Shown here piece after piece: positions 1 through 64,000 of a DNA stretch of 64,000 nucleotides (position 1 is the first letter of the stretch; each line of letters starts with the position of its first letter). The position numbers and the translations under genes are program-made. Below the pieces are notes generated by a model. It saw only the letters and a list, made by a program, of their open reading frames with translations. It did no database searches and was not told where the DNA came from. The stretch comes from Somniosus microcephalus (Eukaryota): assembly GCA_052327205.1 (NCBI GenBank), contig CM126216.1:23684001-23748000 (forward strand). Direction: 5' to 3'.

Positions 1-998
1 CCAGCTGTTCACAATATATATTAATGATCTGGACGAGGGAATTGGATGTAATATCTCCAAATTTGCAGACGACACAAAGCTGGGTGGGAGGGTATGCTGT
101 GAGGAGGATGTCATGAAACTCCAGTACGATTTGGACAGGTTGGGTGATTGGGCAGAAACATGGCAAATGCACTATAATGTGGATAAATGTGAGGTTATCC
201 ACTTTGGTGGCAAAAATAGGAAGGCAGATTATTATTTGAATGGCAATAGATTGGGAGAAGGGGAAGTGCAAAGAGACCTAGGTGTTCTTGTGCACCAGTC
301 GCTGAAGGTAAGCATGCAGGTGCAGCAGGCGGTTAAGAAGGCAAATGGTATGTTGGCCTTCGTAGCAAGAGGGTTCGAGTACAAGAACAAGGATGTCTTG
401 CTGCAGTTGTACAGGGCCTTGGTGAGACCGCACCTTGAGTATTGTGTGCAGTTTTGGTCACCTTACCCGAGGAAGGATGTTCTTGCCATGGAGGGAGTGC
501 AGCGAAGATTCACCAGGCTGATACCTGGGATGGCAGGAATGACGTACGAGGAGAGATTGTGTCAATTGGACTTATACTCACTGGAGTTTAGACGATTGAG
601 AGGGGATCTCATCGAAACCTATAAAATTCTGTCAGGTCTGGACCGACTAGATGCAGAAAGGATGTTTCTGATGGCCGGGGAGTCCAGAACCAGGGGTCAT
701 AGTCTAAGGATAAGGGGTAAGCCATTTAGGACTGATATGAGGAGGAATTTCTTCACCCAGAGAGTGATGAACCTGTGGAATACTCTACCACAGAGGGCGG
801 TGGAGGCCAGTTCATTAAATATATTCAAGAAAGAGTTGGATATATTTCTTGAGGCTAAAGGGATCAAGGGATATGGGGAGAAGGCAGGGACAGAGTACTG
901 AATTTGGATGATCAGCCATGATCTCATTGAATGGCGGAGCAGGCTCGAAGGGCCGAATGGCCTACTCCTGCTCCTATCTTCTATGTTTCTATGTTTCT
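1..998 (+). mobile_element. CR1 LINE 3' fragment (RT C-terminus plus 3' UTR)
   Basis: [31 protein letters not shown] and RNFFTQRV motifs; (tctatgtt)n tail. Confidence 0.92.
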
Positions 999-1371
999 AG
1001 AGCTTGGCCATTTAGGAGTAAAATCAGAAAACACTTTTTCTGTTTATTCAGCAAGGTAAAGATCACTCATTGGGTAACTGTGGAGTTCCTGTGTACTCAG
1101 TCAGACAGGAGTTACTCCCTTGGTTTATTCAATCTCTTCTTCTCTTCCATGCTTAGTGGTGCATGAGGTAACCCAATTCTTTCGCTGCTTTTACATCTAG
1201 TAGATCAGGCTCTGGGTTGTTTTTGTAAAAAAAGTCTTTTTATGTAGATAGATGGTTAACCTGGCCAGGGTTTTTTCAATAGAGTAAGGATTCAACTCCA
1301 CAAAAATGTGTCCACATTAGAATAGATTATTTTGTTTACCTCATCTCACCAGTACAGCAACTTAAATGAAA

Positions 1372-1535
1372 CTGAAGCAAAAAATAGTGGAAACGCTCAG
1401 CGGGTCAGACACGGAGAGAACAGAGGGATTAATGTTTTGGGTGCGGACCCTTTGTTAAAACCTGCTGTGAGTTTCCAGAACTTTCTGTTTTTGTTTCACA
1501 TATCCAGGATCAGCAGTTTTTTTTTTTGCTTTTTG
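1372..1535. repeat. Short degenerate inverted-arm interspersed repeat
   Basis: ggaaacgctcagcggg (about 1390) pairs imperfectly with cctgctgtgagtttcc (about 1461); family not identified. Confidence 0.35.
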
Positions 1536-1574
1536 TTCCTTAAATGAGTTCAGAGTCCTGGCATCAACTGCTGT

Positions 1575-1745
1575 TCCTGCTAACCAGTTCCAGGTATCGT
1601 TCACCCCTGTGTAAAGAAAAAACTCCTGGAACCAGTCGTAAATTTGTCCTTTACAACTGTGAACCTGTGCTCCCTTGTCCTGCTGCATAGACATATCTGA
1701 AAGCATTGTTTAGGATTTAAGCTCTCTATCCTGTTCAGTGCCTTA
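1575..1745 (-). mobile_element. Degraded CR1-like 3' fragment
   Basis: Minus frame reads ...SRTREHRFTVVKDKFTTGSRSFFFTQG, like the CR1 RT tail. Confidence 0.6.
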
Positions 1746-1789
1746 TGCAGCTCAGTGTGTCTTTGGAGTCCGAAGAGCCCAAGCTTATC

Positions 1790-1930
1790 GCGTTGGTTTT
1801 CGCCTCTGAGTCTGAAGGTTGTGGGTTCAAGTCCCAATCCAGAGACTTGAGCACATACCCTAGTCTGACACTCCAGTGCAGTACCGAGGGAGTGCTGCAC
1901 TGTCGGAGGTCCCATATTTTAGATGAGACA
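1790..1930 (+). mobile_element. tRNA-derived SINE 5' fragment (SacSINE1/DeuSINE-like)
   Basis: B-box ggttcaagtcc followed by gagacttgagcac...ctgacactccagtgcagtaccgagggagtgctgcactgtcggagg. Confidence 0.7.
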
Positions 1931-2328
1931 GGCTGGGGGTGGGGGGATAAAATTGACCTGAAGATGGAGTGAATTTGATCCCTGGGATGGGGTGGGGAGT
2001 GATTTTGATGGGGTGGGAGGGGTGAATTTTATCCCTGGGGGTAGGAAGTCAATTTTACCCCTGGGGTGGGGGCTGAATTCAAGCCCTGTGGTGGAAGTAT
2101 GAAATCATTTTAATTGGATAGTTTAGAATTGCATGTCCTAAGAAAGAATCGGAACCATAATTTCAGTCATTTGATAAGAAGGATGATCTGTGCTGACTGG
2201 CTAAGCTGTTACAATGTATATATTGGTTATCTTGTGTAAAAATATCAAACAGATCAAACGATACAAACCCGAAACCAAACGCCATTGCTCCTGTAGGCAT
2301 TGTGAGATGCTGCCTTATGAAAAGAGTC

Positions 2329-2859
2329 TTATTTCAAATGTTTTTCAATCCAGTCTTTGAATGGGGTTACATTTGTGTAGACAGTGAAAAGTTCTTGACT
2401 GCATCCTTTCTCATACCCCCAGCTCACCAACCCCACCAGGTACCAGGTGAGAGCAGAGCCCGCCCTGTCTGCTGCAGGGAAGGTGGCGACACCACCTGTC
2501 TCCAACGGGCAAATGTTTGAGAAACCACTCGGATCTTGATGGGCGCAGAACATGTTCTCGGTGATGCTGACGGAGATCCCGTGATCCTCGTACTGCTGCT
2601 CACACTGGACGGAATCACCTATTTCAATGGTGCCCACACGGAGGGTGTCATTTTTATGGACTGAGTCCTTGGCATCACTTTGCATACTCCACCCAGAGAC
2701 ATAGCCCTGAGTATTCATGGTGGATAGATCTTTTACATCAGGGAGACACACAGGCTGCACCTGGTCAGTGATTTTCGCCTTGTCCATCAGTTTGATTATT
2801 GCAATATCTGAATCCAGCAGGATTGGGTCATAGGAGGGATGCACAATAACTGCAGAGAT
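2329..2859 (-). CDS. PAMR1: PAMR1 last coding exon (C-terminal part of the inactive peptidase S1 domain)
   Basis: Encodes ISAVIVHPSYDPILLDSDIAIIKL...NMFCA...ICPLETGG...WYLVGLVSWGY...FKDWIEKHLK*, closely matching my recollection of the human PAMR1 C-terminus. AG acceptor at 2860-2861 (ct on +), TAA at 2329-2331. Confidence 0.93.
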   Translation of the reverse strand: MSAVIVHPSYDPILLDSDIAIIKLMDKAKITDQVQPVCLPDVKDLSTMNTQGYVSGWSMQSDAKDSVHKNDTLRVGTIEIGDSVQCEQQYEDHGISVSITENMFCAHQDPSGFSNICPLETGGVATFPAADRAGSALTWYLVGLVSWGYEKGCSQELFTVYTNVTPFKDWIEKHLK

Positions 2860-3019
2860 CTAAAGGAATGAAAGCAGAATAATGTAAACGTGGTTCGAAT
2901 GTGTTTTTATTGTTTTATAGATCTTTTTGTGCCCTTCAAGGTGGAGGCTGTCAGTGATGAGAATGGAAGACATTTCACTTCTACATCGAGTTGCAGTATT
3001 AAGCACCCTCAGCATGGGT

Positions 3020-3685
3020 TTTATGCAGAGTAAAGCTCCCTCTACACTGCCCCATCAACGACTCTGAGGGCAGGTATAGCATGATTTGGATACAGAGTAA
3101 AGCTCCCTCTACACTGTCCCATCAATGACTCTGAGGGCAGGTATAGCACGGTTTGGATACAGAGTAAAGCTCCCTCTACACTGCCCCATCAATGACTCTG
3201 AGGGCAGGTATAGCACGGTTTGGATACAGAGTAAAGCTCCCTCTACACTGCCCCATCAACGACTCTGAGGGCAGGTATAGCATGATTTGGATACAGAGTA
3301 AAGCTCCCTCTACACTGCCCCATCAACGACTCTGAGGGCAGGTATAGCACGGTTTGGATACAGAGTAAAGCTCCCTCTACACTGCCCCATCAATGACTCT
3401 GAGGGCAGGTATAGCACAGTTTGGATACAAAGTAAAGCTCCCTCTACACTGCCCCATCAACGACTCTGAGGGCAGGTATAGCACGGTTTGGATACAGAGT
3501 AAAGCTCCCTCAACACTGCCCCATTAACGACTCTGAGGGCAGACATAGCACGGATTGGATACAGAGCAAAGCTCCCTCTACACTGCCCCATCAATGACTC
3601 TGAGGGCAGGTATAGCATGGTTTGGATACAGAGTAAAGCTCCCTCTACACTGCCCCAATAAGCACTCCCAGGGAAGGTACACAGT
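3020..3685. repeat. 67-bp tandem repeat, about 10 copies
   Basis: Unit cagagtaaagctccctctacactgccccatcaacgactctgagggcaggtatagcacggtttggata; copies start at 3026, 3093, etc. Confidence 0.95.
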
Positions 3686-4780
3686 AACATAAGAAAGTAC
3701 AGAACTGGAAAAGACTCTACAATCCAGCTGGCTGAAATCGCGCTCAGTTATCAATTAAATTCACCCTTAAATTCTTCTACACTATCTGTCTCTCTCCTGT
3801 AGTTTTGTCTAATCCAGAGTAAGCAATCCCATGCTCTTCAATCTCTACTCATAGCCCAGATGGCTTAAGATAGATAGCAGTTTAGTTGCCCTTTTCTGCA
3901 CTGCCCCAATCTGGATATCCTGTGGCCAAACCAGTGTCTCCTGGGATTTGTGCTCTATCCATCCCAAGAGCTGGTTAGCTTTCCTTACTGCTACCATGTG
4001 CTGTTGGTTTCAGTGAACTATCCACCAATGCTGCCAGACCCCTTTCCTGTGTTGTGTCCTGTAGCCTAGAGTCACATCGAATATATTGCCACTGTTTATT
4101 TCAGTTCCCTCATCTCATTACTTTGCATTTAGAGTTAGACACAGAGTAAAACTCCACTGCATTGCCATGCCAAACACTACCACCCCTGCCCCCTTTATGT
4201 TGATCTTGCAAAGTTCCGCTGGAAGTGGGAGCGGGCTCTTCTTGTGTTCAGAAAGAGCGGGGGAGATTGTATTATCCACCGCAATTGCCTGCTAGTTCCG
4301 CCTCCCTCACGCCATATATACCTGCAGATGTATTAGCATGTCAGGATCTGAACCTAGTGGAAGAGGGGACCCACTGTTATTACTAGGGCCAGTTTCTCTG
4401 CGGTAGCTGATCGCAGGTTGTAAAATTTTAAACATTTTTTTTTCTTTTGCGGATCCTAAGCCGGCACAGGATGAACAGTAAATACGCCCTTGCTAGTGTT
4501 GCCCACATGCCAAGAATGCATTTTTTTTTAAAAAGGTGACCAATTTCGTTCTTTCAACAACAGAGGTATGGGACCTGGCAGCACCTTGAAATACAAGTGG
4601 GAGCAATAAACTTTGTCTTTCATTGGTTGGTAAACATACTGTACAGCAGTGTTCTGGATGTCACAATGTAAAGGTTAAAGTCAGAGGGCCTGCAGTCAGT
4701 GGCTGAGCATCTTCCCTTCCTCCCCCACACTACCACCACCCACCCCCACCCCCCGCCTTCCCAGGGTGAATGTTACTCAC

Positions 4781-5073
4781 TTGTAGGTACTGCCGGCTCT
4801 TCTCTTGGCGCTCCTCGTCGTGGTAATGCTTTCCCAGAACCACCATCATATCGGCCGTGCTAATCAGCGTCACTTTGCCCAGCTCTGTCACGCAGTGAGC
4901 AGCGACCACGATGTTCCGCTCATTCAGGACTGCCCCGCTGCAGGCCAGGAACCACGTGCGCTGCTGGACAATCTCGTTGCTTGTCCGCGATGTCTTCTGG
5001 TAGAGCGCGGCCTGCCAAGGCCAAGCCATCGAGGTCAGATTCTGTAGGCTGAAATTGCCGAGTTTTCCGCAAA
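4781..5073 (-). CDS. PAMR1: PAMR1 exon, N-terminal part of the peptidase S1 domain
   Basis: Encodes (I)CGKLGN...WPWQAALY...CSGAVLNERNIVVAAHCVTELGK...YLQ. Phase-1 AG acceptor at 5074-5075, GTGAGT donor at 4780-4775; joins in frame to both neighbours. Confidence 0.93.
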
Positions 5074-5199
5074 CTGCCAAGTAGGAGACAAACAGCCAAA
5101 TGTTACACTTTAAGGCGGCCATGCTAGAAAACACCAGCCGGAATAAAATCCTGATTTCCACAGGCTCAGTGTCATCAAAATGCACTGAGCTGGTTCAGT

Positions 5200-5748
5200 T
5201 GATCTGTGTAAAGTTCTGGGCACCACACCACAGGAAGGCTATATTGGCCTTGGAGTGGGTGCAGTGCAGATTCACCAGAATTATACTGGGGCTAAAAGGG
5301 TTAATTTATAATGGCAAGTTGCAAAGGCTAGGCTTGTATTCCCTTGAGTATAGATGATTAAAGGGTTTTCTAATTGAGGTGTTCAGTATGATTAAAGGAT
5401 TTGTTAGGGGAGATAGAGAAAAACAATTTCCTCTGGTGGGGAGTCCAGAAGAAGGGGGTATTACCTTAAAATTAGAGCTGGGCCATTCTGGGGTGATGGG
5501 AGGAAGCACTTATTCACAATAAGGGTAGTGGAAATCTGAAACTCTCTGCCCCAAAAAGCTGTTGAGACTGGGGGGTCAATTGAAATTTTCAAAACTGTGA
5601 TTGATATATTTTTGTTAGGCAAGCGTATGAAGGGTTATGGTACCAAGGCAGGTAGATGGAGTTAAGATACTGATCAGCCATGATTTAATTAAATGACAGA
5701 CAGGCTCGAGGAGTTGAATGGCCTACTCCTGTTCCTAAGTTTCTATCT
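5200..5748 (+). mobile_element. CR1 LINE 3' fragment
   Basis: CVKFWAPHHRKAILALEWVQCRFTR motif and CR1 3' UTR (gatcagccatgat...gaatggcctactcctg). Confidence 0.85.
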
Positions 5749-7084
5749 AGCTTGGATTAAAGAAACAACCACAGAAATGCTAAAGATTCTCACATTATAG
5801 CTGTGGGATATAGGGAGCGAATTTCCCCTTGTTTGCGCCTCCGGTGGGAGGTGCCAATGGGGCGCAAATGGCTTTTCGTCCCCCCAAGGCGATAACCGCG
5901 AAATTCAACGGGAGGTTAGAGGTACTACCGGGTATCGCCCCAATCTTCTGCGCCTGGAGATCATGACGTCATCTCTGGGCGCAGTGCCCCAGTAGTGCCT
6001 TGGGAGAAAAATTCGTAATTGCACCCCGCAGCAGCGCTGGGCAATGTTACCGACTGCTGCAGGGGTCGCGACCAGTGAGGCCGGCTGCTCGTGGGGCACA
6101 ACTTAAAGGTGCGGTGGGCGGCCGCCCAAAAAAAAAGCTGATTTTTTTTTCAGCCACCGGTTGTGGCGTCCGTGCCGCAATCGCTTAACCCGGCACTCTG
6201 CTTGAGTGTTGAGTTGATCCTGCAGCACTCCTGCTCCCCGTTGGCCCAGAAATCTACAGTGAAACTTGCAGAGCTCGCAGTATGGGGCCCTTTCCTTTAA
6301 TGCAGGGAAGAGCCCCTGCAATGTGGCAGCGCCTCGCATGGCCACACGTGGCGCTGCTGAGCACATCGCCCTGGATCGGGACATTCCCCACCTCTTGCGC
6401 TCCGAGAGGCAAGTGGGGCGCTTGATTTAGTGGGAGTTGTATACAGATCACCAAACAGTAATGCTGAGGTTGGGGATGGCATTAAATGGGAAATTAGAAA
6501 CACATGCAGTAAGGGCACAACAGTTATCATGGGTGACTTTAATCTACATATAGATTGGGCTAACCAAATTAGTAACAATACTGTGGAGGAGGAATTCCTA
6601 GAGTGTATACGGGATGGTTTCCTGGACCAATATGTCGAGGAACCAACTAGAGATCAGGCCATCTTAGACTGGGTATTATGTAATGAGAAAGGATTAATTA
6701 GCAAACTTGTTGTGCGAGGCCCCTTGGGGCAGAGCAATCATAATATGATAGAATTCTTCATTAAGATGGAGAGTGAAGTATTTGACTCAGAGACTAGGGT
6801 CCTAAATTTAAATAAAGGAAACTACGATGGTATGAGGCACGAGTTGGCTAGGATGGATTGGGGAACGTTACTTAAAGGGTTGATGGTGGATAGGCAATGG
6901 CAAACATTTAAAGATCGCATGGATGAACTACAGAATTTGTTCATCCCTGTTTGGCATAAAAATAAAACAAAAAAGGTGACTCAACCGTGGTTAACAAGGG
7001 AAATTAGGGATAGCATAAGATCCAAGGAGAAGGCATATAAATTGGCGAGAAAAAGCAGCAAACCTGAGGATTGGGAGCAGTTTA

Positions 7085-9123
7085 ATAAAGTAAAGTAATA
7101 AAGGATAGCATCCGACTGAAAACAAGGGCATATAAAGTAGCCAAATCTAGTGGGAATATAGAAGATTGAGAAGCATTTAAAAGCCAACGAAGAATAACTA
7201 AAAGATTAATTAAGAAAGGGAAGATAGATTATGAAAGTAAACTAGCAAAAAATATAAAAACAGATAGCAAGAGTTTCTACAGTTATATCAAAAGAAAAAG
7301 GGTGGCTAAAGTGAATGTTGGTCCCTTAGAGGACGAGGCCAGGAAATTAGTGGTGGGGAACATGGAGATGGCAAAAACGCTGAACAAATATTTTGTATCA
7401 GTCTTTACAGTAGAGGACACTAAAAATATCCCAACACTGGACAAACAGGGGGCTCTGGGGGGGGGGGGGAGGAGCTAAACACGATTAAAATCACTAAGGA
7501 GGTGGTACTCAGTAAGATAATGGGACTTAAGGCGGATAAATCCCCTGGACCTGATGGCTTACATCCTAGGGTCTTGAGAAAAGTAGCGGTAGGGATTGCG
7601 GATGCATTAGTGGTAATTTTCCAAAACTCCCTGGATTCAGGAAAGGTCCCAGCAGATTGGAAAACTGCTAATGTAACGCCCTTATTTAAAAAGGGAAGTA
7701 GACAAAAGGCTGGAAACTATAGACCAGTTAGCCTAACATCTGTGGTTGGTAAAATGTTGGAGTCCATTATTAAGGAAGCAGTAACAGGACATTTGGATAA
7801 GCATAATTTAATCGGACAGAGTCAGCACGGTTTTATGAAGGGGAAGTCATGTTTGACAAATTTGCTTGAATTCTTTGAGGATGTAACAAACAGGGTGGAT
7901 AAAGGGGAACCAGTGGATGTGGTGTTTTTGGACTTCCAAAAGGCATTTGACAAGGTGCCACAGAAAAGATTACTGCACAAGATAAAAAATCACGGGATTG
8001 GGGGTAATATACTGGCATGGGTGGAAGATTGGCTATCTAACAGAAAACAAAAGTTGGGATAAATGGTTCATTCTCGGGTTGGCAATCAGTGACTAGTGGT
8101 GTTCCGCAGGGGTCAGTGCTGGGACCCAAACTCTTTACAATCTATATTAACGATTTGAAGGAAGGGACCAAGTGCAACATATCCAAGTTTGCCGACGATA
8201 CAAAGATGGGAGGGAAAGCAGTGAGTGAGGAGGACATAAAAAACCTGCAAAAGGACATAGACAGGCTAAGTGAGTGGGCAGAAATTTGGCAGATGGAATA
8301 TAATGTTGGAAAGTGTGAGGTTATGCACTTTGGCAGAAAAAAATCAAAGAGCAAGTTATTATCTAAATGGAGAGAAACTGCAAAGTGTTACAGTACAAAG
8401 GGATCTGGGGGTCCTGGTGCATGAAACACAGAAGGTTAGTATGCAGGTACAGCAGGTGATCAGGAAGGCCAATGGAATCTTGGCTTTTATTGCAAGGGGG
8501 ATGGAGTATAAAAGCAGGGAAGTCTTGCTTCAGTTATACAGGGTACTGGTGAGGCCACACCTGGAATACTGTGTACAGTTTTGGTTTCCATATTTAAGAA
8601 AAGATATACTTGCTCTCGAGGCAGTTCAGAGAAGGTTCACTCGGTTGATTCCGGAGATGAGGGGGTTGACTTATGAGGAAAGGTTGAGTAGGTTGGGCCT
8701 CTACTCATTGGAATTCAGAAGAATGAGAGGCGATCTTACTGAAACATATAAGATTGTGAGGGGGCATGATCGGGTGGATGCGGTGAGGATGTTTCCACTG
8801 ATGGGTGAGACTAGAACTAGGGGGCATAATCTTAGAATAAGGGGCTGCCCTTTCAAAACTGAGATGAGGAGAAACTTCTTCACTCAGAGGGTAGTAAATC
8901 TATGGAATTTGCTACCTCAGAGAGCTGTGTAAGCTGTGAAATTAAATAAATTTAAAACGGAGATAGACAGTTTCCTAGCTGATAAGGGAATTAGGGGTTA
9001 CGGGGAGCGGACAGGGAAGTGGACGTGAGTCTAGGTTCGGATCAGCCATGATCCTATTGAATGATGGAGCAGGCCCGAGGGGCCGTATGGCCTACTCCTG
9101 CTCCTACTTCTTATGTTCTTATG
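7085..9123 (+). mobile_element. Nested CR1 of a different subfamily
   Basis: Has its own KSPGPDG, NYRPVSLTS, GVPQGSVLGP and FADD motifs and a (ttcttatg)n tail; ttta occurs at both junctions. Confidence 0.85.
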
Positions 9124-10223
9124 TTTAGGATTCAGCAAAGGAGGACAAAGGGAGTAATTAAGAGGGGAAAATAGAATATGAGAGTAAGCTTGCAGGAAAC
9201 ATAAAAACTGACTGTAAAAGCTTTTATAGATATGTGAAGAGAAAAAGATTGGTGATGTCAAACGTAGGTCGCTTGCAGTCAGAATCAGGGGAATTTATAA
9301 TGGGGAACAAAGAAATGGCGGACCAATTAAATACTTACTTTGGTTCTGTCTTCATAAAGGAGGACACAAATAACCTCCCAGAGATGCTGGGGAACATAGG
9401 GCCTAATGAGAGGGAGGAACTGAATGAAATCAGTATTTGTAGCGAAATGGTGTTAGGGAAATTGATGGGATTGAAAGCCGATAAATCCCCAGGGCCTGAT
9501 AATCTACATCCTAGGGTACTTAAAGAAGTGGCCCTAGAAATAGTAGATGCATTGCTGGTCAACTTCCAAAATTCTATAGACTCTGGCACAGTTCCCATGG
9601 ATTGGAGGGTAGCTAATGTAACCCCACTATTCAAAAAAGGTGGTCGAGAGAAAACGGGGAACTATAGACTGGTAAGCCTGACATCGGAAGTGGGGAAAAT
9701 GCGTCCATTATAAAAGATGTAATAGCAGAGCACTTGGAAAACAGTGACAGGATCGGACAAAGCCAACATGGATTTACAAAAGGTAAATCGTGCTTGAATA
9801 ATCTACTGGAATTTTTTGAGGATGTATCTGGTAGAATAGATAAGGGAGAACCAGTGGTTGTGGTGTATTTGGACTTTCAGAAGGCTTTCGGTAAGGTCCC
9901 GCATAAGAGATTAGCGTGTAAAGTTAAAGCACATGGGATTGGGGGTAAGGTATTGACTTGGATAGAGAACTGGTTGGCAGACAGGAAGCAAAGAGTTGGA
10001 AGAAACGGGTCTTTTTCCGAGTGGCCCGCAGTGACTAATGGGGGACCCCAGCTATTCACAATATATATTAATGATCTAGACAAGGGAACTAGATGTAATA
10101 TCTCCAAGTTTGCAGACGACACAAAGCTGGGTGGGCATGTGTGCTGTGAGGAGGATGCCGAGAAACTCCAGCATGATTTGGGCAGGTTGGGTGATTGGGC
10201 AGATGCATGGCAGATGCAATATA

Positions 10224-10424
10224 TGTGGTGTATGTGCCTTTAAGAGCAATTATGGTGTATGTGCCTTTAAGAGCCCCAGGTGTGCGTAATGCCGGTAATT
10301 GCCACTTGGGCTATATAAGCCTGTGTATTGTGTATATCCTTTAGAAACCCCCCCAGACTTGCTTAGTAAATACCTATGAACCAATTCCTGTCTTCAGTGT
10401 CTTTATCTACACACGGACACTACA
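10224..10424 (+). mobile_element. Solo LTR related to the Gypsy element at 40224-44898
   Basis: TG...CA ends, tgtggtgtatgtgcctttaagagc...acacggacactaca; flanks atata/gtata; internal duplication of its first ~25 nt. Confidence 0.85.
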
Positions 10425-11739
10425 GTATATGCATGGCAAATGCAGTATAATGTGGATAAATGCAAGGTTATCCACTTTGGTGGCAAAAACAGGAAGGTAG
10501 ATTATTATCTGAATGGCAATAGATTAGGAGAAGGGGAAGTGCAGCGAGACCTGGGTGTCCTTGTGCACCAGTTGCTGAAGGTATGCATGCAGGTGCAGCA
10601 GGCAGTTAAGAAGGCAAATGGAATGTTGGCCTTCATAGCAAGAGGACTCAAATACAGGAGCAAAGATGTCTTGCTGCAGTTGTTAAGGGCCTTGGTGAGA
10701 CCACACCTTGAGCATTGTGTGCAGTTTTGGTCGCCTTATCTGAGGAAGGATGTTCTTGCCATGGAGGGAGTGCAGCGAAGATTCACCAGACTGATACCTG
10801 GGATGGCAGGAATGACATATGAGGAGAGATTGGGTCGATTGGGCTTATATTCACTAGAGTTTAGAAGAATGAGAGGGGATCTCATTGAATCTTATAAAAT
10901 TCTAATAGGACTAGACAGTCTAGATGCAGGAAGGATGTTCCCGATGGTCGGGGAGTCCAGAAGCAGGGGTCACAATCTAAAGATAAGTGGTAAGCTATTT
11001 AGGACAGAGATGAGGAGGAATTTCTTCACCCAGAGAGTGGTGAACCTGTGGAATTCTCTACCACAAAGGCAGTTGAGGCCAATTCATTAAATATATTCAA
11101 GAAGGAGTTAGATATATTTCTTAAGGCTAAAGGGATCAAGGGATATGGGGAGAAAGCAGGGACAGGGTACTGAGTTTGGATGATCAGCCATTATCTCATT
11201 AAATGGCGGATAGCCTCGAGGGGCCAAATGGCCTACTCCTGCTCCTATCTTCTATGTTTCTATCTATATTTCTTGGTGCAAAAGGAAGGAATTTTACAAA
11301 TGTTTGAAAAGGTTAGCGCCTGGTGATAACTTTCCAAATATTTTTCACTTAGCGCCACAAACAGCCCTCTACGGGAATTTCTTTCCCACAGTCTCTCCAC
11401 TGGTCGGCTATTTACATACCCTTACTGTTGGGAACAAAAGTCACAATCTACCAGGAACCATAGTACCATAGAGGTTTGCAGCAGAGGGACGTCCCAGCCC
11501 TTACGAGTCAGGCCGGAAATTTCCAGAAACGGCAACAAAATTATCCTTGCCATTTTCCTGTGTGTATCATGGTTTCTCTTCCTCCTTTTGTTGAACCCTA
11601 CTATTACTCATATACTTGCAGCCCCTCGGTGACATCTGCAGGCAGCGAGTCAGCTTCCATGTGTGTTGATGGCAGCAACCACTACCTCTTTCTTGACCCC
11701 ATGACTACCTCTTTACTGTCAGACATGAAGCCATGGATG

Positions 11740-12240
11740 AGTCAAAACCAGACCATGCAAACTCTGCAACTTAGAGTTGATCTTCAAACCCCACATCAAC
11801 AAGACTGATTATTTCACCTCCACAACATTACCCGCCTCACTCGAAAAGATAGGTTTAAAGGTGAACAGGGAAGTAAAGAGGTGGGGATGTTTAGCGAGGG
11901 AGTTCCAGAGAGGCTGAGGTGCTGAATGCCCAGCCACCAATGGTGTGGTGAAAGGAGGGGGAAATGCACAGAACATCAAATTTGGAGGACTGATTGGTGC
12001 AGGAGAGATATAAGAGATTGAGTGGGCCTCTCTGGAACTCGCTCGCTAAACATCTCCACCTCTTTGCTTCCCTCTTCACCTTTAAACCTATCTTTTCAAC
12101 CAAGCTTTTGATCACCGTCCCACCATGGCTCTGCATCTGTTCCTTTAATTTATTTATTCTTCCCATGCCCCCACCCCCGTAAAGTGTCTTGGGATGTTTT
12201 CTACATTAAAGGTGCTATGTAAATACAAGTTGTTGTTGTT
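11740..12240 (+). mobile_element. L2-like LINE 3' remnant with internal inversion
   Basis: L2-type tail (ctctggaact...cctttaaacctatc...ttaaaggtgctat...aagttgttgttg); contains 72-bp inverted arms. Confidence 0.6.
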
Positions 12241-12589
12241 TAAAATGGGTCCTGATAGAGAGTCTCTGCTTGAAAGTGTTCTGAATAGGGAGACTGTTTA
12301 AAGTGGCCCTGACATGAAGACATGTGCTGGGATTGTCCTCTTTGGAGCAAACTTCCAACCACACTCCAAATTTATCCCTAGCCGGCCTAATGCCCACCAG
12401 CTAGAGTTAACCTGCCAGTATGAGAAGAGATCTCAATGATGTTGCACCAGCCATGCTGCTGCAGAACCAGCCAGTGACCCAAAGGGGCAGAAGCGTCCCA
12501 AAGATCGGGACAATGTCTCACTGAACGCCTCAGTTGAAATCAGGTAAGTGGTAAGTGTTGGAGGCTGGAGGGTGAGGAGGCCGTCAGAT

Positions 12590-12745
12590 GATCCTGATAA
12601 GGAAAGTCGCTGTTTAATTGCGGTTCTGATAAGGAAAGTTGCTGTTTAAAGTGGTCATGATAAGGAAAGTTGCTGTTTAAAGTGGTTCTGATAAGGAAAA
12701 TTGCTGTTTAAAGGTGGTTCTGATAAGGAGACTCCTTGTTTAAAC
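12590..12745. repeat. About 31-bp tandem repeat, about 5 copies
   Basis: Unit ctgataaggaaagttgctgtttaaagtggtt; related degenerate copies at 12235-12315. Confidence 0.8.
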
Positions 12746-13575
12746 CACTTTCATAACCACATGTAGAGAGGAAACTTTAATATACTTTTCATTCCATTGG
12801 AGCGTGAGAGCATTACTCATGATCAGTGAACTACCAATGGAAGCCATCTTAAACACTTCCACATGTGGGGTTATGTCTATGCCAGGAGTCTGTTTTGTTT
12901 TGAACTGGAGAAGGAGGGAAGGGCATTTTAACTCGAGGATCCTATATTTCTAGGATTGTGGCTGAGATTCAACTCATGACACCATCAGAGATCAGTATTG
13001 TGTAATACAGTTCTGTATTTAACACTAGAAATCCTTTCACCTAACTATCCAAGTGGAAAAACAATAATGAGGCACTGTTTCTGTTCTTAAATTCCTTACC
13101 TCTGCCAGAGTCTCTTCAAACCTATCTCTTGGATGTTTCAAACTGACTGGTTCTTTCTCGCCAAAATTTTCAAATTGACTCTCAAATTTAAACCGAACAG
13201 CTATTTTTATTCATATTTATATATCCATAAAACAGTTACTGTGACTTAAATTCATTTGAATAACTGAACACTGAAATGTAAAAAGGAACTGTCAATCATA
13301 TACAAATTCAACCAATTGCACAGCATTGTTTGAATTCCTCTTTCAAGCTTGTAACTGATGAAACTTCCAACATTGCATCAGAGTAAGCTTGGTGCAGGAA
13401 TCTAAACTGCAGTCGTTTTTTTTAAAACTGCTTAGGAACCGTGACTAGATTTATTGGAATAGCCACCAAACTAATACTAGACAAAAATATTTCATTGTTA
13501 TCACACCCTTCTCACATCATAGCACCAGAAAGATGAGAAATTAAATCAAATACCCTTTTAATGAATCATACTTAC

Positions 13576-13808
13576 TGGGAATGCACGATGGTGATCGTCC
13601 ACTCCATTTGCCCGTTTTAAGACATGTTCTTTTCCTGCTCCCAAGACGCCTGTAGAAGGGGGAGATGCACTCATACTCTAGCTGTATATGAGGATGATAG
13701 AATCCTGCTGGCAGATTCCCAATATGGTGTACTGGGGTTTTAGTGGGAGAGATTTGAGACTGCTCCTTGTCCTGTATAGTGGATAACAGCCTGTGCAGTG
13801 GAGTCTTC
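13576..13808 (-). CDS. PAMR1: PAMR1 Sushi/CCP-2 exon
   Basis: Encodes (R)KTPLHRL...[37 protein letters not shown]. Acceptor at 13809-13810, GTAAG donor at 13575-13571. Confidence 0.92.
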
Positions 13809-14110
13809 CTGTTGGTGAAAACAAGCAACACAATACCTAGACAATGTGATGAGGTTATTGCTCTTCCAAAGACATCAAATCTCACCAATAACAAACACTC
13901 AAGGATTCTACCATTGGATCTTGTGTCAGCCTGTATTGGTGGGTGTGTCTGCGAGATTGCCTGTGCTTGTAAGTGTAAGTGTGTCAACACTTGTATGTCA
14001 GTCTGTACCTGCGAGTATGCCTGTATCTGTGAAAAGGAATCTCTAAGCTGTGAAAGCTAGTATTTGAGAACATTACATTGCTTTACAATAGCAGGCATTG
14101 GGCATCGCAC

Positions 14111-14177
14111 CTGGTCTGAAGCTGCGTTGACAGAACTTTCTGTCTCACCAGGTTAGGGATCTTGGGTTTCTTGCAAG
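14111..14177 (-). CDS. PAMR1: PAMR1 67-nt linker exon (absent from the ORF track)
   Basis: ctttctgtttcag|CT TGC AAG AAA CCC AAG ATC CCT AAC CTG GTG AGA CAG AAA GTT CTG TCA ACG CAG CTT CAG ACC AG|gtgcg = (A)CKKPKIPNLVRQKVLSTQLQT(R), similar to human ACREPKISDLVRRRVLPMQVQSR. Phases 1 and 2 fit the flanking exons. Confidence 0.88.
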
Positions 14178-14461
14178 CTGAAACAGAAAGAAATGCATGT
14201 AAGCAAAACAGCAGAGAGAGAAGGCATTAACCTCACCCTATCCCTCCCATTATTGACAGGAAGGTCTGCACTCAGAGCGCCACATTACAAACCTTCCTGT
14301 CATGAACCTAAGATAACATTTTAAGAGGGAAGATTCTGGAGAGAGAGGGAATGGGGAATACAGAGCATATATACGGTGAGATTGTAAGCAATGACAGCGG
14401 ACTGGGCTTTTGGGTCTAATAGCCTTTTCCTGCTGTTAAAAATATCCGATGTTCTTTTTTA

Positions 14462-15975
14462 AAATTAGTTCCTGGGATGTGGGCTTCGCTGGCAAGGCCA
14501 GCATTTATTGTCCATCCTTAATTGCCCTTGAGAAGGTGGTGGTGAGCTGCCTTCTTGAACCGCTGCAGTCCCTGTGGTGAAGGTACTCCCACAGTGCTGT
14601 TAGGGAGGGAGTTCCACGATTTTGACCCAGCAACAATGAAGGAATGATGATATATTTCCAAGTCAGGATGGTATGTAACTTGGAGGGGAACTTGGAGCTG
14701 ATGGGATTTTCATGCACCTGCTGCCCTTGTCCTTCTAGAATATAAGAACATAAGAAATAGGAGCAGGAGTAGGCCATTTGGCCCCTCGAGGCTGTTCCGC
14801 CATTTAATGAGATCATGGCTGATCTGATCTTGGGCTCAGCTCCATTTCCCTGCCCGCTCCCCATAACCCATCACTCCCTTATTGTTCAAAAATCTGCCTA
14901 TCTCCACCTTAAATATATTCAATGACCCAGCCTCCACAGCTCTCTGGGGCAGAGGAATCCACAGATTTACGACCCTCTGAGAGAAGAAATTCCTCCTCAT
15001 CAGTTTTAAACGGACGACCCCTTATTCTGAAACTATGCCCACTAGCTCTAGATTCCCCCATGAGAGGAAATATCTTCTCTGCATCTACCTTGTCGAGCCC
15101 CCTCAATATCTTATATGTTTCAATAAGATCATCTCTCATTCTTCTAAACTCCAATGAGTGTAGGCCCAACCTGCTCAACCTTTCTTCATAAGTCAACCCC
15201 TTCATCTCAGGAATCAACCTCGTGAACCTTCTCTGAACTGCCTCCAATGCAAGTATACCCCTCCTTAAATAAGGAGACCAAAACTGTACGCAGTACTCAA
15301 GGTGTGGTCTCACCAATACCCTGTACAGTTGTAGCAGGACTTCCCTGCTTTTATACTCCAACCCCCTTGCAATAAAGGCCAACATTCCATTTGCCTTCCT
15401 GATTATTTGCTGTACTTGCATGCTAACTTTTTGTGCTTTTTCTAGGTGGAAGAGGTCGTGGGTTTGGGAAGTGCTGTCAAAGAAGCCTTGGTGAGTTGCT
15501 GCAATGCATCTTGTAGATGGTACACACCGCAGCCACTGTGCACTGGCGGTGGAGGGAGTGAATGTTTAAGGTGGTGGATGGGGTGCCAATCAAGCAGGCT
15601 GCTTTGTCCTGGATGGTGTTGAGCTTCTTGAGTGTTGCTGGAGCTGCACTCTCAAAAGTAGAGAGTATTCCATCACAGTCCTTACTTGTGCCTTGTAGAT
15701 GGTGGAAAGGCTTTGGGGAGTCAGGAGGCGAGACACTCGCCGCAGAATACCCAGCCTCTGACCTGCTCTTGTAGCCACAGTTAAGTTTCTGGTCAATGGT
15801 GACCCCCAGGATGTTGATGGTGGGGGATTCGGCGATGGTAGTGCCGTTGAATGTCAAGGGGTGGTGGTTAGACTCTCTCTTGTTGGTGATAGTCATTGGC
15901 TGGCACTTGTGTGGCATGACTGTTACTTGCCACTTATCAGTCCAAGCCTGAATGTGGTCCAGGTCTTGCTGCATG
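14462..15975 (-). mobile_element. Non-LTR retrotransposon 3' fragment of a different lineage (RT tail), hosting a CR1
   Basis: QQDLDHIQAWTDKWQV...INILGVTIDQKL, IYKAQVRTVMEYS and LNTIQDKAACLI; frameshifted. Confidence 0.75.
14739..15440 (-). mobile_element. Nested CR1 3' fragment
   Basis: LYRVLVRPHLEYCVQFWSP motif, (ataagaac)n tail on +, ttctag at both junctions. Confidence 0.88.
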
Positions 15976-16699
15976 GTCTTGTTCACAAGATGGGTTTAGG
16001 TGAAGAAGCTTATTTGAACTCAGGGCAGCAGCCCTACTGTCCATTCTTTACAGCATTCAACTATTTCTTCAGAGTCAGTCAAATGTTCATCTGAGCCCAC
16101 CTGACCTTCTGTAATCAGAATTAAACTTCGATAAGATGAGGCTCTGATGAGCTTGTCCTTCCCCAAGTCTTTGTTCATTTACCTGGAGTCAGTACTCACA
16201 ACTGGAGAAATGCTGGTCAATTTTTAAAATCATTTTTTACTGTACACTTTTGAAGAGTGGGGTAATTAAGAGGTTTTTTTACTCTTGCGATACATTGAGA
16301 GTTATGTACAGTCCTATGTTATGTCTCTATTTGGAAACCTTTGTAAAACTTTTACTCCTTAACATTTAAAAATTCCATCCACAGAGTCAATTAGAGCCAT
16401 GAGCTACTTATACATTTTATATAAAAAATACATACAAAGCCTTTCGAGGCGATGTTGGACAGGTTGGACTAGCAGATTTAAACTAAGGTGGTTCAGTGAG
16501 TCAGTGATTATCCTGTGATGAATGTAAAGATTCTATCTAAAAATGAGTTTAGATATTCCCAGCCCAGCTCTTATTCAACACACATCATCCACAGCTCAGC
16601 ACAGAAACTAGCATCTCACTAACGGTTGGTGTCAGAAATGTAAATGTTGCACCTGCAGTAATGGTGCCCCTTTGAGGTTGGGCTTGAAGGACATTGTTA

Positions 16700-17212
16700 A
16701 GGTAGAGTACAAGCAACTTTACTCTGTATCTAACCCGCGCTGTACCTGACCTGAGAGTGTTTGATGGGAATGTGTCGAGGGAGCTTTACTCTGCGTCTAA
16801 TCCATACTGTACCTGACCTCGGCGTGTTTTAATGGGACAGTGCAGAGGGAGCTTTACTTTGTATCTAACTCGTGCTGTAACTGACGTGGGAGTGTTTGAT
16901 GGGACAGTGTAGAGAGAACTTTATTCTGTATCAAACCCATGCTGTACTTACCCCTGAGAGCATTTGATGGGAAGGTGTAAGGGAACTTTACTCCATATCT
17001 AATTTGTATAGGTATCTGCCCTGGGAGTGTTTGATTGGACAGTGTAGAGGGAGCTTTACTCTGCATCTAACCTCTGCTATGCCTGAAATGGGAGTGCATC
17101 ATGGTACAATGTAGAGGGGGCTATACTCTGTTGTACCTACTCTGGGAGTTCTCTATGGGGCAATGTAGAGGGAGCTTTACTATGTATTTAAGTCATGCTG
17201 TAACTGACGGTA
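16700..17212. repeat. Degenerate array of the 67-bp repeat in reverse orientation (about 7-8 copies)
   Basis: gagggagctttactctgtatctaa...ctgggagtgtttgatgggacagtgta is the reverse complement of the 3020-3685 unit. Confidence 0.88.
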
Positions 17213-17971
17213 GTGCTTGAAGTTGATGCTTGTGATTTTTTTTTTAATGCACTAAAATTGTTTCAGTCTCCAGCACTACCATTTTTCTTATTTATGAACA
17301 CAAAAAAAATCAGCACAATTTACTGTGAGCCACCAAAACAGATGGTAACCCCTGTTCCCCACCAGGGGGAGTTGGTGGGGTGGGGTGGGGTAATAATACA
17401 ATCTATGACCCCAACCACATGCATATACGGGCTCTGCACAGTCCATGGTCACAAGAACATAGGAATTTTTAGGAACAAGAAACAAGTCTATCAATTTTTG
17501 ATTAATCTCAAATATATTTTCATACCTCCTCTCTGCCACATCCTCTCTTTCTCCAAAACACATTGGTTTAAAATTTTGGGTGATCTCCCGTGGCAACCTC
17601 AGCAGAAATCCAGGAGAAGTGGAGTAAAGGGCCTATTTCCCCAGGATTCTCGCCAATCTACCACCGAAGTTACCACGGGACATCGGGACAAGCCTTGTAG
17701 GTGTTTTGCCCTCACTGGTGACCTACAGAATCAGTTTGTACCATTTGGTTCAAAGGTTGTCCCTGGCAACTTGCTCCACAACTCAGCCACCCTACATACA
17801 AAAATAACCCACCTGTTTTTCATTCTTACTCCGAACTTCCTAATTTTCCTATGTAGCCCACGACATCCAAGCCCTTCATACCGCCTATTCTTTATAAAGC
17901 CTGGATTGCATCCTGTGACATGTGATATTACACCAGCCACACCACATACAAAAAGGGTTTCGCTGCATTAC

Positions 17972-18184
17972 CTTTTGTGCAGGTTGGCTGCTTCTCCGTC
18001 CACGTTCCATCCTGTTGACAAGTTCTCTGCGCACTGCCGCTCAGAACAAACGAATAATTGCAGGTGAACTGCACGATGGTGCCCACGGTCACATTGCCCT
18101 GGTGTATGTGCCCACTTCCTGGAAGAATTCGTCGATGCCCGTTCAGTGGTACACCAGAGTCAATACAGCTCTTACTCTCTGGAA
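17972..18184 (-). CDS. PAMR1: PAMR1 Sushi/CCP-1 exon, copy A (213 nt, phase 1-1)
   Basis: Encodes PESKSCIDSGVPLNGH...VQFTCNYSFVLSGSAQRTCQQDGTWTEKQPTCTK with 4 Cys and Trp. ctttag acceptor, G|gtaatg donor. Confidence 0.85.
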
Positions 18185-18714
18185 CTAAAGATCGAAGCAA
18201 TGCTTTATACAGCAGTTACAATAGTCGGTTGTCTTCTGCTCTTGGTTTATTAAGTGTTAATAATCCTATTTTTTTGACTGATAAATGCTGAAATATTTTC
18301 CTGTCAAACCTCTGCGGTTTAGCCATACAGAAGCCACTCCTGACACACCTGAGCAATGCATGTATTAATAATGCATAATAAATATTGCAGTCAATTGACA
18401 TATCATGCAGTCTACGGCTATTGCATACAGATCATTAGTGTAAGTGTTAGGATGTAGGGCAGCGGGAATCCCAGCAGCACACTCAATGAGGACATTTTTA
18501 CTTTTGCTGGAGGGGCAACAGCTCTGGGCCAGCTACACTGTAAGTGATGGCACTGAGGAATTTAGTATATAGCTGCAATTGGAGTTAGTAACCCGGAGAA
18601 AGCCCTTAATTTGTGTTAATTGGCAGCTTGAAGAATAGTGCCAATTTTGACACGATGGAATACTAATGGGAAAGCGGGCACTGTTTTCCCAGTTTTCCAT
18701 TCCTTTTAACACCA

Positions 18715-19363
18715 TCTGCATTGGTGGAGCAACAGGAATCCATATTGAAGGCTGGAACGTGTGTCCCGATGTCACTCAGCGACACCATCAAGTGATCTCT
18801 GGTCTTTAAAGAACGTCCATCACCCGTGAGCTGTCCCAGGCTGAAACATCTCACTGAATGTCAAATGTCTATTCAACAGCCCAAAGCAGGGGTAGGCTCC
18901 CTTTGTGTCATTTGACATTCATACCATTGGTAGACCCAACCGCTGAGTGACTGAGCTCGACAACCACAAGTACACCGTGTTATTTGAAATCATATTTCAA
19001 TAAATAAATAAATGCCTTCAGCTGCCTAGGTCCTAAGCTCTGGAATTCCCTCCCTAAACCTCTCTGCCTCTCTACTCTTTCCTCCTTTCAGATGCTCCTT
19101 AAAACTTACCACTTTTGGTCATCTGCCCTAACATCTTATATGGCTGGGTGTCAAATTTTGTTTTTGATAACACTCCTGTGAAGCGCCTTGGGATGTTTTA
19201 CTACATTAAAGACCCAATATAGATTTAAGTTGTTGGTATTTGAAATCATGGGCTATCAGATGTACACAATGAAAATGCTGAGGGGTTTCTATGTGTATCA
19301 GATACCTGAGGTTATTTCACTTTAAAGTTTAAGTTTGGCTACAAAAGGGTTTCACTGCATTAC
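18715..19363. repeat. Intronic segment duplicated at 32085-32702 (downstream intron of Sushi copies B and C)
   Basis: Co-linear blocks: attgaaggctgga, gacaccatcaagtgatc, caacagcccaaagcagggg, an L2 tail, and gaaatcatgggctatcagatgtacacaatgaaaatgctgagggg. Confidence 0.9.
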
Positions 19364-19576
19364 CTTTTGTGCAGGTTGGCTGCTTCTCCGTCCACGTTCC
19401 ATCCTGTTGACAAGTTCTCTGCGCACTGCCGCTCAGAACAAACGAATAATTGCAGGTGAACTGCACGATGGTGTCCAAGGTTGCATAGCCTTGGTGTATG
19501 TGCCCACTTCCTGGAAGAATTTGTCGATGCCCGTTCAGTGGTACACCAGGGTCAATACAGCTCTTACTCTCTGGAA
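19364..19576 (-). CDS. PAMR1: PAMR1 Sushi/CCP-1 exon, copy B (213 nt, phase 1-1; absent from the ORF track)
   Basis: Manual translation is open: PESKSCIDPGVPLNGHRQILPGSGHIHQGYATLDTIVQFTCNYSFVLSGSAQRTCQQDGTWTEKQPTCTK. gatttttag acceptor and gtaatg donor intact. Usage unknown. Confidence 0.7.
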
Positions 19577-19606
19577 CTAAAAATCAAAGCTTTGTATAAA
19601 AGTAAT

Positions 19607-20655
19607 AATAGAAACAGAGAAGATAGGAGCAGGAGTAGGCCATTCGGCCCCTCGAGCCTGTTCCGCCATTTAATGAGATCATGGCTGATCATCTAAACTC
19701 AGTACCCTGTCCCTGCCTTCTCCCCATATCCCTTGATCCCTTTAGCCTTAAGAAATATATCTAACTCCTTCTTGAATATATTTAATAAGTTGGCCTCAAC
19801 TGCCTTGTGTGGTAGAGAATTCCACAGGTTCACCACTCTCTGGGTGAAGAAATTACTCCTCACCTCAGTCCTAAATGGCTTACCCCTTATCATTAGACTG
19901 TGACCCCTGGTTCTGGACTCACCCGCCATCGGGAACATCCTTCCTACATCTAGTCTGTCTAGTCCAGTTAGAATTTTATAAGTTTCAATGAGATCCCCTC
20001 TCATTCTTCTAAACTCTAGCGAATATAAGCCTAATCAACTCAATCTCTCTTCATACGTCATCCTGCTATCCCAGGTATCACTCTGGTGAATCTTTGCTGC
20101 ACTCCCTCCATGGCAAGAACATCCTTCCTCAGATAAGGCGACCGAAACTGCACACAATAGTCAAGGTGTGGTCTCACCAAGGCCCTGTACAACTGCAGCA
20201 AGACATCCTTGCTCCTGTACTCGAATCCTCTCGCTATGAAGGCCAACATACCATTTGCCTTCTTAACCGCCTGCTGCACCTGCATGCTTACCTTCAGCGA
20301 CTGGTGCAAAAGGACACCCAGGTCTTGTTGCGCTTCCCCTTTTCCCAATCTATTGCCGTTCAGATAATAATCTGCCTTTCTGTTTTTGCCACCAAAGTGG
20401 ATAACCTCGCATTTATCCACATTACACTGCATCTGCCATGCATCTGCCTAATCATCCAACCTGTCCAAATCATACTGGAGTTTCTCTGCATCCTCCTCGC
20501 AACACACACGCCCACCCAGCTTTGTGTCGTCTGCAAACTTGGAGATATTACATCTAGTTCCCTCGTCTAGATCATTAATATATATTGTGAATAGCTGGGG
20601 TCCTAGCACCAATCCCTGCCGTACCCCACTTGTCACTGCCTGCCACGCGGAAAAA
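19607..20655 (-). mobile_element. CR1 3' fragment ending about 30 nt upstream of the copy-B acceptor
   Basis: FADDTKLGG and LYRALVRPHL motifs, CR1 3' UTR. Confidence 0.9.
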
Positions 20656-20714
20656 TAGTTGGGATGTCTTCAGCTTGTGTTTTTTTCATTGTTAATACTC
20701 ATACTTCTGACTAA

Positions 20715-20936
20715 TAAGAGGACCTGGAACTTGCTGCCGATGGAAGTGGTGGAAGCGGACACACTCAACGTTTTCAAGGGGAGACTGGATAGGCACTTGA
20801 GGGAAATAAACTTGCAGGGCTACGGAGATAGAGGGGGAAATGGGACTGACTGGATTGCTCTGCAGAGAGCCGGCATGGACTCGATGGGTCGAATGGCCTC
20901 CTTTTGTGCCGTTATGACTCGATGACTCTATGACTA
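20715..20936 (+). mobile_element. CR1 3' end fragment
   Basis: WNLLPMEVVEADTLNVFKGRLD motif and tgactc/tatgact tail. Confidence 0.75.
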
Positions 20937-21011
20937 ATAAATGCTGAAGTTCTTCCCTGTGAAATCTCCCATGATTCCCTGCTGGTAGATCAATATAACC
21001 ACATTGAAAGA

Positions 21012-21615
21012 GAGAACTTATATTTACATAGCGCCTTTCATGTCCTCAAGACATCTCAAATTGCTTTAAGCCAATGAATTACTTTTGAAGTGCAGTCACT
21101 GTTGTCTTGTAGACAAATGTAGCAGTCAATTTGCACTCAGTAAGGTTTCACATAAAACAATGGGGGTGATTTTGACTTTGTGCAAGTGTAAAATGGGTGA
21201 TAGCGAGTCTGCAGCCTATTTTACAGCAGAAGTCAATGGAAATAAAAACTGTGAGGAATGTAAACTGGACTGCCGATTCGCTATCACCCATTTTACACTA
21301 TCGCACAAATTCAAAATTACCCCACTGAGATAAATAACCAGATAATCTGTTTTTGTTGGCGTTGGTTGTGAGATAAACCTTGGCAGATCACCGGGAGAAC
21401 TCCTTTGCTCTTCCTCAAATAATGCCATGGGATTTTTCATATTCATCTGAGAGGGTTGACAGGATCCGATTTTAATATCTCATCTGAAGCATGGCAACTC
21501 TGATAATGCCGCACGCTTAAGTGTCAGCCTAGATTACGCACTCAAATTCTAGAGTGGGGCTTGAACCCATGATCTTCTGACTGAGGTAAGAACAGTACCA
21601 CTGCGCCAAGGCTGA
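21012..21615 (-). mobile_element. SacSINE1/DeuSINE-like SINE, split by a MITE
   Basis: Reverse tRNA head (cttgaaccc near 21560), Deu-like core (cagataatctg, ctcttc...aatgccatgggat) and tail ttgaagtgcagtcactgttg. Confidence 0.72.
21162..21323. mobile_element. About 160-bp hairpin MITE
   Basis: TIR ggggtgattttga / tcaaaattacccc plus a perfect 21-bp internal inverted repeat gtgtaaaatgggtgatagcga / tcgctatcacccattttacac. Confidence 0.8.
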
Positions 21616-23217
21616 TGGATTAGCATTGTAAGAAAGGGAGAAATCTTAATTTCTGAGTCTCCCTACTAACTAACTGGATTAAATGAAATAAGTATTATTA
21701 GTTATAGTTTTAAGTTTGTATTGTTATTATTATGTAACTGATACTCAATGCACAATGATGCTTGAATAATCATGCTTTTAAAACTAGTACAGTATGCCCT
21801 GGGTAGATTAGATATTAAAACGTCCTCTTGACGAACATTCTTGACCAACATTTTAAAAGTGCTTCTCAGCAAACTTATTAATAAAAACAGACAGTGGGAA
21901 CAGGACTAGCAAGGTCATATATGGCTGCCACTGTGTGGAATATTACAATATCTGCAGGGAATTAAAAACACAGGCAAATAGCAAGGACACATATCTCTAC
22001 ACATGGAGACGTGTTCTATTTGTGTTGCCATAACTACCCAAGATAGGAGTCTTGATGGTCAAAAACAGATGGGCCATGATTTTATTGGAGGAGGCGGGTT
22101 AGACTCAGGTTGCCTGATGGGTGGGTTCCAGTCCCGCTGCCAGTTTCAGCCGCTCCCAATTTGCGATTTTAAATTAAGTGGGCTCATTAAGCCCGCCATG
22201 CGCGCTGCCCGGTCCAATGAGTGGGAGCGGGTCTGCTGCTCGCCTCTGATGACGTAATTCCTTCAGTTACTTTTAAGGGGGCCATGTAGCCTCAGTTTAT
22301 CATTTCGTTTGTGCTGCTGTGGGAATCGGCCCAGGTGACCATGACTGCTGCCAAAGCAAAGGCTGCTCCGCGCTTCGATGAGGACTCCCTCCAAGCTCTT
22401 GTGGAGGGAGTAATAAGGCGCAGGGAGATTCCGTTCCTTCCCGATGGCCGGAGGAAGCCTCCTCAGCAGACAAAGGCAGCCTGGCTGCAAATTGCTGAGA
22501 AGGTAAGTGCTAGGTCCTTCTGCTCATGCACCTGGGTGCAGTGCCGAAAATGGTTCAATGATCTTCTGCGCTCATCAAAAGTATCATATCACAATTACCT
22601 TCAATCTGCTTCCCTTCTCATCACCAGCACTCTGTTTTGTCAGCCTGCTCCTCCACATCCCACCTTACCCTTACTTCCCTTGCACCTTTACCTATCCATC
22701 TCTCTCTATGTACAGAATCACTTCACCATCCTACTATGCACCCCTCACACTCGCTCTCACTGTTATGCAATGACAACACTGTTATGCAATGACAACAACT
22801 AACAACTCACAGGGAGGCAGCTTCCTCTTGGCACCTCACTCCATCTTGGTCTCCCTCTAAGCTTCTATGTTATGGATTCTTCACAGTCACTCCATCAATC
22901 TTGCTGAAACTCCACCTGTGTCCCTCCTTGCAGGAAAAGATAGCCCACAATAAGAGGGAGAGAGCAACAACAGGAAGAGGACCACCATCCCTCGTTACAT
23001 TGACTAGCGCTGAGGAGGCTGCTCATGACATTGTGGGAGGTGGCGAGGAGCTGGAAGTGGGGGACGGAGAGACGGACGCAGTAGTGGAAGCTGGTGACAG
23101 AATAGATTTTCACCCTCTCATTTAGATTTCACGATTGACTGAAATGGCATATGATGTTCATAAAGATTAACTTTTGATCATCTGCACAATAGGATGAGTG
23201 TGCTACCTAAATATCAG

Positions 23218-23926
23218 GGCCTAGAAATTCGGTGGGCTGCGCCACCAGTTAGCGCCTAAAGAGGGCACTCAGTGGCTTTAGCGCCACTGGCCACGCCTCC
23301 CGCGATATTTAGCGGGGCGCTAATGGCGGTGTTAACCTGTTGTGCTGCGCCGCCACCGATGACGTCATCGGTGTGCGCAGTGCCCCGCTACCGCCCCAAT
23401 CTCGATATTCGGCAGCGCCCGTCTCTGTAGCGTCGTTCGCAAATGGCGCCCGGTTCACGGGGCCTACCTGTGGCGGCAGTGGCGCAAATTAAGGTGGAGG
23501 TGCGGGGCGGCCGTTTTTTTCGGTGGCCGCCTGCCAGCACCTCCGTCCCCGGCCCCCTGATCGCCCCCCGCGGCATTGCCGGCTGTTTTCCGAGAGCCCG
23601 GCACTTCTCCTCGGTGCTGGGCACTTTTGCCGGCACTTGCGATCTCTGATCGCGCTGGTGCAGGCCCCTCCCCCTTAAGAATGGGAGGAAGGCCTGCAGT
23701 ACCGCAGCGCGCCGTGCCGCAGCGTGTGGCGCTGCGGCACGTTACGCTGCAATATTCAGTTTCAGCGCCCTAAGAGGGACGCGGAGCACCTCGAGCCTCG
23801 CCCCATGTCCCTCTTGGGGCGCTCAAGCTGAATTTCCGGCGGTCGCAGCTGCTCCCAACACTGCGCTAAATCCGGCGCCCAGGCGAGTTTGGCGCCCCGT
23901 TTGCGGCTCCACCCAATTTCTCCCCC
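23218..23926. mobile_element. Harbinger MITE (GGCCTAGAAATT family) in Myb intron 2 of H1
   Basis: TIRs ggcctagaaatt / aatttctccccc, TSD CAG/CAG; co-linear with 44907-45596. Confidence 0.88.
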
Positions 23927-24939
23927 CAGATGTTTAACTCATGCCTTTACTCTCCCACAGGACCATCGAGAGCTACCCCTTCCCACTGTCCAGGAGGAAG
24001 AGCCGAACGACTCCTCAGAGGAAAGTGCAGCCTCTGAGCGAGCAGCGTCACCAGGACTCAGCGCACCCAGCACCAGCACAGAAACGCACACCTCGGTGGG
24101 TCCTGCGCGCCATGGAGTAGTGTTGTCACCTGGTGCATCACAGCTCACAAGTGAGCATCAGCAGATGGTGGAGACAACGACAGCAGTGGAGAGTCCTTGT
24201 TGGAGGTCGCAGGACTCTACTAGCTCTGCTCAGCTGCATGTAGACGCTGTGCATCTGGGGTCAACCAGGAAGAGAGCGGTGCTGGAACTTCAGTAACAAG
24301 TGCAGGAGTCTCTGACAGGTTTTGCATCCATGGTAACTGCAAGTGTGCAGAGAATGGAGGAGTCCATCTCAAACATCAGCACTGCCTTGGTGGAGTCAAT
24401 AGCACATGGAGAGTGTGGCAACCTCCATGGAGGAAATAACTCGCCAGACACAACAGAGCATGGTGACTCTTCTAAATAGATGGTCTGCTATGGAGGAGAG
24501 ATGGGCATTGATTGAGGAGAAACACCAGAGGTACATGGACGTCCCCATTATGAGGACTGTCAGTACAGAGACGGGTCCTCATGGCTCCATTGATGTTCAG
24601 CAAGGTGCTTTCCAGCCATTTGCTAGCACTGAAGTGCGGGTGACCCATGAGAGGGATGTTGGTGGCCGACAACAAGGAAGTGTGGGCTCCTCTCCAAGCG
24701 CTCACACCACCATGCCACTGCGGCGCTCTCGATCAGAGCCCCAGATTCCGCACCCAACTGAGATGGCCGTTTCAGTCCCTGCACAGCCGCAGGAAGAGCA
24801 GACTGTTGCGGAGCCCTCCCAGGCTCTCAAACCCAAAGGACGCAAATCAAAGACGTCTAAGCAGGTGCAGCAGAGAAGTGAGCAAGCTGCCTCTACATCT
24901 GCTGAAGCCACCGGAGAAGCACTACGTAGAAGCACGCGT

Positions 24940-25450
24940 TCTTGCCATGGAAGGAGTGCAGCGAAGATTCACCAGACTGATACCTGGGATGGCAGGAATG
25001 ACGTATGAAGAGAGATTGGGTCGATTCTTATATTCGTTAGAGTTTAGAAGAATGAGAGGGGATCTCATTGAAACTTATAAAATTCTAACTGGACTTGACA
25101 GACTAGATGCAGGAAGGATGTTCTCGATGGCGGGAGAGTCCAGAACCAGGGGTCAGAATCTAAGGATAAGGGGTAAGCCAATTAGGACTGAGATGAGGAG
25201 GAATTTCTTCACCCAGAGACTGGTGAACCTGTGGAATTCTCTACCACAGAAGGCAGTTGAGGCCAATTTATTAAATATATTCAAGAAGGAATTAAATATA
25301 TTTCTTAAGGCTAATGGGATCAAGGGATATGGGGAGAAAGCAGGGACAGGGTACTGAATTTGGATGATCAACCATGATCTCATTAAATGGCGGAGCAGCC
25401 TCGAGGGGCCAAATGGCCTACTCCTGCTCCTATCTTCTATGTTTCTATGT
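24940..25450 (+). mobile_element. CR1 3' fragment
   Basis: LAMEGVQRRFTRLIPG...EKAGTGY and tctatgtt tail. Confidence 0.9.
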
Positions 25451-25756
25451 AAGAGAAAGTTAACACACAAATAGTCACAAGGGGAGTCACTTGGGTGTTT
25501 TCATCTGAAACAAAACTTTGTCATCGTTATTATTAATGTATTAAAGAAAAGCGATGGCAAAGATTCAAAGAGTTGGCCTATGTGTGCTCAGAAATGGCAG
25601 TTGCACAATGAAGGGTCAGGGTGCCTTTCATCTATAATGATGGTGGTGAGAGAGAGAGAAAACCACAGTTTATTGCACAGATGATGTATGGTGTGTAAAG
25701 AAGGTCGGCCAGACATTCATTTCCATGTGCCAGCCATATGTAGTTGATGCGTCATA

Positions 25757-26965
25757 TTACGCGAATCTGGCATGGATAAGTACATCCCTTGCCTCATGGC
25801 CAGCAATGTGCTCATCTTCTGCTGGTTTTGGCACATCTGCCCCCGCAAGGCGTCCCTCATCTGCCACCTCCTCCTCCTCCTCTTCCGAGGAGGCTCTGTG
25901 CTGGGCCACTTGTTCCTCAGGCAGCGCTAGGCCACACTGCTATGCGATGTTGTGCAGGCAATGATGATTCTGGAGAACCGTGGCTGGTGCGTACTGCAGG
26001 GCTCCACCAGATCTGTTGAGGCATCGGAATTGCATTTTCAGCAAGCCGATGGATTGCTCTATGATGCTTCTGGTGGAAATGTGGCTCACATTGTACCGCT
26101 CCTCAGCCTCGTTTGATGGCCTCCTCATCGGTGTTATGAGCCACTTTTTCAGGGGATAGCCCTTCTCACCAAGTAGCCATCTGGAAAGTTGGGTTGGCGG
26201 ATTGAAGAGCAGAGGCACAGTTGACTGCCGCTGGATGAAGGAATCATGGCAACTGCCAGGGTACTTGGTGCAAACATGCATAATGATCTTCCTGTGGTTA
26301 CACAACAGCTGGATGTTAAGGGAGTGTAAGTCCTTGCGGTTGACAAATACAGCTGGGTTGTGATGGGGTGTCCTTAAGGCCACATGTGTGCAGTTGACGA
26401 TGCCCTGCACCCTTGGGAAGTCTGCCATATTTGAAAATCCAACCGCATGCAAAGTTACACTTGCTTCATCCGTGGAGAAGTGGATCTAATTGTGCAACTT
26501 TGCAAAGAGGGCATCCAACCTGCATGATGCAGGTGTGTGTGGCCGACTGGGTGATGCCGCTGATGTCTGCTGCTGATCCCTGGAAGGAACCCGAAGCAAA
26601 GAGGTTGGGTGCAGTGGTGACTTTAACAGCCACTGGTATGGAGTGTCCACCTGCTCCTCTGGGCTCCAGGTGTTTGTGCAGATGTCTGTGACTAGCTCTC
26701 GCGAAAGTCCCAGCCTCCTTTGGCACAGCTACTCACTCATGCTGAGGAAGCTCATCCTCGACCTGTAAACCCTGTGGAGGGGGTATCTCTGGCGGCGAGG
26801 TGCAACCCTCTGCTGACGCCCTCTGCCCTGTTCATCATGATGTGGCTGAGGAGAAGGTTGGCACTCTTGTTGCTGGTGCTGCTGTTCTGCCTGGTTGTAC
26901 TGCTGCCGTGGCTGCTCTTCCTCCAAATCTGGCGACCAGGATGAGAGGATATAAATGGTGCCCAT
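25757..26965 (-). pseudogene. H1 HARBI1-like DDE transposase, frameshifted
   Basis: [61 protein letters not shown]; both catalytic Asp positions altered (N, E). Confidence 0.85.
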
Positions 26966-26986
26966 TCCACTTGTGGATATCTCAGT

Positions 26987-28060
26987 TAAGAACATAAGAA
27001 CATAACAACATAAGAAATAGGAGCAGGAGTAGGCCATTCGGCCCTTCGAGCCTGCTCTGCCATTCAATGAGATCATGGCTGATCTTCTGCCTCAATTCCA
27101 TTCACTGGCCTTATCGCCATACCCCTTGATGCCCTTACTAGTCAGAAATCTATCGACTTCTGTTTTGAATATACCCAATGACTGAGCCTCCACAGCCCTC
27201 TGGGGTAGAGAATTCCAAAGATTCACCACCCGCTGTGTGAAGAAATGTCTTCTCATCTCAATCCTGAATGGTCTACCTTTTATCCTGAGGCTGTGGCCCC
27301 TGGTTCTAGACTCCCCAGCCAAGGGAAACATTCTCCCAACATCCACCCTATCAAGCCCTGTAATAATTTTGTATGCTTCAATGAGATCCCCTCTCATTCT
27401 TCTGAATTCAACAGAATGCAGGCCTAGTTTACTCAATCTCTTCTCATACGACAGTCCCGCCATCCCAGGAATCAATCTCGTGAACCTTCGTTGCACTCCC
27501 TCTGTAGCAAGTATATACTTCCTTAGGTAAGGAGACCAAAATTGTACACAGTACTCCAGGTGTGGTCTCACGAAGGCCCTATATAATTGGAGTAAGATTT
27601 CTTTACTCCTGTACTCAAATCCTCTTGTAATGAAGGCCAGCATACCATTTGCCTTCCGAATGGCTTGCTGCACCTGCACATTCACTTTCAGTGACTCATG
27701 TACAAGGACACCCAGGTCCCTTTGAGCATCTGCATTCCCCAATCTTTCACCATTTAGGAAATAAACTGCCTTTCTGTTTTTTCTACCAAAGTGGATAACT
27801 TCACATTTATCCACATTATATTCCATCTGCCATGTTCTCGCCCACTCACTGAGCCTGTCGAGATCCCCTTGAAGCCTCTTCACATCCTCTTCGCAACTGA
27901 CACTGCCACCTAGCTTTGTGTCATCAGCAAATTTGGAAATTTTAGTCCCCTCATCCAAATCATTGATATAGATTGTGAATAGCTGGGGCCCAAGCACCGA
28001 TCCTTGTGGTACCCCACTAGTCACAGCCTGCCATCCTGAAAAAGACCCATTTATCCCTAC
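26987..28060 (-). mobile_element. CR1 3' fragment upstream of the H1 transposase
   Basis: 310-aa ORF with GVPQGSVLGP and FADD; (ataagaac)n tail on +. Confidence 0.9.
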
Positions 28061-28683
28061 TCAGATAATTGAGCAATAGAGGTTGCAAGTGCTCAGAGGG
28101 TCTTCCAAGGAGGTCAAACTGCAGATGGATCTCAGCTTGAACACTCACAAGATCAGTTGAGCTGCAAAACCTCAAAGCACTAACTTGTGCCATCTCAAAC
28201 TCAGCCATGGTGTAGGATCACTTTTAAGCTGCTCCAGCAGCTGCTAACAATTCAGCTCCTTGCTAAACCCGGCACAATGCAGCTGGCGTGTTTGTCTGAT
28301 GACGGGCAAAACGCAGAAAAAAATCAAAAATCGCAACAGCCAGTTAAAATAAGATTAGCAAGGCAGTTAACAAGTTGCGAGTGCCTCTCCCGCCGTTTGG
28401 TGTCGGGTCTGATCAGGACTCACAGACCTGACACTTGGCAAAGTAGCATGGAGGTGGGATGGCGGCGGGTTCGCAACCTGCCATCAGTCATTCCGATTTT
28501 TACTCCCAACTGGCCTCCAAACCCACCCTCTGAGTGCCGGCAAATTTGTGGCCATGATGTCAGGGTGTCGAGATGAGAACCTGACAGGGTCAGGTGGGAT
28601 CATTAGTTATATGGCATCCCTGTAATTGGACGGGGAGGTAAGGTTGGGTTAACTGGTCCACATAGGCTTTGCTGGGAAGAAGT

Positions 28684-30290
28684 ATAAGAACATAAGAAAT
28701 AGGAGCAGGAGTAGTCATTCGGCCCATCGAGTCTGCTCTACCATTCAATAAGATCATGGCTGATCTTCTACCTCAACACTTTCCTGCACTATCCCCATAT
28801 CCCTTGATTCCCTTAATATCCAAAAATCTATCGATCTCTGTCTTGAATATACTCACTGACTGAGACCTCGGGTGGAGAATTCCAAAGATTCACCACCCCG
28901 TGTGAAGAAATGTCTCCTCATCTCAGTCCTAAATGGCCGACCCCTTATTCTGAGACTGTGACCCCTGGTTCTAGATTCCCCAGCCTGGGGAAACATCCTC
29001 CCAGCACCTACCCTGTCAAGCCCTGTAAGAATTTTTGTATGTTTCAATGAGATCACCTCTCATTCTTCTAAACTCCAGATAATATAGGCCTAGTCTACTC
29101 AATCTGTCCTCATGGGACAATCCCCCCATCCCAGGAACCAGTCTGGTGAACCTTCATTGCACTCTCTCTATGGCAAGTTTTTTCTTCCTGAGGTAAGGAG
29201 ACCAAAACTGTACACAATACTCCAGGCGTGGTCTCACCAGGGCCCTATATAATTGCAGTAAGACGTCTTTACTCTTCTACTCAAACCCTCTTGTAATGAA
29301 GGCCAGCATACCATTTGCTTTCCTAATTGCGTGCTGTACCTGCATGTTAACTTTCAGTGATTTGTGTACAAGGACACCTAGGTCCCTCTGAACACCAACA
29401 TTTCCCAATCTCTCACCATTTAAAAAATATTCTGCTTTTCTATTTTTCCTACCAAAGTGGATAATTTCACATTTCTCCACATTATCGTCCATTTGTCATG
29501 TTCTTGCCCACTCACTTAGCCTGTCTATAACCCCTTGAAGCCTCCTTGCATCCTCCCCACAACTTACATTCCCACCCAGCTTTGTATTATCAGCAAACTT
29601 GAATATATTACATTTGGTCCCCTCATCCAAACCATTGATGTAGATTGTGAATAGCTGAGGCCCAAGCACTGATCCTTGCGGTACCCCACTAGTTACAGCC
29701 TGCCAACCCCAAAATTACCAGTTTATTCCTACTCTCTGTTTTCTGTCCACTAACCAATCCTCAATCCATGCTAGTACATTACCCCCAATCCCATGAGCCC
29801 TAATTTTGTTTAATAACCTCTTGTGTGGCACCTTATTGAATGCCTTCTCAAAATCCAAATACACCACATCCACTCGTTCTCCATTATCTATTCTGTTCGT
29901 TACAACCTCAAAAACAGATTTGTCAAACACGATTTCCCTTTCATAAATCCGTGTTGACTCTGCCCAATCCTATTATTATTTTCTAAGTGTCCTGTTACCA
30001 CGTCCTTAATATTAGATTCTAGCATTTTCCCTACTATTGATGTGAGGCTAACTGGTCTGTAGTTCCCCGTTTTCTCTCTCCCTCCTTTCATAAATAGCAG
30101 GGTTACATTTGCTACCTTACAGTCCGCGGGAACCATTCTAGAATCTATGCAATTTTGGAAGATGACAACCAATGCATCCACTATCTCTGTAGCCATCTCT
30201 TTCAAAACCCTAGGATGTAGGCCATCAGGTCCAGGGGATTTATCGGCTTTCAGTCCCAATAATTTCTCCAGTACTATTTTTTTTACTAAC
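28684..30290 (-). mobile_element. CR1 fragment (RT to 3' UTR), frameshifted
   Basis: KSPGPDGLHPRVL, NYRPVSLTS and YLDFEKAF motifs. Confidence 0.9.
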
Positions 30291-30835
30291 ACTAAGAAGG
30301 GGTCTCTCAAGCACTTAGTTTGTGGAGGCATTCGGCAAGAAGCTTGGGAACATCCACGAGACGAGGCAAGGAGAGTTTTGGGTTTGGGTTGGCGGAGGAC
30401 CCACACCCGTCACACCGGGTGGACGAGCAAGCCTAGAGGTCAGGTCCAATGGAGGTTGACCCATGGAGATCGCGTCTTCTACCCAGGGCCCAACGGATAA
30501 TATAAACCTTGATTGCGCCTTGTTTAACTAATGCTCAGATGCTGTAATGTATCAAGTCTCACTTTCACTGAATAAAATATAATTGCTGTCACCAATACGG
30601 GTCAAGTCGAATCTTTCGGAACTTAGGAATGAAAGGATTAATTGGCACAGGCCCAGAAACTCAACAGCATTAAGAGTTCAAGCTGGAAATCTGGTCAATC
30701 CTACGCCACCTGTGATCAAGACCTTTGCACTTCACTCAAGTGGTTCTACAGCTATTTAGTTTAAGTAGCTGTATTTAAACTACAGCTGCAGAGGTCAACC
30801 GTGCTGTGAAGAGTGGAATATGATGGAAATGATGG

Positions 30836-31760
30836 CGCAGAGCAAGAACTTGTTTTACTGACAGGGCTTCGTCAGAATTCATTGACGCGGTGCTGGAGAG
30901 GCTGGCTGCTCCTTATGGGTCTGTGGGCCCCAGCGCTGCACAGGCTGGGCAGCAGCCTTTCTGGAAAGGTGTTGCAACCAGGGTAAATGCTCAGGACTGA
31001 GATGCACAAGATATTCAGCAAAGAAAAACAGGGCAGGTAGGATTATGAGCACATATGTTGGAAGCTGCTTGTAATCCACGCTCCCTATTACTGCCACAAT
31101 ATGTGGTGTGACATTTGAAATTAGTGCAAATATTCATCAAACATTATTGACTTGCACGATAGGAACCAAATCAACCTGACTGCCATTGTAAAGGGATATT
31201 TGCAAGGAAACCACACACTGTCCTATAAAGGTATTTATCTCTCACAAAATGGAGCACACTGCATAAGGTCGATTTTACAAAGTCAAACTTTACCAAATAG
31301 CACTTTTGGATTATGTAATCTAGGAACAAGCACTCCATAACTTTCTGTCCATTAAATTAAATTAAATTAAGTTAAATGACTGGATAGAAAATCATGGGAT
31401 CCATGTACCTACATTCTCAAAATGCACTGCCAGTGGGCGAGGTAGGAGTGTGATTTTGTAAATTCCTCCTTAAGTGCACTTACTTTTATTCATGTTCTAT
31501 GTTGGAAATACATGTGGGAATGCACGAGAATGACTTACAGGCCATAAATGGAGCATGCGCTGGGAATTCAAAGTGCTATGCCTGACTAACCCATAGTTAT
31601 AAAACAGCTGCACCAGTGAACCTTTACCAGCAATATTTTGTACAGATGTACTTAATACTTCTTCTAGGCCAAGTTATCCTACAACAGCTGAGCCAGACAC
31701 TGTCTGGAGTGTCCAGTTTAGTGGATGAAGGATGCAGAGGTCTGCTCTCTAGTACCTCGC
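30836..31760 (+). pseudogene. Ancient Harbinger Myb/SANT-like gene remnant
   Basis: 30836-31010 translates RRARTCFTDRASSEFIDAVLERLAAPYG...FWKGVATRVNA. At 31668, cttctag|GCC AAG TTA TCC TAC AAC (AKLSYN) parallels H3 exon 2 (AKLANN). Confidence 0.55.
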
Positions 31761-32702
31761 TTGGCCATGGTGCAGACAACACTGGTGAGCCTCATCTCTC
31801 CTTGTGTTTCACCAATAATACACACATTACCAGCTTCGCAGGTCACAGGTGAAAAGGAGGTTACCGTTCCTTTTAAGACTAACTGCATTGATGGAGCAAC
31901 AGGAAACACACCCAACGTTAGCGTCCGCACTGAGGGCTGGAGTGTGCATCAAGTGATCCCTGGTCAGGTACAGCAGCAGTTAGGCGAGATTCAGAGTTTG
32001 TACTGCACCCAACCCGAACTTCACAGAGTGGTTCCAGAAAACAATGTCCAGGTCATCAATGTGAAGTGACTAGGCTAAAACCAGCTGCATTTGTAGAGTA
32101 GCAGGAGTCTGTATTGAAGGCTGGAGCATGTGTCCAGATGTCACCCAGCGACACCATCAAGTGATCCCTGGTCTTTAAACATCATTCATCACCTGTGAAG
32201 TGTCCTGGGCTGAAACATCTCACTGAACGTCAAATGTCTATGAGAAAATTCAACAGCCCAAAGCAGGGGTAGGCTCCCTTTGTGTCATTTGACATTCATA
32301 CCATTGGTAGACCCAACCGCTGAGTGACTGAGCTCTACAACCACAAATACACTGTTATTTGAAATCATATTTCAATAAATAAATAAATGCTTTCAGCTGC
32401 CTAGGTCCTAAGCTCTGGAATTCCCCCCCTAAACCTCTCTGCCTCTCTACTCTTTCCTCCTTTCAGACACTCCTTAAAACCTACCACTTTTGGCTGGGTG
32501 TCAAATGTTGTTTTTGATAACACTTCTGTGAAGTGCCTTGGGACGTTTTACTACATTAAAGGTGCTATATAAATTTAAGTTGTTGTTATTAGAAATCATG
32601 GGCTATCAGATGTACACAATGAAAATGCTGAGGGGATTCTATGTCTATCAGATATTTGAGGTTATTTCAATTTTTAACTATAAAAGGGTTTTGCTGCGTT
32701 AC

Positions 32703-32915
32703 CTTTTGTGCAGGTTGGCTGCTTCTCCGTCCACGTTCCATCCTGTCGACAAGTTCTCTGCGCACTGCCGCTCAGAACAAATGAATAATTGCAGGTAAAC
32801 TGCATGATGGTGCCCACGGTCACATAGCCCTGGTGTATATGCCCACTTCCTGCGAGAATTCTTCGTTGCCCATTCATTGGTACACCAGGGTCAATGCAGC
32901 TCTTTCTCTCTGGAA
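32703..32915 (-). CDS. PAMR1: PAMR1 Sushi/CCP-1 exon, copy C (canonical acceptor AG>AA; may be a pseudoexon or use an AG 6 nt downstream)
   Basis: Open frame PERKSCIDPGVPMNGQRRILAGSGHIHQGYVTVGTIMQFTC...CTK. Donor gtaacg intact; acceptor reads ctttaa where copy A has ctttag. Confidence 0.5.
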
Positions 32916-33139
32916 TTAAAGATCGAAGTAATGCTTTGCACAGCAATCAGAATAGTGGCCAAATTATGCTCAGGATTCAACTGCACAATAGGGAGCTGTG
33001 GGTTGCATCCTATCAACATGGGAGCCCTCTGTAAACCCACAGATAACAAAGACCCTCATATCGGCAAAAAGGATGTTACCAGTATAACATATGGTGTGTG
33101 TGACCAGTTAACATATTATGTGTGTGACCAGTAGGGCAT

Positions 33140-36100
33140 TATAGTAATCTCGGATGCAATGCTTAAGTTATCCACCAGAGGGAGACAAATGTTAAGGGTT
33201 CATTTACCAGTTTTTTAAGGTAAAATTGCATTATGGGTAGAATGACTCATAGGATCATCCATCTTGGATGCATCGTGCAGTAGAATTACAAGTGCATGCC
33301 TGTAGCTTGTAAGAGCTCTGTTCTCTCCTTATTCTGTGTAAATTAAAAGTAAAGTTGAGTTCCTGAAGTCTCACTTATATCAATTAATTGGACCTTACTA
33401 CTCGGATATAACATTTGGCGATGAGGATTAACTGTTTCAACTTGAAGAAGGGAAAATACAAGAACACTGCATCTGAATCATGGCTACTCGAGTAGGAGAG
33501 ATTTCTGCTTTTGATGTTCAAAATCAAACATGGATAGAGTACTGTGAGTTATTGGAGCATTTCTTTGTGGCAAATGATATAGTTGATGTCGGGAAAAGGA
33601 GAGCTATTTTGCTCACTTCCGTGGGAAGTCTGACGTATAGTTTATTGAGAAACTTATGCAGTCCTGCAAAGCCTGGAGATAAATCATTTACTAAATTAGT
33701 GGACTTGCTAAAGGAACATTTCAATCCCAGACAGAGTGAGATTGTACAGCGTTTCAAATTTAATTCACGGAACAGGAACCCGGGCGAGTCTGTGTTGGAT
33801 TATGTAGCGGTGTTGAGAAAACTGGCACATGATTGCAATTACGGGAACAGTTTGAAGGACATGCTGAGAGATAGGCTGGTTTGTGGAATAATGGATGCTC
33901 GAATGCAGAGGAGATTATTGTCCAAGACTGGGCTTACGTATGAAAAAGCATTGGAACTTGCTCAATTAATAGAGACAGCAAACCGAGATGTAAAAGAAAT
34001 ACAAGGTTGCGACTGGTCTACTACAAAGCAAGTTGGAAGTCAGTTTATTGTGCACAAGTTAAATATGAGTCATACACCACAACGTGCGCATTTAAAGGCA
34101 TGTTATAGATGCAATGGAGATCACCTGGCAAGGGAATGCAGGTTTCTGGAGGAAAAGTGCCGCAAGTGTGGGAAAAAAGGACATATAAAATGTGCATGTA
34201 GAGCAAAAGCTACCCTGGAGGTATACAAACCTAAAGGGGCAGAAAAGCAAAACCTTGGAAGAGAAGTAAAAAAACAGGGAGCACATCACATCAGTGGAGA
34301 AGCTGAGAAAGAAGACGACGTGTTCATAATGCATAGTATGGTAGAGGACATTCCTAAAGTGGATTCTATCACTTTGCAACTGATAGTAAATGACACTAAG
34401 GTGAACTTTGAGGTGGATACTGGATGTGGCGTTACCATAATGAACAGGGAGGAATATTCAAAATTGTGGAACCGTGCAAAAGTTCCAGAGTTAAAGTCTT
34501 GCTCTATGAAGCTTAAAACCTATACCGGTGAATGAGTGGCAACATTGGGTGCAGCTATTGTAACTGTGAAACACAGGGACACCGTGGAACAGCTACCTGT
34601 AGTTGTAGTATCGGGTTCTGGACCAAATTTGTTAGGTCGGGGCTGGATAAAAGAACTTAAATTAGATTGGGGAGCAATAAATCAAATGGAGAGAGGCAAA
34701 CAGTTGTCTTTGCCAGACGTGTTGATTGAACATGAGAACGTGTTCAAGGAAGAACTTGAACATTTAATGGCCCCCCAGCTAAGATTTATGTCGACAAGGA
34801 GGACATGGACACGGCAATTGTGACCGCAGAACAAGTAAGGACTTGGACTGGTAAGGATCCAGTACTGTCTAGAGTCCGAGAATATGTACTGAGGGGTTGG
34901 CCACAACATCCGGAAGGGACTGATTTCACACCTTACAGTGTCAGGAAGACAGAGCTGAGTGTGCAGGATGGTTGTGTGTTGTGGGGAGCTTGAGTGATTA
35001 TTCCACAGCTAGCACGACAGTCTATCCTAGTGCAACTACATCAGTGTCATCCTGGAGTTTTGCGCATGAAAGCATTGGCAAAGAGTTACTTGTGGTGGCC
35101 AAAGCTAGATGAGGAAATAGAAAATCTAGTCAAGACATGCAGCACTTGTCAAGAATACAGGAAGGCACCAGCAGCGGCTCCACTCCACCCCTGGGAGTGG
35201 CCGGAAAAACCATGGAGAAGATTACATGTTGATTATGCGGGTCCATTCATGGGAAAGATGTTCCTCATAATCATTGATGCACATTCCAAATGGATGGATG
35301 TGTATCCTGTAAATTCTGCTTCATCTACTGTTACTATAGACTGCCTGCGTAGGAGTTTTAGTAATCAAGGGATACCGGAGATCGTAGTAAGTGACAATGC
35401 CACGTGTTTTATGAGTACAGAAACAAAAGAGTTCATGAGAAACAATGGCATAGTGCACGTGACTTCAGCTCCATATCATCCGCCTTCAAATGGACTTGCC
35501 GAGAGAGCCATACAAACATTTAAGGAGATGATGAAAAAAAGTGCAGAAGGGAGTTTGACAGCAAAGATGTCACAAGTTCTGTTCAGCTACAGAATAGCAC
35601 CTCAATCTACCACAGGACTCTCTCCTGCTGCGTTATTGTTAGGATGTCGACTACGCTCCACTCTTGACCTGGTTCACCCAGACCTAAAAAGGAAGGTGGA
35701 AAACCGACAAATCAAACAAAAGGAGAACCATGACAGAAGGACAAAGAGCCGCAGGTTTGGAGAAGGAGATGCGATCCTTACCAGAAATTTCAGTTATGGT
35801 CCAAAATGGATTCCTGGTGTCATAGACTCAATGACCGGTCCAGTTTCATATAGGGTTATGTTGGGAACTGGTCAGGTAGTACGCAGACATGTGGATCAGA
35901 TACTGACCAGACAATGGGAGATCGAACTGGAGGTTCCAGAGGAAAGGTTGGAGGACAGGTTGGTCCCCAGTTATCCAAATGCATTGGTGGTACCAACACC
36001 ACGAACAGAGACAGTTATACCTGGACCCCTTCATCAAGAGGAAACCATCGTAGCAGAGTCAGATACTCTGAGTACTGCTCAGGAGCAGCAGGTGGCTTTA

Positions 36101-36549
36101 CCACAACAAAGCAGGGACTTGACTGTAAGACGTTCAACAAGGTCTCACAAGCCACCAGACAGATTGATCACGACCTGCTAGATTCGTTCAGGATGGACTA
36201 TCGTTGAAGAAGTTTCCTTATGGACTTTTAAGAATGTTGTTAAGAATTGTTGTAACTTAAGAGGGGGGGGGGATATAGTAATCTCGGATGTAATGCTTAA
36301 GTTATCCACCAGAGGGAGACAAATGTTAAGGGTTCATTTACCAGTGTTTTAAGGTAAAATTGCATTATGGGTAGAATGACTCATAGGATCATCCATCTTG
36401 GATGCATTGTGTAGTAGAATTACAAGTGCATGCCTGTAGCTTGTAAGAGCTCTGTTCTCTCCTTATTCTGTGTAAATTAAAAGTAAAGTTTTGAGTTCCT
36501 GAAGTCTCACTTATATCAATTAATTGGACCTTACTACTCGAATATAACA
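33140..36549 (+). mobile_element. Ty3/Gypsy LTR retrotransposon G1 with RT-RNaseH deleted
   Basis: LTRs 33140-33413 and 36274-36549 (both TA...CA), TSD GGCAT, PBS tggcgatgaggat (tRNA-Ser(GCU)-like), PPT gaggggggggggg. Gag with CCHC, protease VDTG and integrase are present. Confidence 0.93.
33480..36181 (+). pseudogene. G1 gag-protease-integrase (in-frame TGA at 34533 and 34991; junction near 34790-34810)
   Basis: CYRCNGDH and CRKCGKKGH knuckles, FEVDTGCG, LHQCHPG, HVDYAGP, SDNAT, GLAERAIQTFK. Confidence 0.88.
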
Positions 36550-36628
36550 GGCATATTGTGTGTGTGACAGCTAGGTCATATTCTGTGTGACCAGTAGCAC
36601 ATATTGTGTGTGACCAGTAGGTTATATT

Positions 36629-37793
36629 GGCCCGGATTTTGCGGTGGGTATGACGGAGTACTCAGGGTACAGCATCATACCGCCTTGGAAATATACCACA
36701 AGTTCGAGATTTCCGCATGCTTACGCACGCACTAAATCCCGAACTTGCAATCTGTCAAGTTACGCATTGACAGATGATCTACACCGCCTTGGAAATCCCA
36801 ATTGCTAGCACAGAGTTGAGCTACTTGCCCTCCAACTGCCCAGTAATTATGGACGTTTTTCTTATGGTTAGTGAAAGCAGGCACAGGATCCTGTTTCACA
36901 TCTAAAAAGCAGATCTATGTGTGTATATTGTGTACGTTTTGGTGGAGGAAACCTTTTTTTGTTGGTCGAGTTTCATTTTAATTACTTGGGAAGTTGAATA
37001 AGAAAGTTAAATAAAGTGAACATCTGTCAGATTTTAGTGACCATTTCTGTCCTTTCAACTCAAAAATGAACAACAATACAAACAATATAATGCATCTATA
37101 ACAAGGAAAATAGATTTATCTATTGGCAGTCTAAATGAGGTCTGAATAATATATTTTAATCCTGAAAATTAACATTAAATATATGGCTGGGAATCTCTTT
37201 TTGAAGTTCAATAACATTACTTGTAGGAGATATAAAACATTGTTAGCTCTTTACTGAGTATCAAAACAGGAAGTTGTATACATAGGGACATATAAATTGT
37301 GAGTTTGGATGAAAAAACTTAAGCAAAATTATGTATGCAGGTTATTTCCAAAATCTAACAGAAGTTGTACAGTGAGGATGATTGTGAAAATGCCCTGCTG
37401 TCAAATCACTGCACTTTTGATGTAGTCACAAGCTTTAATTCACATTTAACTTTGGTGTGACAGGTTAACCTCTAAGATCATTCAGTGTCCTCTTAAAACC
37501 TACTTATTAAATGTTTGAATGTGTTAGTCACCCATACAGGAAAACATTGGGCCCATTAGAGTACGTCTGAAAGGATTGTTAATGGTTCTGGTATCACTTC
37601 AAATAGCCCAACTCTCCGCCCGCAGATGCCCTTTTCCCAGGAATGCGAAGGATCTGTCAAGAAAATTCTTGACAGATTGCAAGTTCAGGGTTTTAGCACA
37701 TGCGCAGCGCATGCCTAAACCCGGAACTTGCGAGGCCCTTACGAGCGCGTGCGCACCTTGTATGCACCTGTCGGGGGCCGCAAATTATGTCCC
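36629..37793. mobile_element. Harbinger-type non-autonomous element (AT-rich core)
   Basis: TIRs ggcccggattttgcgg / ccgcaaattatgtccc, TSD ATT/ATT, inverted subterminal blocks (gaacttgcaatctgtcaag / cttgacagattgcaagttc). Confidence 0.82.
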
Positions 37794-37842
37794 ATTGTAT
37801 GTGACCAGTAGGTCATATTGTGTGTGACCAGTAGAACATAGT

Positions 37843-38684
37843 GGGCTGGATTTTCATTAAGCTGTCGGGAAGGAGGCAGGACTACAACTTTCGGGTTTTA
37901 GTCCCGCCTCCATCGACGTACGGCCAATCGATGCGATTTTCCGTTGATTGACCTTGTTGAGCCCGCCCAGCGGGCTCAGCAGGCCAATTAAGGGCCACCC
38001 GGCAACAGGTGACGTCACAGACTGAAATTTCATCTGTCAAGAGTTTTTGACAGATGAAATATCAGTGTTTCACAGCTGTTTGAAGCTGTCAAACACTGAC
38101 AGTCTGACTTCTAACCTGAGTCCTTCTACGCAGACTCAGTTAGAACTTTCACCGGCACTGAAAGCTGAAGGCTGTCACTTTGGACAGATCGCAGCCGTTC
38201 AGCTTTCAGTTCCGGCTGAGTGATGGACTCCCGACGCCTAGAGGAAGAAAGGCTGTTAAGGTAAGTAAAACGTAAGTAAAACTTCTTTACACACTTTAGA
38301 CACACCAAACATACTTACCTTTGCACTCATGCACCCATCACTCACCTGAACACCGACATCGCGACCTCTCCAAGTACTTCAACCCGACGGCCCGCCTGCT
38401 CTAACCTGTCGTGGTTTGGAGCCGTCGGGAATCCCATACGACACCCCTCAAAATAGGGATTAGGCTAAAAACTGCCTGTTAACTACCTGTTAACAGGCGG
38501 TTAATTGGCACTAATCCCTTCCCGCCTCGGGTCGGTGGGTCCCAGTGCGGGGCCGGTACCCGCCTCCCTTGAAACTTACGTGGAGGCGGGTTTTGGGCGA
38601 GATGGTGTCGGGACCCCTGAATTCGGGATTTTTGCCCCCCGCACGCCTGAAAACCCGCCTCATGGCACACTGAAAATCTGGCCC
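37843..38684. mobile_element. Harbinger-type non-autonomous element (CCCGCC family)
   Basis: TIRs gggctggattttca / tgaaaatctggccc, flanks agt/att, repeated cccgcc/ggcggg. Confidence 0.82.
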
Positions 38685-38767
38685 ATTCTATATGGCCAGT
38701 AGGACTGTGTGACCAGGAGAACATATTGTATATGACCAGTAGGACTGTGTGACCAGGAGAACATATT

Positions 38768-39715
38768 GGGGGGAATTTTAACCTAAAAGATCGAGTGGGT
38801 TTGGAGCGTGGGGGGTTAAAAATCGGAATCCCGACCTGAACCCACCTCCAACATGCCCACTTTCAGTTTTCGGTTTTAGCAGAGGCGGGATGGGGGGGTT
38901 AGGGCAGGGGTCGGCAGCCAACCCGTTGCCAGAAGGCGGGATGTCAATTTAAATATTTTAATAATGCTGGAAACCTCTCCTTTAACCTCCATTTTGTTTT
39001 TAACTCGAGCTGGTCAGGTTTTACACACCTCATAAAACCCGGCAGTTACAGCAAGGCGAGGATTGCTGCATTCAGGAGATTACACCTACCTCCTGGATCC
39101 AGGGACCCTGGCTAACCCAGCCCCCATGAATGGAGGCTCCCCACAAGGCCTCTGATTGCCTTCCCTCCAACCCCCCACCAATGACCCTGAGGCCAGCCCC
39201 GATCCTCCGGTGGCTGACCCCAATCTTCTCTTCGCTCCCCTCCAACCCCACAATGTTGATCCTGAGGCCTGCTCCTATCTACTATTTCCTCCCCCAGTCC
39301 TCTGGAGGCTCCGATCATCCTTGTTCTCCTCTGCCCCCGCCTGCCAATCCTTTGGAAGCCCCAATCATTCTCCTCCCTCCTCGATCTTTCTTCTCCCCTC
39401 CGAAGGCTCTGATCATCCTTGTCCCCACACCCTCCGATCCTATGGAAGCCCTGAGCTTTCTCCTTCCCCTGACTTTTCCCTCCGGAGGCCCCTATCTTCC
39501 TCGTCCCTCCCCCGATCCTTTGCATGCCCCAATCTTCCTTCTCCCGCCCCTGCCACCCACCTCCCCCCGAAGGCCCCGATCTTCCTTGTCCGTTCCCCTC
39601 CCCTGATCCTCTGGAGGTTGGCACCTGCCCCCACCCGATCCCTCCCCTCCTCCTCTGTGTGGCCTAGTGTGGCATGGCTACCCGCCCGGAGCCAGCCAGC
39701 CTCTCAATCAAGCTA
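38768..39715. mobile_element. Left part of a further Harbinger-type element, with a degenerate C-rich internal repeat (39110-39650)
   Basis: att|ggggggaattttaacc terminus, ggcggg motifs, cctccgatcctctggaggcccc-like repeats; right TIR not found. Confidence 0.5.
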
Positions 39716-40223
39716 CCACCACCTTTTCAGGACGAGCATTCTAGATCCCGACAACTCTGAGTGAAAAAAATTCTCCTCGTCTCCCCTCTAGATCTTTTCC
39801 AATGATTTTGAATCTATGCCCTCTAGTTATTGACCCACTCACCAGAGGGAATACTTTTTCCCTATTTACTCTATCAAAACCTATCTTGAAGACCGCTATT
39901 AGGTCACCTCCTAACCTTCTCTGTTCCAAGGAGAACAGTCCTAACTTTTCCAACCTCTCCTCATAACTGAAGTCCCTCATCCCTGGTAACATCCCGGTAA
40001 ACCTCCTCTGTACCCATTCTAAGGCCTTTACATCTTTCCTGAAGTGTGGTGCCCAGAATTGTCCACAATACTGGGGCCTAACCACTGATTTATAAAGTTC
40101 TAGCATGATCTCTTTGCTTTTATATTCTAGTTCTCTATTTATAAACCCAAATAATCCATATGCTATTTTTAACCATCTTATCAACTTGTCCTGCTACTTT
40201 TAAGGATTTGTGTATATGGACAC

Positions 40224-43200
40224 TGTAGTGTATGTGCCTTTAAGAGCCCCATATGTGCTGTAATGCCGGTAATGGCCACTCAGGCTATATAAGCCTGTAT
40301 ATTGTGTTATATCCGTTAGTACCCCTCCAGACTTTGCTTAGTAAACACCTATGAACCAACTCCTGTCTTCAGTGTCTCTATCAACACACGGACACTACAG
40401 TGGCGACGAAGTGGAAACGGACTTAACTACAATTCGGCAGCACCTCAAGGACATCGATTCATCTGGCGTCCAGAAGAATCAAGAAGTGAAAGAAGCTGTT
40501 GTTTCACCAGCTGGCCAAGCTGGTGGCAGGTACTGCGGTAATCCTTCCTGGGCATCAGGCTGGGGCTCCAGCGGCTGGCTCTACAGCTGGGCCAAGCAGC
40601 AAAAGCGGAGGCAAGCAATAACAGACGGGGAGGGAGCACTCGGGAGACGGCCGCGGCTGCAAGCAGGTCGGCGTTCAGACCTACAGAGAGAGTCCGGCGG
40701 GAACGAGTCTCCAACTATAAATAAATAAATAAATAAATAAAAACGAACGGAAACCGCGGGAAACAGCGTTGTCATCGGCAGCAGCGGCGGGAAAGCGCGG
40801 GAAGCGCCATATCTTTTCTAAGATGCCTAATTCTGGCAATATTGATGCTTTTGATAACGAGATAGAGGATTGGACCACATATGTGGAAAGAGTGGAGGTA
40901 TATTGCACCGCAAATGGAATAGAAGATGAGAAAAAAGCTTCAGTACTTCTGGATCTAATGGGCGCAAAGACATACAAGCTGTTACGAAACTTAATCACTC
41001 CAGCCGAACCGATGGACAAGAATTTTAAGGAGATTGTTGATACCCTACACTGCCAATTCGAGGCAGGACTGGTAGATTCTCTGCGAGACAAATTCGTCTG
41101 CGGTCCCCTAAGTGTAGAAACACAAAAAAAACTATTTTCTGAGAAAGATTTAACACTGGACAAGGCTTTCAGTGCAAGAGGAGCTGCAGAGATACAACAA
41201 AGGCCACAGGACTTCGGCACCCATGAAATGACACGGGGTTTCGAGAGATGCTATCGCTGCGGCAGATCCACCCATGACCAGAGGGACTGCTGGTTCAAGG
41301 ACAAAGCATGCAGGCAATGCCGAAAGATGGGACACATTCCACGTGTGTGCCGATCTGGAAACAAAAAATCCACTAACAGAAAAAGAATCAATAATGAAAA
41401 GCACAGAAGACCAGAAGAGCGATAGCGACTCCGGGAACAAGAGACTAAGCTCTCTCAAATTACATAATGTAATTGCCAAAGAAGATTACCAGACCATTTG
41501 GGTTACCCTCACAATAGCAGGGTCCCCAGTTAAAATGGAGCTAGATACAGGATCAGCTCTGACCATCATAAATCGATGGGATTACGAGCGGCTATTTCCG
41601 CATATACCTTTAAAAGACACATCCATTTTCTTGAAAACATATACGGGGCAGAAAGTATACCCCAAAGGAAAAATAAGGGTGCCTATTGTATACAACGGCA
41701 AGGAAATACAGAAGTTGTATTTATACGTTCTACAAGATGAAGGTCCACCGCTGTTGGGACATGAATGGATCAGGAAAATACGTTTAGACTGGCACTCCAT
41801 TCAGGCACTGACGGTGACCAGTAAGAAAAAAAATGATGATGATGTCATACCTGAACGATTAAAAGACATCTTGGCCAACGCCAAGGAAGTGTTTCAAGAG
41901 AAACTAGGAACCTTGAAAGGCATCACCGCCTCAATAAAAGTGGAAGATGCAGCAATTCCCAAGTTTTTTAAGGCAAGACCGGTGCCATACGCAATTCGTC
42001 CAGTAGTCGAGGCAGAGCTGGAGAATTTGGAAAAGGCAGGCGTATTATCTAAAATAGATTGGAGCGAGTGGACAACACCCATCGTTCCAGTCATGAAGAA
42101 AGCATTGAAGAATGATAAATCTGAAGAACAGAGAAAAATTTGCATCTGTGGAGACTTCAAGGTGACTGTAAACCCGGTCCTTCACACAGTACAGTATCCT
42201 CTTCCGAGGATCGAAGATATTTTCGCCTCACTATCCGGAGGGAAACGTTTCACCAAAATTGACTTGGCACAGGCATATCTACAGATGGAGGTCGAAGAAG
42301 CCTCTAAAAAATATCTCACGATAAATACACACAAAGGTCTGTACCAGTACAATCGACTGGTTTTCGGAGTAGCATCCGCTCCAGCTATCTGGCAAAGAGC
42401 TATGGAGCAAGTCCTCCAAGGGATTCCGGGGACTCAATGCTACCTAGACGACATCCTTGTAACAGGAGAAAACGACAACGAGCACCTTGCCAATTTAGAG
42501 CAGGTGCTCACTAGGCTAAGAGAACGGGGCCTACGAGCAAATCGCCCCAAGTGCGAATTTTTCCGAAATCAAATATCATATTGTGGCCACATAATAGATA
42601 AGGAAGGGTTGCATAAGTCACCTGAAAAAATTGAAGCGGTCATAAAAGCCCCAGCACCTGAAAATGTTTCACAATTAAGGTCGTTCCTGGGATTAATAAA
42701 TTACTATCATAAATTTTTACCGAACTTATCAACTCTTCTACACCCTCTTAATGAACTGCTACAAGCAGGAGTAATTTGGAAATGGAACGAAGACTGCAAA
42801 CGTGCCTTCCATAAATGCAAAGACTTAATCACATCCAAAGAAGTTTTGGCTCATTACAACCCATCACTGCCAATCAGACTGGCGTGCGATGCATCCCCTT
42901 ACGGCATAGGAGCAGTATTATCGCATAAATTCCCTGATGGCTCGGAACGGCCGACAGCTTTTGCGTCACGCTCATTGAACTCAGCTGAGCGTAACTATGC
43001 CCAAATCGACAGGGCACTCAGCCTGGTATGGGGAGTGAAGAAATTCAACCATTACCTACACGGACAAAAATTTACCTTGTTGACTGACCATCAACCCCTC
43101 ATCTCCATATTCAACCCTAAAAAGGGTGTTCCCATTATGACAGCGCAAAGGCTACAGAGGTGGTCCCTTTTTCTAGGGGCACACCAATACAACATAGAAT

Positions 43201-44898
43201 ACAAAGGATCAAAACAGCATGGGAATGCTGACGGTTTATCGCGCCTACCGTTGCCAACGGTAGAAGAGGCACCTACAGTAGACCCAGTGGAGATGTTCCA
43301 CTCTACCATAGTGGAATGTCTACCAATAACAAATTCTGCCATTGAAAGGGAAACGAGAAATGACCCGACTCTCTCACGGGTCTACGATTTAACAGTGAAG
43401 GGATGGCCAGCACATGGCGAACCACTGTTGCCAGCATTCTCGCAAAGAAGAGAACAGCTGTCAGTGTGCCGAGGAACCTTGATGTGTGGATCCAGAGTGG
43501 TGATTCCACCCAAACTCCAGGATAAAGTGCTAAAGGAGCTTCACGAGGGGCATCTGGGTGGAGTGAAAATGAAGAACCTAGCTAGGGCGTTTGTATGGTG
43601 GCCAGTTATCGATGGAGACATCGAAGAAATGACCAAGAGCTGCCTAGGATGCCAGAAGGTCCAAAACACTCCACCACAAGCCCCTCTACATCCATGGGAG
43701 TGGCCCTCATCTCCCTGGCAAAGGGTACACATCGATTTTGCTGGTCCATTTATGGACTCAATGTTCTTAATCGCGGTTGATGCACACTCCAAGTGGCCGG
43801 AGGTAATAAAGATGTCCTCCACCACCACGGAAAAAACCATCACAGTATTAAGGACCATATTTGCCAGGAATGGGCTGCCGGAACAGATCTGTTCTGATAA
43901 TGGACCGCAATTTGTGTCCGAAGAATTCAGGAAGTTCTTAAAAAACAATGGGGTTAAGCACTACACGTCCACCCATACCATCCCGCCACCAATGGATTGG
44001 CTGAAAGGTTTGTCCAAACCTTCAAGAAGGCCATAAAGGCCATGGGTAATGAAGACATAAAACTTCAGCACAAGGTGGATAACTTCTTGTTCGCATACAG
44101 GAATGCAACACATATGGTTACCAACCAAACTCCCGCCATGATGTTCTTCAATAGAAACCTAAGATGCTGGCTGGATTTGGTCAAGCCCAACATCAGAAGG
44201 GACGTGGAGAACCGGCAGTTTCAAGGCATGAATGAAAGGCCAACTAGAACCTTCCAGATAGGTCAACAAGTTTTGGCCCGGGACTACCGTACCAAGAAAT
44301 GGCAGCCTGGAACTATCTGCACACGACTAGGACCACTGATGTATACCGTGGACATCGGAGAAAGCATAATAAGGCGCCATGCTGACCAAATCATAGAGTC
44401 ATCCGAAAAGGGTCAACCTACACCACAACTCTATACGCCGAACGATGAAGTAGAGATACCCATATCTACCTCCGATCCGGTGATACTGGAACCCGATGAA
44501 CCCGACACTGGCATTCAAGCCGAATCAGCCTTGCCAAAAGAACCTACTACACCACCAGAAACTACTACACCACCGAGGTGTTATCCGGACCGAGTCAGGA
44601 AGCCTCCAGAGAGACTGACTTATAATTAATTAACTACAGCAATGTGTATATTATTTTTCTTATAACATGTAATTAATAATTACTTAAAATATGATGTACT
44701 GGTTAGCTAAAAGGGGAGGAATTGTAGTGTATGTGCTTTTAAGAGCCCCATATGTGCTGTAATGCCGGTAATGGCCACTCGGGCTATATAAGCCTGTATA
44801 TTGTGTTATATCCGTTAGTACCCCTCCAGACTTTGCTTAGTAAACACCTATGAACCAACTCCTGTCTTCAGTGTCTCTATCAACACACGGACACTACA
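40224..44898 (+). mobile_element. Ty3/Gypsy LTR retrotransposon G2
   Basis: 176-bp LTRs at 40224-40399 and 44723-44898 (2 mismatches), TG...CA ends, TSD GACAC, PBS tggcgacga, PPT aaaaggggaggaa. Confidence 0.95.
40823..44629 (+). pseudogene. G2 gag-pol (shortened gag; frameshifts near 41400 and 43970)
   Basis: CCHC knuckles, LDTGS protease, YLDD RT, CDASPYG RNaseH, HIDFAGP and SDNGPQF integrase motifs, in PR-RT-RH-IN order. Confidence 0.9.
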
Positions 44899-44906
44899 GA
44901 CACCAA

Positions 44907-45596
44907 GGCCTAGAAATTCAGTGGCCTGCGCCACCAGTTTGCGCCTAAAGAGGGCTTTTGCGCCACTGTGCAAACCTACCGCGATATTTAGCGGGGCGCT
45001 AATGGCGGCATTAGCCATTAGCGCTGCGCCGCCACCGATGACATCATCGGTGTGCGCAGCGCCCCGCTATCGCCCCGCTGGCCATATTTGGTTGCTGCCG
45101 CCTCCCCCGCGCCGGCCGCAAACAGCGACCGGTACACGGGGCCTACCTGTGCCGGTAGTGGGGCGAGTTAAGGTGGAGGTGTGGCCGGCCGCTTTTTCGG
45201 CGGCCGCCTGCCCGCACCTTCTTCCCCGGCCTCCTACACCCCCCCCCCCGCGGCATTGCCGGCTGTTTCCAGAGAGCCCGGCACTTCTCCTTGGTGCCGA
45301 GCTCATTTGCCGGCACTCGCGAGCGGGGATCGCGCTGTTGCAGGCACCTCCCCCTTAAGAATGAGAGGAAGGCCTGCAGTACCGCAGGCTGCCGTGCCGC
45401 AGCGGGTGGCGATGCGGCACTTTACACGCCGATATTCAGTTTCAGCGCCCCAAGCGGGGCGCCGAAACCCTTGTTTAGCGGCCGGCTTCCACTTGGGGCG
45501 CTGAAACTGAATTTCCCGCTGGCGCAAGTGGCTCCGCGCGCAGCGGTAATTCCGGCGCCCAGGCGAGCTTGGCGCCCCCAACAGAATTTCTAGCCC
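44907..45596. mobile_element. Harbinger MITE (GGCCTAGAAATT family), second copy
   Basis: TIRs ggcctagaaatt / aatttctagccc, TSD CAA/CAA. Confidence 0.88.
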
Positions 45597-46365
45597 CAAG
45601 TCTCTCTGCTCATCTACACTTTTCAGAACCTTGCCATTTCTAGCCCACTGTCTTTCCATATTACTACTCTGTGACTCTATCCTCCCAAAGTGCATCACTT
45701 TACACTTCCCGCATTGAACTTCATCTGTCATGCTTCTGCCCATTTCACCATTCTGTCTGTCATCCTGAAGCCTATAACTATCCTCATCATGATCTACTAC
45801 TTTGCCAAGTTTTGTATCATCTACAAACTTTGGCCACGATTTTCCCGGGGCCGTCGGGCGGGGTTTCAGGCAGACGGGGGCTGAAATTTTTTTTTTTGCA
45901 GAAATAGGGGGTTGCGACCCCCCCCGCCCGATTCCCCGCCCCGCCCGACTTTTGACCCGTCTTTCAGTGGGACCCGAATCAGTCCCACCCGCCACAGGCG
46001 GGAATGGTCGGCGGGAGCCTAATGACAAATAATTGGCACGTTTAATCCTATTTTCAGGGGCCCTTGGAATTTTCAGTCTTTCCCCACATAAAACACGCCA
46101 GGTGGAACACCGCTGATGAAACCTGACGTGAACAATGTCGGCTTGCTTGCTTTCAGCTGCAGGTCAATCAGGACTGAAGAGATTTAATTAGCCAGCATTT
46201 GTAGGCTGCAGGACCTTGTTGCTGAAGGCTTGGGGCAACTTGTTGAAGGCTTAGGTACAGCTGTGGAAGGTTGGAGCCTCACACACTTCTCCAGTGTGAG
46301 CTCCTGGGAAGCCCCTCTCACCACCCTAACTCAGCGCCTCCTCAACGGAGGCATCTGCCAGAAGC

Positions 46366-47676
46366 ATGGGAGGCCTTTTGTTCCTTCCCTTCTTGGCATT
46401 AGAGGATCTCCAACAGCATAGGAGGCTGCATCAGATCCAGCAACAACAGCAGATCTAGCAGCAACAGCAGATCCAGCAACAGCAGCAGCACCAGCAACAG
46501 CAGCAGCACCAGCAGGAGCGACAGGCTGCGGCTCAGCCACCTGAGGCAGCACAGGCTAGAAGGGGCCAGCGCATGGAAGGCCGTCGGCGCAGGAGATACC
46601 CCCCAATCAGGGTCTACAGACACAGGGTCAGCTACCTCAACATGACTGAGCAGCAGTGCCAGAGGCAGCTCCGACTTTCGCGAGAGGTAATGACTGACAT
46701 CTGTGCAATGCTGCAGCAAGACCTGGAGCCCAGAGGACCAGGTCGACACTCCTTACCAGTGGCCATCAAAGTCACCACCGCACTCAACTTTTATGCCTCA
46801 GGCTCCTTCCAGGGATCAGCAGCAGACATCAGCGGCATCTCCCAGGCGGCCGCACACACTTGCATCACGCAGGTAACCGATGCCCTCTTTGCCCTCGCGC
46901 ACAATCACATCCATTTCACCCGGGATTGCGCAAGTGTGAGGGCGTGAGCGATTGGATTAGCTCAGCTGGCAGACTTTCCAAGGGTGCAGGACATCATTGA
47001 CTGCACACATGTGGCCCTTAGGGCACCCCACCGCAATCCAGGAGTTTTTGTCAACCGCAAGGGCTTCCACTCCCTTAACATTCAGCTGGTGTGTGACCAC
47101 AAGAAGGTGATTTTGCATGTTTGTGCCAAGTACCCTGGCAGCTGCCATGACTCCTTCATACTGCGCCAGTCTATTGTGCCTCCGCTATTCAGTCCGCCAA
47201 ATGAACTTCGGGGATGGCTACTTGGAGACAAGGGATATCCCCTGCGCTCCTGGCTAATGACGCCATTGAGGAGACCAGCCAATGAGGCTGAGGAGCGCTA
47301 CAACTCCAGCCACATTTCCACCAGATGCATTATCGAGCAAGCCATCGGACTGCTGAAGATGCGCTTCAGATGCCTCGATAGATCAGGGGGAGCCCTACAG
47401 TACTCATCAGCCAGGGTCTCCAAAATCGTTATGGTATGCTGTGTGCTGCACAACATGGCACAGCGTCGTGCCTTGCCGATTCCGCAGGACCAAGAGGCTC
47501 CTCACAGAGCCTCCTCGGATGAGGATGATCCTGAGGATGATGCTGAGGAGGAGGAGGAGGAGGAGGAGGACGGGAATGAGCATCCTGCAGTGGGCCGCCA
47601 ACCAGCGGCATCAGTGCGCGAGAACATTGCTGGGTGAAATGCAAGGAACACACTCATCCTAGGCAGATTTACCTAG
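46366..47676 (+). pseudogene. H2 HARBI1-like transposase, single frame with three internal stops (46456, 46945, 47635)
   Basis: MGGLL-polyQ N-terminus, [44 protein letters not shown], acidic tail, ...LILGRFT*. Confidence 0.9.
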
Positions 47677-48382
47677 CCTGGTACATCAAACACTGCAGCC
47701 TCACTGCTTCTTAACTGACAATGGACATTGGCCCATGCCTGCGCATTTCTACCTATTTGACCAGCTTGCTTACATCTGCAAGTTATCCTAAGGCCTCAAT
47801 GTGATATCCCCATTCGTCAAATGACAGACGCCATAACTGCTGCAGCTGCCACCAGATTTTTTATGCCCAAGAAAGTGATGGCATTAAATATATTTACAAG
47901 ACTTTTCACCCAAGTGATTAGTGGTGCTTCATTTTTCTCTTACGCGTGCTCCTACGTAGTGCTACCCCTGTGGCTTCAGCAGATGTGGAGGCCCCTTGCT
48001 CACTTTCCTGCTGCGCCTGTCTCAACACCTTTGGCGGGCGTCCTCTGGGGTGGCGAGCCTGTGAGGGCTCGCCAGCAGTCTGCTGCTCCTGCGGCTGTGC
48101 AGGGCTTGAGACTCTTATCTCACTGGGGTGTCGACTCCGGCGGGGCTCTGACCGAGGGCTCTGCAGTGGCATGGAAGTGTGAGCGCGTGGAGAGAAGCCC
48201 CCACTTCCTTGAGGTGTGCCAACAACCTCCCTCTCATGGGTCAGCTCCCCCTCAGCGCCTGCAATTGGCTGGAGAGCACCTTGCTGCACATCGGGGGGCC
48301 ATGGGGACCCATCTCTGTACTGGAAGTCCTGATCAGAGGGACTTCCATGAAGGTCTGGTCTCGGTGCTCAATAGATGCCCAT

Positions 48383-49048
48383 CAGTTCCAGGGAGCAGCG
48401 GCAGCAGAGAGGAGGTGAGCCCGGTATAAAAACCGGCACGAAGACCGAGGCCCGACCAGTTCCAGGGAGCAGCGGCAGCAGAGAGGAGGTGAGCCCGGTA
48501 TAAAAACCGGCGCGAAGACCGAGGCCCGACCAGTTCCAGGGAGCAGCGGCAGCAGAGAGGAGGTGAGCCCGGTATAAAACCCGGCGCGAAGACCGAGGCC
48601 CGACCAGTTCCAGGGAGCAGCGGCAGCAGAGAGGAGGTGAGCCCGGTATAAAAACCGGCGTGAAGACCGAGGCCCGACCAGTTCCAGGGAGCAGCGGCAG
48701 CAGAGAGGAGGTGAGCCCGGTATAAAAACCGGCGCGAAGACCGAGGCCCGACCAGTTCCAGGGAGCAGCGGCAGCAGAGAGGAGGTGAGCCCGGTATAAA
48801 AACCGGCGCGAAGACCGAGGCCCGACCAGTTCCAGGGAGCAGCGGCAGCAGAGAGGAGCTGAGCCCGGTATAAACCCGGCGCGAAGACCGAGGCCCGACC
48901 AGTTCCAGGGAGCAGCGGCAGCAGAGAGGAGGTGAGCCCGGTATAAACCCGACGCGAAGACCGAGGCCCGACCAGTTCCAGGGAACAGCGGAAGCAGAGA
49001 GGAGGTGAGCCCGGTATAAAAACCGGCGCGAAGACCGAGGCCCGACCA
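48383..49048 (+). repeat. 74-bp 5' monomer array of the CR1 (9 copies)
   Basis: Unit ccagttccagggagcagcggcagcagagaggaggtgagcccggtataaaaaccggcgcgaagaccgaggcccga. Confidence 0.93.
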
Positions 49049-49088
49049 AATCAACAGCAGAGGAGAGAGGTAAAAAGTAATCAGAGTG

Positions 49089-49119
49089 TGACGTCACCAG
49101 GGAGCAGGTAAGTGATTGG
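49089..49119 (+). promoter_or_regulatory. CRE (TGACGTCA), consensus splice donor CAG|GTAAGT and reverse CCAAT in the CR1 5' UTR
   Basis: Motifs at 49089-49096, 49105-49113 and 49115-49119; function inferred only. Confidence 0.45.
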
Positions 49120-49279
49120 TTGGTGAGTATTTCTCTCTTTTCAATACAAGCTTGACTTCTGTGGTGTTAAATTTCTAGGGTCTCTGGTGTAGTGGGGACA
49201 GTTGGTAAATAAAGCGCCCTAGAGTATACCTGTAACTGGGGTATTGAATAAATTTTTTAATTAATTAAAGGAGTAAGTC

Positions 49280-50218
49280 ATGGCAGGAGAGCTCAGACCC
49301 GTGTTCTGCTCCTCTTGCTCCATGTGGGAAATCAGGGACGCTGCCAGTGTCCCTGACGACCATGTATGCGGGAAATGCATCCAGCTGCAGCTACTTGTAG
49401 ACCACATTGCGGCGCTCGAGCTGCGGGTGGATGAATTTTGGAGCATGCGCGATGCTGAGAGGGTCGTGGATAGCACGTTTAGCGAGTTGTTCACGCCTCA
49501 GGGTAGGGCTGCACAGGGGGTGACCATCAGGCGGAGCAACAGAGGCAGGCAGGAAGTGCAGGGAACCCCTGCGGACATCCCCCTTTCAAACAAGTATACC
49601 AAGTTAGATACTGTTGAGGGGGATGACTCACCAGGGGAAGGCAGCAGCAGCCAGCTTCCTGGCACCAGGGACGCTTCTGCTGCTCAGAAAGGGAGGAAAA
49701 AGAGTGGGAGAGCAATAGTGGTAGGGGATTCTATCGTAAGGGGAACAGATAGGCATTTCTGTGGCCGCAAACGTGACTCCAGGATGGTTTGTTGCCTCCC
49801 TGGGGCCAGGGTCTGGGATGTCACTGAGCGGCTACAGGGCATTCTTAAGGGGGAGGGTGAGCAGGCAGAGGTCGTGGTCCACATTGGGACCAACGACATA
49901 GGAAGGAAGGGGGATGAGGTCCTGCATCAAGAATTTAGGGAGCTAGGTAACAGATTAAAGAGCAGGACCTCAAAGGTTGTAATCTCTGGATTACTCCCAG
50001 TGCCACGTGCTAGTAAGTATAGGAATGGGAGGATAGAGCAGATGAATGCGTGGCTAAAGAGTTGGTGTAGGGGGGAGGGTTTTACTTTCCTGGATCACTG
50101 GGCCTGCTTCTGGGAAAGGTGGGACTTGTACAAGTCGGACGGGTTGCACCTGAACCAGAGCGGGACAAATATCCTTGTGGGGAGGTTTGCTAGCACTGTT
50201 GGGGGGGGTTTAAACTAA
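49280..50218 (+). CDS. CR1 ORF1p (zinc finger, leucine zipper, SGNH esterase)
   Basis: CSSC...CGKC, heptad segment, VGDSIVR, HIGTND, DGLHL; uninterrupted 312 aa. Confidence 0.92.
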   Translation: MAGELRPVFCSSCSMWEIRDAASVPDDHVCGKCIQLQLLVDHIAALELRVDEFWSMRDAERVVDSTFSELFTPQGRAAQGVTIRRSNRGRQEVQGTPADIPLSNKYTKLDTVEGDDSPGEGSSSQLPGTRDASAAQKGRKKSGRAIVVGDSIVRGTDRHFCGRKRDSRMVCCLPGARVWDVTERLQGILKGEGEQAEVVVHIGTNDIGRKGDEVLHQEFRELGNRLKSRTSKVVISGLLPVPRASKYRNGRIEQMNAWLKSWCRGEGFTFLDHWACFWERWDLYKSDGLHLNQSGTNILVGRFASTVGGGLN

Positions 50219-50265
50219 CTTGGCAGGGGGATGGGATACAGAGGGGAGCTGAAATAGGGGGTGAT

Positions 50266-53136
50266 GTGCTGCCAATTATAGAGAAAAAAACAAGTCAGCT
50301 TGGTAGACAGGGCAAATATATAAGGGCAAGGCTGGATGGCATCTATTTTAATGCAAGGAGTCTTGCAAATAAGGTGGATGAACTGAAGGTGTTGATAAAC
50401 ACATGGGAGTATGATATTGTTGCTATCACGGAGACATGGTTGAGGGAGGGGCAAGACTGGCAGCTCAATATTCCGGGGTACAGAATCTTCAGGCGAGACA
50501 GAGGGGGAGGTATAAGTGGAGGGGGTGTCGCGATATTAATTAAGGAGTCAATTACTGCAGTAAGGAGGGATGATATATTAGCAGGGTCCTCTAATGAGGC
50601 CATATGGGTGGAGCTTAAAAACAAAAAGGGGGCAAGCACTTTGCTGGGAGTGTACTATAGGCCTCCAAACAGTCAGGGGGAGATAGAGGAACAGATATGT
50701 AGGCAAATCTCAGAGAAATGTGCAAATAATAGGGTGATAATAATGGGGGATTTCAACTTCCCCAATATTAACTGGGATAGTCAGAGTGTGAAAGGCTCAG
50801 AGGGTGTAGAATTCTTAAAGTGCATCCAGGAGAGCTTTTTGAGCCAGCATGTAGAAAGTCCTACAAGAGAGGGGGCGGTACTGGACCTAATTCTAGGGAA
50901 TGTGGCCGGCCAAGTGGAAAAAGTGCTAGTAGGCGAGCACTTTGGTGATAGTGACCATAATATGGTAAGATTTAAGGTGGTCATGGAAAAGGACAGGGAT
51001 GGGCCGGAAATAAAGGTTCTAAATTGGGGGAAGGCCGATTTTAATAGGATAAGGCAGGATCTGGCCAAAATGGACTGGGATCAGCTACTTGTAGGAAAAT
51101 CCGCATCGGAGCAATGGGAGGCTTTCAGAAGGGAGATTGAGATCATACAATGGCAACATGTTCCCGTAAAGGTCAAGAGTGGTTCCAAAAACCACAGGGA
51201 ACCTTGGATGTCAGGGGATATACGAGAATGGATTAAGAAAAAAAGGAGGGCTTTTGGTAGATACAAAAGGCTAAAGACGGAGGAAGCCCTAGAGGAGTAC
51301 AAAAAGTGCAGGGGGATACTTAAAAAAGAAATTAGGAGATCAAGGAGGGGCCATGAAATAACACTGGCGAGCAAAATAAAGGAAAATCCGAAGATGTTTT
51401 ATAAGTATATTAAGGGTAAGAGGATAACTAGGGAAAAAATAGGGCCCATTAGGGACAAAAGTGGCAATCTGTGTGTGGAGCCGGAAGATGTAGGAGGGGT
51501 TCTAAATGAATTTTTTGCATCTGTTTTCACTATGGAGAAGGACGATGTAGACATAGAAATAGGGCGGGGGGACTGTGATATGCTCGAACATATTAACATC
51601 GAGAGGGAGGAGGTATTGGCGGTTTTAGCTGGCCTAAAAATGGATAAATCCCCAGGCCCGGATGAAATGTATCCCAGGCTGCTGTGTGAGGCAAAGGAAG
51701 AGATTGCGGGGGCTCTAACACATATATTCAGGACCTCTCTGGCCACAGGGGATGTGCCAGAGGACTGGAGAACCGCTAATGTAGTACCATTATTCAAGAA
51801 GGGTAGTAGGGAAAAACCGGGGAACTACAGGCCAGTGAGCCTAACATCAGTGGTAGGAAAATTATTGGAAAAAATTCTGAGGGACAAAATTTGTCTCCAC
51901 TTGGAGAGGCAAGGATTAATCAGGAATAGTCAACATGGCTTTGTCAAGGGAAGATCATGTCTGACTAATTTGATTGAATTTTTTGAGGGGGTGACTAGGT
52001 GTGTGGATGAGGGTAACGCAGTGGATGTGGTATACATGGATTTCAGTAAGGCCTTCGATAAAGTCCCGCACAGGAGACTGGTCAAGAAGGTAAGAGCCCA
52101 TGGTATCCAGGGTGCCTTGGCACATTGGATACAAAACTGGCTTAGTGGCAGAAGGCAGAGGGTGATGGTCGAAGGTTGTTTTTGTGACTGGAAGCCTGTG
52201 GCCAGTGGGGTACCACAGGGATCGGTGCTGGGTCCCTTGCTGTTTGTGGTCTACATTAATGACTTGGATATGAATGTAAAAGGTATGATCAGTAAGTTCG
52301 CGGATGATACAAAAATTGGTAGGGTGGTAAATAGCGAGGAGGGTAGCCTCAGTCTGCAGGACGATATAGATGGGTTGGTCAGATGGGCGGAACAGTGGCA
52401 AATGGACTTTAACCCGGAAAAGTGCGAGGTGATGCACTTTGGGGGGACTAACAAGGCAAGGGAATACACAATGAATGGAAAGACCCAAGGCAAGACGGAG
52501 GGTCAGAGGGATCTGGGTGTGCAAGTACACAGATCCCTGAAGGCGGCGGAACAGGTGGATAAGGTGGTAAAAAAGGCATATGGGATACTTGCCTTCATTA
52601 GCCGAGGCATTGAATATAAGAGCAAGGAGGTTATGATGGAGCTGTATAAAACACTGGTTAGGCCACAGCTGAAATACTGTGTGCAGTTCTGGTCGCCACA
52701 CTACAGGAAGGATGTGATCGCATTAGAGAGGGTGCAGAGGAGGTTCACCAGGATGTTACCAGGGCTGGAGCGCTTCAGCTATGAAGAGAGACTGGGCAGA
52801 TTGGGTTTGTTTTCCTTGGAGCAGAGGAGGCTGAGGGGGGACATGATTGAGGTGTACAAAATTATGAGGGGCATAGATAGGATGGATGCTGAGGAGCTTT
52901 TTCCCTTAGTAGAGGGGTCAATAACTAGGGGGCATAGATTCAAGGTAAAGGGCGGGAGGTTTAGAGGGGATTTGAGAAAGAACTTTTTCACCCAGAGGGT
53001 GGTTGGAGTCTGGAACTCACTGCCTGAAAGGGTTGTGGAGGCAGAAACCCTCACAACATTTAAGAAGCATTTGGATGAGCACTTGAAATGCCATAGCATA
53101 CAAGGCTACGGGCCAAATGCTGGAATATGGGATTAG
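50266..53136 (+). CDS. CR1 ORF2p (APE endonuclease plus reverse transcriptase)
   Basis: NARSL, ITETWL, GDFN, SDH, YRPVSL, GVPQGSVLGP, FADD; uninterrupted 956 codons; true start uncertain. Confidence 0.93.
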   Translation: MLPIIEKKTSQLGRQGKYIRARLDGIYFNARSLANKVDELKVLINTWEYDIVAITETWLREGQDWQLNIPGYRIFRRDRGGGISGGGVAILIKESITAVRRDDILAGSSNEAIWVELKNKKGASTLLGVYYRPPNSQGEIEEQICRQISEKCANNRVIIMGDFNFPNINWDSQSVKGSEGVEFLKCIQESFLSQHVESPTREGAVLDLILGNVAGQVEKVLVGEHFGDSDHNMVRFKVVMEKDRDGPEIKVLNWGKADFNRIRQDLAKMDWDQLLVGKSASEQWEAFRREIEIIQWQHVPVKVKSGSKNHREPWMSGDIREWIKKKRRAFGRYKRLKTEEALEEYKKCRGILKKEIRRSRRGHEITLASKIKENPKMFYKYIKGKRITREKIGPIRDKSGNLCVEPEDVGGVLNEFFASVFTMEKDDVDIEIGRGDCDMLEHINIEREEVLAVLAGLKMDKSPGPDEMYPRLLCEAKEEIAGALTHIFRTSLATGDVPEDWRTANVVPLFKKGSREKPGNYRPVSLTSVVGKLLEKILRDKICLHLERQGLIRNSQHGFVKGRSCLTNLIEFFEGVTRCVDEGNAVDVVYMDFSKAFDKVPHRRLVKKVRAHGIQGALAHWIQNWLSGRRQRVMVEGCFCDWKPVASGVPQGSVLGPLLFVVYINDLDMNVKGMISKFADDTKIGRVVNSEEGSLSLQDDIDGLVRWAEQWQMDFNPEKCEVMHFGGTNKAREYTMNGKTQGKTEGQRDLGVQVHRSLKAAEQVDKVVKKAYGILAFISRGIEYKSKEVMMELYKTLVRPQLKYCVQFWSPHYRKDVIALERVQRRFTRMLPGLERFSYEERLGRLGLFSLEQRRLRGDMIEVYKIMRGIDRMDAEELFPLVEGSITRGHRFKVKGGRFRGDLRKNFFTQRVVGVWNSLPERVVEAETLTTFKKHLDEHLKCHSIQGYGPNAGIWD

Positions 53137-53287
53137 ATTAGACAGGGCTTGATGGCCGGCGCGGACACGATGGGCCGAAGGGCCTCTATCCGTGCTGTAT
53201 TACTCTATGACTCTAACGCTCCTCAAGAGATGTCATTCTATTCAGAGCACTCACCATGTTTCCGATACCCTGGCGACTAAACTCCTC

Positions 53288-53492
53288 CATGGCCGCAGCC
53301 GTCCTCTCCTCAGCTGCAGCCGTCCTCTCCTCGGCTGCAGCCCTTCTCTCCTCGGCTGCAGCCCTCCTCTCCTCAGCCACAGCCCTCCTCTCCTCAGACA
53401 CAGCCCTCCTCTCCTCGGCCACAGCCCTCCTCTCCTCGGCTGCAGCCCTCCTCTCCTCGGCTGCAGCCCTTCTCTCCTCGGCTGCAGCCAGC
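53288..53492 (-). repeat. 21-bp coding repeat (AAAEERR)n, about 9 copies, in H2 Myb exon 3
   Basis: cctcctctcctcggctgcagc units on +. Confidence 0.9.
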
Positions 53493-56400
53493 ATTGCCGC
53501 GGAGGTAGCCATCCTTTCCGTGGTGATGCTTTGATGCGCCAATGACTCCAATAAGGCTCTGCTCATTCTCGCCATGGACTCCTCCATTCGCTCCACACTC
53601 ACAGCGACCCTGGAGACAAAACCTGTCAGAGACTCCTGCATCTGTGCATGGAGATCCATCACCTCCTCTCTTGCGGATGGACCCAGAGGCATAGGGTCGA
53701 CATGCAGCTGAGCTGAGCTGGCAGAGCCCTGCGCCCTCCGACGAGGACTCTCCACTGCTGTCCCTGTCTCCACAATCTGCTGATGCTCACTTGTGAGCTG
53801 TGATACACCAGGTGACAACTCTACTCTATGTCCCGAAGGTCCCACCGAGGTGTGAGTGTCTGCGCTGGTGCTGGGTGCGCTTACTTCTGCTGGCGATGCG
53901 CCCTCAGAGGCTGGAGCTTCCTCTGAGGAGTGTGGCTGCAAAGCCTCTTCCTCCTGGGCAGTGGCGGCGGGGGCTCCGGATGGACCTGTGGGGGAGTAAA
54001 GGAAAGAGTTAGAGATGTGATGACAAGGCTACTTGCACATTGGATTTGGCAGATGCTCATAAATTCAAATGATGTGGCTTCAGAATTATATCAGCAACTC
54101 ATGCTATGTCAACGAGAGAGATGGGAAACTTTTCTGTCACCAGCTTGCGGGCTTGCTCCTGTCTCTCCTGCCCCAGCTTCCTCAGGCACGTCAGCCCCAG
54201 CAATCTCCAAAACTGCTTCTTCCCAGGGGGTCAGGTGGGCGAGTGAGGGTGGTCCTCCTCCAGTCTTCGCTCGTTCTCTCCTATTTTGAGCTCTCTTTTC
54301 CTGCAATGAGGGAGACAAGTGGAGTTTGAGTGAGAATGAAGGAGTGAGTGTAGAGAATGCATAGCAAAGATACTTAGAAGGAGACAAAGATGGAGTGAGG
54401 CTGCAAGACCAAGGGCCCTCCCTGTGTGCTGGCAGTTGTGTTACAAACATCAGAATGAGAGGCAGTGTGAGGGCTGCATGGTGGAAGAGTTATGTGAATG
54501 TGAGCATAGAGAGATAGGGAATGGGTAAGGGTGCATGGAAGTGACTGTGAAGTTGGATGTGGAGGAGGTGATAGCTGAAGCTGAGTGCTGTTGGGGAAAG
54601 GCAATGGGGAGCAGCCTGAGGGTGATGGGAACTTCATACTTACTTTTCCTGTGCGGTGCTGGTCATGGAAGCGCTTCCTGCACTGCATCCAGGTATGACG
54701 GGTCACTCCCACAGAGTTCACCTCTTCAGCCACCTGCATCCAGGCAGCCCTGGTCTCTTTGGGAGGCCTCTTCCTCCCTGAGCTAGGGAAGAGGACCTCC
54801 GTGCGGGCCCTAACCCCATCTACCAATGTCTGCAATGATGTTTCGTCGAATGTTGCGGCAGCTCGGCCTCTGCCGCTGGCAGCGGCTGGTGCAGGCTCCT
54901 CTGCCATTCTGATAGGCTGGTTGGGAAGCCTGCAGAGGTGGAGAAGTTTGCTGGACACTTTAAAAGCACCACGAATGATGACATCATATTGTGGGGCGCT
55001 CTGACTGGAAATGGACAATTAGCAAGGGTGCCCACTCGCTGGAAATTAATTGGCCATTCGAGGGAAAATTGCGTGCAGCTGGCTGACCCATTTATATTCG
55101 GGTCGGAACCCGACATTCGGGGAACCCGAAAATTTCCCGCGCGATCAGGAAAATCGGGGCCTTTATAATGCTGCTCCCTACACCCGAGTCTAGGTCATTG
55201 CAATTTTTATAAAAGAGTAGTGGACCAAAAACTGACCCTTGGGGATCACCACTGCAAACCACCTCACAGTTTGAAAAATATCCATCCACCACTACCCTTT
55301 GCTTCCTGTCACTAAGTCAGTCTTGTAGCCATACCGCCACTTTCCCTTTAATTCCATGGGCTTCCATCTTCTAATAAGCCTCCTGTGTGGCACTTTGTCG
55401 AATGCCTTCTGAAACTCCATATATACAACATCTACTGCACTACCTTGATTAACCTTCTCTGTTACCTCATCAAAGAATTCAATCAAGTTATTTAGACACA
55501 ATTTACCTTTAACAAATTTATGCTGGCTCTTCTTGATTAACCTATGCCTTTAAAGTTTATTTTGTCCCTGATAATGGTTTCCAATAACTTCCCCACCACC
55601 GATGTTAGGCTGACTGGCCTGTAGTTTCCTGGTTTATCTCTCTCCCCTTTCTTGAATAGTGGTAAAACATTAGCAACCCTCCAGTCCTCCAGCACTACTC
55701 ATGTATCCAATGAGGATTGATTGATTGTGACCAATGCCTCTGCTATTTTTACCTTTGCTTCTTTCAGCAACCTGGGATGCATTCCATCTGGACCAGGCGA
55801 CTTACCAACCTTCAGTAAAGCTAATCTTACATCTTCTCTATCTATTATTATCCTGTCCATAACTTCCCTCTCCTCTTTGAGTGTAACATTCACCTCATTT
55901 GCTTCCTTTGCGAAGACAAATGCTTTTGCCATGTCCTCTGCCTCTATATGAAGATTTCCTTTTGGGTCCTTAACAGACCCAACATTTTCCCTCGCAAACT
56001 GCTTACACTTTATGGCCTAGAAATTCAGTTGGGCGCGGCAGCCGTTAGCGCCTTAGGAGGAGTAGATTTCGAGCGCTAGGCGCTTAGCGGCCGGGCGCAG
56101 CGCGATCTGCGCCTCGCCCCAACTTCAGTACACATTTAGCGCCGGCGCAAAGTCTTAGCGCGCGCCCTGCTGCACGCGCACATCATGACGTCATTTGCTA
56201 GTGCAACGCCTTTTGTGCTCCCCGAACCGGAACTTCACTCGCGCCGGCCCATTGTGCGCCGGGCGGCCCGAGCGACTGTGAAGTGGAACAGTACACAGCC
56301 CAGCCGGGCCGCGGGGAGCGCAAATTAAAGGGCACTTACCCAGCAGTATAAAGGCCAGCCATTTTGCAGCATTCACTCTTGTGCAACGGTTTTTTGGACA

Positions 56401-56587
56401 GAGACCAAGGAGGAGAGTTTACTGGTTTGGACCAACACTTGGACAGGTATTTTTGGCTCAGGCCAGAGCTTACCAATTATCTTTGCCTTCATTCAGAGCT
56501 CAGTGTTTGCCAGCATATAATGGGGGCTGCATTGGGTGGCAAGGCTGAATTTCAGCCTTATGTCAGAAGGGCTTACAGACGCCGTGA

Positions 56588-57661
56588 GTGGCAGCCCTGG
56601 CTAGACGCAGAGGGGGCAACAGGCGTCGCCAACTGAGGCCTTACCCACGCAGGGTATACCGCCAGCAGACCTCCTATCTGACCATGTCTGCCGCGATGTG
56701 TGTTAGGAGGCTGCGATTCCGAAGGGAGGTGGTTGCAGACATCTGCCGGCTGCTTCAGAGAGATCTGCAGCCACAGCTGATGCGCAGGACGTCTCTGTCG
56801 GTGGCAGTGAAGGTGACGGTGGCTCTCAACTTCTATGCCTGCGGCTCCTTCCAATCCGCTACTGGGGACATCGCTAACATCTCCCAGTTCGCCGTGCATT
56901 GCTGCATCCGCCAGGTGACCAAAGCCCTTTTCAGAAGGAGACATCAATTCATCTCCTTCCCCATGACCCTGGACAAGCAGCAGCAGCATGCAGTGGGGTT
57001 TGCAAGAATAGCGGGCTTCCCCATGGTGCAGGGCGCCATTGACTGCACGCATGTGGCTTTGCGGGCACCTCTTGAGCATGCCGAGGATTACCGCAACCGG
57101 AAGGGCTACCATTCCCTCAATGTACAGCTGGTGTGTGACCACAGGCAGCGCATCCTAGCTGTCAATGCCCGCTTTCCAGGCAGCAGCCACGATGCCTTTA
57201 TCCTGCGACAGACAACTGTGGCTGACATGTTCCAGGCACAGCCTCCCCCAAGAGGATGGCTTATCGGGGACAAAGGCTATCCTTTGTGTACCTGGCTCAT
57301 GACCCCACTCCGCGCGCCCACGACCCCTGCTGAAGAGGCATACAACGAGAGCCATCAAGCGACGAGGAACCTCATAGAACAAACAATCGGCGTGCTCAAG
57401 CAACGGTTCCACTGTCTCGATCGCTCCGGGGGAGCCCTCCAGTATTCGCAGGATCGAGTCTCCCAATTCATCGTCGTTTGCTGCATGCTGCACAACCTGG
57501 CTATCCGCAGGACTCAGGCACTGCCACCTCACGTTGGACCACCACCTCAGGAGGAGAAGCAGGAGGAGCATGAGGACGACGAGGATGAGGAGTACCAGCC
57601 CAGGAGGGACGCACAAGGTCCAAGGGCCGCCCGTCGGCGGCTTATTGAACATCACTTCTAG
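56588..57661 (+). CDS. H3 HARBI1-like DDE transposase (likely original ATG at 56520 is out of frame by 1 nt)
   Basis: GAIDCTH, RKGYHSLNVQLVCD, PGSSHDA, GDKGY, IEQTIGVLKQRF; catalytic acidic residues intact; open 357 codons. Confidence 0.85.
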   Translation: MAALARRRGGNRRRQLRPYPRRVYRQQTSYLTMSAAMCVRRLRFRREVVADICRLLQRDLQPQLMRRTSLSVAVKVTVALNFYACGSFQSATGDIANISQFAVHCCIRQVTKALFRRRHQFISFPMTLDKQQQHAVGFARIAGFPMVQGAIDCTHVALRAPLEHAEDYRNRKGYHSLNVQLVCDHRQRILAVNARFPGSSHDAFILRQTTVADMFQAQPPPRGWLIGDKGYPLCTWLMTPLRAPTTPAEEAYNESHQATRNLIEQTIGVLKQRFHCLDRSGGALQYSQDRVSQFIVVCCMLHNLAIRRTQALPPHVGPPPQEEKQEEHEDDEDEEYQPRRDAQGPRAARRRLIEHHF

Positions 57662-58037
57662 GCCCCCTGTCAGGGAATGGCTTGTGCCAATGATAGAACA
57701 TGATTGCAGCCGCTCCGCAAGCCCTCAGCCGGTTAAGGCAACAAACACTTCAAAGATCAAACATGGACAATGTGAATAAATAAAATGGTTTATTGTACAA
57801 ACTCTGGGCCCTTCCCACATGAAAACCAAAAACAGACGAAACCCCCAAAAAACACTCAAACACATTACTCGCTCCCACAACCTGGAGAGGATTAACAAAA
57901 TAGGGCAACTAAAATGGCCGTCATTCTCGGCCTTCGTCAAAAACAAACATCACATCATCGGCCTTCAAAAAACAAACATCCAATTCTCGGCCTCAAGAAA
58001 CAAACACAAATGGCCACACATTCGACTATTTGGCCCG

Positions 58038-60084
58038 CTAGAGCGATGCCTTGGCCATCTTTGGGTGGCCCCTGCCCGCCCTGCTGCTCTGCCTCAAAGT
58101 AAGGCCATTGGCTGCTGCAAGGCTGGGGGCAGGCTCCTGAGGGGCACATGTCGTGACGGCAGATGCCCTTGGGAGTCGGCCTAGTCGAGGTCTGGCCGTC
58201 GAGCAGGCGGCTGTTGATTGCTGCAGCTGTGGCTGGCCAGCATCAGTCGCTGCAGCAGCTCCTGGCAGCTCCACTGGGGGACTGGCAGTGGCGGCTGGAG
58301 GAATGGCGGCAAGCTGGCGGATGGCAGGCGCTCGCTGGTCACCTGAGACACTGGCACTCGCCCGGGCCAGCACTGCAGCATGCGCACCAATCTGCCGAGG
58401 GACAGACCGCTGTGCTGCTGCAGCGCGCCGGGTGCCCTGGCGATGCCTGGCTGACACAGCGAGTGTGGCAGCAGTGAGTGCCCGTGTTGACCTGTTCACT
58501 GACCGCATCAGAGCAGCCAGTGACTGGACGGCACCACTGATCACCTGGCCAGTCGCTGACAGAGCTGCCCCGAATTCCGCCCGACTCGCTGCCTGATCTG
58601 CCCGGTATTCCGCCCGACTGGTGGCCTCTGAGGGCCCGAACTCGGCCACACTCCGAGAGAGGGAATCGATGGACTCAGGCAACCGTGCCACTGCCGCCAT
58701 GAGCTCCGTGTGCCGGCGCTCCGAGTCCGCGGACAAGTCTTCGAGGCGTTCCATCTCCTCAGCGAAGAGCATCTCCTGACTGGAGGCCGGACTCTCCCTC
58801 TGGGGAGAAGGCTGCCGAGCTGGCCGACCCTTCCTGCGTTGCTGGAGGCCGCTGGGCCCAGCAATTGGACTCCCCTCCGACGCTTCCCCCCTCTGGGGAG
58901 AAGGCCGCCGAGCTTCCACCCCCCTCCCGCCTTTCTGCAGCCCGCAGGTCCCAGGAGCTCCCCTCCCCTTCGACACTTCCGCCACGCTGCCCTCCAGGGA
59001 AGACGTGTCCCCTACATTGGCCTGGGTGGCCGCGGCTGAGGGTTCCCCTGATGGGCCGCCTTCCTCTTGCTCCTCCTCCTGCTCCTCTTTGGAGGGTCTG
59101 TCACTGGCAAGTTCAGGGACCTCCTCTTCACCATCTGAAAGCAGGAAGGCACAAGAGTAGCTTTAGAGTGAGGAGAGGGCGTCAGTGCGGGATGCATGAG
59201 TGGTGGCATTCAGCGCATTGGTCGGACAGTGGCAAAGGATGTAGATCTGATGCGCAAGTGGGACGAGAGGTGCAAAAGGTGATGTCCTTACCATTGCTGC
59301 CCAGAACAGGGTCGGCATCTCCACATGCAACGGGCCCAATCACCCGGCCACCCATGAGGCGCTCCACGCGATGTTGCAGGTCGGTGAGTGGCTGGATATG
59401 GGGTCGGCCTCCTCCGGTCGCAGTCCGGCTCTTGCGATTATTTGCCAGCTTGGCCTGCAAGAGAAAGGACGGCCTCTAAGTACAGTGTGTCGCCGTGATC
59501 TTGTGTGCACTGCCTCCCATGGTGGAATAGCTTGGCCAGTGTGTCGCCATGATCTGGTGTGCACTACCTCCCATGGTGGAATAGCCTGGCCAGTGTGTCG
59601 CCATGATCTGGTGTGCACTGCCTCCCATGGTGGAATAGCCTGGCCAGTGTGTCACCATGATCTGGTGTGCAATGCCTCCCATGGTGGAATAGCTTGGCCA
59701 GTGTGTTAAGTGCAGAAAGTGCAATTGATGCTCATGCCTGTCCCATAGCTGCTGGATGAAGGCTGGCCATTAGAGTTTTCAGGTCCCTTTGCCCATAATG
59801 TGAGGTGCACATGCAAGGATGAGGAGGTCACTGGAAAGGGTACTCACCCTGACAATGCGTGTGAGGTCATTTAACTTTTTGCGGCATTGGGCACCGCTCC
59901 TGGGGACGTCGCTGTTGGCTGACAGCTTGGTGGTGACATGCCTCCAGGCTCTCCTGTAGACGCGGACCGTCGCCTTCTTGCCATTGTCCGGGTACAAAAC
60001 ATGGCGCCTCTTCTCCACAGCAGCAAGCAGCACACTCAGATCATGCTCTGAGAAGCGCTGCGCACGTTCACGGGCCTTCTCCAT
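58038..60084 (-). CDS. H3 Myb/SANT-like DNA-binding protein (exons 60084-59848, 59454-59292, 59134-58038; 498 aa)
   Basis: RFSEHDLSVLLAAV...AWRHV...RSGAQCRKKLNDL. GT-AG introns; 237+163+1097 = 1497 nt spliced in one open frame. Confidence 0.85.
59483..59705. repeat. 54-bp tandem repeat (4 copies) in H3 Myb intron 1
   Basis: Unit cagtgtgtcgccatgatctggtgtgcactgcctcccatggtggaatagcctggc. Confidence 0.92.
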
Positions 60085-61124
60085 GTCTTCAGGTGCTATT
60101 TGGGTCCAGCAGCAGTGTTCAGGCCTAGCTGGAGGGCTCCACTATCCAGGGCGTGGCAGCAGACACAGTCGACCCTTCCCCCTTAAGAGCTGGCCGGCGC
60201 CAGGGTGTCTGCTGTCAATCACGAGATGGCCGCACCTGCGCTGCGCCCGGCCTCGGCGCTATCGATCACCACCTCCGGCTTAGCGCCCAAAGAGAGGCGT
60301 CCAGCAGCAGTTTTAGCGCTCGCCCGAACTCCTAGGGCGAAGCTAATGAATATCGGAGAAGTGGCATCGATTTGGCGGCGGCCGCAAACTTTAGCGGACG
60401 CCCCACTTTAGCGCCCCAAAAGTGGCGTCAATTAATCTCTAGGCCTATATGTTTATAAAATGTTTTAGGGTTCAATTTAATGTTGCCTGCTAATCTTTTC
60501 TCGTAATCTCTCTTTACCTCCCATATTAACTTTTTCAATTCCCTGCTGTACTTTCTATAATCTTCCTGGTTATTAACTGAATCTTGCTCCTGACATTTGT
60601 CATAAGCTTCCTTTTTATGTTTTATTTTAACTTTTATTTCCTTTGTCATCCAGGGCACATTAGCTTTGTATGCTCTACCTTTTCCCTTCAAAGGACTATG
60701 CCTAGTTTGTGCCCGAACTGTCTCTTCCCTGAAAGCCCTCTATTGCTCAGTTACTGCTTTACCCTGAAATTGCCTTTTCCAGTCTACCTGTGCCAGGTCC
60801 CTTCTTAAATCACTGAAATTAGCTCTTCCCCAGTTGAGCATTTTTACCGTCAATATTTTCTGTCCTCTTTCCGTAATTACTTTAAATCAAATTATGTTCT
60901 GGTCACTGATAGCTAGATGATCTCCTACTGTAACACATTCCACTTCCCCTACTTCATTTCCCGGAACCAGATCCAAAGCTTCCTTCCTTGTTGGACTGGA
61001 GACACATTGAGCAAGAAAGTTCTCCTGTGCCCAAACCAGAAATTCTTGTCCTTCCCTATGCTTAGCACTATGATTTTCCCAGTCTATATTCCAAAGGAAT
61101 ACTTAACGTTGGCACGAGAGCTAA

Positions 61125-64000
61125 GGGAGTATTAGTGTTGACAGTGGAGACACGGGAGTGATTAATGTTGACGTGGGAGTGATTAATGTTGATGCTGGGA
61201 CCACAGGAGTTCTCAGTGTTGATACTGGGGCCACAGGAGTGATTAGTGTTGACACTGGAGCCACAGGAGTGATTAATGTTGATACTGGGGCCACGGGAGT
61301 GAGTAATGTTGACACTGGGGCCACAGGAGTGATTAATGTTGACACTGGGGCCACAGGAGTGATTAATGTTGACACTGGGGCCACGGGAGTCAGTAATGTT
61401 GACACTGGGGCCACAGGAGTGATTAATGTTGACACTGGGGCCACAGGAGTGATTAATGTTGACACTGGGGCCACGGGAGTGATTAATGTTGACACTGGGG
61501 CGACGGGAGTGATTAATGTTGACACTAAGGCCACGGGAGTGATTAATGTTGACACTGGGGCCACGGGAGTGATTAATGTTGACACTGGGGCCACGGGAGT
61601 GATTAATGTTGACACTGGGGCCACGGGACTGATTAATGTTGACACTGGGGCCACGGGAGTGATTAATGTTGACACTGGGGCCACGGGAGTGATTAATGTT
61701 GACACTGGGGCCACGGGAGTGATTAATGTTGACACTGGGGCCACGGGAGTGATTAATGTTGACACTGAGGCCACGGGAATGATTAATGTTGACACTGGGG
61801 CCACTGGAGTGATTAATGTCGACACTGGGGCCACGGGAGTGATTAATGTTGACACTGGGGCGACGGGAGTGATTAATGTTGACACTGAGGCCACGGGAGT
61901 GATTAATGTTGACACTGGGGCCACGGGAGTGATTAATGTTGACACTGGGGCCACGGGAGTGATTAGTGTTGACACTGGGGCCACGGGAGTGAATAATGTT
62001 GACACTGGGGCCACTGGAGTGAATAATGTCGACACTGGGGCCACGGGCGTGATTAATGTTGACACTGGGACCACGGAAGTGATTAATGTTGACACTGGGG
62101 CCACGAGAGTGATTAATGTCGACACTGGGGCCACTGGAGTGATTAATGTTGACACTGGGGCCACGGGAGTGAATAATGTCGACACTGGGGCCACGGGAGT
62201 GAATAATGTTGACACTGGGGCCACGGGAGTTATTAATGTTGACACTGAGGCCACGGGAGTGATTAGTGTTGACACTGGGGCCACGGGAGTGATTAATGTC
62301 GACACTGGGGCCACGGGAGTTATTAATGTTGACACTGAGGCCACGGGAGTGATTAGTGTTGACACTGGGGCCACGGGAGTGATTAATGTTGACACTGGGG
62401 CCACGGGAGTGAATAATGTTGACACTGGGGCCACGGGAGTTATTAATGTCGACACTGGGGCCACAGGAGTGATTAATGTTGACACTGGGGCCACAGGAGT
62501 GATTAATGTTGACACTGGGGCCACGGGAGTGAATAATGTCGACACTGGGGCCACGGGCGTGGATAATGTTGACACTGGGGCCACAGGAGTGATTAGTGTT
62601 GACACTGGGGCCACGGAAGTGATTAGTGTTGACACTGGGGCCACGGGAGTGATTAATGTCGACACTGGGGCCACGGGAGTGATTAGTGTTGACACTGGGG
62701 CCACGGAAGTGATTAGTGTTGACACTGGGGCCACGGGAGTGAATAATGTTGACACTGGGGCCACGGGAGTGATTAATGTCGACACTGGGGCCACGGGAGT
62801 GATTAATGTCGACACTGGGGCCACGGGAGTGATTAGTGTTGACACTGGGGCCACGGGAGTGAATAATGTTGACACTGGGGCCAAGGGAGTGATTAATGTC
62901 GACACTGGGGCCACGGGAGTGATTAATGTTGACACTGGGGCCACGGGAGTGATTAATGTCGACACTGGGGCCACGGGAGTGATTAATGTCGACACTGGGG
63001 CCACGGGAGTGATTAATGTCGACACTGGGGCCACGGGAGTGATTAGTGTTGGCACTGGGGCCACGGGAGTGATTAATGTCGACACTGGGGCAACGGGAAT
63101 GATTAATGTTGACACTGGGGCGACGGGAGTGATTAATGTTGACACTGGGGCCACGGGAGTGAATAATGTTGACACTGGGGCCACGGGAGTGATTAATGTT
63201 GACACTGGGGCCACGGGCGTGATTAGTGTTGACACTGGGGCCACGAGAGTGATTAACGTTGACACTGGGGCCACGGGAGTTATTAATGTCGACTCTGGGG
63301 CCACTGGAGTGATTAGTATTGACACTGGGGCCACGGGAGTGAATAATGTTGACACTGGGGCCACGGGAGTGATTAATGTCGACACTGGGGCCATGGGAGT
63401 GATTAGTGTTGACACTGGGGCCACGGGAGTGATTAGTGTTGACACTGGGGCCACGGGAGTGATTAATGTCGACACTGGGGCCACAGGAGTGATTAATGTC
63501 GACACTGGGGCCACGGGAGTGATTAGTGTTGACACTGGGGCCACGGGAGTGATTAATGTCGACACTGGGGCCACGGGAGTTATTAATGTTGACACTGAGG
63601 CCACGGGAGTGATTAGTGTTGACACTGGGGCCACGGGAGTGATTAATGTTGACACTGGGGCCACGGGAGTGAATAATGTTGACACTGGGGCCACGGGAGT
63701 TATTAATGTCGACACTGGGGCCACAGGAGTGATTAATGTTGACACTGGGGCCACAGGAGTGATTAATGTTGACACTGGGGCCACGGGAGTGAATAATGTC
63801 GACACTGGGGCCACGGGCGTGGATAATGTTGACACTGGGGCCACGGGAGTGATTAGTGTTGACACTGGGGCCACGGAAGTGATTAGTGTTGACACTGGGG
63901 CCACGGGAGTGATTAATGTCGACACTGGGGCCACGGGAGTGATTAGTGTTGACACTGGGGCCACGGAAGTGATTAGTGTTGACACTGGGGCCACGGGAGT
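61125..64000. repeat. 30-bp minisatellite, about 95 copies, running off the window end
   Basis: Unit ccacgggagtgattaatgttgacactgggg. Confidence 0.97.

Follow-up and report, generated by a model that had tools for sequence, protein, structure and literature searches.

Three tandem Sushi-1 exons of PAMR1 in Somniosus microcephalus are likely spliced in together and look recently homogenised

The PAMR1 gene of Somniosus microcephalus holds three copies of its Sushi-1 exon, and we consider it likely that these form a tandem CCP array spliced in together, not a set of alternatives. The copies lie on the minus strand of the window, the whole 64-kb stretch of DNA that was analysed (Table 1). On balance, we also favour an old multi-copy state in which unequal crossing-over or gene conversion has since overwritten the copies of this lineage.

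Table 1. PAMR1 exons and repeated tracts in the window.
Feature	Position	Strand	Remarks
Last coding exon, protease-like domain and stop codon	2329..2859	-	Pfam Trypsin match
First protease-like exon, 293 nt	4781..5073	-	Pfam Trypsin match
Sushi-2 exon, 233 nt	13576..13808	-	
Next PAMR1 exon after copy A (ACKKP..., 67 nt)	14111..14177	-	
A/B identical stretch, 119 nt	17963..18081 (A) = 19355-19473 (B)	-	exon 3' half and donor
Sushi-1 copy A (third of array)	17972..18184	-	213 nt, or 207 nt via inner AG
Intron downstream of B, homologous to that of C	18707..19363	-	88-nt exact run from 18871
Sushi-1 copy B (second of array)	19364..19576	-	213 nt, or 207 nt via inner AG
Intron downstream of C, homologous to that of B	32076..32702	-	88-nt exact run from 32248
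Sushi-1 copy C (first of array)	32703..32909	-	207-nt exon, phase 1-1

Each copy comprises one Sushi/CCP module in a single exon of symmetric phase 1-1. All three are open in the same frame, are divisible by three in length, contain four Cys and a Trp, and end in a GT donor (AAG/GTAATG, AAG/GTAATG, and AAG/GTAACG). The sequence-only reading had described three 213-nt copies with these properties, and both the properties and the places were confirmed; the length was not confirmed for copy C, which has only 207 nt. The acceptor of the 213-nt form of copy C is AA, not AG (the base pair before 32915), so this outer acceptor is dead and only the tandem AG six bases inside is usable. The copies scored 46.4, 40.6, and 42.1 bits with the Pfam Sushi model (PF00084; cut-off 20.7 bits), the solved structures that matched them best are complement CCP proteins, and chance likeness is excluded by self-BLAST E-values of 1e-108 or less. 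Copy A has a second N-glycosylation sequon (NVT) that is absent from B and C. The copies differ at 8 (A-B), 15 (A-C), and 19 (B-C) nucleotides, which corrects an earlier count of 8 to 15. Counted along the exon, positions 27 and 90 are diagnostic of A, positions 55, 86, 94, 95, 99, and 103 of B, and 13 sites of C, the last of them at 169; a read must anchor over more than 110 nt to distinguish the donors of A and B. Their flanks, previously called distinct, are so only in part: all three copies have some 40 nt in common on the upstream side and 21 nt on the downstream side, and the introns that follow B and C match over about 650 nt (92% identity, with 51 of 619 aligned bases mismatched). The introns of the array are all GT-AG with U2-type donors and measure 13,126 nt (C-B) and 1,179 nt (B-A). 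No fourth Sushi-1 copy was found within the 64-kb window by tblastn and blastn.

The gene is PAMR1 as judged by sequence, in agreement with the sequence-only reading. Pristiophorus PAMR1 aligned colinearly with the window at 83-96% identity in tblastn, the exon order (Sushi-1, linker, Sushi-2, S1-like) is that of PAMR1, and the 13 hits of copy A are without exception proteins of cartilaginous fish, 12 of them named PAMR1. The trypsin-like domain retains the His and Asp motifs and has ETGG at the place of the catalytic Ser motif, where DSGG is usual, and it thus lacks the catalytic Ser, as is the case for PAMR1. Neither a CUB or EGF exon nor the upstream Sushi exon of relatives was found in the 64-kb window. 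An EGF exon had been expected directly upstream of the array, but the exon that usually occupies this position in shark and ray relatives is a different Sushi exon of 57 residues.

The case for co-inclusion in S. microcephalus is drawn from the gene models of its relatives. We compared 41 predicted shark and ray models from 20 species (RefSeq/UniRef), leaving aside a 50-residue fragment (P0040) and one of the 16 members of one cluster, and counted copies with a profile; in the wider scan, three ray-finned fish proteins that a shark-built profile under-counted were read by eye. Three copies were found in 34 of the 41 shark and ray models, four in one, two in five, and one in one, such that at least two copies are joined in a single protein in 40 of 41. 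When only the longest model per species is considered, 18 of the 20 species have three tandem copies, with Narcine (four) and Rhinoraja (two) being the exceptions. Three tandem copies are therefore the annotated norm of sharks and rays, at least in predicted sequences, and the triplication is not the peculiarity that the sequence-only reading implied. Pristiophorus japonicus X1 (955 aa), Heptranchias perlo XP_067849735.1, and Heterodontus francisci XP_067902028.1 each show the arrangement of the window, with a tandem of three Sushi-1 copies ahead of the ACKKP exon, and the single-copy PAMR1 exons of the window are 94-95% identical to those of shark relatives. In Pristiophorus, the closest relative, the first copy has the 207-nt form, exactly as copy C does. 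We found no description of a Sushi expansion in shark PAMR1 in the literature, although supplements, which were outside the search, might hold one.

Other vertebrates differ in copy number. Human and tetrapod PAMR1 is the same gene with the same downstream exon order but a single Sushi-1 copy, and one copy was counted in all 101 coelacanth and tetrapod proteins, a set without placental mammals. Human PAMR1 is described in the pertinent part of a preprint as CUB-EGF-Sushi-Sushi-inactive S1, with two Sushi modules (bioRxiv 10.1101/2022.09.07.506931). The Sushi-1 slot is likewise duplicated in ray-finned fish (bichir, sturgeon, paddlefish, gar, bowfin, teleosts), with two copies in 109 of the 110 proteins of one listing and three in bowfin, and two teleost-like Logan-derived proteins (from 3.4 and 4.1 kb contigs) carry both copies in one frame. 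Unlike those of the window, the ray-fin copies are seven residues shorter and well diverged, and most of the teleosts shown have a long low-complexity spacer between them. They form their own clade (support 100/96) in a 46-row tree with 10 of 21 cartilaginous species, and their duplication is apparently separate from the shark and ray expansion, as far as sequences indicate. A single origin of all ray (batoid) copies was starred in a 59-row tree from which two species were left out (98/92) and had no resolution in the 32- and 46-row trees; because the trees differ, we do not claim an independent triplication in rays.

We propose that C, B, and A would be spliced in this order to the exon that starts at 14177, all in one transcript. 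Since each exon is one whole module, joining the copies preserves both frame and fold. The product would be a secreted protein in which about five CCP modules separate the EGF from the inactive protease domain, as opposed to two in human, with one module probably contributed by an upstream Sushi exon outside the window. The earlier estimate of two to four modules was right in exceeding the human number, but the range widens to two to five with the extra exon of the relatives. Depending on which of two acceptors, 6 nt apart, is used, the linker would have either six or eight residues. Judging by CCP modules in general, the added modules may serve as a longer stalk or an extra binding surface.

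Sequencing runs provide limited further information. In run X1, from a relative and RNA by our guess, a contig that coincides exactly with the Sushi-2 exon extends 98 letters ahead of it (1 + 67 + 30), and another ends exactly at 18184 with 30 letters beyond. This is the pattern expected if the Sushi-1 end joins both the next exon and another copy, a match of lengths in which the 30 letters themselves are unread. X23 and X24, two raw RNA runs with the species label of the best-matching run, were read to 24% and 31%; depth on copy A was zero in both, and PAMR1 is barely expressed in them. Neither a junction between copies nor a skipping junction was seen in these runs among the joints listed, where repeat-derived reads from the 19.5 kb searched crowded out 1155 joints and 4200 loose ends. 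None of the runs that matched the last exon was on record as RNA, among the matches listed. In X24, the bin of the two downstream exons received sense-strand depth equal to about 13 reads, and A received none. This is a weak hint of skipping that could also reflect intronic reads, 3' bias, or reads placed on B, and occasional skipping of copies alongside co-inclusion is possible.

A stronger form of skipping, in which the copies are regulated cassette exons and tissues include from none to three of them and so tune the number of CCP modules, seems unlikely to us but deserves some weight. Phase and length are compatible with it in every copy, as the sequence-only reading had argued, and the X24 depth would fit as well. 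The middle copy is skipped in the Heptranchias X2 model and the Mobula hypostoma X4 model has the third copy only, whereas the three models of the chimaera Callorhinchus vary in the copies used (1 and 2, 1 only, 2 only). The upstream Sushi exon is also absent from some isoforms of sharks, rays, birds, and marsupials, including four of the 41 shark and ray models besides Mobula hypostoma X4. Against regulated inclusion, just two of the 41 models skip a copy that is held by a longer model of the same species. A composite proposal, that the Sushi-1 slot is a recurrent duplication hotspot of jawed fish, a live self-overwriting array, and a set of regulated cassettes with a two-way acceptor choice, is distinctly improbable; if it were true, tissues could tune the length and stiffness of a CCP stalk between two and five modules.

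Mutually exclusive use of the copies as variants of one module, which the sequence-only reading entertained as switching, is very improbable. The copies do resemble tandem clusters of mutually exclusive exons as portrayed in parts of two articles (PMC5740500, PMC9013439) in being homologous neighbours of like length and frame, which are the entry criteria of Hatje et al. (2017; PMC5740500), and two chimaera models have one copy each. Unlike in such clusters, however, copies of this type are each a whole domain and are joined in all but one of the shark and ray models. The mechanisms tested were not found either: the introns far exceed the 50-nt limit for steric exclusion, the uniform U2-type GT-AG sites leave no U2/U12 incompatibility, joint inclusion causes no frameshift, and no flank duplex clearly exceeded shuffled sequence in nine windows (a coarse test with four shuffles per window, the best of which was never surpassed by more than 4 kcal/mol). 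A missing mechanism is not decisive, as most known clusters lack an identified one by the account in a section of PMC5740500. Long inverted repeats were mostly pairs of mobile elements. A candidate docking/selector arm at 22052-22082, with a 31-nt match of 71% to the downstream introns of both B and C, was rejected: its pairing reaches only -13.4 kcal/mol, and the double match is a consequence of the intron having been duplicated.

It is equally hard to credit that one or two copies are assembly duplicates or unused pseudo-exons. The 119 identical bases of A and B, the excess of replacement over synonymous differences between them (6 vs 2), and the identical neighbouring copies in the Narcine and bowfin models, which show that doubtful duplicates occur, are in keeping with such an origin. 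On the other hand, every Cys, the frame, and the donor are kept in all copies, B and C differ by 10 replacement changes in 164 sites and 9 synonymous changes in 46, and three copies are normal for the clade. Run X17, possibly the source sample itself, has contigs that cover copy A together with its two flanks, the intron between A and B, and C in its 5' half, all at 0-2 differing letters; the contig of B's own exon is not among the rows listed. On either side, these contigs end 30 nt into the 88-nt B/C repeat (at 18900 and at 32277), and depth is raised on the shared exon (15.2 vs about 10). With co-inclusion as the best explanation, the array is mostly an ordinary domain expansion and reveals no new splicing system.

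Work on PAMR1 has dealt with a protein of two Sushi modules whose partners are unknown, according to the same preprint (bioRxiv 10.1101/2022.09.07.506931). By our comparison human PAMR1 would be the short form, with up to five CCP modules in cartilaginous fish and four in ray-finned fish, where the extra modules arose by repeated duplication of the same Sushi-1 exon. This points to the Sushi-1 slot as a tolerant spacer or avidity element and offers a lead for PAMR1 function.

Recent homogenisation looks to be the one unusual trait of the window copies. They are 6-10 of 68 residues apart, as opposed to 15-30 within species in 10 of 11 galeomorph sharks. The copies of Carcharodon and Cetorhinus are 15-19 apart, although the single-copy exons of these two are as near to the window (94%) as those of Pristiophorus and Heptranchias. 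The window copies show 8-15 differences from Heptranchias and 10-21 from galeomorph copies with no positional signal, and 6-11 from Pristiophorus copies, which overlaps the range within the window. Positions are mismatched: window A, the third copy, is nearest to Pristiophorus copy 2 (six differences), and Pristiophorus copy 3 is nearest to window C (seven). The window copies are thus closer to each other than to their positional orthologues, as expected under concerted evolution. Part of this likeness is explained by slow evolution, since branches are short in lineages whose copies are similar.

Exon and intron disagree: 13 exon sites unite A with B (vs 6 and 2 for the other pairings), but intron homology unites B with C. 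Overwriting may have involved a long tract that includes the intron in the case of B and C, and a short tract of exon in the case of A and B, where the 119-nt identical stretch is a candidate recent conversion tract. The identical run of A and B (p = 0.023) and the B-C intron run (p = 0.005, gaps ignored) are both uncorrected and open to selection. At a whale-zebra shark rate borrowed from other sharks, as given in one part of PMC13100897, the B-C intron distance of 0.087 corresponds to about 40-70 My, with an upper bound of 95 My, whereas the intervals for synonymous distances to C (7/47, 9/46) reach about 290-370 My. In the 46-row tree, single clades of all first copies (p-AU 7e-5) and of all third copies (p-AU 0.008) were rejected, these groups having been named after the 59-row tree had been seen. 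The best tree does not unite the three window copies as one clade, a p-AU of 0.355 being no more than a failure to reject such a clade, and all copy trees have low resolving power with 68 columns. The window is a compact case of exon-level homogenisation across introns of 1-13 kb. It resembles a published domain-repeat family in its high repeat purity in some lineages and signs of recombination, but its units are separate exons kilobases apart.

Three homologous exons for the first Sushi module (Sushi-1) of PAMR1 lie in the window in the transcript order C, B, A, and Pristiophorus PAMR1, aligned to the window, is colinear with them and with four downstream exons. All three share one open frame, end in AAG/GT and score about twice the Pfam Sushi cut-off. 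They also retain the four Cys, Trp, GT donor and phase 1-1 described in the sequence-only reading. The three 213-nt copies of that reading are indeed three open Sushi exons, but not of one length: the exon start carries two acceptors six bases apart (AG-TTCCAG), giving 213- and 207-nt forms that are both phase 1-1, and the outer acceptor of C is AA, so that C is the shorter form. Likewise, its 8-15 differences between copies match A-B (8) and A-C (15) but not B-C (19). Copy A has an additional glycosylation sequon. Neither a fourth Sushi-1 copy nor CUB, EGF and the exon 5' of C were found within the 64-kb window, and the intron upstream of C therefore exceeds 31 kb. ETGG occupies what we take to be the place of the catalytic Ser motif. 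The source is a shark: identity over two single-copy exons reaches 94-95% with Heterodontus, Pristiophorus, Carcharodon, Cetorhinus and Heptranchias, against 83-87% with rays.

PAMR1 exons in the window
Feature	Position	Strand	Basis
Sushi-1 copy C, first	32703-32909 (207 nt; homology to 32915)	minus	homologous open exon, Pfam Sushi
Sushi-1 copy B, second	19364-19576	minus	homologous open exon, Pfam Sushi
Sushi-1 copy A, third	17972-18184	minus	homologous open exon, Pfam Sushi
Exon 3' of array	14111-14177	minus	Pristiophorus PAMR1 alignment
Sushi-2 exon	13576-13808	minus	Pristiophorus PAMR1 alignment
Protease-like exon	4781-5073	minus	Pristiophorus PAMR1 alignment; Pfam Trypsin
Protease-like exon	2329-2859	minus	Pristiophorus PAMR1 alignment; Pfam Trypsin

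A protein search with copy A gave 13 proteins from 31 candidates, all from cartilaginous fish. These matches, their cluster members and two more made up 44 predicted PAMR1 models (41 shark/ray, 3 chimaera), in which a Sushi-1 profile counted three copies in 34, four in one, two in six and one in three. The longest model per species had three copies in 18 of 20 shark and ray species, the exceptions being Narcine (four, two of them identical) and Rhinoraja (two). Judging from these predicted sequences, three copies are the norm in sharks and rays and the window triplication is not unusual. The multi-copy architecture is already in the public annotation of 18 other species; a search of full-text literature (main texts, few subscription journals) found no description of the expansion. 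Inter-copy linkers measure 6 residues in 51 cases and 8 in 26, which fits the two acceptors. In most cartilaginous-fish models EGF is followed, ahead of the array, by a further Sushi domain of 57 residues and different sequence, which is missing from 5 of the 41 shark/ray models. Its exon is isoform-variable in birds, reptiles and marsupials (777 vs 720 aa) and is an old cassette, absent from the human PAMR1 domain list. Together with the array it makes the full form one of five CCP modules; of the 2 to 4 modules proposed earlier, more than two holds, but relatives' models exceed the upper figure.

Coelacanth and tetrapods had one copy in 101 proteins (best 120 of 911 matches, no placentals among them), and two copies were found in 109 of 110 newly listed proteins, nearly all named ray-finned fish (best 120 of 967). 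Ray-fin copies form one clade and cartilaginous-fish copies another, both starred (100/96), which suggests separate duplications from the sequences compared; homogenisation inside each lineage would produce the same clades. In most of the teleost proteins listed, the two copies are set apart by a low-complexity spacer, 60 to about 500 residues long; milkfish has none. Narcine and Amia each have two adjacent copies with identical protein sequence, which are either very recent duplications or assembly duplicates.

Joint inclusion of A, B and C is probably the main form, since at least two copies are joined in one protein in 40 of 41 shark/ray models, all of them predictions. Contigs from X1, a sequencing run from a relative and RNA by guess, are consistent with a Sushi-1 end that continues into the next exon as well as into a further copy. 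One of 1256 letters aligns to precisely the Sushi-2 exon, preceded by 98 letters (1+67+30), a second stops exactly at the outer acceptor at 18184 with 30 letters past it, and a third continues into the intron. Thirty letters is the overlap that remains where a 31-mer graph branches. Two raw RNA runs sharing the species label of the best-matching run had zero depth on copy A; 1155 joints in these runs were masked by repeat reads. Run X24 had sense-strand depth worth about 13 reads in the bin of two downstream exons and zero on A, the sole same-label observation against constitutive inclusion and too small for much weight. C, B and A would be joined one after another in the transcript, so that a secreted protease homologue without catalytic activity would gain a longer CCP stalk between its CUB-EGF head and its S1-like domain; linker length would depend on the acceptor used, and A would contribute its sequon to the stalk. 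The stalk's ligand is not known even for human PAMR1, according to bioRxiv 10.1101/2022.09.07.506931.

Regulation of A, B and C as cassette exons is unlikely. Models Heptranchias X2, without the middle copy, and Mobula hypostoma X4, with the third copy only, do skip copies that another, longer model from their own species includes, but such skipping is confined to these two of the 41. Mutually exclusive use, as also suggested earlier, is very improbable: the three chimaera models are discordant (copies 1+2, 1, and 2), two thus carrying a single copy each, but 40 of 41 shark/ray models combine copies. None of the mechanisms listed by Hatje et al. (PMC5740500) fits, as the introns (13,126 and 1,179 nt) argue against a steric block, U2-type GT donors against a splice-class block and exon lengths divisible by three against a frameshift block; a coarse test found no flank RNA duplex clearly above shuffles. 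Most mutually exclusive clusters are without an identified mechanism (PMC5740500), and this absence therefore lowers rather than eliminates the case for switching. That the copies are partly artefact or pseudo-exons is highly doubtful, because three copies are the clade norm and because contigs of run X17 (possibly the source sample, with the B exon contig outside those listed) tile 17044-18900 with 0-1 other letters, span the 5' half of C plus flank and end 30 nt into each copy of an 88-nt repeat shared by the B and C introns, at a depth of 15.2 over the A exon vs about 10 adjacent; the earlier reading likewise judged assembly duplication unlikely.

The history of the copies differs among lineages. 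Within-species distances are 6-10 of 68 residues in the window, 7-8 in Pristiophorus and 6-8 in Heptranchias, and 15-30 in 10 of 11 galeomorph species and mostly 20-29 in rays. Galeomorph and ray copies cluster mostly by position between species, but window copies do not, and trees forcing first or third copies together were rejected (p-AU 7e-5 and 0.008). Exon sites pair A with B (13 vs 6 and 2), the two having 119 identical bases in common (run test p=0.023), while a downstream intron is common to B and C only, with 51 mismatches over 619 bases; as a control, A and B introns could not be aligned. Sharks and rays split about 270-300 My ago. Under a borrowed clock, the whale-zebra shark rate (dS 0.061-0.111 across about 50 My; PMC13100897), the B-C intron distance corresponds to about 40-70 My, placing this divergence, as estimated from sequence, well after that split. 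In the simplest account, the array would have been multi-copy from early on, and unequal crossing-over or gene conversion would later have overwritten its members. Against overwriting stand the low resolution of 68 columns, a best tree that does not unite the three window copies (p-AU 0.355), wide intervals on synonymous distances to C, short branches in lineages with similar copies, and the borrowed clock; mutation rates in sharks are low (PMC10587355). The window array resembles the lineage-restricted concerted evolution of domain repeats described, as uncommon, in PMC5100051.

An exact 88-nt B/C match (18871-18958 and 32248-32335), inside a stretch of the downstream introns otherwise 92% identical, reflects recent conversion or else marks a conserved element. 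A LINE-like repeat (19608-20645) ends about 30 nt 5' of the B acceptor, replacing the upstream intron common to A and C; an inverted copy (93-94%, 24938-25448) and a DDE_Tnp_4 transposase fragment (25943-26485), presumably Harbinger-like, lie in the same C-B intron. An LTR-bounded retroelement (33140-36549; 276-nt direct repeats, 97.5% identity; integrase domains in a plus-strand ORF) lies 230 nt 5' of C. A young LTR retroelement (40224-44899; 177-nt repeats, 98.9% identical) encodes protease, reverse transcriptase, RNase H and integrase domains in an order we take to be Ty3/Gypsy-like, and a related LTR-like piece lies at 10244-10426. Tandem arrays occur at 3026-3657 (67 bp), 48383-49048 (74 bp) and 61125-64000 (30 bp), the last with at least 96 copies and continuing past the window end.
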